Source: Proteromonas lacertae (lineage: Eukaryota). Taken from it: a DNA stretch of 53,507 bases. The notes under the pieces were generated by a model. The model did not search any database. It was not told the DNA's origin and saw only the letters and a list, made by a program, of their open reading frames with translations. Location of the stretch: NCBI GenBank assembly GCA_002245135.1, contig NGBS01001181.1, positions 62,001-115,507 of the forward strand, in the 5' to 3' direction. A program made the translations under genes and the position numbers. Shown piece by piece: positions 1 through 53,507 of the stretch (positions within the stretch are counted from its first letter, which is position 1; every line of letters starts with the position of its first letter).

Positions 1-1353
1 TTAGTATATCTATTAGCAGTCTTAGTTTCAATGTAATTCTGTTGTCGAATATCTGTTAAAAACATTCCACAATATTTGATTTTATATTTATCTGGCAGTT
101 TTGTTATTCTTGTGATTTTCACGTTACTACTTACATTTATATGATTTTGCAACATCCTTTCTTTAACTGCTTTCAATTCTTGTGCTTTCTGAGCATTATA
201 TTGTTTTAATACTTGATTCTCTACTTTATCCCAATATAAATATAATAATTGTTTTTTAGCTTTTATTATTTCATTGTTATATAGTAATATTCTTTTAACT
301 TTCATGCATTGATGTAAATAAATTTTCATTGATAAAAAGAGTTTTCTATATACTTTTCTTTGTTTTAAAAATTCACATAAATGTGTTGAAGCTATATTAA
401 TATCTTCAATACAAGTTGATAATCTTCTTCTTCTTCTAATTTGAGGCATTAATACTTCCCAAATCACTTGTCTTACATGATAAAATAATTTTGAATGTTT
501 TGATAATGAATTATAATATGGAATATAAATAGTTTTTAAATATTTAAGTTTGTTAATAATCTGAATAACGATAAATAATGTATGTATTTTCCTTTTATTA
601 TTCAATTTCCTTAGTTTTTGTTCTTTTAATTTCCTTCTTATTTCCCATCTATTCATTGATTCAATATATTTCTTCTTCTTCTCTTCTAATATAATTTCAC
701 TTCTTTCCTTTGCAGTTTCTATTCTTTGTTTTTCATGTAATGAATTTTCAAACACTCTATTTCTTCTATTTATTGGACTAAAATAATTTGATTGGATCTT
801 CTCCAAATGTTGATCTATTCTTGAATGTCTTCTCTCTTTCATTTCATTTTCTATGTGTTTTAATAGTTTTTCTTCCTCTTTTTCATCTTCCCTTACATTA
901 TTTAGTTTTTGATATATTTCTAATCGAGGTGAAATACATGGTATTTTATCTAATTTCACTGGAATTTCTTTTACTGATTTTCTAGATTTCATTATTTGCG
1001 AAAAAGTTTTCGGTGTTGCTAATCTTTTCCAAACACCAGCCTCTAATGTAACTTGTTTAGTTTGGCGGATTGGAGATAAGAAGTTAACTTCTTGATTTTG
1101 TATAGGTATAACTCTCGCAGTTTGAGGTGTATTATCTAATTTTTCTGAAACATTCTTCAATGTTCTTAAACTACTCCAGTTTCTACCATTTCCTTTTGAA
1201 TCAGGATCCTATATATATATAAATTAGATAAAATACTTTAGTAGTCCATTTTGGTAATAATTCTTTATTATATACAGGAACAGCTGTTTGTAGAAGATTT
1301 AAACCTCTCAACTTGCTTTTTCTAGGCTGAATTTCTGGTAATTTCTGTAGCAT
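1..1353 (-). CDS. Hypothetical basic/coiled-coil protein, 3'-truncated by the window edge
   Basis: ATG at 1353 (MLQKLPEIQPRKSK...WTTK) and a 28-nt GT-AG intron at 1209-1236. The frame (DPDSKGNGRNW...RRRRLSTCIED...) has no stop in the part I translated. It is probably absent from the ORF track because it runs off the window. Confidence 0.75.
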
Positions 1354-1521
1354 AATTAATTGTCTTTACTACATAAATAAATATATAAAAAATTGTTGTA
1401 TTTGGTGAGATATTCAAAAAAGAAAAACTGTTATTTTGGAATAATTTTTATACACCCACAAAAATCCCCATAAAATTTAAAAACATGAATAAATAAATAA
1501 TGAAATTAATTAAAGAGTAAA

Positions 1522-3319
1522 TTATGAGGGGATTACTATCGGATCAGGTTTTATTTCTTCCCCATCTTCGTTATACAACTTTCTTTCACTATCTGGATTA
1601 TCATCAAAATTATCTTCATACTGTCCAATCCATTCATCATCCAAGCCACTAAACTCAACTCCACCAGGTTTTAAAGTAAATAAAGCAGACTCTTTCTTAC
1701 TTTCATTAGATGACGTTTTAGAAAGTCTTTTATACTTTTTACTTGATTTTTTAGTATTATTTGTATCAGCAGAAGAACTATTATTCGGTATAAGAGATGG
1801 TTGTGAAGAAGTAGATTGTTTAGAACCTGTTGGGATGGAAGGATATGATGCTGAGTTTAAAGATAATATTTGTTGAATAATACTGTTATTATACAACACA
1901 GGATCTTGTTCTAACACATTAGAATCGATTGTATTAATAGACAATGGAGCTCCACTTGATTTAGGAGTATTTGACTTTTTATTTCTTGTATTTACATGTC
2001 TAGCTCTTACTAAATCTCTATTCAATGCCAATTTAGTTGCTTCTTCTAATTTCATTGTGTGTAAAGCGAATTTCTATTTAAATAATAATATAAATAATAA
2101 TTCAATATATATATATATATACTGATTTGATCTTATCTTCTCGAGCTTTCTGCTTGATTTTATTCACTACTTCCATTTTCCTTTTTCTTCCATTTGCTAG
2201 TGATATTAATTCATTCTGTTTATGTTTATGTGCTAATATATGAGTATCTATATAATGTTCTTTTTCAACAATTTGTATTTCTATTATTATTAATATATAT
2301 ATATACTTCTAAGAAAAGCATTCTTTTGTAAATGATGAATGTCACTACTAAATGCTATATTCTTTTCTCTCATTTCTTTTCTTCTTCTTTCATTCTCTTT
2401 CTCTATTCTCCTTCTTTCATATACTTCCAATAGTTTATCATCAATCTCTTTATTCTCAGAGTATAATTTTGAGTCAATTATATCTTTTTGTAGAGGAACA
2501 TAAGTTAATCGATCTACTGGTTTTAGACAATGTTTTATATCTGTTTTTCTATTTGACATGTAACTTCTTAATGATTTAGTTATTGCATCATCTTTCTTTT
2601 GATCTATTCCACGATATATTGCTGTACTTGTCATTGTATTCATTCTACTTTCACTCTTTGAACCTGACAATAATGATGTTACTTTTACTTTTGTTGGTGG
2701 TTTTTCAATGATTGGTAAAGATGGATTTGCAGCTAAGGAAAACTCCTGAGAAACAGTAGGAGGAGATGCTTCACTATTATCTAGTTCAGGAAATGGAACT
2801 AATGAATTCTGTGGTTCTAATATATCAGGAGAAGGAATAAAGTCTAAATTAACTCGATCTTCAAATTGTAATATGATAGAACAAACATCTCCATAACAGA
2901 ATTCACTTGCTGTCATTAAATTATGTGTCCTGAGATGTTCATATAATTCATCTTCATCGACAGTCATTCCCAATCCTTTCAAAAGTCTCAATAAATTCTT
3001 ATAAGTCAATTTCTTTGTATTAGGCCTATTTAAAATAACAGATTTAAATCATACGACATGTATCTAATATATAAAACTCTACACTTTTCATTAATTTCTG
3101 GTGGTATATCTATTTTTGGCAAATCAAACATTTGTGGCATTTTCTTTTGTTCTTCTGGCTTAGAATATTTTGCTGGGTATAAAAAGTCTTGCCAACGCCT
3201 ATGATTGTGACATCTCATCAATCCCGATGTTTGAAGATCAATTTCATCTGTAAAATAAAGTGAATAACTAAATAAATACTCTCCCATAGCTCACTAACCG
3301 ATATATCGCGAGTTGTCAT
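1522..3319 (-). CDS. Hypothetical protein with possible degenerate EF-hand-like segment and low-complexity S/K/D-rich C-terminus
   Basis: ATG at 3319 (MTTRDISVSELWE). GT-AG introns at about 3248-3279, 3026-3054, 2281-2306 and 2074-2122 join ORFs 3030-3287, 2290-3009 and 1522-2055. YIRYMSPNTKKLTYKNLLRLLKGLGMTVDEDEL resembles an EF-hand helix-loop-helix (weak). Confidence 0.7.
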
Positions 3320-3395
3320 CAAAACAGAAAATTGTTTCAAAATTATATTCGTTTTATAACTACACTTTTTTAAAATTCAAAATAAAACAATATAG

Positions 3396-4488
3396 ATGGT
3401 ATGTAATATACTATTTAATAGTTGCAATAGTCTAAGAAACCAATTGTGATCAATACAAACGAATTTCCAGAGTTTATTCAAAATACACTTGATGAAAAAT
3501 ATAAAGTATGATGATATTTCATAAAATGTGAAATAGATAATATTAGTGAGAGATGTTTTAAATAATAAGGTGGATAATGATGAATATAAACAAGCAAAAG
3601 TATTGATTGTTAATGAATATGGTAATTTACCAATGCCATTGAATGACGAATTCTTTTCGTTGTTTCCAAATATAAAAGTGTTAGTCACATACTCAATTGG
3701 CTATGATTATTTAGATTTATCCTATTTACATAGTAAAGGAATAACAGTAGGAAGAGCGTTTGATACAGAAGATACAGTAGCAGATCATACAATAGCATTG
3801 TTATTGGCAGGAGCCAGATTATTATTAGAGGGAGATAAAGAAGTAAGAAATCCAGAGACTAAATATTTCAATATAATGGAGTATGTTTATAATACAATGG
3901 AAGTCCATAATAAAACAGTTGGTTTGGTTGGATTTGGAGCTATTGGACAGAAAATTGCTAAGCGTTGTTATTGTGGATTTGATATGAATGTATTGTATTA
4001 TTGTAGACATAGAAGAAGCGAAGAAATAGAAAAATTATATAACTGCAGATATTGTGAAAAATTGGATGATTTATTAAAAGAAAGTGATTATGTAATATTG
4101 ATATGTATAACATATATAAATGCATTGTTGTATATTATAATTGTAAATAGTACCATCTAACAAAGAATCTTATCACATAATAGGTGAAAGAGAATTGAAT
4201 ATAATGAAGAAGAGTTCAATGTTAATAAATGTAGCTCGAGGAGCAGTTCTTGATCAAACTGCATTATATAATGCTTTAAAATCTAAAAGAATTCAATATG
4301 CAGCTTTGGATGTATTTGATCCAGAACCATTACCATCTGATCATCCACTAAAAACACTTGATAATATAGTATTCTCTCCTCACACAGGCGGTTCAGGGAA
4401 AGAAGCTTACATTCGTCAAGTTCAATCAATGATGTCAAACATTGATAGTTATTTAGAGTCAGGTGTAGTTGCAAAAGAAGCTAAATAG
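3396..4488 (+). CDS. D-isomer-specific 2-hydroxyacid dehydrogenase (glyoxylate/hydroxypyruvate reductase-like), copy 1
   Basis: Rossmann motif VGLVGFGAIG plus INVARG, ALDVFDPEPLP and SPHTGG (catalytic R/E/H). The first coding exon is ATG only (3396-3398), followed by short GT-AG introns; stop TAG at 4486-4488. Confidence 0.92.
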
Positions 4489-5496
4489 TTTTTTTGTTTT
4501 TAACATCCAAGCTTAGGTTTGTGTCTTTTCATTCTTTTTCATTTTTTTTCTTTCTTTGTCAATGGTATTTTAGTATTTTTTAAATTAAATAGTCAAATAA
4601 ACCATATATACTTGCTACTCATGAACCTTTTGAAATTATGAGAAGTGTATTTGAAGAAAAATACAATGTATCTTTAATACAAACATATTTTAGATGATAT
4701 ATGTATCAGATGTGTCTAATGGCAAAGTTGATAAACAGATAATTGAAATAATAAAAGTTTTACTCATTATGTCTATTAAAAACTGTCCAAAACTTGATGA
4801 TGTTTTTTTTAAATCATTTCCAAGTATAAAATGTGTTGTGGCTATTATGATTGGATATGATTGTATTGATGTTGAGTATAAAATATCAAATTGTTATTGT
4901 TATAGTGATCTTCATAAAAGGGGTATAGTTGTAGGAAGAGGTTTTGGAACATACAACACTGTAGCTGATCATACAATGGCAATGCTTCTTGCATCAGCTA
5001 GAATGATAATTCAAGGTGATAAAGAATGTCATACAACTACTCAACCAAAATATGATTGGATGAGATATGTAAATAACGCAATGCAAGTATCAGGTTCAAC
5101 AGTTGGATTGGTTGGATTTGGTGAAATAGGACAAGCTATTGCCAAGAGATGTAATGGCTTTGATATGAATGTATTGTATTATTGTAGACATAGAAGAAGT
5201 GAAGAAATAGAAAAATTATATAACTGCAAATATTGTGAAAAATTGGATGATTTATTAAAAGAAAGTGATTATGTAATATTGATATGTATAACATATATAA
5301 ATGCATTGTTGTATATTATAATTGTAAATAGTACCATCTAACAAAGAATCTTATCACATAATAGGTGAAAGAGAATTGAATATAATGAAGAAGAGTTCAA
5401 TGTTAATAAATGTAGCTCGAGGAGCAGTTCTTGATCAAACTGCATTATATAATGCTTTAAAATCTAAAAGAATTCAATATGCAGCTTTGGATGTAT
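3978..5496 (+). repeat. 338-bp near-identical direct repeat (3978-4315 vs 5159-5496) inside the two dehydrogenase genes
   Basis: Direct comparison shows about 2 substitutions across 338 bp, including an identical intron; the flanks are strongly diverged. Confidence 0.9.
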
Positions 5497-5669
5497 ATGA
5501 AAAGGAACCTTTGCCTTTAGATGATCCACTTTTAGCATTAGATAATGTTTTAACCTCACCACATAATGGTGGTTCCAGCAAAGACGCGTTTTTAGTATTA
5601 GCAAATAATGCTGTAAGAAATATTGACTCATATTTAGAAAGTGGAATTGTTGTTAAAGAGGCTGAATAG
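4562..5669 (+). CDS. D-isomer-specific 2-hydroxyacid dehydrogenase, copy 2 (tandem paralogue)
   Basis: ATG|intron|SNKPYILATHEPF..., then VGLVGFGEIG, INVARG, ALDVYEKEPLP and SPHNGG. Shares intron positions with copy 1, plus an extra 30-nt intron near 4876. Confidence 0.92.
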
Positions 5670-5793
5670 GATTGATTAATTATAACATGTGCTTGATTAT
5701 AATAATTGTTAGGGTATATATAAAGAACAAATAAAAATTTACACAACAGCTCAAGCCAAGTTTTTCAAATTCTTACTTTTGTGTGTTTATAAG

Positions 5794-7765
5794 ATGAATG
5801 ATATATTTGCATGTGGTATTGACTTAGGTACAATCAATTGCAGAATTGCATCTTTTAAAAATGGAGAGCCAGTTGTTCAGCAGTATAGTAGAGAATGTAA
5901 AGCATTTCAATCTTTAGTGTGTTTTAAATCTAATGAAGAAGTATTTGTAGGAGCTAGAGCGAGGAATATTATGTTTAAACATTTATATACATCGATCTAC
6001 GATATAAAGCGATTGATAGGTAAAAGGATAGATGATCCAGGAGTTCAAGAAGATAAAAATCATCTTCCATTTAAAATTAGTGGAAATGAAGATGAAAATG
6101 TTATTATTCATATTACCATAAATGGTAAAACAATTAAATACTCACCTGAGAAATTATCTTCATTAGTATTGAAATATGTGAGTGAAAAAGTTGGTAGTTA
6201 CAGTCAACTAAACGAAGAACAGATAATACATGCTGTGATAGCTGTTCCTGCTTGTTTTACAGATAGTCAAAGAAGAGCAACAATAGAAGCAGCAAGATTA
6301 GCTGGTATAAATGTATTAAGATTAATAAATGAACCAACTGCAGCTGCTATTACATATGCATATAAAAGTGTAAGAGATAAAAACGGAAAGAATAATATAA
6401 GAAAGAATATAATGGTCTATGATTTTGGAGGTGGTACTTTTGATGTATCCATTATCTCAATAGTTAATAATGTTATAACAGTAAAAGCAACAGGAGGAGA
6501 TAGTCATTTAGGAGGTGAAGATATTACTAATAATTTAGTAAAATACTTACTTAACGTGATACAAGATGAAAGTGGAGTTGATCTTTCAAATAATAATAAA
6601 ATAAAATATAGACTAAAAACAGCATGTGAAGAAGGAAAAGAGATATTGAGTGAAATGACTGAAACAGATATAGTATGTGGTTTAGTAAAAGGTGAAGAAT
6701 TATTTTATACAGTTAAGCGATCTGAATTAGTAGAAATTAATGTAGATATATTCAATAAAACTATGAGAATTGTAAAAGACACAATAAAGAATGCATATTT
6801 GTCAAAAGAGTTAATTGATGAAATTGTGTTAGTGGGAGGAAGTTCCAGAATACCTGAAGTAGAAAGACTATTAGAAAGTGAATTTCCTGGAATAGTAATT
6901 AATAAAGGAATAAATTCAGATGAAGCAGTTTCAATTGGCGCATCAATATTAGCAGATGATATTTGTAGAAGAGTTAAAGAGAAGTGTTTTGACAATGGTT
7001 CGCTTTCATTAGTTGATGAAAATAATAATTTGATAAGTGTTATTAATGATATTCCTCCTCCTCCTCCTTCAACAGATAGTCCATATTTTTTACCTAGTTC
7101 ACAGACTAAAAGTCCAGATAAATCATCTCCTCTTTCTAACACTGCTATTAATGGAGAAATACATAAACCAGATAAAAATCCTAAAAATCCACCGTCATCT
7201 CCAACAAATCCAACAAATCCATCTCCAGACAATCCATATCCAGACAATCCACAACCAATAGTAATGAATAGCAGTTTAATAACATCTAAATCAATTGAAT
7301 CTATATCAGTTATTCATCCTAATATAAGGTACAGTATGTATGAGAAGGATGAAAAATCATATAATTTTGTAGTAAATGATGTTCTAACACATAATATAGG
7401 TATTATAACACTGAATGAAGAAGGTAATGATATTAATGATATTGTAATTCCAAAACATACTATAATACCTTATGAATTAATATCAGGTAGTTATTCAACT
7501 GTAGAAGATGATCAAACTGAAATTAGTTTTAGTTATTGTGAATGTGATAGTGATGATGTAAATGACTGTATAAGAATAAAAACAATATACATTAAAGATA
7601 TTCCAAAGATGAAACGAGGAGAGATGAAATTTATTCATCGAATTAATATAGATAGGAATGGATTAATAACTATAACTATAACTATAAAAAGTAGAAATGA
7701 TGTTAATCAAAATTTAGTTACAACTATGTAAATTATTATTTATCTCTTTTAATTATAGTATTTAG
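5794..7765 (+). CDS. Atypical HSP70-family protein (NBD + Pro/Ser-rich insertion + SBD-beta, lid missing)
   Basis: Motifs GIDLGT, LRLINEPTAAA, VYDFGGGTFDVSII, GGDSHLGGED, IVLVGGSSRIP and NSDEAVSIGA; linker FVVNDVLTHNIGI and SBD-like YSTVEDDQTEI. The 3' end depends on splicing of a donor at 7728. Confidence 0.85.
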
Positions 7766-8119
7766 TTTAGTTTAGTTATGTTAATTTTTCCAAATAACAA
7801 CAATTAAAAGGTCATTCATTAGCCACATCAGAGGAAATAGCAAAATTAGTTCAAGATACTCTAAATATTCTTGATGAAGAGATAAATGATATATTAACAC
7901 TAATTACCACAAATAATATATCATCCTTCTACATATAAGTATTTTGAAAATTATCTTAAGTAAAAAGTAAAAAAAAGTAAAAATTTCATTATTATATATC
8001 AATTAGATTTCACTTCTACTAAATTTTATCAACCCAGTTTTTATCCAACATGTACATCATATCATTAGTTATTTTTCGTGTTGGATAAAGAAGTTAAGAA
8101 ACCGAAATAAGTCGTGACT

Positions 8120-8410
8120 GATAATTTTGTAGAAGTTGTTAATAGTTTAACACTTTGTGCTGATAAATATTTAGAATTTAGTGATAAGGTGAATATTTTT
8201 TAGTTTCCTCTAAGAATAATTTATATGCGACAAAACACCATACATTTTCATCATCAATAACAATGATTCTTCAAAATTTGTTTTGAATTTATAAAAAAGG
8301 TTATAAAAGAATGGGTATTACAAAATAGTTGATGAAAAGAAATTATTTAATGTTGCTGACGTAATTAATAATACAATATGTATTCCATTTGAGGAATTAC
8401 ACAAAATATG
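8120..8410 (+). pseudogene. Decayed fragment of a paralogue of the adjacent P-loop NTPase gene
   Basis: 8120-8230 aligns with 10191-10304 (DNFVEVVNSL.LC..DK.L.FSD.VNIF.FP.R.IYMR), with CAG->TAG at 8201-8203. The downstream sequence is coding-like but broken. Confidence 0.75.
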
Positions 8411-8759
8411 AATAATCATCTTCTACACTTTCATGGATCTTCCATAATAATACATCTTATTCTGAGTTATAAAAAACACGACCTTTCCATGTTTATTCTA
8501 TATTTTCACACATACAATTATCTAAACTACTTAAGTATACTTCTGTTATTCTATGAATATTTCTAGATGTGAATTTAGTGAAAGGTGTCTGTGTCTTGTA
8601 ATACACTATAAAAATGAAATTTAAATTTAAATTACATAATTCATTGGTTATTTGTTGGATCGATTTGATTGGTTTTTTATTCAAATTTATTATTCTTCAT
8701 AACTCAGTTATTAGTCAAAATTCGGTATTTATTATTATTGATTCTTGTTAATTAGTTAA

Positions 8760-11700
8760 ATGAGCTCTGTTTTAAGCTGTTTACAGAATAATGGGATTTT
8801 TGGAGATATTCCGAGGTTCTTAGAAAAAATTAAAGATGAGTATTGTACAATGGAAGTGGAAGTGAATGGTAAAGTTGATAAGCTTGGCATTGGTTATAGT
8901 TTGTCTAAAAAGGATGTAAATGGTAAGATTGTATTATTAACCAAAACAGCATTACCGATAAATGAGCCTAACATAGAAGTTGTAGTTCAAGAAGAAATTC
9001 CAAAGAACATACATGTGGTATTCAATTTAAACAATATTACAAAGACAATGTTTATTTTACATGGAGTTACTTTGACAAAATTCGAATTAAATGACATTTC
9101 TGATAAACCTATATACCTAACAATAGTTTGTTTTAACGAAAAAGATGACATTGAAGCTGTAAGAGTGACTAAGATTATGACAGAGTTTGAGAGTTGTTCA
9201 CAGAAGAGAAGAGCAACTACCGATGGTGGTGTAAATAAAAGAACAAAAACAAAAGACACAAGGATAGAAACAATGGAAATAGAAGAAAATGATAAGGTTG
9301 AAAAAGAAGCATCAACACCGATGAAAGAAGAGACAAAAGCAATAAGGATAGAGAGGTTTAGAGCAGAATTTTCAATTGACAAAAAGAACATTCAATATGT
9401 TAGGATGAGTATAAAGGAAATGAATGATGAGCTATATAATACTAAATCTAATGGTGATAATATTAAGTATGTGGTATGTAATAAACTATTTAAAGATGAA
9501 GATAATGATGGTGATTATAATTATATATTAAATGAAAGAATGGAGAGTGGTGTATATCATTTCTTTTATAAGATAATTAATGTTGATGTTGGAGTATGTT
9601 TTGGTTGTTGTAGAAGTAATGATGCAATTGCAGTTGATGATCTAATAGCATTTCTAAAACCTGACTCATCATTGTTACTTGGTAATGATGAAATGATTTG
9701 TAAAAATGAAGAATTTGGAACTGTTTTAGCAGTAAAAGGAGTAATATATGAAGTAATATATGATATGGATGAGAAAGTAATAAAGATAAAACAAGGAGAT
9801 GGTGAAGAAATATTACTTTTCCAACATATACCAAAACCAATTTATCCATTTATAAACATTGGTAATGAAAAAGGTATTGTGGAATTAATCGAATATTACA
9901 AAGAAAGTGAAAAGAATCAGTTACATAACACTTTAGCTTATAAAATAACAAGATTAAATAAAAATTATAAAGAAAGTATACAAACAATTCGTGATTTATA
10001 TACTTATGAAAAGGATTATATAATTAAAGTTTTAACAAATAAAGAATATGACATTAATGAAATAAAAACAGATATAAAAACTAAATTTAAATTAGATAAA
10101 GAACGAACTGATTATATTGATAAAAATGATGATGAGAATAAAATAATAACATTATTAAAGAATTTAGATATGAATAAGAAATTAACTGAGGATAATTTTG
10201 TAGAAGTTGTTAATAGTTTGAGTTTATGTGATGATGATAAATGTTTAAAATTTAGTGATGAAGTGAATATATTTCAGTTTCCTCAAAGAAAAATATATAT
10301 GCGAAAGTGTTATGAAGAGATGTTTAAAGATATTTGTAAAAGTATGTGGTTACATGACTATGTAGTGATAACTGGTCAACCTGGTATAGGTAAAACATCA
10401 TTTATCTATGTTCTATTGTATTTCATAAAGAATTTAGCAATAGATTTTGATGAAGAAGAAGAAAATTATTTATATAAAAAAGAATTGTTGAATGAGATTA
10501 GTATTGTGGAAAAGCTTAAAGATGAATTTAAAGCTAAAAAGGAAAAGAATGAAGACATAAATGAAGATATAAAGAAGATGGAGAAATCTTTAGAAATGAT
10601 GAAAAAAGAAATTAGCAAAATAGAAATTGACAAATGTGAAAATTGTGATTATAAAGTATCAAGTTTAAAAGGATTTAATTATTACTTTTTAAATGAATGG
10701 AGAAGAAAAGATAAACAATTAAAAGATATCTACATAGTGAAGGGTAAAAGAAATGGAAATCCAGAGGAGAAGAAAGTATATTTGTTCAAAAATCATAAAA
10801 TTACCAAAGTTAAAATTCTACCAAGTCATATAAAAGACTCTATTATAATAGTTGATACTTTTAAATGTGAATTTGGAGATGGAAATAAAATAATCTCAAT
10901 AAGTTCTCCAACTAATGATAATTATAGCAAATATACAAAAGATGAAATTGAATATAAAGAATTATACTGTGATACATTAGATGATAGAGAAATTAAAGAA
11001 TGGTTTAAGTATTGTATTGGTTTTAATGTTGATGTTAATGGTGATGAATTTAAAGAGATATGTGAAAAATATGGTAATATTCCAAGACTGATTTACTATC
11101 ACTATTTATATGCAGAGAATTATGAGAATAGAAATTATTGGGAATATTACACAGAATTAATCAAAGGTGTAGTTGGTTCTATAAGATATAATGATTTTTT
11201 GAAGTATTATATGAATAAAGAAAATTTGCCAGAAAAAGAATTGTCCAATATAATATTAAAATATGATTTAGAAGAAAAGTATGATGAATATTTAGATCAT
11301 AAAATATTAACTCCAAAAGAACAATTAAAATTTGTTTCAGATTCTGTAGAAAAATATATAATTTATAAATACTATCCAATTAAAGATAAAACAGAATATG
11401 ATGAAATCACAAAATACTATGATAAACTTAAGGATGATGATAAAAACATGAAACGAATAGTTATGAAACAGATAATAGCATATGAATTAAGTATTGAAAA
11501 GATTAAATTAGAGTTGAAATATAAAGATCGTGATGGTAAAGTTATTACAATTAATAGTAATCCTGATTTCAAATTAAAATTTGAAAAACAAGTCTCTATT
11601 CAGTATCCAGTTGGTGGATCACATTATGTTTATTATATATTGGATGAAAGTAACTATTTTGATTTGATTATAAATGGAATATTTATAAAAATCTTATTAG

Positions 11701-12832
11701 ATGATGAAGATTTTGTTGAAGAAAAAGAAATAGGAAAAATTGAAGAATCTATTAAAGTATGTATATATGTATTATATTTATAATAAAATAGGATTACAGT
11801 GAAAAGAAAGAGGGATGTTTTTATTATGCTACATTAAATAATAGAATATTAAATCCATGTTTTGTTAATTTGTCTAAAGAAGAAACATTATCAACAAAAA
11901 CTAGAGAAACACTATTAACAACATCAAAAGCAAAAGGAGAAGAAACTGGTAGAGATGTGTATGTAAAAGGAAATAAATTCTTATTAATGAGAAAATGTTT
12001 CTATGATATGTTGAATATAATCTGTAAAGATGAAAAATTTGAATATAATAATCAAAGAAACTATTTAATATTTGGTCATTCTAATATCGGAAAATCAGTC
12101 TTAGCACATATAATAAGAGATTATATTCATGAAAAGAATGATAAAATTCGAATAGTTTATAAGAATGATCAAGAATATTATAGAGATTTATATAAAAATG
12201 AAGATGCTAAAGACTATATAGTGATTTATGATGGAGGAGTTGTTGGTGAAGATGAATATGCTGATGCAAAGGCAATAATAGTAATATCCAAACCATCAGA
12301 TAATGATTGTAAAACCTTTCAAAACAAAAGATGTCCTTTGGTGATGTATATACCACCATTTACAAAAGAAGAAATTGATAAAGTAAAAATATTGAAAAAT
12401 CCAGCTCTAACTACAACAAAAGGAAATGGTTTTCATGAAATGAAAGATTTAGAAGACAAATTCAAAATTTTAGAGAAAATACCTGATTTAGATGAAGAAA
12501 GATTAATGAATTTAAAAAAAATATATGAAGCTTATATAAAAAAATATGATGAGAATTTTGAATATTATGGAGGTGTGATAGGAAATTATCAATTTAATGA
12601 GAAAAGTATAGATTGTACAACAGAAAAAATTGATGAGGAAATGATTGATGATATTTTAAAAGGTATTAGTAAATCTTCTTTATCAAAAACAGATTATGAA
12701 AATATACTTATATATGAAACATATGAAGATGATGTTACTAAATCTGGTAATCTTAGATTCATAACTGATACAATCAAAAATTTGGTAATTCGTGAAAAAT
12801 TAAGAATTGAGTTAAACAGAATAATGTATTAA
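8760..12832 (+). CDS. SPRY/B30.2-like domain(s) + two Crinkler/RHS-type P-loop NTPase domains (about 1345 aa)
   Basis: A single 35-nt intron (11757-11791) joins the two ORFs in frame. NTPase 1: IYMRKCYEEM...VVITGQPGIGKT...ISISSP...EKYGNIPRLI. NTPase 2: LLMRKCFYDM...LIFGHSNIGKS...YIPPFTKEEI...EYYGGVI. SPRY-like segment: MESGVYHFFYKI...VCFG...IYDMDEKVI...PIYPFI. Confidence 0.7.
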
Positions 12833-12878
12833 AATCGCACAAATATATAGAAATAATGAAGCAAATATAAAAAGTGGT

Positions 12879-13310
12879 TTATTTCTTTATTTTCATAGAT
12901 TCAAATTTTTGAATAGCTTCTTCAATTGATGATATCTTCTGCTCTAATGCACTAATTTTCTCACTTGTGGCATTTCTAATATTCTCAGGTACTTTTGTTT
13001 CATAATCGGCTATTTCAGTCTTCTTCTTTGTTACATTCAATTGATTCGTTGTTTGTTCAAGTGTTGCTTTTAATTTACCAATTTCTACATCAAAATCAAC
13101 CAAATTTGCTAAATCCATATGAACTTTTATAAATTCATTTGTAATTGAAACACCACAAGTTACTGGAATTTCTTTCATTTCTTTATCAAATATAATTATA
13201 ATTATAATATTATTTTTATTAGCTTGGAAAAAAACTTCTTTAGCTTGTATGAATAAGTGATAATAGAAGAGAAATATGCTAATTTAAAGTATTTTGAAGA
13301 ATTGTTTTCA
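12879..13310 (-). pseudogene. Orphan 3' fragment of valyl-tRNA synthetase (C-terminal coiled-coil tRNA-binding arm)
   Basis: CGVSITNEFIKVHMDLANLVDFDVEIGKLK...DYETKVPENIR...EKISALEQKI matches the ValRS C-terminus. The upstream frame is broken, and the next gene ends at 13365, leaving no room for the catalytic domain. Confidence 0.7.
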
Positions 13311-13364
13311 TTTATAAACTCCATCAAAAGAATATTTAAATATATACAAGAGAAGAAAATATAA

Positions 13365-14555
13365 TTAAATAACAATATCTATATCACTATCACTCTTTTC
13401 ATCTTCATATTCATCATACTCATCAGCTTCATCTTTTTCATTATCACTCATCCTTTGAGTTAAATCAACTGGAGCATATTCAACTGCTTTATGATAATTA
13501 GGTGGAGGATGAGAAATAGAATAAATATAATTAGGAACAGCCAATCCTACACATAATACAACAGCAGCAACTACAATCAATATAAATCCAACCATATAAT
13601 CAATACCTCTACTTTCACCAAAACACATTTCATCACTTTCATATTTGCTTGTACATCCATCTGTTATATCATCACATTTACTATACGGATCTTCATTATG
13701 TCTTACAGTTAATTTAATATAATTTGGTTTATCTATATTATAATGTACTGGCTCAAAATATCTATTTCCTATTATATAATTTCCTCTACAACCTCCTGCA
13801 TCAACATCTCCATATTTATGTTCCAAATTATCAACACTTCCTGCTATTTGCCATTTTGACTTTCCTGTATTAGTATTTTTTGTTCTGGATAATCTTATAC
13901 ATACTTCATCAACGTAAACCATTGAACTGCACATTTGATTTTTGTATTTTCCATTATGATCATCACATACACTTCTACAACTTACAAATGTCATATCATT
14001 ACATTTTCTTACTTTATTTGTTTCCACTGTTGTGTAATATTGTTTATTGTCTATTTTTCTATTATATATAGTGTATTTTTCACCATTTTCATCACATTTT
14101 GGTGTTGTACACACCATTAATGAGATATTACCAACATGAAATCTGTCAAATGCTACTCCACTTTCATAATATAATGGCATTGATGGTGTTATGTATTTAT
14201 CAAAAGTTAGTCTATGATCACGGATTGGATATTTAGTATTATCATAATCATGGTCTACTTTCTTTAGATAATACTTTTCAGAATATGACTCATTGTAATA
14301 AAACATATAAACAGGATAAAAATCCTTATCATCAAACTCATAACGATATTCATGCCATCTATCAGCAGCTTCATTATATCTATTTCATAAATAAAAATAT
14401 TAATACAAATCAATATTATTGTATCTATCTGTATTAGCTCCCAGCACAATAAAATATATCGCTACTATAGTTATAACACATGTTATAAGGCATGCACATA
14501 CAACCCATGTATAATACCAAACATGTGGGCATTTTTCAAAGCATTTAGAACCCAT
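13365..14555 (-). CDS. Two-TM membrane protein with a large Cys-rich loop, unknown function
   Basis: ATG at 14555 (MGSKCFEKCPHVWYYTWVVCACLITCVITIVAIYFIVLG = TM1), one short intron near 14381-14407, many Cys residues, TM2 YMVGFILIVVAAVVLCVGLAV and an acidic tail. Confidence 0.75.
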
Positions 14556-14666
14556 TAATCGAAAAACTCAAAAAAATATGTTGAGGGTTGTGAAAAACAA
14601 TTTTTCACAGAATAACCCATATATAGACAAGTCAAATACAAAACATTTTTGGCTTTTTCTCTTCTA

Positions 14667-17483
14667 ATGAGTGATGAATTGTGTCAACATTTACAAAAAT
14701 TAAATATTAAAGATATAGAGATATCGGAAGGGTGTGAAGATGTATATTATGTTGTTTTGACATTTAGTGTAAGAGAGTTAAAGATATAGAAAATGCTTTT
14801 TGCTTCACTTGTGGGAGAGTTGTTTGTTCTGGTATATAAACCATTGTTTTATAATAGGCCATCGAATGAAACATGATAGGCAAAAGCATGTCATATATAC
14901 CCACAAAACCAATGAAGTATAATGAATTATATTATATTAGATAAATTGCCCTATTTGTAAGAAAACCATTAAAGAAAAATCCATGACTTTATCGAAACAG
15001 TTAGACAAGCTAAAACCACTATCAGAAGGTATTGTCTTGCAATGCATATATTACTAAATAGAAGATGAAGTGAATTTAAAGAAGGAATCAGAAACAGTAG
15101 AATTAGCAATTGAATCAAGAAAGATTGAATATAGAGATAATAGAACACCAGTAGGTTTAAATAATCTAGGTAATACCTGCTTTTTCAACTCTGCGCTTCA
15201 AAACTTAGCAAATACAAGAGGATTATATCCATTATATAATCAATATCAAACTATAATCAAATCTTCTCCAATTACCTCAACATTTTACCATACAATCAAT
15301 GCAATGATGAATAGTAATAGGACTATTAATCCACAAAGTCTATTTAGTAGAATAGGATCATTAAATAGAAGATTTAGAGGTTATAATCAACAAGATTCTC
15401 AAGAATTATATCATGTGTTATTAGATGGAATTGATATGGAAAATAAGAAGAAAGGAAATATGAATATCAATGAAGAGAAGAATCTAGAAAAGGAGATTAT
15501 TACTGAAGCTTATAAAAATGATAAACCTGATAGTGGATATAGGCCAAAATCATTGATAAAGAATATATCATATTATTTTGATAATTTATCTGATGACATT
15601 GAGATAGAAATGGGTGAAAGAGATGATGATGTTATTTATAATGAAAATGAGAAAGAAAATGAGAAAGTGGAAAGTATAACTGTTAATAATTCTATTACTT
15701 CTATTCCTGATTTGGTATTTGGTGGAAAATATTGTACAGTAATTGAATGTCAACATTGTTTTCAGAAAGTATATATTATTATTATTATTATTGTATAGAA
15801 TCATGTACAAACTCCATTTTATGATTTATCATTAGCACTTCCAGGTAATGTAGTATTAAAAAGATCAAATAATGTATAAATTAATAATTATTTCATTTTA
15901 TGATAAAATAGAAAAGAAATACTGTTGATTATAGTAAGAATTCTACATCAAGAGAATATGCAAGATTACCAAAGGAAAAAGCAGAATTCACAGGTACAAT
16001 TTTACTACCAGATACAAATAATATTCAATTATTGGAGAAATATAAGCGAAATATGAATAATAAGAAAATAGATATTAAAGAGTTGGTGGAATTCTTCAGA
16101 AGTTGCTGTACTAAGGAGTTTATAGAATATTATGAAATACCACCTACGAAGAAAGCAAAAACTATTTCAAGTAAGATTGGAAAATTGAAGAAATTATTAT
16201 CAGAAGTGATAGAGTTATATATATCACAAGGAGGAGTAAGTAATAATAAAGAAAAAAAGTGTAAAACAGAGAAAACAGAAAATGAAAATGAAAAAGAGGA
16301 ATATGAAATATTTAGTGAAGAAGGGAAGAAAAAGATGGAGAGATTGAAATTAGAGGATGTTTTAAGTAAAGAAAAGAAGAGAGATAAAGTTGAAGTATTA
16401 TTATCAGTGGTTACTGATGAATATTTGAAGAAGAATAAACTATCGAAAGATATGAAATCTTTAATTCATAATTTGAAAGTATATCAAATAGATGAAATTC
16501 TTAAGAAATTGTTTGGTTTGTATGAAGAAGAGAAGAATAAAGTGAAAGATGATGGAAATAACAATGACGATAATACAAAGAAAGAAGAAAATAATGAAAA
16601 TGATAAAGTAGATGAGATAGATGATAAATTGGAGAATGTTTTAATTACTAATGAAACAAAAGAAGAAACAAAGGATGAAGATATAGATGGAGAAATTGAA
16701 GAAGTAAAGGATGAAGATAATAAAAGAGAAGATAACCAAGAGACTAATAACAATATTGAAGAAGCAATCCAAGAAGTTGATAATACTGATCATACTAATG
16801 ATGATGGGAATAACAAGAAAGAAAATGAAGAAAAAGAAAAAGAAAAAGAAGAAGAGAATAATTCAAATTCAAAATCAGAATTATCAGAACCAATTAACTT
16901 AGAAATTTCAGATTTATCAGATTTATTAGAACCACCAGAACCAGTCATTAATAAATCAGATTACTCTCTTGATACATGTTTACAAATGTACACATCTTCA
17001 TCAATGTTATTACAGAGTGAAAATAATGGTTATTTATGTCAAAACTGTTGTGGTGGTGATTCTAAGAGCAAAGTAAGAAGAGATGCAAAGATAAGAACAT
17101 TAATATCAGAATTACCACAAACACTTGTTATTCATTTAAAAGTATATATTTTATTATTATTATTATTATTGTTATAGAGATTTCAACAATCTGGAAATGG
17201 GTATTTATCTAAAAGAAATGAATATGTGAAATTTCCATTGATTTTAGATATGAAACCTTATTCTTTAAATGAAGGTGAAGTGTCTATTTTGTATAGTTTA
17301 AGAGGTATTGTACAACATGGAGGATCATTACATGGTGGACATTATACTTCTTATATAAATACAGCTGAATCGAAAGATGATAATAGTCACTGGTTTCATA
17401 TATCAGATTCCTCTGTTAGAGGTGTTAGTGTTGAACAAGTAATGCAGTGTTCTGGTTTTATGTATTTTTATGAGAAATGTTGA
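14667..17483 (+). CDS. Ubiquitin-specific protease (peptidase C19) with N-terminal zf-UBP-like region, USP16/USP45-like
   Basis: Cys box GLNNLGNTCFFNSALQNL, QQDSQEL, His box HGGSLHGGHYTSYI and WFHISDSSV. N-terminal exons carry LCQH...CED/C...CLHCGRVVCSG...H; 7 short GT-AG introns. Confidence 0.9.
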
Positions 17484-17813
17484 AAAGAACAGAATGAAAA
17501 ATTTACATAGATTAAATAATTATTCCTATATTTTAGTATTTGTATGAAATAGTTCCTTTATAACCTATTTGTTAGAAGAAATCATGCTTTGAGATTAATA
17601 ATTTTGAATTTTCTTCATTTTTGTTTCTTGTCATAGGTCTATTTTTTCTAACTTTGTTACTTATCTTGATCTTTTTAAGAAATATTGCTTCTTATATAGG
17701 AATTCATCCAAATTATATTTCTTTGAACTTCATTATTAAGAAATCGAAATGTGTTTCACTATATCCATTTTTAATTTTATTTTGTCAAACCTGTATCAAA
17801 TCATCCAAAAAGA

Positions 17814-20800
17814 ATGCCATACAAAAATTTCAATGAGAGAAATGTAAAGATAAGAAATAGAAGTATATTTGAATATAATATAGTCATATCAATAGGACAG
17901 GATGATAATTATGATTATTATAATAGAAGATCACCTTCAAGAACAAAAAACAATTTAAGAGAGGATAGAATATCTTTTATTTATTTTTAAATGATAATTA
18001 ATTTTCTTTAATATAATAATCAAGAAGTAAAGAAAGAAATTATCAAACTATCATTCAACCTACTCCAAGTTTCAATCGTTTCAAATCAAAAGATGAACCA
18101 ATTATTCTTTATAAGCATAAATCACAGACTGATGTAGTTAAGCCACCAATTCAACTTAAATCAAGAGAATTGGATGATAAACCATTGATATTAAATTTTC
18201 CATATGTTAGAATTAAAGATTTTATTTCACCTTATATAAAATATTTTCCTAAATTAGCTGACCATCCATGGCAATTTATTCAAAAAATACCAAAAATCAG
18301 TTTGGAGTAGATGGTATAATTCAACTTTAATGCCAGAAGGAAAACAACAGTTAATGTATATATATATATATATATAACATATATAGTACATATAATAATA
18401 ATAATATATTTACAATTGGATTAAGTTATTTATGTAAATCCAATTTACTTCATATATCATTATATCATGAAGTCAAAAGTAAGATGTTAGATTTTTATGT
18501 AGAAGATGAAAAAAGTGAATATTATTGTATGATATATGAACATCAAAAGGATTATCAAATTCCTGATAAAAAAGTAGATGTAACTAAAATTTCTGAAGTA
18601 AAATCACAGTTTTCATCTTACTTACAGTCATGTCTAGATTGTATAATTGTCTATTTTGATATTAATCCAAAAATATTAAGTTTATTTGGTATTTTAGATT
18701 TACCAAATGTACATTTAAGAGACATATCATATTTTCCACCAATTTGTTATAAGCATTTTGTTTTACATACTTCAACTATATTAGATGCGTTTTTCAATTC
18801 ACAGTATAGAGAGATATTAACATTTACAGATTCAGAATTAAGTTCTGATAATTCAATTGATATATTAAATAGAAGTTTAAAAAAAGCTGAACTGAATTAT
18901 AATAGAATAGTGGCTAATATTGCGTATATATATATTTAATCTTTCTATATTTATGTTAATTAAGTAGTGATTATTATGTTGTTACTTTAATAATGAAAGT
19001 TACTAGTAAATATTCTTTAATTGGTCAAGGATTGGATAGAAATGAATTTACTGCTTTGAACATTGCTGCTGAGGATTTAATAAGAAATGTTTTTGGTAAA
19101 ACTGAAGTGTTTTTGAAAAGAGAAACTGTAAATAACATGAATAAAAAAGGTATAATATATATTAGGATATGTATTAATATTATAAAAATAAAAATAGTAT
19201 TATTTGAGCCATTATTGACAATAACAGACCATAATTTAATGTTTTATATATATTTATCATACAAAGTGATATGGGAACAGTATTTAGGTTTTTTTACTTC
19301 ACCAAATACACAACAATATAACACAAATACAAATTCTAACAGCAATAGTAATAATACTTCTAGTAACAGTAATAATGAGAGATATAATCCTTATAATTCA
19401 AGTTTTTATAAACCACATGAGTATGAATATACGTCATTAACAAATAGATGTTTTGAAAATGATGCTAATACTATTCAAATTCAATCAATTCAACAAACAC
19501 CACCTAAACCATCACTTTATTCACATTCAAATTCACCTTATAGTGAAGTGTATTATATATATTTAAGTTGATATTGTTATTTAATATATTTATAGCCAAG
19601 CAATATACGGTGGCTATTCTTTAAGTCAACAGAAAGAATATGTTTCACCAAGTTTCATAAATACAATACAAACTCCACCAGTAGAAATACCAATTCAACA
19701 ACAGATACAACCACAGCAAACAATACAGACAATTATGCCAATAAAATCAATACAACAAATGCAACAACCTATTCAGCAACAAGTACAACCTATACAATCA
19801 CCAACTTCTCAATTTAAATTAGTATTTATATTGATAATATAACACAAATAGAACAAATTAATGCTGGCTATTAATTTTGATTCATTTCTTTCAGAAATAG
19901 TTATTAATCCCAACCCTGATATAACTAATATAGCCAATTATCTTATTATTGCTGATCCACAATTGATATATCAATTGAATTATTTAAATGGCCATAATGG
20001 TTTTATAAAATACAGATCTGATTTGATTTCAATTCTTTTCTACACTGTCATCTTTTTATGATTTTATAATTTTCACTGAACATGATCCAAATTTTGTTAT
20101 TCCTTTAGTTAGTGTGTTCGATCCTACACAGTATATGCATATATATTCTAATTTATTTCAATAGTTCTTTTTTCCATAATACAGTTTTACAAGTCACACC
20201 AACATCTAAATCATTTGAATCTATTGTGTCGTTTTTGACTAATAGTTATGGAAATGAATATATAGGATGTAATATCAATATATTATCTCAAAATTTGGTA
20301 TTATAGTGTTTATATATTTGTTTATTATAGATTATTCTTGATGATAGAATAGATTTATGGAAATATAGTAATGATATTAATATTCAACCATTTTGTGAGT
20401 TTAGTATTATATCAATCAGAGTATTGCATTTCTTTAACAAAATCAAAGACTTAGAAATAGTATATAATATATATATATAATAATCTATAGCCACAATCTA
20501 GAAAAATGTATGTTGATAGAGATAAACATTATATTCAAAGTGTTTCTGATGCTTTGATTTTAGTATTTTTTATTAATGTAATTTATACTTTATTATAGTG
20601 TGCAAATGATACTTATATTACAAAAGATATTGTTTCTGAGTTTATTATTGATAATAAATGTGATATAAGAGTATCTATACAAAGAACTAGGTTGAAAGTA
20701 TTGAAAGGATGTGTAATTTTCTTTGGTAATGTATATTTCGTTATATATAAATGTTGTTAGATATTTTCACCTACTGAAGACTGTACATTAAATCCTTTAT

Positions 20801-20994
20801 GGATAGATGCAGAGCATTTTGGAGCAAAATGTGTAAAGACTCTATCTCAAGAGGTAACTCACATTGTTTCAAATCCAAAGTATGATGCATCTTCATATAA
20901 GAGATTGAATACATTCTTAGTTACTCTAGACTGGTTAGAAATGTCAATTTGGAAATGGTCAAGAGAACCAGAAAAAAAGTATTTAGTGTTATAA
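17814..20994 (+). CDS. Composite protein: RS-like N-terminus, degenerate REX4-like exonuclease, dsRBD-like domain, Q/P-rich linker, degenerate FCP1-type CTD phosphatase, BRCT
   Basis: FCP1-like motifs KLMLAINFDSFL, FIKYRS, YDFIIFT...VFDP and IILDDRIDLW. BRCT: VLKGCVIFF...AEHFGAKC...VTHIV...VTLDWLEMSIWKWSREPE. dsRBD-like: LIGQGLDRNEFTALNIAAEDLI. The model needs an AT-AA intron (17970-18019) and a 1-nt frameshift at about 20036. Confidence 0.65.
17970..18019 (+). other. Putative U12-type AT-AA intron (50 nt)
   Basis: Starts ATATCTTTTA, contains an in-frame TAA, has TTCTTTAAT at 18004-18012 and ends ATAA. There is no GT or GC between 17896 and 18026. Removal gives in-frame REDR|SRSKER. Confidence 0.65.
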
Positions 20995-21175
20995 ATATTA
21001 AGTGTGTATAATTTTAATTTATACTCAAATGTGTTAATTGAGTTGTTTTTAATGAAATAAAATTCTGGTCAATGAAAAGTATTTTTGCACCACATTTCGT
21101 TTTTATTTTTTAAAATCATTTTTTCTAATCTAATTCAATATATTTAAACTAGATTTATAATTATTCGATACATAA

Positions 21176-24100
21176 ATGGGTACATCGTATACTTTTCACT
21201 ATTATATCAATGAAATAGTCAATCCAACCTAAGTGGGATAGAAACAGCAATGTCTCCCAATGTTTTATCTAATTCTGCAAGAAGGGACTTAGGAAATTTC
21301 CATGATTTGTCTTATCAAGATGTACAAGAATTAATTACCACAATTCCCTGTTATCAATATAAAGAAAGTTATTTATCTGTATAAATAAATAAATAATATA
21401 TGCTGTTTAATAGTGGTCTGAATTTTTTGTTGTTGCAAATAAAGTTGAACGGAATAGAGATGAAAATGAGAAGAATAAAATAAAGAAGGAATTGCATATC
21501 GCATGTAAGGAATATGCAATGATAAAATCAAAAGAGTCTCCACCAAATTGGGTTGAAATAGAAGAGAAAATAACAAAACTCAAAGAGAAAGAAGAACAAG
21601 AAAGAAGAGAAAAAGAAGAGAATGAAGAAAGTCCAATGAATAGAAAATCAGATAATAACAACAATAATAATATAAAACAACAACAATTAAATATGCAAGA
21701 AACAGTAATACCATTAGATAAAAATCCAGATCCAGCAAATCTAAGTGATGAAGCATCTGATGAAGAAATAGATGTAAATAAGCTATTGGAACAAAAGAAA
21801 AAGGAAAAAGAAGAGAGAAAAAAGAAAGAGGCTACAGATGAAGAATTAGAGAAGAGTGGTACAAATAACAATAAGAAAACATCAAAACCTGAAGTAGGAA
21901 AATCATCCAGAATCAGACCTAAAAGAAGAATATCAAGAGGAAATAGAGATAAAAATGAAGAAAAAGAAGAAGAAGTGAAAGAAGGAGATAATAATAATAA
22001 TAATATTACTCAAAATGAAGAAAATAAAACTGATGAAAATCAAGGTGAAGAGAAAAAAGAAGAAGGTGAAGAAGTAGTGAATAAAAAGCCAATTATTGAT
22101 GATCCTGAAATATTGGCATATAAGAAAGTAAGAAGTGTTCCATTGCCACCCAAATATGATCAAGCTTTAGTTAGTCCAATATTCTTTGGTTATACATATG
22201 CTGTATTTTATATATTTATTTATCATTAATTATAATTGTAAATAGAAAACAAAAGATATTAAAAAAGACAATTACTATGGTGAAGAAGATGAATATATTA
22301 AGAATTATGAAAAAGAAGCAAATGAAAGAACTGAAAAAAGACATAAGAGAATCGAAGCAGTGTTAGCATTCAAATCAAAGAGATTGACTGAAGAATATGA
22401 AACTGCAAAGAAAGAAAGAGATGAAATAGCACAAAAGAGGGAATCTGAAAAGGCAGCAGCTAAATCAACAATGCCTGTAGTTCAATATCAAAAATATTGT
22501 CAAACACTTGTAGAAGATGAACAGAAATACAATATAGAAAGTGAAGAAGCAAAGATTCAATTTGATAAAGAAATATTGGAATTGAAAGCTTCAGTAGAAA
22601 TTGAAGTTGCCAAAGAAATGAATAGTGAAATATCCAAATATAAACCAATAAGTGATTCTTTAATAGAAACTGCAAACAGTGAAGTAAAAACAGCAGAAGA
22701 TGATATTAAGACAATTGAAGAGCAGAAGAAACAAGCAGAAGATCAAATAGCTGAAATACAAAAGAATCCAAAGAAGAAAACACATTCTTTGTTAGTACAA
22801 TTACAAGGACAAGTTGAACAATATAAGAAACAGTTATTGGATCGAACTGCAAGGCTTGAATTAGGAAAATCAAAACTGGAAATTGCTGAGAAATTGAAGA
22901 AAAGAGAAAATAAATATTTACCATTATATAATCGATTTGTAGATGAAAAAACTAATTTGGGTAGTTATATAAATATAAGAGTTGCTTTAATTGCATGTTG
23001 TAGATCATTATTAGAAGTAAAATTAAAATCATTATATGATATATTCAATAAAGATGATTTTAAAGAAGCAATAAAATATACAGATTTAGTAAAACTGCTA
23101 ACGACAGCTGTTTATTGTATGAACAAATTAGAATGTGTTACAACCATTCCAACAAATGATCAATTAAATGGAATTGCATTTTCAGGTTTTAATCAATATG
23201 AGATATCTCCAACTCAAGGAAGAATGATGTATTATCAATTTGAAGAATGGTTATTAGGAATAATAAGAAGATCAAAAGGATTATCAAATTTCTTTTGGAT
23301 CACTTGGGAGTTTGATAAATATAGTGATTTACAGATGAAAATGATGAGTTGTATTCATAAGTATGAAATTGGATTATTATCAGCAAATACAATGAAATAT
23401 TTATTGCAAAAAGACTCTAATAAATACTGGCCTCAATTGGATAGTGAAAATAAAGCCGTTATTCATGAAAAGTCAATGGAATATGGAGCTAATGATCCAA
23501 CTAAACCTGATTATAGTAAATACTTAGCAAGACAAATTAAGAAGAAATCTACTTCTAATGCTATTCCATTAGTTCATGATTGTTATAGCAATGAAGTGTT
23601 TGCAAGATATGAATTGAAAGAAGAATGTGCAATAAAGATTCAAGCATGTTATAGAGGTTTCTTAGGTAAGAAAATAGGAGAGAAATTAGCTAGAAATAAA
23701 GCATTCTATGAAGCTGAAGATAAATCAAAGAAAATAATAGCTGAAGAAATAGAAAAAGAGTTTTATGAAAAGTCTACTCAAGGAGGAACTGATGGTTTAA
23801 AATGGAATGCTAAAGTAAGATTAATGCAGGTACAATATAGAGCAAGAAGAATACATATATCAAGGTCACAAGTAATTGAAATAATGAAAGCTGAAGAAAG
23901 AAAAAAAGCATATGAAGAAGTAGAAAAGAAGTATAATGAAATGGCTGTTGAACAAGGAATTCCTGCAAGATATAGAAAACCACCAAATAAACTAATTGAA
24001 CATGTGTTGGATGATTTAGCTTCACAAGGTGATGTAGAGCAGAAAGTGATAGATGATGTGATAAAGAAACAATTGGATTATGAACCAATTAAATTCAATT

Positions 24101-27100
24101 CAAGGAGAGTAGAAGATACTCCAGATGATAAGAAAGAAGGAGGAGAAGAGAAAAAAGAAGATAATAAAGAAAATGAAGAAGAAAAGAAAGAAGGTGAAAC
24201 AAATAAAGAGAATGAAGAAAAAGAGGAAGATATTGGAGAATTAAAACCATTAGCATTAAACACTGTTCCACCTCCACAAGATGTTCCTTCACCAAAGAGG
24301 AGAAGTGTGTTAAAATCATCAAGAAGAAGATCATTTTTACCAACTAAACCATTGGCTAATGAAGATGAAAATAAGAAGTCATCATTTTTGAAACAAGATA
24401 ATGAGAAAGCTAATGACAATATTTCTCCACCAGAGAATGAATTAGATAGAAAGTTTGATGAAGGTTTAAGAAAACAGAATTTATTGATTGGTTTACATCC
24501 CGATGATTTATTCAAATTAGGTGAAACAAATGATGAAAAGAGATATAAACAATTATTAAATCAACCATTTTTAACAACTACACAATTATTACATAGATTG
24601 AAAATGATGTGTAATAGTGTAACAAGACTAAAAGCACATGAATTTTTATTAGAATTACCATCTAAACAATTGATACTTAGAAAAATAAAAGGTTTTGAAA
24701 CAACAGAACAGTTGTCACAATATATAAATGAACATTTTGGATTCAATGAAAAGACAAGTGATGAATTAGCATTATGCTTATATGGAATGTATAAGAATGA
24801 TTTTTACACTGGAATAATCAATAACAGAATCAATCAAATAGCAAAAAGCAGAGAAGAATTATTATACCAAATGAAAGCTAATCAAGTGAAGGATTTATAC
24901 AACATTATTCAAGTAGATGATCAACAACAACAAAATGCATTATCTATTGAAGGAGGAGGTATTTCAGAAAAAGAAATAAAATTCAGAGAAAGAAAGATAG
25001 AAGATGAGCAAAGAACTGCAATTAATGATATACAAAACACAATTACTACTACACAAGATCATATGTCATTATCCATAAGTAGATTACACAATTTAGAATG
25101 TAAAGTAGAACAAATGAAGAAAAGATTACAGCTATTACAAGCCTATCATGAAGAACAAGCTGAAATAAGAAATAAAACAAAAGATGAAAAGAAGGATGAT
25201 AGATATTTCCAACAGAGTATGAAAGATTTTGTTAGAAATCCCAATTCATCAGATAGAATAGAATGGACTCAAAGATTATACACAGCAATAGATTTAGCTG
25301 AAGATAATGATGAACAATCAATGAAGAAATATCAAGAAATACAAGGAGTTATTGAAGATTTTATTACATGTGCAGTTACTTATGGTGAAATTATCATAAG
25401 AGAAATGTCAGTTCCAGATTCAGAGAAAACAATAAAACCAATTGCAACTAGAAAATGTGATTGGGAAGGAAATGTAAAACCATTCTATGAAGTTGCCAAT
25501 ATAAGATACAAATTTGCATTTGATTATGATGGAATGTTTAATGGCTCTGATGAAAATGCAGCAAAATATATGAGACAAGGAGTGAAAGGGAATCAACAAA
25601 TATTCAAATGTAGAATATCAGGAATAAGATTACCATTACAATTAAATATTGATTATTTAGGATTTAGATTAGAAGCAACAAGTGTTATTCCAATTGAAGG
25701 TATTCCAACAGGATCATTGTCTGAAAGAATTATTCATTCTGAGCTATTGATTGGTACAAAAGACAGAGGTAATAAAATAGTATTAGGAGATCAATTTTTA
25801 GCAGGTAAATTATTCTCTGTAGCAAAGAAATTGAATTTGAAAGATCATATAGTCAAAGGCATTCATGATTTGACAATCAAACATATTCCATTATCAGCTG
25901 ATTTAGAAGGTTATAAAGGAATTGACAATGAATATTATTTGTTAAATTTCAATAGATTATTACCACCAGAAGATCCATATGAAACACCTCATTTACCATT
26001 ACAACCAAGAGGTGTTAGTATATTTTGGAGATTTTTAAGACCTGAGTTAGTTTGTGTATATTCATATTCATATTATTAATTATTAATTATTATTTGTATA
26101 GGATTATTCAAAACCATTATCATCTGATAGTTTATCTGGTTTTTCACATGATGCTCCAGATACTGAAGAGAATAATGAAGTAACTAGTGAATTGACAAGA
26201 AAATTAATCAAAGAAATTATTCCACAGTTTGCTAATGAATTATGCCATAAAGGACAAGATATATATGAATTAGATTGGACTCATGAATTCCATAGAAGAG
26301 GTATTAGTATGAGACACTTAGGATTCTTAAGAAAACAATTCTGGAGACAATTAGATGGAACTGTAACTCCTTCATTTAAAAGTACACAATTCAAAACAAC
26401 TTGTGATTTGACTTTAGAATTAGAACCAGGTGAAAAAGTATATATATATATATGTAATCATTATTACTTATTTCTATTTATAGATAAAAGTAAATGGCCA
26501 TATCTATACAATATCTGATGCTGCAAATAGTGTGTTTACTTCTGATATGATTACTGTTAATGAACATATTGATAGTGCAAATTCATTTAATCAAAAGATT
26601 TATGCAGGTGAAGTAGAAGATGACAGTAACTCTGAAGAAGTAAGAATTGTATTGTTAGTTGAAATGATTATAAGAACAGTGAAACAATTAATTCGTCATT
26701 ATACAAGGGAATTATGTTTACATTTAGGAAATCCAAATGTAGATGCAGCAAAGGATACTTTAGTTTATATATTGAATTTAATTACAGGAAGTGGTGAAGG
26801 AAGTGAAGAATGGTGGGAAAATGAAGTAACTCTAGCATTAGATTCAAAATATGGACCAGGATCATTAACTGTAAAAGAATCAATCAATATCACTAAAATA
26901 ATTGAGCCATATTTGACTAATATTATATTATCATTATTAGACAGTCTTGGATTTACAATTACTAGAACATGTGAAGAATCATTGGAAGAAAATCCAAAGA
27001 ATTTTGTATTTTCTGTTGTTGATATTGATAGTTGTTTACCAGTAGTATATCACAGTATTCATTTATTAGAATATGCACAAGGTAAGTTATTAGTAAAAAT

Positions 27101-30100
27101 GGCAGAGAAGAAGAAGACTACTTCTTATTCAGATGTTGTATTATCAGATCATCCATTCGGTTATTGGAAATTAGATGATTTAGCTGGTTCAAAGTTTGCA
27201 CATAATGTTGGTCCAACAGGAACACAATTGATGGGTAATATAACACAAGGAGTAGCTAAGCAAATACCTTGTACATTGTGTAATATATCCCAACAGAATA
27301 ATGTTGCATTTGGTTTTAGCGCCGCTAATAAGACAAGAATTGATTATAGATATAATGATAATTTAAATCCTTTGAATAATAATACATGTTTCAGTTTGGA
27401 ATGTTGGGCTAAAGTGAAAGGAGGTGAAAATACTAAAAGAGTTATATTATGTACTGGTAGATATTGTTTATATGCTTCAAAAAATGATACTTGGTGTTGT
27501 AATTTAACTTCTGCTGTTCATTTAACTACAATCACATTAACTGGTCCAACAATCATTTATAATGAATGGACTCATCTATTCTTTACATATGATGGAACAA
27601 TGGCTAAATTGTATGTGAATAGTGTATTAGTAACATCAGTATATTCTGATGAATTATTCAAAAAAGCAGTTGTTGATCAAGAATATAAATTGAAGAAAAG
27701 GTTTCAAGCTATTGATTTAGAAGAAGAAAAAGAAGCAAAACATGAAATTGATGAAGCAAGAGAAATAGAAGGACAAAGACTAGATCAACCATCCAGTAAG
27801 AAAGAATTAGAAACAATAGCAAAGAAATTAATAGAAAAGAGAAATATAGAAAGAAAAAGAATGAAGGAAAGAAATGCAACTCAATCTAAAGTAGGAAGAT
27901 CATTGACAGAACAAACTACAAAGAAAGCAGCAGAAATAACAGAATCAGCTCCAGATCATGTGAATCAAGTAACAATGCAAAGTGAGATAGATGAAGATAA
28001 ACCAACAATATTAGAATCAATAGATGTAGCAAATCCAAAAGATAAATTACCACCCCAACTATTGATGGGTGAAGCATTGAGATTAGCAAAAGAACAGTTA
28101 TTAACAGAATTAGAAACATCTATTAAAGCAAGAGTTCATGAAAAATATGAAAAAATGAAACAAGAAGAGGTGAAATCACAAGAGAATATGAAACAAAAAG
28201 CAATTGAAAAGTTAAAAATTCCATTTTGCATTGGTGCTCAAACTCCCTCAAAGAATGAGACAGAAGGAAGTGACTTTTTCGAAGGTGAATTATGTCATGT
28301 TGCTGTATATACAGATACAATTGATAGAACACATATTAAACATCATTCTATATTGGGAACTAAAGATAATTCAACAGAAATAGGAAGATTCTACAAGTTA
28401 GCTAGTGATAGATTCAAATTAGCTTTGAGAAAAGTTCCAAATGACAAATTAATTCTTGATGATTATGCTAAAGCATTATGTGCTCATTACAGTTTAGATT
28501 CAACAAGATATGAAGATCAAAGTGAATATAAAGCAGATGTAATGAAAGCAATTCATTTCTTCTATGATACACACATTGAAGATGGTATTGCTGCTTTATT
28601 AGATGGTTTACCTGCTGATCCATTATACTGTGATGTTGTCTATGAAGGTTATTTCTTATTAATGAAATTGAATTCACATTATTATGATGATTCAGTCGAA
28701 AGATTAGGAAAATTACCTGAAAAGTTTATGTTATTATCTGATGGAATTGATCCAAAATACAGTGAAGTAGGTGCAAGTATGATTCAAAATGTAGTCTGTA
28801 TTAATCCAACTTATTATGGTAGAAATACTAGTTTAGATTGGGTTAATAGTTTAACTACTCCTCGATTAGTTACACATATTATTCATACTGTGATACAAGG
28901 AATGAGTTTAAGAGATTTAGAATTACCAAATATGTCTGATATTTCTGTTCATGAGATTGATATATTGAGTAATAACTTACATGGAATTGAACATCTTAAT
29001 TTATCAGGTTGTAATGGTGTTTCTGAAGAATCTGTTGCTTTCTTAGCGAAAAGGTGTCAAAAATTAGAATCGTTGGTTTTGAATAATTGTCCACTTATGA
29101 ATGATATTTGTGTTCAGTATATTGCTAATCTTCACAATTTGAGGAATTTGAGTCTTGAAAAGTGTAGTTTAGTAACTGATGAAGGTGTTATTCCTGTTGT
29201 ACAAAGTTGTCAATTTTTGGAAGAATTGAATTTGAACAATATGAGAAGTATAACTGATCTTACATTAGATGCAATTGGAAAGAATTGTTCTATGTTAAAA
29301 ACATTAAAAATTGAAGTATATTTATATATATATATTATATTATATTATAGTGGTCAATACAAATCACAGATAATGGTTTATTGAATATGATTAATACAAT
29401 AATACCAAGTTATATGAATATAATAGATCTATCAGGCTGTAGCAGAGTCACAGATGAAACAATAATATCATTATCAAAGACATTTACAAACCTTCAAGTA
29501 TTGAATATTAGTCATTGTAATTCTGTTACTGATAATGGTACAGTTTATATTTCTCATAAACTATGGCATATTACACACTTGAATCTTGCTGAGTTGAATA
29601 GTATTACAGATACATCATTCTTTTATAATCCATTAATTGATGATAGACCATTATCAAAAGAGAATTTCTTTGCAAGTTTATTAATATTAGATGTAACAGA
29701 TTGTCATCAACTAACAGATGATACAATACATGGAATATCTGAAAGATGTAATCAATTAAAAACATTGATATTATCAGGATGTAGAAGATTAACTAGTAAA
29801 TCAATTGAATATTTATGTGCTAATGAAATATTACATGAAACTCTTACTTATTTAGATATTTCTTATTGTCTTAATTTTGATGATGAAGATATTGAATTGT
29901 TAGTTAATAGTTTTGTACAATTACAAAAGTTGAATTTGACTGGTTTAGGAAAAATAACAGACAAATCAGTAGAAGTTATTTCTGACAAGTTATATACAAT
30001 TGATAGTTTATATTTAGGTCATTGTCGTTTATTAACCGATCAAGCATTATTTAATTTGTCTAATAAATCATGGATTGAATTGTTAGATTTAAGTTATTGT

Positions 30101-30479
30101 AGAAGAATTACAGATATTGGTTTAAATGCAATAAGTGAAGCTCATTCTGGCTTAAGAGTATTAAATGTTGCTTATTGTGCTAAATTAACTGAACAGTGCA
30201 TTAACAGATTATTCCATAAGTGTGAACATTTGATGTCTTTGGATGTATCTTCGTGTCCACAAATATCTGAACAATTTTGTCAATTGTTGAAACAAATGAG
30301 AGTTGGAGTATATTTTATTATTGTTTATATATTATATATAGTTTATAATTACATATAATACTGGATTGAGAAGTGAAGTACAACTATCAAGAGATGAAAA
30401 GTTGGAAAGTGTTCCAGATGTTCCAAACACAGAATCTCTTTCTAATTTAGATATTGCTAATCTTCAAACAACTCAATAA
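21176..30479 (+). CDS. Giant (about 3000 aa) multidomain protein: MGxxxS N-terminus, coiled coils, IQ motif, Clu domain, LamG-like domain, AMN1/FBXL-type LRRs
   Basis: Spliced start MGTSQSNLSG; IQ AIKIQACYRGFLGKK; Clu-like PLQLNIDYLGFRL...DLEGYKGIDNEYYLLNFNRLLPPE...LRPEL and EFHRRGISMRHLG. LamG-like FSLECWAK...NEWTHLFFTYDGTMAKLYVN, then many LxxLxLxxCxxLTD repeats. Seven short GT-AG introns; stop TAA at 30477-30479. Confidence 0.8.
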
Positions 30480-33426
30480 ATTAGTTATTTCATTTTAGTT
30501 TGTGTGTTTTTAATTTATTGAAAAAATGACTGTTTTGTTTCTTTCAAGTTTTGGGCTTGAGAGTTAGATTTTTGTTTTTTTCTAAATTTACACAATAGCA
30601 AATTATATTCTAGTCTCGCATATAATATAAGTTATCAAAAAATGAATAAATCAAAACAAAGTATGGTTAATATTTATTTGTCATTTAGCTTATCATTATG
30701 GAGTAGATTTTGGAGGAAGGAATTGTGTAATATCAGAGTATAATGGAATTAATTGTCAGATAAAAGAAAATGCATATAGTGAGAGATTAACATTGTATTT
30801 TTACAGTTGTTATTTATAGTGTTGGATTAGTTACAGATGGAATAAAACTCTATTATGGAAGAGCTGCCAAAACAAATGTATATATATGTTTGATATTTTT
30901 AGTTAATTCGCTTATATAACAATTCAGCTTGTGAATTGAAAGAATATCTTGGTAAATACATTGTTGATGGTTTGAATATCCAAACTGAGAATTATAAATT
31001 CTATCCAAGTGAAGTAAAAATAGATAAAAATGGTTTATGTTTTAAAGTATTTTTTCTTCTTTATTTATCTATTTATTTAGTTGCCTAAATTGAAATTTAA
31101 TGATTTAAACTGTAGTGATGGATATTTTGCATGTGATACATTATTTGTATTGTTAATGAAATATTTGAAAGAAACAATGATGAAAGAAGGAAATGAAGTA
31201 ATAATATGTCATCCATGTTATTACAATGAAAAACAAATCGAATATATAAATGAATTATATAAAGTATGTGAAATGAAAGTTCTAAAGAATATTCCTGAAT
31301 ATTTAAGTGCGAGTTTATGTTTTGGATATGAAAACAACAATAAATTGAATGAAAATGAAGAGAGAATTGTTTTATTATTAGATATGGGTTATATAAACTG
31401 TAGTAGTACAATAGTAAAATACAAGAAAGATGAATGTGAGATATTAAGTCACAGTTATAACAATGATAAGATTGGAGGTCGATATATCGATAATTTATTA
31501 GTAAATGCTTTGATTGGAAAAATGGGTATGAATATAGATAATATAAGTGAAAAATTATATGTGAAAGTGAAAGAAGAGATAATAAAGATGAAAGAGAAGT
31601 TAAGTGCAAGTGGAGCTGATACAATTCATATAAGTATTGATGATGGTGATAATGATTATGAAAGTGATTACAGTGTAAATGAATTAAATGAAATATTGAA
31701 AAATAATGGAATAAATACCAAAGTGATTGATATAATAAAAGACAGTATTGTAAACAGTGGTTTAATAGAAGAAGAAGATAATAAGAAATTAGAGATAGTG
31801 ATAATAGGAGGAAGTTTAAGAATTCCTTTAATTCAAAAAGAGATAGAAAATTATGTAAAGAGTGAGTTAGATAATGATATAAATTTAAATCGAACAATAA
31901 ACATGGATGAATGTATGAGTTTAGGTAATAGTTATTATGGATTAATTCAAAGTGGAAAATGGAGATATTCATATAATGAAAAGAAAATAATAATCCATCA
32001 AATAGAATCTTCTTCCAGATTAAATAATGACAAATGTAATAACACATGGAATGTAAAAGAACGAATTAGTAAAATATATGATACAATCAAAAGAATATGT
32101 AAAAATGAATCAATAGTTCAAAAATGTGCTTCATTAAGAAATGAAATAGAAGGAGAATGGTATATATAAAGATAATCATATTATTATTATTATTATTATT
32201 ATTAGTTATTATCTACAACATTTATTAGAAGATAATACAATTATAAATACAGATGAGAATAAGAATGAAATAAGTGAAGTATTAAAGAGAGTAAAATCAA
32301 AGAAATTAGTTGATAATAACAATTATGATGAAATTGAAGATTTGTATAAGAGAATACTGATAAAAAAGCTAAACTTAATAAGTGAAGTATTTAGAAACAA
32401 GTACAAAAAAGAGAGTAAAGTATCTGCATATTTAAAAGACATCAATAGAGAGAATAAAATGAAGAATATATATATTGAAAAGATTAAAGAAAAATTAAGT
32501 ATTGTTGAAGATGAGATGAGAAAGTATGAATTAATATTTTTCTTTTGTAGTATGAATATTTTAAGAGGAAGACATAAAACGGGTGGATATAATTCTACTC
32601 CATCACCTTCTAATTCAAATAACCCTGTTCCAATTCCTGTTTTAGATAACAATATTATTTTGAATAAAAGAAAAAATAGTTCTCCAGTGAAAAATATTGA
32701 TCCACCGTATAATATTCTATTTATTGTTGTTATTTGATTTAGACCACTCCCAATGCCTCAACATCATCAAGAAGAGATTGATAATTTGATTAAAGAATTA
32801 GAATCTTGTATAAACCAATTTCCTGAATATCCAAACATCAGAATGATTAAAAAACAAATTGAAAAGATAAAAGCATTACCTTTATCATCAATTGAATATA
32901 ATACTCAATTCGACAAACTTTCTTCAAGATTGGAGAATTTTAAAGTATAATTTGTTATTTTTAATAATGATAGATATATATCAGTGATTATAACAACCAA
33001 AGAAATGATTGTATAAAAAGAATAACAGAAATGATATGTGGAGATGGTAATAAGAACAGACTGAATTCTGATGATATGAATCGAATAATAAGACTAATAA
33101 ATGATGAAAATTATCATTCATTACAAGAATATAAAGATATAATTAGTCAATTAACAATTCACAAAAATAGTAGAAATATGATAAATGAATCACCACCAAA
33201 ATCTTCAAATAGAGATAATAATATAGAAGAAGGAATTAATAAAGTATTGAAGCAATTAGATGATTATATGAAGAAAAATCCATATTCTCCTAAAATGAAA
33301 GAAATAAAAAGAAAAATGGAAGAAGCAAATAAACAAAACAATCCAGTTGTTAGATTTGCTCAACTTCAACAAATATTGAATGATTTAGAAGAAAATGATA
33401 ACTCCTACAAAAATAACGATAAAAAT
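25802..33426 (+). repeat. Left arm of large inverted repeat (>=7.6 kb)
   Basis: Reverse complement of 45896-53507. Mirror ORF pairs sum to 79322 (31081/48241, 29384/49938). Confidence 0.97.
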
Positions 33427-36288
33427 AACCAAAACATACAAATTAATCTATCTGCTTCAACAATTATAAAAACTAATAGAAAAGAAGAAACACCAATAAA
33501 TGATTTAAGTCCATTCTTATTTTTCAATGTCAAAATCAACAAAGAAGAAGATGGATTTGGAAAAAAGAATGTATAAGTAGATATTTATGATTAATAGAGA
33601 TGATTTATTGATTGAGATAAGAAAAGATAATTCAACACAATCAAAAGATATTTTGATTGGTTATTTAAATGAATTGAAAATAAAACTTTCAAAGGAATTC
33701 TCATATTACAACAGAAGAGTTGGATAGTTATGAAAAGGAGATAGATGATAGATTAAAAGAATATAGAATCAAATCTAGAAGAAAGAATACATCACCACCA
33801 GTATTAACCAACCAAAATATACCTAATGTAGAATCAATAGAAATAATGAAGTATATATATTAGTATTATTAATTCTATTTGTAGTAATAAAGCAAAAAGC
33901 AGAATACTAAATAGAAAAGTTTCTCTTCAGCCGAATAATCAACAACAATATTCTTCAAATGTAAGAATATCACATAGTTATTCTGAAATACAATCTTTAA
34001 TAAGTAAATTAGAAATGTATGTGAATAATTATCCATTTTATCCTTATGTCGGATTAGTAAGGGAATTAATCAACCGAATTAAAATAGTCCCATTAAATGA
34101 GAATGAGTATGATAATCAATATAAGAAATTATTAAAGAGAATAGTGAGATATGAAGTATAATATTTTGTTTATTATTATTGATAGAAATTTATTGAGGAT
34201 TATGATTTAAAACAGAAAGAAAAGATAGATAAGCTAAAAGAATTATTGATGAAATTTAAAGAAATTGCAGATAAACAAACAATACAGTTATTATACAGAG
34301 ATATGATACAAAAAGCTGAAGAGATGATGATATATGGAATTAAAAAATATCCAATAAATGAATATGAAAATATCATAAGTGAAATGACTATCTCAGCTAA
34401 CAATATGAAAAGAAAACCAGAATTGACTGAATATCAAATTCATTCAATAAACAAAATAATACATTATCTCAAAGTATGTGTAAAAGAATATCCTCATTAT
34501 CCTAAAGTGAATAACCTTAATAATCTGCTGATAGAAATTGATGCTACTACCATGAATATTGACAATTACAACAAATTTATTGATATATTGGATAGATGTA
34601 GAAATGATATAGATAATTATGTGAGTGATTATCAAAATAAAAAAACAGAATTGACAAATAATATCAAATCTATATTGTACAAAATTGATGAAAATAAATA
34701 CAGAATCTATCCAGTTTTAAATAAAATTAAGACAATAATTAACTCCAATTCAAATTTATATCCTTTACAGGAATATGAACAAATGAATAACGATGTAATT
34801 AAGATTTATAAAGAGATAAATGAAAATCAATTAAAACAAAAAGAGATGAAAAAGCAATTAATAGACATTATTACAGATCATTTGTATTATTTGTATTTAT
34901 TTATTTAAATGTTATAGAAAGAAGATTAGTCTATATTTCAACAGTTATTATGTATTAAAACAACAAGTAGTAATTCCAAGAAATTTGTTAGATAATAAAA
35001 ATAACCTCTTATCTGATTGGCAGTTAAAAGATGATGAGATAAATGAATTAGAAAAGAAAAAACAGTCTTGTGAAGGTGTGTTAATTCAAATCTCACAATT
35101 TGTCAATAGAAACAATGATTTAGAAAGAAGATTGTATATATATTATGTATAATTGCAATAGTAAAATAATTGAAAATGAATTAAGTAAGAATAGAGATTT
35201 ATTTAATGTAATAAAAATTCCTCAAATGTTGTTAATTACTAACACAATCTTCAACCTTTTTTCAAATATAATAAATAGATATAAATTATGTGATATAGAA
35301 AAAGCTGTTGTTGATGTTGAGAATCAAATTCATTTTTATAAGCATAAAAACGAATCTTCAATCAAAAGAGCTAGTCCAAATGAAGAACTAATTCGAAAGT
35401 TGAAAGATACACATAAAATTGAAAAACAACTCAATGTATTTTAAATCATTTATCTGCTACAATAGAAAATAAAATTAGAATTAAAATATGAAGTTGAAAT
35501 TAATGAGTGTATTAAAAAATTGGAGGAATATATGAAACAATATACTTATTTTAATGGTATATCATCTATAAAAATACATATTGATCAAGCTAAAAGATGT
35601 AAATCTCATGAAATGTTATTGGCTCTACAAAATGATATAAAGGATTATGAAGTATTTTTACAATATATATATATTTCAATAGAAATACATTATATTTTTA
35701 AAAAGCGAAGAAGAAAGAAAACTAAATGATTTAGAAAGAAGATTGTATATATATATATATATTATGTTTAATTGTAATAGAAAAATTATTTTTAATGAAT
35801 TTAGTAAGAATGATGGTTTATTTAAAGCAATTAGAATTCCTAAAATATTAATTTATGTAGATGGAAGTTTAAAAAGTATTAATTATATAAGGAGATATGA
35901 AAATCTCAATAATATTGAAAAAGCAATTATGGATGTTGAAAAACAGATTCAGTATTACAAAAATAATAGAGAATCAGAAAAATACCAATACAACAGAAAT
36001 AAATTACCAAATAATACAAGAGAAAATAATAGATACTGTAATTATAATGTGAATAATGAAATATTATTGAAGAAAGAATTGAATGAAAAGTTGAATTATA
36101 TTAACCAATACTTTAGAGAAAATAAATATTTATTCGATATATTTTATGTTCCAAAGTACTTGATATTCACAGGGTGTATTTTATGGAGTGATATAGATTA
36201 TATAATGAGAATAAACAAAATTAACCTAAATATAGTCAAAAATGATATTGAAATACTCGAATGGAAAATAAATAATTTGAAAAGGTGA
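30642..36288 (+). CDS. Divergent HSP110/HSP70-NBD protein A with long helical-repeat tail
   Basis: MNKSKQ|TYHYGVDFGGRNCVIS, LLLDMGY, IGGRYID, KEKLSA, IVIIGGSLRIP and RTINMDECMSLG; many short introns. Two apparent 1-nt frameshifts (about 33520 and 33687). Confidence 0.7.
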
Positions 36289-37885
36289 ATAATAATTATA
36301 AATCTAGGTTGGATGTTATATATGTTTTTATATAAAAAAATATATTCGTTTCATTATTTCCCTCCATTTCTTTTTTCTATTGCTATATACTTTATTTAAT
36401 TATTAAAACTAGATTTTCATGACAAATGCCTATTGATCATTACGGTGTAGACGTGGGAGGAAGAAAAATCACCCTCTCTACATATAATGGTATAAACTGT
36501 AAGATAGTGGAGAATACATATAGTGAAAAATATTCAGTGTATTTTTAATATATTAATTTTAGTGTTTGTATTGTATGGGACAATAGGTCCTTTAAATTTG
36601 GTAAAGCTGCTTTTTCTGTTGTATATTAACTATTTTTATATTTAAGTATACTAGAAATTGTAAAAAATCAGCAAAAGAGTTAAAAGAATACATAGGAAGA
36701 TATATTCCCAGTCATATTGAATTATTAGAGGATGAATGGATATACAAACCTTCACATGTTGAAATTCAAAATAATGCATTATGTTATGAAGTATATCTAA
36801 TGTTATATCGAAATAGATGTCATGTATCTTTAAGGATTTAAACTGTAGTGATGGATATTTTGCATGTGATACATTATTTGTATTGTTAATGAAATATTTG
36901 AAAGAAACAATGATGAAAGAAGGAAATGAAGTAATAATATGTCATCCATGTTATTACAATGAAAAACAAATCGAATATATAAATGAATTATATAAAGTAT
37001 GTGAAATGAAAGTTTTAAAGAATATTCCTGAATATTTAAGTGCGAGTTTATGTTTTGGATATGAAAACAACAATAAATTGAATGAAAATGAAGAGAGAAT
37101 TGTTTTATTATTAGATATGGGTTATATAAACTGTAGTAGTACAATAGTAAAATACAAGAAAGATGAATGTGAGATATTAAGTCACAGTTATAACAATGAT
37201 AAGATTGGAGGTCGATATATCGATAATTTATTAGTAAATGCTTTGATTGGAAAAATGGGTATGAATATAGATAATATAAGTGAAAAATTATATGTGAAAG
37301 TGAAAGAAGAGATAATAAAGATGAAAGAGAAGTTAAGTGCAAGTGGAGCTGATACAATTCATATAAGTATTGATGATGGTGATAATGATTATGAAAGTGA
37401 TTACAGTGTAAATGAATTAAATGAAATATTGAAAAATAATGGAATAAATACCAAAGTGATTGATATAATAAAAGACAGTATTGTAAATAGTGGTTTAATA
37501 GAAGAAGAAGATAATAAGAAATTAGAGATAGTGATAATAGGAGGAAGTTTAAGAATTCCTTTAATTCAAAAAGAGATAGAAAATTATGTAAAGAGTGAGT
37601 TAGATAATGATATAAATTTAAATCGAACAATAAACATGGATGAATGTATGAGTTTAGGTAATAGTTATTATGGATTAATTCAAAGTGGAAAATGGAGATA
37701 TTCATATAATGAAAAGAAAATAATAATCCATCAAATAGAATCTTCTTCCAGATTAAATAATGACAAATGTAATAACACATGGAATGTAAAAGAACGAATT
37801 AGTAAAATATATGATACAATCAAAAGAATATGTAAAAATGAATCAATAGTTCAAAAATGTGCTTCATTAAGAAATGAAATAGAAG
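31102..37885 (+). repeat. 1051-bp near-identical direct repeat (31102-32152 vs 36835-37885); a third, inverted copy lies at about 47170-48220
   Basis: Identical protein translation over about 350 aa; the adjacent exons are clearly diverged. Confidence 0.95.
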
Positions 37886-40800
37886 CAGTAATGTATTAAT
37901 AAATTATATATTCATATAGTTATGATAATAGAAGAGAAATAGAATCAGAATTAGAAAGTGATGAAAAAAGGGAATATGAAACATATTTGAATGATGCTTT
38001 AGTGTGGGTGAAATCAAAAGAAGTTATTGATAAAAATGATGTGAATGAATTGGAGAATAGATTAAAAACTCTTAAAAATAGTAAATATCCTCAAATTATA
38101 GTTGAAGATGATAAAAAGGAAGAGGATGATGAAGTTAGTTACTTAATGAATATACTTTTAGATTATATGGAACAATATCCTCATTATTATCAATGTAATG
38201 TTATATCAGCACAAATAGAGAGTATAGCAAACCATGAAATGGATATTGAGTCATCAAAAGATAAGTTAAAGAAGTATATTACAAAATATGAAGTATAATA
38301 ATCGTTATTTTATTGTACTAGAAATATATTGATAATTATTTGTCTTCAAGAAATGATATAATGAAGAATATATCTCAAGAATTGTATATTGTAAAGTTTA
38401 TATTCTTTTTATAATAGAAATGATCTATTTAGAAAGATGTATGTTACAGTTCAGAATCCTGATAATCATATGAAAATAATTCATAATACAACTTCATTAT
38501 TGAAAGATGAATCTACAAAAAGACCACTTTCTGATTATAGTAATTTAAAAAGTGAATTGGCTGTTTTAAAGAATCAATTGAAGTATATATATTTTGGAAT
38601 ATATATGTTATTATAGACCAAGTAAGTTGTTGGAAGATATACAGAATAATGTAGATTTAGAAAGCAAAAGTGATTATGCTATACAGATTAAAGAATTGTT
38701 GAATAAATCATTTGATGAATCTAAATTAAGTGTAAGGTATAATAAATTGAAGATATTATATGGTAAATATATGGAAAGTGTGTTAAGTGATTTAAAGAAT
38801 GAGTTGAATAAGAAATACAATGATATTAACGAATTATTGAATAATAATAAGAATATACAAATAACAGAAGACGAACAATCAATAGTTGATGAATATATAA
38901 AACTAAAGAATAATGAATCAATAAAGAATATAGCTACTATGAAAGTAATAAATAATCAATTAGAAACAATTATTAGTGAATTAAATATTAGACTAGAAAA
39001 AGAAAAGAATGAAATTGAAAAGATAAAAGCCAAAATTGAACATTTGAAAGATTTAATGAGACATTATTCTGACAATCCTAAAAATGTTGAAATTAAATCG
39101 TATATAGAATCAATAGAATCCAAATCAATACCAATATCAGATTCAATAATCGTAATATCAAAATTAGAAATATATAATAATAAAATTAAAAGCTATATAA
39201 ATGAAATAGAAGTTAAAAAATCGAAGATGAAAAATGAAATAGATGATTTATATAATGAGTATAAGAGTTTGTGTAATAAAAATGAAGATATAATAAACAA
39301 AGAAATGATAAAAGTAATCGAAGAGTTAAAATCTTCAATAAAAGATTATTCATTAAATGAATATGAAGACATGAAATGTCGATTAGAAAAAGAAATCGAA
39401 CAAATAAAAGAGAAACAAAAACTGGAAAAAGAAAAAGAGGATAAATTGAAAGAACAGTTATTAAAAGAAGTGTATAGTATTGAAAATCTATTAAATTATA
39501 GGGAAATATGTCATACGCTTGAAAAGGAAGATAGAATGAAATATTTTCCGAAGTTGGAAGAGATTGAGAAAGAAATAAATGATGATAATTATAATATCAA
39601 ACATAGTATTCAAGCATTTGAAGAATGGATTAAAGTATTAAGAAATAATAAGAAAAACTATAAAGAAACTGAAATAGAAGTTAATAAAATAAATGAAGAG
39701 GAAAATGATAAAACCAATGAAAGTGAAGAAGATAAAAGTGTAGAAGTAAAAGACAAAGAAAATGAAGTAGAAATGTATATGGATAAAGAAAAAGAATTGG
39801 AAAATAAGACAGATCTAGTTATATTAGAAAATGAAAAAGGGAAAGAATTAGAAGAAAAATATGGGAAAGAATACAATAAAAAGGAAGAGTATATTGAAGT
39901 ACCAATTAAAATAGAAGAAATAATCAAAGTTGAGAATAATGTTAATATAGGTGATAAAGAGATGGTAGAAGTAGAGACAAAAGAAGCATTATCTAGAATT
40001 GATAAACAGAACAGTACTTATAAAGAAGAAGAATTAGATAAAGATGAAATTAACAAAGATGAAATCCTAGATGAAAGAGAAATAGATGATGATAATGAGG
40101 AGGAATTGAATGATAGTGACAGTGTAGAAAAACTAGTAAAAAATGAAGAAGATAAAGATGATGAGGAAGTTTTATCATCATCAGAGGAAGAAATAGATAA
40201 TGAAAAAGAAGAAATAGATGATGAAGGAATAAATAAAGTAATAAAAAGAGATGATGATGTAATGAAGTTGAGTGATGATGATGTTATTGATGATTTTGAA
40301 AATAATGAAAGTGATAGTTATTCTAGCAGTAATAGTAGTAATAGTAGTAGTGAAAAATCTGAAGAAGATGAAGATATTGATGATGATACAGACAATGCAG
40401 AAGTTGAATCTACTATCCACTCATCTGTCTCTTTAGTTTCAGATATTAAATATCACTCATTAAATGATGGATCTATTTCTTTTTCAATACCAAAAGTTGG
40501 TATTAACAATAACAGTAAGGAATCAAGTCAATTAAATAGTGTAGATTTATCTATACAAAACTATGATAATTCAAATACAACAACTGAATTTTCTACAACT
40601 ACATTTTCTTATTCAGATGACAAAATTCAAAACAATACTAGAAAAGATAATTTGTCTTTTCAGATTGCTTTTGAAATAAATTTGAAAAGCTATAATGAGA
40701 GTTATATAAATAGAAATGAAGCAAAAATTAATTATTTATATACAATTCCAGAAATTAAAAAAACATCTAGAGAAATACACAAATCAAGATATGATTATTC

Positions 40801-41448
40801 TCCATTACATACTTTTACTCCTGTAAAATATAATGCAAACAACATTCAAAACAATGAAGATATGAGTAGATATTCTACTCCAAGATTATATAAGCGCTGT
40901 GATGAAGAATATTTATACATTAATCATCCAGCCAATTCAACCTCTTCATCAAGTAGTGTTTGTTCTGATAGTTATTCATATGATTCAGCATGTCCTTTGT
41001 ATAATAATTATGATATGAGTAATTCAACTACATACTCATATTATACTCCATCCTCATCTTCTACTTCATCTTATAGTAGTTCATTGAATAGTAAACCATA
41101 TTATTATCATACTGACAAATATAATTCTACAAATTCAAACTTTATTAAACCAAAGAATATTTATAAAAGAAAAGTTTATGATGATTTACCTAAACATGAA
41201 TCCAATCCAAAAATAAAGTGTGAACCTCCATATAGAAGAATATCTGACATAAAAGAATCTTCAACAACAATAAAAGTAGATAATTTCAAACATAAATGGC
41301 TAAGTACCGATAATACTCTCAGAAAAAAACTAAATTATTTTGCATCATACAAATATGATATTGTATATACATTTTTATATCTTTCTCTATTTATAATAGG
41401 TTTATTTAATGTATAAGGATTTTAAAAAAGAAAATAGTAAATATTAAT
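36426..41448 (+). CDS. Divergent HSP110/HSP70-NBD protein B with coiled-coil, acidic and Ser/Tyr-rich tail
   Basis: MPIDHYGVDVGGRKIT start and the same NBD exon as gene A. Lid-like YETYLNDALVWVKS; short introns link it to the 940-aa ORF. The 3' end depends on a probable intron at 41363-41399. Confidence 0.7.
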
Positions 41449-41546
41449 AAATAATTGCTAATTTGTTTGTAATGTATTTAAATTCTTGTGATTTTGGTTA
41501 TAAATATGAATGAAAATAGATATTTAAAAATTGAGGTAAACCAAAA

Positions 41547-41558
41547 TTTTCGCGCCAA
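41547..41558 (+). promoter_or_regulatory. E2F-type element TTTTCGCGCCAA just upstream of the PrimPol ATG
   Basis: Matches the E2F consensus TTTSSCGC. A CGCGCC run is rare in this AT-rich DNA, and it lies 3 nt before a replication gene. Confidence 0.6.
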
Positions 41559-41561
41559 TAC

Positions 41562-43002
41562 ATGAAAAAGAGAATTATTCAGCCTACAGAGTACATATTC
41601 ATATATTACATACGGTTTAGGTTTTATGATCATTCTGAGATAATAATTAAACCATGTCCTGTTAGTATTGCTAAACCTTGTAGTAGATATTCGCCAACAT
41701 TCTACCCTTTACAGTCTCAAGCATTTGAAGAATATGATAGGAGAGAAAATGAAAATATAAAAGTATTATGGATAGCAATTATTCATTTAGGTGTTTTCTA
41801 GAGAAAATAGCGAGAATGGGAAAAGAGAGTTTTTTGTTGCTAATGAAGAAGAGTTTTGGAAATTTTACGATAATGAAGATATCTTTTTTAAATAGATTAA
41901 GTAATTCTTTAACTTATATAAATCCAATAGAAAGGCATTATTACGAGATAATAAAGGAGAATACACCTTGCAGACTATATTTTGATTTAGAAGTATTATA
42001 TATGTTTCTATATTACTTTAATAGTATGAAAAAGAGTTTAATGAAAGTGTAGATGAGAATAAACTATTAAATGATTTCTATTATTCAGTAAGCTCTGCAC
42101 TATTTTCTTTATTTGACATATATATAAATCCAAATAATTTTGTTCCATTATGTTCATCAAGAAAAGAAAAATTCAGTTATCATTTTGTTATTCATATGAA
42201 TGAAAAAATACTATTTAAATCAAATGTAGAAATAAAATCATTTATAGAAGAACTCTATAATAATTATTCACTACCATCTCTATGGGTAAATGGTAAAGAT
42301 GGTGATAATAGTGTTTATGTAATTGATAAAAATGTATATACAAAGAATAGAGCTTTTAGATTGTATTTGTCATCAAAGTATAATAAGAAACAAATACTAA
42401 CAACTCCTCCAAATATGGTTAATCCTTTGATATTATCATCAGAAGAAAGATTATCATTTTTCAAAAAGACATTAATTACAGATTTTTGGGATAAAGAAGA
42501 ATTAAAATCATTTAAATTATTGGATTATAAACATCATTTAGAATATAAAAATCCAATAATTGATAATAGAATTAATAGTGTTAATATATCTAATGATAGT
42601 AATTCTAATACAATTATCAATAATAATAATTTAATTTTTCAACCTCTAATCGATTATATATTAAACACTTTTCGTAATGGTGAAGCAAAACAATGTGATT
42701 CATATATTAGGAATTGGGTTTGTACTTATACTGAAAAGATATGTTTTATTGTACTGAATATTGAGAAGTACAGATGGTGTGGTAATATCAATAGATGGCA
42801 TAAATCTAATCATATATACTTTGTTGTGGATGTCAGTTATGGATGTTATTATCAGAAGTGTTATGATGTTGATTGCTCGAATTATAAATCAGAAGCAATT
42901 CCATTAACTCAAGATATTCTTAAATTGACAATTAATAGTCTACGAAAGTATTTTTGTGAGAATAAAATAGAAATTCCTTTAAATATTCAGAATATTACTT
43001 AG
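41562..43002 (+). CDS. PRIMPOL: DNA-directed primase/polymerase PrimPol (AEP family with UL52-type Zn finger)
   Basis: RHYYEIIKENTPCRLYFDLE (motif I DxE), KFSYH (motif II), VIDKNVYTKNRAFRLYLSSK (motif III) and Zn finger RWCGNINRWHKSN...YQKCYDVDC. Four introns, one of them AT-AA. Confidence 0.93.
41879..41921 (+). other. Putative U12-type AT-AA intron (43 nt) in PrimPol
   Basis: Starts ATATCTTTTTT, contains an in-frame TAG, has TTCTTTAAC at 41905-41913 and ends ATAA. Removal gives GKREFFVANEEEFWKFYDNE-D-PIERHYYEII, matching PrimPol FWxxY...H-x-YE spacing. Confidence 0.75.
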
Positions 43003-43094
43003 TATGAAGTTGTATTAACAAAACAACTCAATAGAATTCTAAATTTGTTAATTACATTAAAATAAGTTAATATGGTGCTGTGTTTTTTCTTTTT

Positions 43095-46000
43095 TTATAC
43101 ATTCCTTTTATATTATTGTGATTAATATTCTTTGGTGTAGTTTTTTTCTTTGACATTTCCTAAAATTATATAAATGAGTTATTCATTATACTTTTACTTG
43201 CATTAGTAATGTATTTAAGGCTAAATAAATATCTTGCAAATGTTCTTTTGTCTTTTCATTTAATTTATTCCCTTTTATTAATGAATTTTTGTTAGGAAAT
43301 GATCTTATTATATTAGGAATTTCTACTCTATCTTTTATTGCCACATCCTGTAACAATGGTTCTAGATTTAGTATTTTTTTCTTTATATCATCGATCAGTT
43401 TAATTTTATCAATATCTACATCTATTTCAGATATATTAGATTTATTTTCTTTTTGTCTTTTAGGAGATTGAATTATCTAAATTATATATATTATTACAAA
43501 TACTCCTTCTACATCATTTCTTAATGATATAACAGCTTCAAGCTTTTTATCTAGTGTTATTTCTGAATCTTCTCTCAATTCATCTCCAATTGTTAAATCA
43601 CCATTTCTTTTTCTTAGTATGTCTGGTATTGTTATTCTATCTTCTAGATGATATGTTTTTATTTCTAGTCTTATATACTTTCTAAAATATAATATTACTA
43701 AATCAATACAAATGTCTTTTTATTTCATCTATAATGTCAAATTTTGTTGATGGCTATAAAACAAATAAGAATTGATATTTATACAGAAGATATTTTCCTA
43801 TTTTTGATAATCCTATCCTTAATACTATCATTTTTTGGTGTTTTAATCTCAATCTTTATAATCTCATCATGATTTGCTTTTAATGGAGTGTTATTCTTAG
43901 ATCTTGGAGTTTTTTTTTGTTTAATATATAAATTGTTCTTTATATTATTTTTTATTTTCTAAACAGAATTATAAAATGAGTTAATTATACTTCTATTTCT
44001 TTCATCAAATCATCTAATTGAATTATCTTAGAGTGTAATGACTGGTTTGTATATTTCTCTAAATTGTTTCCTTCAATTAATTGATTTGTCTTTTTATTCA
44101 GCAAATCTGGATTTATTTTTACTTTTCTTAATATACTGTCATTTTTTAATTCTTCCTTCACAATCTTCAATTTTTCATGTATTTCATTTATCAATTTTCT
44201 TTTTATATCTAATATAATATCTATCTCTTTTATATAATCATCACTCTCATTCAATAATCTATCCAAATCACAATTTGATATTTTTGTTGAAATTTTAGAC
44301 TTTAAGTAAACAGGAATTTCTATTTCTTCATTTAAATGTTTATATTTCTCACAATAACCTAAAATTCCCTTTCTAAATCAATAAAACATACGAAAAATAC
44401 ATCCTTTCATTTAATATTATTATCTTTCTCATTCTTTCATTATTTTCTTCATTATTTTGAATGGTGTTGTTATTTGCTTTTATTTCATTCTTATTTGTTG
44501 CTGATTCTCTGTAATTTTCTTTTAATATAACCTATATCATTATTTTATACAATAAGACAAAATACTGGCAATTGTTTCATCAGTTTAATGACTTTATTAT
44601 ATACTTCATTAATTTTATTATTATTTGGTAGTTTTTTACCAACAATTAATCTACCAGTTTTCTTGCATATTAAACTCTTATCGATATGTAAATCTTCATA
44701 TGGGATGATATTATTATTTACCATAGAGTGAATAAAAAACCTATTAAATTTAAAATGTAAAAACAATACAAATTTGAAATAATTATATCACTTCTCTTTG
44801 TCATTATATTCTTTTCTTCTTCCTATTTATAAAATAGTAAATAATATAATACAATTATTACATCTAAACAATTAATAGTTTTATTGATTAGATTTTTAAC
44901 ATTTGAATATACCATATTCTTTAAATCTCCATAATCTTTCAATTCTTTTAAATAGTTCTTTATTTCTTTTTTGTCACTCAATTGAAGGTTAATTCTACAT
45001 AATTTATTAACAATTTCTCTATAAATTATAGGTGAAATAATGAAAATACTTAAAACACTCTATGATAGTAATTAACTTATCAATATTTTGATTATCTTCG
45101 TTTATCTTATTTATAACTTCTATTTGTTGGTTATTATTATATTTTATTTTCTGCATTTCAGAGCCATTATTAACAATTCTTTCATTTTTCTTAATATTCA
45201 TGATAGATGTCATTTCATTAATCACATTATCATAATCACTTAACGGATATTGTTCATCTTTATACACCATATCTTTCGCCATTCTAATAACATCCTCTTT
45301 AATTAGTTCTGGATTACTGTTCTTGTTAAATCTATCAAAATAGATATATATTAGGATATACTCAACTAACAAATTATTCAATTTTTCTTTTTTTTCCTTT
45401 TGTTTCACATTATATTCAATAATAAATTTCTAATAAGTACAGAATATTTAATAGTTATACTTCATATTTCTCTAATTCCTTTGATAATTTCTTATGTTGA
45501 CTATCATATTCACTATCATTTAATGGGACTTGTTTATTTTGGTTAATTTCTGCTTTTAATATATCAATGGAAGAATAAAATGGATAATTCTTCATATTTG
45601 ACTCTAGTTTATTTATTAATGCTTGTATTTCAGAATGTTTACGTGAAATATCTACATTTGGAGAACATTCTTTTAGATAATTTGGTTGAGTATTACTTCT
45701 CTTTTTTAAACCTTTTATAACCTTATCATTCTTTATGGCATTTCTATTCTTACCATCTTCACATCTAGCATCAATATAATTTTGGTTAGTTTTGGGAGTA
45801 TGTAACTCATTCTTCTGATAATCATTCTTTAATATTACATTCTTTATGATATGATCTTTCATAATCAGATTGTCATTATGTTTAATAATTTCTAAATTTT
45901 TATCGTTCTTTTTGTAGGAATTATCATTTTCTTCTAAATCATTCAATATTTGTTGAAGTTGAGCAAATCTAACAACTGGATTGTTTTGTTTATTTGCTTC

Positions 46001-48680
46001 TTCCATTTTTCTTTTTATTTCTTTCATTTTAGGAGAATATGGATTTTTCTTCATATAATCATCTAATTGCTTCAATACTTTATTAATTCCTTCTTCTATA
46101 TTATTATCTCTATTTGAAGATTTTGGTGGTGATTCATTTATCATATTTCTACTATTTTTGTGAATTGTTAATTGACTAATTATATCTTTATATTCTTGTA
46201 ATGAATGATAATTTTCATCATTTATTAGTCTTATTATTCGATTCATATCATCAGAATTCAGTCTGTTCTTATTACCATCTCCACATATCATTTCTGTTAT
46301 TCTTTTTATACAATCATTTCTTTGGTTGTTATAATCACTGATATATATCTATCATTATTAAAAATAACAAATTATACTTTAAAATTCTCCAATCTTGAAG
46401 AAAGTTTGTCGAATTGAGTATTATATTCAATTGATGATAAAGGTAATGCTTTTATCTTTTCAATTTGTTTTTTAATCATTCTGATGTTTGGATATTCAGG
46501 AAATTGGTTTATACAAGATTCTAATTCTTTAATCAAATTATCAATCTCTTCTTGATGATGTTGAGGCATTGGGAGTGGTCTAAATCAAATAACAACAATA
46601 AATAGAATATTATACGATGGATCAATATTTTTCACTGGAGAACTATTTTTTCTTTTATTCAAAATAATATTGTTATCTAAAACAGGAATTGGAACAGGGT
46701 TATTTGAATTAGAAGGTGATGGAGTAGAATTATATCCACCCGTTTTATGTCTTCCTCTTAAAATATTCATACTACAAAAGAAAAATATTAATTCATACTT
46801 TCTCATCTCATCTTCAACAATACTTAATTTTTCTTTAATCTTTTCAATATATATATTCTTCATTTTATTCTCTCTATTGATGTCTTTTAAATATGCAGAT
46901 ACTTTACTCTCTTTTTTGTACTTGTTTCTAAATACTTCACTTATTAAGTTTAGCTTTTTTATCAGTATTCTCTTATACAAATCTTCAATTTCATCATAAT
47001 TGTTATTATCAACTAATTTCTTTGATTTTACTCTCTTTAATACTTCACTTATTTCATTCTTATTCTCATCTGTATTTATAATTGTATTATCTTCTAATAA
47101 ATGTTGTAGATAATAACTAATAATAATAATAATAATAATAATATGATTATCTTTATATATACCATTCTCCTTCTATTTCATTTCTTAATGAAGCACATTT
47201 TTGAACTATTGATTCATTTTTACATATTCTTTTGATTGTATCATATATTTTACTAATTCGTTCTTTTACATTCCATGTGTTATTACATTTGTCATTATTT
47301 AATCTGGAAGAAGATTCTATTTGATGGATTATTATTTTCTTTTCATTATATGAATATCTCCATTTTCCACTTTGAATTAATCCATAATAACTATTACCTA
47401 AACTCATACATTCATCCATGTTTATTGTTCGATTTAAATTTATATCATTATCTAACTCACTCTTTACATAATTTTCTATCTCTTTTTGAATTAAAGGAAT
47501 TCTTAAACTTCCTCCTATTATCACTATCTCTAATTTCTTATTATCTTCTTCTTCTATTAAACCACTATTTACAATACTGTCTTTTATTATATCAATCACT
47601 TTGGTATTTATTCCATTATTTTTCAATATTTCATTTAATTCATTTACACTGTAATCACTTTCATAATCATTATCACCATCATCAATACTTATATGAATTG
47701 TATCAGCTCCACTTGCACTTAACTTCTCTTTCATCTTTATTATCTCTTCTTTCACTTTCACATATAATTTTTCACTTATATTATCTATATTCATACCCAT
47801 TTTTCCAATCAAAGCATTTACTAATAAATTATCGATATATCGACCTCCAATCTTATCATTGTTATAACTGTGACTTAATATCTCACATTCATCTTTCTTG
47901 TATTTTACTATTGTACTACTACAGTTTATATAACCCATATCTAATAATAAAACAATTCTCTCTTCATTTTCATTCAATTTATTGTTGTTTTCATATCCAA
48001 AACATAAACTCGCACTTAAATATTCAGGAATATTCTTTAGAACTTTCATTTCACATACTTTATATAATTCATTTATATATTCGATTTGTTTTTCATTGTA
48101 ATAACATGGATGACATATTATTACTTCATTTCCTTCTTTCATCATTGTTTCTTTCAAATATTTCATTAACAATACAAATAATGTATCACATGCAAAATAT
48201 CCATCACTACAGTTTAAATCATTAAATTTCAATTTAGGCAACTAAATAAATAGATAAATAAAGAAGAAAAAATACTTTAAAACATAAACCATTTTTATCT
48301 ATTTTTACTTCACTTGGATAGAATTTATAATTCTCAGTTTGGATATTCAAACCATCAACAATGTATTTACCAAGATATTCTTTCAATTCACAAGCTGAAT
48401 TGTTATATAAGCGAATTAACTAAAAATATCAAACATATATATACATTTGTTTTGGCAGCTCTTCCATAATAGAGTTTTATTCCATCTGTAACTAATCCAA
48501 CACTATAAATAACAACTGTAAAAATACAATGTTAATCTCTCACTATATGCATTTTCTTTTATCTGACAATTAATTCCATTATACTCTGATATTACACAAT
48601 TCCTTCCTCCAAAATCTACTCCATAATGATAAGCTAAATGACAAATAAATATTAACCATACTTTGTTTTGATTTATTCAT
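43095..48680 (-). CDS. Divergent HSP110/HSP70-NBD protein A' (5' half near-identical to A, distinct 3' half)
   Basis: Mirror of 30642-33426, followed by a unique multi-exon tail with canonical short introns, ending ...NIKRNV-TAA at 43095. Confidence 0.7.
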
Positions 48681-51600
48681 TTTTTGATAACTTATATTAT
48701 ATGCGAGACTAGAATATAATTTGCTATTGTGTAAATTTAGAAAAAAACAAAAATCTAACTCTCAAGCCCAAAACTTGAAAGAAACAAAACAGTCATTTTT
48801 TCAATAAATTAAAAACACACAAACTAAAATGAAATAACTAATTTATTGAGTTGTTTGAAGATTAGCAATATCTAAATTAGAAAGAGATTCTGTGTTTGGA
48901 ACATCTGGAACACTTTCCAACTTTTCATCTCTTGATAGTTGTACTTCACTTCTCAATCCAGTATTATATGTAATTATAAACTATATATAATATATAAACA
49001 ATAATAAAATATACTCCAACTCTCATTTGTTTCAACAATTGACAAAATTGTTCAGATATTTGTGGACACGAAGATACATCCAAAGACATCAAATGTTCAC
49101 ACTTATGGAATAATCTGTTAATGCACTGTTCAGTTAATTTAGCACAATAAGCAACATTTAATACTCTTAAGCCAGAATGAGCTTCACTTATTGCATTTAA
49201 ACCAATATCTGTAATTCTTCTACAATAACTTAAATCTAACAATTCAATCCATGATTTATTAGACAAATTAAATAATGCTTGATCGGTTAATAAACGACAA
49301 TGACCTAAATATAAACTATCAATTGTATATAACTTGTCAGAAATAACTTCTACTGATTTGTCTGTTATTTTTCCTAAACCAGTCAAATTCAACTTTTGTA
49401 ATTGTACAAAACTATTAACTAACAATTCAATATCTTCATCATCAAAATTAAGACAATAAGAAATATCTAAATAAGTAAGAGTTTCATGTAATATTTCATT
49501 AGCACATAAATATTCAATTGATTTACTAGTTAATCTTCTACATCCTGATAATATCAATGTTTTTAATTGATTACATCTTTCAGATATTCCATGTATTGTA
49601 TCATCTGTTAGTTGATGACAATCTGTTACATCTAATATTAATAAACTTGCAAAGAAATTCTCTTTTGATAATGGTCTATCATCAATTAATGGATTATAAA
49701 AGAATGATGTATCTGTAATACTATTCAACTCAGCAAGATTCAAGTGTGTAATATGCCATAGTTTATGAGAAATATAAACTGTACCATTATCAGTAACAGA
49801 ATTGCAATGACTAATATTCAATACTTGAAGGTTTGTAAATGTCTTTGATAATGATATTATTGTTTCATCTGTGACTCTGCTACAGCCTGATAGATCTATT
49901 ATATTCATATAACTTGGTATTATTGTATTAATCATATTCAATAAACCATTATCTGTGATTTGTATTGACCACTATAATATAATATAATATATATATATAA
50001 ATATACTTCAATTTTTAATGTTTTTAACATAGAACAATTCTTTCCAATTGCATCTAATGTAAGATCAGTTATACTTCTCATATTGTTCAAATTCAATTCT
50101 TCCAAAAATTGGCAACTTTGTACAACAGGAATAACACCTTCATCAGTTACTAAACTACACTTTTCAAGACTCAAATTCCTCAAATTGTGAAGATTAGCAA
50201 TATACTGAACACAAATATCATTCATAAGTGGACAATTATTCAAAACCAACGATTCTAATTTTTGACACCTTTTCGCTAAGAAAGCAACAGATTCTTCAGA
50301 AACATCATTACAACCTGATAAATTAAGATGTTCAATTCCATGTAAGTTATTACTCAATATATCAATCTCATGAACAGAAATATCAGACATATTTGGTAAT
50401 TCTAAATCTCTTAAACTCATTCCTTGTATCACAGTATGAATAATATGTGTAACTAATCGAGGAGTAGTTAAACTATTAACCCAATCTAAACTAGTATTTC
50501 TACCATAATAAGTTGGATTAATACAGACTACATTTTGAATCATACTTGCACCTACTTCACTGTATTTTGGATCAATTCCATCAGATAATAACATAAACTT
50601 TTCAGGTAATTTTCCTAATCTTTCAACTGAATCATCATAATAATGTGAATTCAATTTCATTAATAAGAAATAACCTTCATAGACAACATCACAGTATAAT
50701 GGATCAGCAGGTAAACCATCTAATAAAGCAGCAATACCATCTTCAATGTGTGTATCATAGAAGAAATGAATTGCTTTCATTACATCTGCTTTATATTCAC
50801 TTTGATCTTCATATCTTGTTGAATCTAAACTGTAATGAGCACATAATGCTTTAGCATAATCATCAAGAATTAATTTGTCATTTGGAACTTTTCTCAAAGC
50901 TAATTTGAATCTATCACTAGCTAACTTGTAGAATCTTCCTATTTCTGTTGAATTATCTTTAGTTCCCAATATAAAATGATGTTTAATATGTGTTCTATCA
51001 ATTGTATCTGTATATACAGCAACATGACATAATTCACCTTCGAAAAAGTCACTTCCTTCTGTCTCATTCTTTGAGGGAGTTTGAGCACCAATGCAAAATG
51101 GAATTTTTAACTTTTCAATTGCTTTTGTTTCATATTCTCTTGTGATTTCACCTCTTCTTGTTTCATTTTTTCATATTTTCATGAACTCTTGCTTTAATAG
51201 ATGTTTCTAATTCTGTAATAACTGTTCTTTTGCTAATCTCAATGCTTCACCCATCAATAGTTGGGGTGGTAATTTATCTTTGGATTTGCCTACATCTATT
51301 GATTCTAATATTGTTGGTTTATCTTCATCTATCTCACTTTGCATTGTTACTTGATTCACATGATCTGGAGCTGATTCTGTTATTTCTGCTGCTTTCTTTG
51401 TAGTTTGTTCTGTCAATGATCTTCCTACTTTAGATTGAGTTGCATTTCTTTCCTTCATTCTTTTCTTTCTATATTTCTCTTTTCTATTAATTTCTTTGCT
51501 ATTGTTTCTAATTCTTTCTTACTGGATGGTTGATCTAGTCTTTGTCCTTCTATTTCTCTTGCTTCATCAATTTCATGTTTTGCTTCTTTTTCTTCTTCTA

Positions 51601-53507
51601 AATCAATAGCTTGAAACCTTTTCTTCAATTTATATTCTTGATCAACAACTGCTTTTTTGAATAATTCATCAGAATATACTGATGTTACTAATACACTATT
51701 CACATACAATTTAGCCATTGTTCCATCATATGTAAAGAATAGATGAGTCCATTCATTATAAATGATTGTTGGACCAGTTAATGTGATTGTAGTTAAATGA
51801 ACAGCAGAAGTTAAATTACAACACCAAGTATCATTTTTTGAAGCATATAAACAATATCTACCAGTACATAATATAACTCTTTTAGTATTTCACCTCCTTT
51901 CACTTTAGCCCAACATTCCAAACTGAAACATGTATTATTATTCAAAGGATTTAAATTATCATTATATCTATAATCAATTCTTGTCTTATTAGCGGCGCTA
52001 AAACCAAATGCAACATTATTCTGTTGGGATATATTACACAATGTACAAGGTATTTGCTTAGCTACTCCTTGTGTTATATTACCCATCAATTGTGTTCCTG
52101 TTGGACCAACATTATGTGCAAACTTTGAACCAGCTAAATCATCTAATTTCCAATAACCGAATGGATGATCTGATAATACAACATCTGAATAAGAAGTAGT
52201 CTTCTTCTTCTCTGCCATTTTTTACTAATAACTTACCTTGTGCATATTCTAATAAATGAATACTGTGATATACTACTGGTAAACAACTATCAATATCAAC
52301 AACAGAAAATACAAAATTCTTTGGATTTTCTTCCAATGATTCTTCACATGTTCTAGTAATTGTAAATCCAAGACTGTCTAATAATGATAATATAAATATT
52401 AGTCAAATATGGCTCAATTATTTTAGTGATATTGATTGATTCTTTTACAGTTAATGATCCTGGTCCATTTTGAATCTAATGCTAGAGTTACTTCATTTTC
52501 CCACCATTCTTCACTTCCTTCACCACTTCCTGTAATTAAATTCAATATATAAACTAAAGTATCCTTTGCTGCATCTACATTTGGATTTCCTAAATGTAAA
52601 CATAATTCCCTTGTATAATGACGAATTAATTGTTTCACTGTTCTTATAATCATTTCAACTAACAATACAATTCTTACTTCTTCAGAGTTACTGTCATCTT
52701 CTACTTCACCTGCATAAATCTTTTGATTAAATGAATTTGCACTATCAATATGTTCATTAACAGTAATCATATCAGAAGTAAACACACTATTTGCAGAATC
52801 AGATATTGTATAGATATGGCCATTTACTTTTATCTATAAATAGAAATAAGTAATAATGATTACATATATATATATTTCACCTGGTTCTAATTCTAAAGTC
52901 AAATCACAAGTTGTTTTGAATTGTGTACTTTTAAATGAAGGAGTTACAGTTCCATCTAATTGTCTCCAGAATTGTTTTCTTAAGAATCCTAAGTGCCTCA
53001 TACTAATACCTCTTCTATGGAATTCATGAGTCCAATCTAATTCATATATATCTTGTCCTTTATGGCATAATTCATTAGCAAACTGTGGGAATAATTTCTT
53101 TGATTAATTTTCTTGTCAATTCACTAGTTACTTCATTATTCTCTTCAGTATCTGGAGCATCATGTGAAAAACCAGATAAACTATCAGATGATAATGGTTT
53201 TGAATAATCCTATACAAATAATAATTAATAATTAATAATATGAATGAATATACACAAACTAACTCAGGTCTTAAAAATCTCCAAAATATACTAACACCTC
53301 TTGGTTGTAATGGTAAATGAGGTGTTTCATATGGATCTTCTGGTGGTAATAATCTATTGAAATTTAACAAATAATATTCATTGTCAATTCCTTTATAACC
53401 TTCTAAATCAGCTGATAATGGAATATGTTTGATTGTCAAATCATGAATGCCTTTGACTATATGATCTTTCAAATTCAATTTCTTTGCTACAGAGAATAAT
53501 TTACCTG
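45896..53507 (-). repeat. Right arm of large inverted repeat (runs to the window end)
   Basis: Colinear reverse complement of 25802-33426. There is no net indel up to about 50900, then a net 13-nt loss by the window end. Confidence 0.97.
48843..53507 (-). CDS. Second, partial copy of the Clu/LamG/LRR gene (3' part); frameshifted beyond about 51100 (sequence error or pseudogene)
   Basis: The LRR ORFs are near-identical to 28354-30358; the upstream part is broken by single-base indels, mostly in homopolymers. Confidence 0.7.

Follow-up and report, generated by a model that had tools for sequence, protein, structure and literature searches.

A predicted U12-type intron with AT-AA ends in an FCP1-like gene of Proteromonas lacertae

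The reading frame that opens at ATG 17814 runs into an AT-rich stretch and stops at 17988, and the frame that lies open downstream, over 18020-18307, has no ATG. Whether and how these two frames are joined is the question raised by this locus. The first-pass annotation had proposed an AT-AA intron at 17970-18019, and its letters, coordinates and stop are as it described them: the stretch begins with ATATCTTTT, carries TTCTTTAAT 7 nt before its end and closes with ATAA. Excision joins ...REDR to SRSKER..., which gives the RS-type continuity that had been claimed. Judged from its letters, the stretch is probably a real AT-AA intron with minor-type signals, most likely of the U12 type.

The window, that is, the whole stretch of 53,507 nt that was analysed, is eukaryotic and gene-dense, with 25.6% GC, the standard code and mostly short spacers. 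Its gene density and short introns resemble those of Blastocystis. Tortoise isolates of Blastocystis, with 21-23% GC and median intergenic lengths of 645-719 nt, are a poor match. Coordinates of the predicted features are collected in Table 1.

Table 1. Predicted features of the focal locus and of the second site, in window positions.
Feature	Coordinates	Strand	Details and basis
Host gene model	17814..20994	+	13 exons, about 910 aa; gene finder with minor-type option
Predicted exon 1, ATG 17814	17814..17862	+	Frame and gene finder
Ordinary GTAT...TAG intron, 33 nt	17863..17895	+	GT-AG finder and permissive finder
Predicted exon 2, R/S/D-rich	17896..17969	+	In-frame coding score of +25 bits
Predicted U12-type intron, AT-AA ends, phase 0	17970..18019	+	50 nt, 6% GC; motifs, frame, model scores
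Minor-type 5' splice site ATATCTTTT with T at +6	17970..17978	+	Fits motif quoted in a Physarum preprint (10.1101/2020.10.12.336362)
Predicted branch site TTCTTTAAT	18004..18012	+	Candidate branch A is 18010 or 18011
Predicted 3' end AA	18018..18019	+	First in-frame stop-free end 3' of the branch site
Predicted exon 3	18020..18355	+	+55 bits over 18020-18205; one-base frame break in A runs 18282-18296
PRIMPOL intron, predicted U12-type with AT-AA ends, phase 1	41879..41921	+	43 nt; motif pair, gene finder
PRIMPOL branch site TTCTTTAAC	41905..41913	+	Second A to intron end, 9 nt

Choice of the junction

A GT-AG gene finder run on positions 1-45450 gave 78 ordinary introns of 24-79 nt with a mean GC of 16%. 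The start is GTAT in 73 of these and the end is TAG in 74, shares that lean to the seed of the self-trained finder, 13 introns chosen by eye. C makes up 5% of ordinary intron interiors in the window. A U2-type (major) intron of this form, GTAT...TAG of about 24-50 nt, was considered for the focal stretch and rejected: a letter scan of 17896-18026 finds no GT or GC, in agreement with the first-pass annotation, and a bypass takes at least 170 nt. The shortest frame-keeping GT-AG bypass is 17863-18032 (170 nt, ending in AAG), and the shortest frame-keeping GA-AG route is 17968-18032 (65 nt).

Stops are present in all three frames within 17970-18019, and a Markov coding model trained on 21 other long ORFs of the window scores the stretch at about -29 bits in every frame. 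The same model gives exon 2 and 18020-18205 positive scores (Table 1) in the two frames being joined. Frame-keeping single-intron joins were examined, 10,420 in all. When the intron starts with the AT, the earliest end that avoids a stop is 18019, and AT-AA at this position scores best, by a margin of 17 bits over a later AA, under a small model that was self-trained on the window and has hand-set priors. On these scores it is ahead of GA-AG by 28 bits, of the other frame plus a second intron by 32-37, of a short separate gene by 39, of an all-intergenic reading by 54 and of GT-AG by 75.

A gene finder restricted to GT-AG introns produces a short gene at 17814-17990 and restarts at 18330. This output is consistent with there being no intron here at all, the gene starting at ATG 18330, or a long GT-AG or GA-AG bypass being used, and the motifs having arisen by chance in AT-rich DNA. 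Exon 3 (96 aa, likely fast-evolving) has no match among 1.84 billion representatives, the 65-nt GA-AG route is in frame and GA-AG introns occur in Blastocystis ST1 at 0.16% (PMC5608401; PMC10639083), and a single strict motif pair, as defined below, arises in 12% of shuffled windows. We nonetheless consider these readings quite improbable: they leave the high-scoring, ATG-less 18020-18205 unexplained, their models are 28-75 bits worse, and the same signature stands where the frame of PRIMPOL breaks. The first-pass annotation had named two outcomes that would speak against its proposal, skipping of exon 17896-17969 through a GT(17863)-AG junction and a gene start downstream of 18020. Both are disfavoured on sequence, the former by the 75 bits and the latter by the score of 18020-18205 and its want of an ATG.

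When AA, AC, AG and AT ends were given equal weight, the gene finder read the host gene as a single unit, 17814-20994, and called 99 introns, a number that includes copies within an inverted duplication. Only two of these are of the minor type, and both end in AA. The other 97 are GT-AG introns.

The signals within the predicted AT-AA intron bear on where it ends. ATATCTTTT agrees with the extended 5' splice site motif [G/A]TATC[C/T]TTT (10.1101/2020.10.12.336362), and the branch motif stands near the 3' end, as in U12-type introns, with ATAATAA (7 nt) following TTCTTTAAT. From the second candidate branch A to the intron end is 8 nt, a short distance with no polypyrimidine tract. The ends belong to the A type, AT-AN, and the frame and the distance together point to AT-AA. 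The nearest AC after the branch site is at 18047. The closest AG, at 18023-18024, breaks the frame; it would be preferred under an 11-13 nt optimum, but it gives an immediate stop (AAG TAA), and the AG at 18026-18027 leads to a stop as well.

A real minor-type intron could have its 3' end elsewhere, at an AT (18017 or 18020), at the AA at 18031, or at the AG at 18024 combined with an adjacent one-base assembly error; we regard this as unlikely. Indel errors are plausible in this DNA, with two one-base breaks in short runs in the host gene and 21 gap positions between the copies of the duplication, and an indel could turn AA into an AT end. The frame reached by AT ends scores well over 18015-18059, and the commonest branch-to-end distance in ST1, 6 nt, corresponds here to the AT at 18017. 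The reading frame from these AT ends nevertheless closes at a stop, 18135, which only a following GTTT intron of atypical form would avoid, and this is the route that scores 32-37 bits worse. Neither at the focal nor at the PRIMPOL site does an AC or AG lie 6-11 nt from the branch A, so an indel cannot supply one there.

The motif pair and a second site in PRIMPOL

The window holds just two matches to the strict pattern ATATCYTT-N12..45-TTCYTTAAY on its two strands, one at 17970 and the other at 41879, where 300 local dinucleotide shuffles give 0.13 on average and a single shuffle reached two; this and the looser patterns were composed after both sites were already known. A looser pattern was seen 5 times with 1.1 expected. 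The loosest is not enriched (9 seen and 17 expected, both strands, shuffles), so loose motifs alone carry no signal. Among 251 scored candidate motif combinations, the same two sites are the only ones free of mismatches. Relaxed matches were dropped because the gene finder did not use them. A further candidate, GTATCTTT at 4668, is without a separate branch motif and was handled as an ordinary intron.

The first-pass annotation had described the focal intron as a second AT-AA intron independent of the first, and the interiors fit this: they resemble each other no more than fragments of ordinary introns do (P 0.07), the value against base shuffles being P 0.03. An origin as an introner, a mobile intron family, was considered and rejected: the interiors are alike at P 0.03-0.07 only, and the focal borders carry no direct repeat. 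The folding of both introns is no better than that of shuffled sequences (z -0.85 for the focal and +0.94 for the PRIMPOL intron), and hence no structure-guided splicing is proposed.

Ordinary donors of the window, GTAT, differ from the first four bases of the focal intron only at +1, and a search of the 53.5-kb window gave no Rfam match to a minor snRNA. Both observations would suit an organism that has lost its minor spliceosome and cuts AT-AA introns with the major one. We hold this to be extremely unlikely, given that the full minor-type 5' and branch motifs co-occur only at the two AT-starting sites and that all 97 ordinary introns end in AG.

The second predicted AT-AA intron interrupts a PRIMPOL gene, 41562-43002, a 79%-identical relative of which matches human PrimPol at E 6e-15. 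The exon on its 5' side reads W-K-F-Y, the WxxY motif of PrimPol, whose W and Y are reported to be essential. The motif is kept on removal of 41879-41921 and lost on all GT-AG routes. The exon on the 3' side aligns to residues 98-116 (E 0.01). With AT-AA ends, the W is followed by the motif-A Asp after 28 residues, compared with a human spacing, W87 to D114, of 27. The spacing falls to 25 residues with the AT-AG end that is in frame at 41930, which is 9 bits worse than AT-AA, 3 of these bits coming from the hand-set prior. On such sequence comparisons, a non-GT intron in PRIMPOL appears well supported, and an AA end moderately so. Neither the supplements of the minor-intron papers PMC6717393 and PMC7367187 nor the literature search yielded PRIMPOL/CCDC111.

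The 79%-identical relative (P0001) is continuous across the place of the ordinary intron 41993-42024 and starts just past the minor-intron position. Its source may be a transcript in which the minor intron was retained, or else a species that lacks the ordinary intron 41993-42024. No relative of the locus came from the metagenomes scanned with the host middle exon or the PRIMPOL alignment, and none from the viral contigs scanned with the PRIMPOL alignment.

The host gene and its frame breaks

The host protein consists, in order, of an RS-rich start, an unnamed middle domain, a possible dsRNA-binding motif (a lead only, at a fairly high score), a Q/P linker, an FCP1-like phosphatase domain and a BRCT domain. 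The R/S/D-rich start runs across the AT-AA junction. The middle domain is 60% identical over 166 aa to one unnamed protein. A NIF/HAD domain followed by BRCT is the layout of FCP1-type CTD phosphatases, and the host gene has it on weak scores (NIF E 0.0023, below the cut-off; BRCT E 1.4e-4; single-exon scores weak). Fcp1 chains are the best matches, at a weak E of 0.04. The relative P0004, folded without an alignment, gave an uninformative model (pLDDT 33) and had no usable match in the Atlas.

FCP1-type CTD phosphatases carry a catalytic DxDxT motif. It is not evident in the host phosphatase domain, where the likely position, placed by eye, reads NFDSF. Plant CPL phosphatases have either dsRNA-binding motifs or BRCT and are not known to combine them. 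The host protein may be a phosphatase that lacks activity and is unusual in its layout.

The first-pass annotation spoke of a long open exon after the intron. It is open for 96 codons and is then interrupted by a one-base frame shift. The host model requires two such shifts, one within the A runs of 18282-18296 and the other around 20026-20038, and apart from these two breaks its 910 codons hold no in-frame stop. One-base breaks in short base runs are found in the window also at 33523, 33683 and 51168-51882, and eight were picked by the permissive finder.

An inverted duplication joins 25802-33426 with 45896-53507 (7.6 kb, 99.6% identical). It carries a LamG/LRR gene and a divergent HSP70-like gene, and a third copy of the HSP70-like part, 1.1 kb long, lies at 36829-37929. 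Aligned to each other, the copies show 21 gap positions, concentrated towards the end of the window, which makes indel errors plausible at the host locus. The frame breaks near the window end fall where the duplicated copies differ, and this points to assembly errors. At the host locus, either the assembly is not error-free or the gene is decaying.

Decay would make the host a pseudogene and the intron a relic, with an AA end possibly decayed from AC. One of the two breaks falls within the phosphatase-like domain, and the want of an evident DxDxT fits the same reading. The otherwise open 910-codon model and the 60%-identical relative argue against decay, similar breaks occur elsewhere in the window, and PRIMPOL is free of breaks yet its intron also ends in AA. 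A decaying host gene is for these reasons very unlikely.

Two other groups of genes in the window were observed. A tandem pair of D-isomer 2-hydroxyacid dehydrogenase genes (3396-5669, + strand) shares a 406-nt stretch that is 95% identical, with an identical 46-nt intron inside it; the pair reflects a recent duplication or gene conversion. Several long genes with divergent HSP70 domains (5794-7765, 30642-33576 and 36426-41447 +), the first with a best database identity of about 40-45%, suggest a lineage-specific expansion.

AT-AA introns in other organisms and the meaning of the AA end

AT-AA minor introns are present in animals and plants, where they are the commonest non-canonical minor type (PMC10639083; PMC8280824; PMC1557818), with eight cases in Table 2 of PMC1557818. 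All non-canonical ends together make up about 4% of minor introns in these groups (PMC10639083; PMC8280824). Like the focal intron, animal and plant minor introns of the AT-AN type combine AT-AA ends with 5' and branch motifs of the minor type. The distances here, 8 nt in the focal and 9 nt in the PRIMPOL intron, are below the optimum of 11-13 nt given for minor introns (PMC3584512). In Physarum polycephalum, AT-AA accounts for 27% of the non-canonical minor introns, non-canonical ends for 0.8% of all introns, and the 5' motif allows T at +6 (10.1101/2020.10.12.336362). The occurrence of AT-AA and the T at +6 are shared with both introns here, whereas the Physarum branch motif has changed to TTTGA and TTAAY is retained here. 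The first-pass annotation overrates the surprise of AT-AA ends, published examples of such minor introns being available from animals, plants, Physarum and Blastocystis ST1.

The genome of Blastocystis ST1 contains 346 minor introns, along with the complete set of four minor snRNAs (PMC5608401, Gentekaki et al. 2017; PMC10639083, Larue and Roy 2023). Its minor introns are short, with a median of 39 nt compared with 43 and 50 nt here, they start with ATATC as here, and in both cases they are longer than the surrounding ordinary introns of about 30 nt. In 90 of the 339 tabulated rows of ST1 ATATC introns, counted by eye, the ends are AC in 55, AG in 31, AA in 2 and AT in 2, shares that further rows may shift (PMC5608401). 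An ATATCT start is found in 3 of the 339 rows, and one of the three is a 44-nt ATATCTTTT...AA intron much like the two here (PMC5608401). The distance from branch A to end, by eye in 30 rows, is 6 nt in 18, 7 nt in 11 and 8 nt in 1 (PMC5608401). The focal 8 nt falls within this range and the 9 nt of PRIMPOL just outside it. The short and nearly constant distance remarked on in the first-pass annotation is therefore the rule in ST1, as far as those rows go.

The end shares differ. Both predicted minor introns of the window end in AA and start with ATATCTTT, with 6-12% GC, unlike ST1. At the ST1 share of about 2%, two AA ends in two introns have a probability of 0.0005, and so AA is possibly frequent in this organism. 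Under a flat prior, the AA share has a lower 2.5% bound of 0.29, an estimate from two introns that were picked for review as odd and whose calls could both be off at the 3' end.

In the minor spliceosome, U11 and U12 recognise the 5' site and the branch site together, U6atac then replaces U11, and one of two branch A's attacks (PMC3584512). How far a candidate 3' end lies from the branch site largely decides its use, and the last intron base can therefore vary (PMC3584512). The minor spliceosome would remove 17970-18019 at its AT-AA ends, using a short, Blastocystis-like branch-to-end distance of 8-9 nt, and such a short ruler would not extend to the AG at 13 nt from the branch. Depletion of C in introns is the likely origin of the T-for-C letters of the two motifs and of the A-for-C final base, a simple cause for both given that C is so rare in ordinary intron interiors. 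G-U wobble pairing would keep the snRNA pairing despite the T-for-C letters.

As a single intron, the focal one is ordinary, being one more example of a published rare subtype, and it would imply that the minor spliceosome is kept in this protist. Recognition of such introns is of use in annotation: gene finders restricted to GT-AG split the host gene and misroute PRIMPOL. A larger claim, that AT-AA is the main minor-intron subtype in this very AT-rich protist, is tentative and in our view rather doubtful. A literature search listed no genome described as having AA as the majority minor-intron end. If the claim were true, loss of C would have moved the whole U12 class to ATATCTTT, TTCTTTAAY and AA, and the minor spliceosome would set the 3' end with a ruler of 8-9 nt, a final C or G not being required. 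An AA-majority genome would be a direct test of whether AT-AC terminal pairing is dispensable, and it would suggest that minor introns have been undercounted in AT-rich protists.

What the first reader, a model, noticed from the sequence alone, without database searches (positions are those of the whole stretch)
41879..41921. AT-AA intron with U12-like signals in PrimPol: candidate AT-shifted minor-spliceosome intron class
Seen: the frame ...FWKFYDNE hits TAG in ATATCTTTTTTAAATAG and resumes in another frame at PIERHYYEII. Excising ATATCTTTTTT...TTCTTTAAC-TTATATAA (43 nt) restores it exactly. Established: U12 introns have 5' RTATCCTT, a TTCCTTAAC branch site near the 3' end, and usually AT-AC or GT-AG termini; AT-AA is a rare variant. 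Inference: here C->T shifts in both motifs and an AA terminus recur in both non-canonical introns of the window, so AT-AA may be the norm in this lineage, in unusually short introns. An alternative in-frame GT-AG intron (41853-41895) exists, but it deletes the conserved FWxxY and has an atypical GTTTTG donor.
Basis: partly seen in the sequence, partly recalled or inferred. Interest (0 to 1): 0.85.

Follow-up and report, generated by a model that had tools for sequence, protein, structure and literature searches.

The report
AT-AA minor intron in protist PrimPol
A 43-base interruption in a DNA primase-polymerase gene of a very AT-rich protist carries the signals of the rare "minor" intron class but ends in AA instead of the usual AC, as does the only other such candidate nearby, so it is likely cut out by the minor splicing machine and hints, on two cases only, that AA ends may be common in this organism.

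Summary
Confirmed. Removing 41879-41921 (43 nt, AT...AA) gives an open 435-aa PrimPol whose motif spacing equals the commonest spacing in homologues (61 of 80); the GT-AG rival loses the conserved Trp and scores 7.6 bits lower. A second intron of the same build lies at 17970-18019. The strict pattern hits twice against 0.04 expected. Genome style (25.6% GC, GT-AG introns of about 32 nt) suggests a low-GC Blastocystis-like stramenopile; this is inferred, not shown. Much is already known there: Blastocystis ST1 has 346 short minor introns, and its published list shows a loose last base (of 120 read: AC 71, AG 42, AT 4, AA 3), including one ATATCTTT...AA intron. So neither the length nor the class is new. 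What differs: both introns here have T at +6 (ST1: 3 of 339) and end in AA (Fisher p 0.0002 and 0.001), pointing to a lineage-wide AT shift, but n = 2 in a window picked for this. No RNA, genome or snRNA data were reachable. The scan noted mostly-AA minor introns before, in Rozella (unchecked note).

The parts
41879..41921 (+). U12-type (A-type) intron, 43 nt, AT-AA, phase 1, third intron of PrimPol
   Evidence: frame restoration and homologue spacing; splicing itself not shown
41879..41886 (+). 5' splice site ATATCTTT (consensus ATATCCTT with T at +6)
   Evidence: sequence; compared with ST1 list
41905..41913 (+). branch-site motif TTCTTTAAC (consensus TTCCTTAAC with one C to T), 8 nt before the intron end
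   Evidence: sequence; branch use inferred
41920..41921 (+). 3' terminal AA
   Evidence: only in-frame end with penultimate A within 8 nt of the branch motif
41562..43002 (+). PrimPol (primase-polymerase) gene, exons 41562-41590, 41621-41762, 41791-41878, 41922-41992, 42025-43002; 435 aa; start codon least certain
   Evidence: PF03121 E 9e-9; homologues named DNA-directed primase/polymerase
41591..41620 (+). major GT-AG intron 1, 30 nt
41763..41790 (+). major GT-AG intron 2, 28 nt
   Evidence: alignment to homologues across it
41993..42024 (+). major GT-AG intron 4, 32 nt
   Evidence: relative P0001 reads through this site
17970..18019 (+). second U12-type candidate, 50 nt, AT-AA, phase 0; donor ATATCTTT, branch motif TTCTTTAAT at 18004-18012, 7 nt before the end; in a gene (about 17814-20994) ending in a BRCT domain
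   Evidence: joins an open exon to a 96-codon open frame that begins at 18020; no GT or GC in 17896-17969, shortest GT-AG rival 170 nt; BRCT PF00533 E 1e-4; no homologue tested across this junction

Best explanation
The 43 bases interrupt the PrimPol reading frame and carry minor-intron donor and branch motifs, and they are likely removed at AT...AA ends by an ordinary minor (U12) spliceosome of the kind Blastocystis has, whose signals have likely drifted towards A and T. Shown: frame break, motifs, exact restoration of homologue spacing, a second case of the same build. From established work: the U11/U12 particle reads donor and branch site together, and branch-to-end distance matters for the 3' site while other last bases are tolerated (PMC3584512 sections 4 and 8). 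Inferred: the acceptor is picked as the A-N dinucleotide 7-8 nt after the branch motif, so the last base is weakly constrained (ST1 uses all four) and has drifted to A under strong AT pressure (major introns here hold 3.7% C); the two C-to-T changes would turn G-C pairs with the small RNAs into G-U wobble pairs (pairing registers recalled) and need no change in the machine, while the two Cs that remain (+5 and the third base of the branch motif) are the ones selection keeps.
For: 43-nt removal gives the modal spacing: Trp to Tyr-Glu 14 residues in 61 of 80 homologues where it could be measured (100 regions used, 20 without a locatable Trp), and 25 from the upstream Arg motif in 64 of 88. Gapless alignment across the junction in all 6 homologues displayed. 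Profile score 94.1 bits (rank 11 of 2314 frame-restoring deletions; the ten above it are also 43 nt and lack splice signals), against 86.5 and 83.3 for the two 43-nt GT-AG rivals, 87.8 for AT-AG (52 nt) and 88.2 for AT-AC (52 nt, no donor motif). Two pattern hits against 0.04 expected. Build matches RNA-curated ST1 minor introns: AT start, mostly 37-44 nt, mostly 5-7 and at times 8 nt after the branch motif, penultimate A in all 123 read. ST1 and ST7 have all four minor snRNAs and seven specific proteins. Both Cs kept in both introns against 3.7% C in 32 major introns.
Against: No transcript, genome-wide or snRNA evidence for this organism: no genome held, no Rfam match in the window. The lineage is inferred from genome style; all close relatives found are unnamed. 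The intron position is not shared by any of 63 distant PrimPol loci in which the site could be read (of 81 fetched; many redundant and intron-poor). Homology alone separates the AA end from the in-frame ends 3 and 6 nt upstream by only 1.1 and 2.4 bits. The window shows single-base indels typical of long-read error in 50900-53300 and probably near 18295. Branch-to-end distance (9-10 nt from the two As) is under the human optimum of 11-13 nt.
Confidence: 0.8

Rival explanations
1. Same intron, but the machine has changed with it: U12 (and U11/U6atac) carry compensatory A changes that read the T-shifted motifs, and AA is actively preferred.
For: Both introns share all three changes; T at +6 is 3 of 339 in ST1 (Fisher p 0.0002), which suggests strong selection for C there in ST1 and its release or reversal here. 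Physarum U12 has a change (GCAAAGAA) that complements a TTT branch site, at the same position as the change here (register inferred).
Against: No snRNA of this organism was seen. Wobble pairing and AT pressure suffice: ST1 has functional ATATCT donors and TCTTTAAC-type branch sites in single introns.
Confidence: 0.07
2. The AA ends are assembly errors: the true introns end in AC, or in AT with one A missing from the exon.
For: Homopolymer indels occur in this window (13 gap openings in the 7.6-kb inverted copy; probable extra base near 18295). An AT end at 41919 lies 6 nt after the branch motif, the typical ST1 distance.
Against: The sequence as it stands gives the modal spacing; an added A would give 15 residues, seen in 4 of 80 homologues. 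Two independent C-to-A errors at exactly the last base are unlikely. The 978-nt last exon of PrimPol is free of frameshifts.
Confidence: 0.05
3. A major GT-AG intron (41853-41895 or 41836-41878) is what is spliced, and the U12-like motifs are chance.
For: Both are 43 nt, in frame and within the length range of the window's major introns, 24-49 nt.
Against: They remove the conserved Phe-Trp and score 7.6 and 10.8 bits lower. All 42 curated major introns start GTAT (the set was filtered on GTA, so only +4 is independent). Donor and branch motifs would be a double coincidence, repeated at 17970 where no short GT-AG option exists.
Confidence: 0.03
4. The intron is a relic minor intron now handled by the major spliceosome or a hybrid, or is poorly spliced and the gene is decaying.
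For: Motifs have moved off consensus; A-type introns are spliced less efficiently in human cells; the major spliceosome can splice some AT-AC introns.
Against: Both motifs, their spacing and the rare Cs are kept in two genes; the PrimPol frame is intact and 79-81% identical to relatives; minor components are present in Blastocystis ST1 and ST7.
Confidence: 0.05

Closest known systems
U12-type introns of Blastocystis ST1 (Gentekaki et al. 2017, PMC5608401: passages, S1 Table, rows of S11 Data; Larue and Roy 2023, PMC10639083: passages and section 30)
   Same: AT start, very short (median 39 bp), branch motif a few bases from the end, loose last base, about 1% of introns, among ~30-nt major introns; one listed intron (OAO13901_3, 44 nt) starts ATATCTTT and ends AA.
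   Different: ST1: ATATCC in 336 of 339, AA in 3 of 120 read. Here T at +6, TCTTT branch motif and AA end in 2 of 2; spacer 7-8 nt is at the upper end of the ST1 range.
Non-canonical AT-AA / AT-AN (A-type) minor introns of animals and plants (PMC10639083 section 30; PMC8280824 passages)
   Same: AT-AA is the commonest non-canonical minor terminus; A-type introns need CENATAC in human cells.
   Different: Non-canonical ends are only about 4% of minor introns there; the introns are longer (recalled) and the branch site lies 11-13 nt from the end.
Transformed minor system of Physarum polycephalum (10.1101/2020.10.12.336362: passages and section 15)
   Same: Donors [G/A]TATC[C/T]TTT, a TTT branch site, AT-AA is 27% of non-canonical U12 ends; U12 snRNA co-evolved with the branch site.
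   Different: Physarum has thousands of minor introns, mostly GT-started, branch motif TTTGA, and AT-AC (1,830) still outnumbers AT-AA; no snRNA change is shown here.
Rozella AT-AA minor introns (scan note e1-9917809, unchecked)
   Same: Reported as mostly ending in AA with the branch site close to the end.
   Different: Unrelated lineage; an AI note, not a publication; not tested here.

Membership tests
U12-type (minor) intron | Extended 5' splice site RTATCCTT | tested here: met
   ATATCTTT, 7 of 8; the T at +6 occurs in 3 listed ST1 introns and in Physarum donors
U12-type (minor) intron | Branch sequence TTCCTTAAC-like | tested here: met
   TTCTTTAAC at 41905-41913, 8 of 9; like variants in ST1
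U12-type (minor) intron | Branch site close to the 3' end, no polypyrimidine tract | tested here: met
   8 nt after the motif; shorter than the human optimum of 11-13 nt from the branch site, within the ST1 range
U12-type (minor) intron | Removal restores the conserved protein | tested here: met
U12-type (minor) intron | Junction seen in transcripts | not testable with these tools
   no RNA run was listed
U12-type (minor) intron | Minor snRNAs and U11/U12 proteins in the genome, and dependence on them | not testable with these tools
   no genome held; none in the window; present in Blastocystis ST1 and ST7
U12-type (minor) intron | Position conserved in orthologues (common, not required) | tested here: inconclusive
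   0 of 63 readable distant loci share it; no DNA of close relatives reachable
AT-AC subtype | Ends in AC | tested here: not met
   no in-frame AC from donor 41879 up to 41949; filed as AT-AN (A-type) instead
Major (U2-type) intron of this genome | GT...AG ends, GTAT start | tested here: not met
PrimPol (AEP superfamily) | AEP domain motifs plus UL52-type zinc finger | tested here: met
   PF03121; best named matches are PrimPols of Aphanomyces, E 1e-60 and 1e-58 in a local blastp
Blastocystis / Opalinata | Placement by phylogeny or named close orthologues | tested here: inconclusive
   close hits unnamed; only genome style (25.6% GC, intron sizes, genomic stop codons) compared with PMC12129017

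The most novel reading that the evidence does not exclude
In this lineage AT-AA, with ATATCT donors and TCTTT branch sites, is the majority form of minor intron: a genome whose minor spliceosome mostly works on ends that are rare exceptions elsewhere, in hundreds of introns that standard annotation would miss, possibly with matching changes in U11, U12 or U6atac.
Probability: 0.4. Interest if true: 0.65.

Novelty: new variant of a known kind. Interest (0 to 1): 0.45.

Why it matters
If AA ends and T-shifted motifs are the rule here, the lineage is a natural test of how far the minor spliceosome depends on the last intron base and on G-C pairing with its small RNAs, with GC-rich Blastocystis ST1 as a ready control; it would separate mutation pressure from co-evolution of the machine, so far shown only in Physarum. 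Practically, aligners and gene callers that allow only GT-AG, GC-AG and AT-AC would mis-model perhaps 1-2% of the introns in such a genome. If AA is merely raised, the find is a sound but modest extension of known Blastocystis biology.

Tried and rejected
RNA runs: none was listed for 41400-43100, so no reads were laid. Rfam at gathering scores: 0 matches in the window. DNA of close relatives: metagenome scan with the close-relative alignment found 0 of 472 stretches; a wider alignment gave 80 loci kept of 254, plus 1 from the genome collection, all distant. Protein searches found only unnamed close relatives that start downstream of the junction; P0001 starts right after it on a 10.5-kb contig, compatible with an interruption there in the relative but no proof. 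PRIMPOL, CCDC111 and CTDP1 had 0 occurrences in the 8 supplements of PMC6717393; this says little. The ST1 PrimPol could not be picked from the intron list. My gene-structure script over-called introns and chose an impossible AT-AT path at PrimPol, so I used it only to list candidates, then filtered to 42 GT-AG introns. A looser motif scan gave 26 hits; apart from the two candidates all lie antisense to genes, in open frames or in non-coding DNA as read by eye. Two papers on terminal-base mutants (PMC1370826, PMC86782) are not held; I cite them only through PMC3584512 and PMC8280824. Searches that found no report of an AT-AA-dominated lineage or of minor introns in low-GC Blastocystis; PMC12129017 has 0 occurrences of 'minor' or 'U12'. 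The library lacks most subscription papers.

Full report
Observation. The 43 bases at 41879-41921 are as described: donor ATATCTTT, branch-like TTCTTTAAC at 41905-41913, then 8 bases ending in AA. The upstream frame runs into TAG inside them. With three short GT-AG introns (30, 28, 32 nt) their removal gives a 435-aa open frame. The last exon matches PF03121 (E 9e-9), and the best named relatives in a local comparison are PrimPols of the oomycetes Aphanomyces stellatus and A. euteiches. A strict pattern finds exactly two sites in the window, this one and 17970, against 0.04 expected from shuffles; the pattern was shaped on these sites.

Which junction. A profile search returned 150 relatives; 108 of the 149 beyond the close one held the motif downstream of the junction and 100 regions long enough were used to build a profile. 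Spacing from the conserved Trp to the Tyr-Glu motif is 14 in 61 of the 80 where it could be measured, and 25 from the upstream Arg motif in 64 of 88; a 43-nt removal gives exactly 14 and 25. Of 2314 frame-restoring deletions the proposed one ranks 11th (94.1 bits); the ten above are also 43 nt, shifted upstream, without splice signals. From donor 41879, in-frame ends 3 and 6 nt upstream score nearly as well (93.0, 91.7) but end in TA and TT; all 123 ST1 minor introns I read have A as penultimate base. The junction can slide by up to 2 nt without changing the mRNA, so the register rests on the donor motif.

Second case. 17970-18019 (50 nt) has the same donor, TTCTTTAAT at 18004-18012 and AA 7 nt later. 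It links an Arg/Ser-rich exon to a 96-codon open frame that starts at 18020; the 74 bases before the donor hold no GT or GC and the shortest GT-AG alternative is 170 nt. The gene ends in a BRCT domain. It is less secure: no homologue was tested across it, and the frame shifts again near 18295, probably an extra A in a run.

Organism. The window is 25.6% GC. A filtered set of 42 GT-AG introns spans 24-49 nt, median 32, all starting GTAT (filtered on GTA); 32 such introns hold 3.7% C and 5.5% G. Introns near 30 nt are typical of Blastocystis; low-GC Blastocystis lineages (21-23%, longer and more variable introns, genomic stop codons) and Proteromonas (27%) bracket this GC (PMC12129017, passages and section 5). 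This is a guess from genome style: every close relative found (PrimPol 56-81%, ubiquitin protease 68-90% over the region searched) is unnamed.

Comparison with Blastocystis ST1. Gentekaki et al. report 346 U12-type introns and all minor-specific snRNAs and proteins (PMC5608401, passages and S1 Table); Larue and Roy give median length 39 bp (PMC10639083). In the intron list (S11 Data, held cut within the ST7 sheet) 336 rows start ATATCC and 3 start ATATCT, the first and last of them in the ST1 sheet. I read 120 of the 336 (places 1-60, 151-180, 307-336) and tallied by eye: AC 71, AG 42, AT 4, AA 3. The three ATATCT rows end AC, AA and AG. So short length, a near branch site and a loose last base are established in this genus, and one intron already combines ATATCTTT with AA. 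Yet 2 of 2 here against 3 of 120 (AA) and 3 of 339 (+6 T) gives Fisher p of 0.0014 and 0.0002: the consensus in this genome very likely differs from ST1. How far is open: the lower 95% bound on the AA share is 22%, the chance that it exceeds half is 0.34-0.92 by the prior, and the window was flagged because it shows this.

Mechanism. From PMC3584512 (sections 4 and 8): U11/U12 binds donor and branch site as one unit, the first three bases are read by the 48K protein, branch-to-end distance matters, and non-canonical ends support splicing, often less efficiently. PMC8280824 (passages) names the AT-AN class and shows its need for CENATAC. I infer that the acceptor is the A-N pair 7-8 nt after the branch motif, that the last base is weakly selected and has gone to A under AT pressure, and that each C-to-T change swaps a G-C pair for a G-U wobble (pairing registers recalled, not from a call). 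The two remaining Cs are kept in both introns despite 3.7% background C, as expected if RNA pairing still selects them. The alternative is co-evolution as in Physarum, whose U12 has a change complementing a TTT branch site and where AT-AA is 27% of non-canonical U12 ends (10.1101/2020.10.12.336362, section 15). Only the snRNA genes can decide.

Against. No transcript, genome or snRNA was reachable. None of 63 readable distant PrimPol loci (of 81) has an intron at this site; one, L012, has a GT-AG intron a few codons downstream (read by eye, since the script's 'broken' label misfired). The assembly shows single-base indels in the inverted duplicate near the window's end, so base-level error cannot be excluded, though the sequence as it stands fits homologues best.

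Novelty. [quoted passage not shown] My searches found no paper on a lineage where AT-AA dominates or on minor introns of low-GC Blastocystis (listings only, besides the papers named); PMC11347168 (passages) notes minor introns in B. hominis; bioRxiv supplements and subscription papers were not visible. The scan itself holds an unchecked note of mostly-AA minor introns in Rozella and none from this genome. Verdict: a real U12-type AT-AA intron (about 0.85 that it is spliced as drawn by a minor spliceosome), a new variant of a known kind; AA as the lineage norm about 0.4; interest 0.45.

Noticed in passing
window 25802-33426 (+) and 45896-53507 (-): Inverted duplication of at least 7.6 kb, 99.6% identical; the second copy has single-base indels clustered in about 50900-53300 that break a long LRR/CLU gene, likely unpolished long-read error.
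   Followed up: partly
window 36829-37929: Third copy (98%) of a divergent Hsp70-like domain also at 31096-32193 and 47129-48226; a further Hsp70 at 5794-7731.
   Followed up: no
window 18292-18296: Frame shift in the BRCT gene about 275 nt after the second AT-AA intron; best read as one extra A in a run, or an atypical 37-nt GT-AG intron of 33% GC.
   Followed up: partly
window 12879-13283 (-): Lone C-terminal piece resembling valyl-tRNA synthetase (PF10458, E 6e-4, below cut-off), with no upstream part of the gene seen.
   Followed up: no
window 8760-12832 (+): Large gene with two P-loop NTPase-like segments (weak Pfam hits only); resembles Crinkler-type NTPase elements (recalled); a decayed partial copy at about 8120-8230.
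   Followed up: no
window 3396-4487 and 4562-5669 (+): Tandem pair of 2-hydroxyacid dehydrogenases, 83% identical in part, sharing an identical 46-nt intron, which suggests gene conversion.
   Followed up: no
window about 21170-30470 (+): Very large CLU - laminin G - LRR protein; one unnamed relative of 2804 aa at 33% identity.
   Followed up: partly
PMC5608401 S11 Data: AT-AG makes up 42 of 120 ST1 minor introns read, although reviews call that combination disfavoured and the paper's text mentions only AT-AC.
   Followed up: partly
P0001 and P0185 against window 41993-42024 and 15769-15798: Unnamed relatives read straight through sites where the window has GT-AG introns: either intron loss or transcript contigs.
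   Followed up: no
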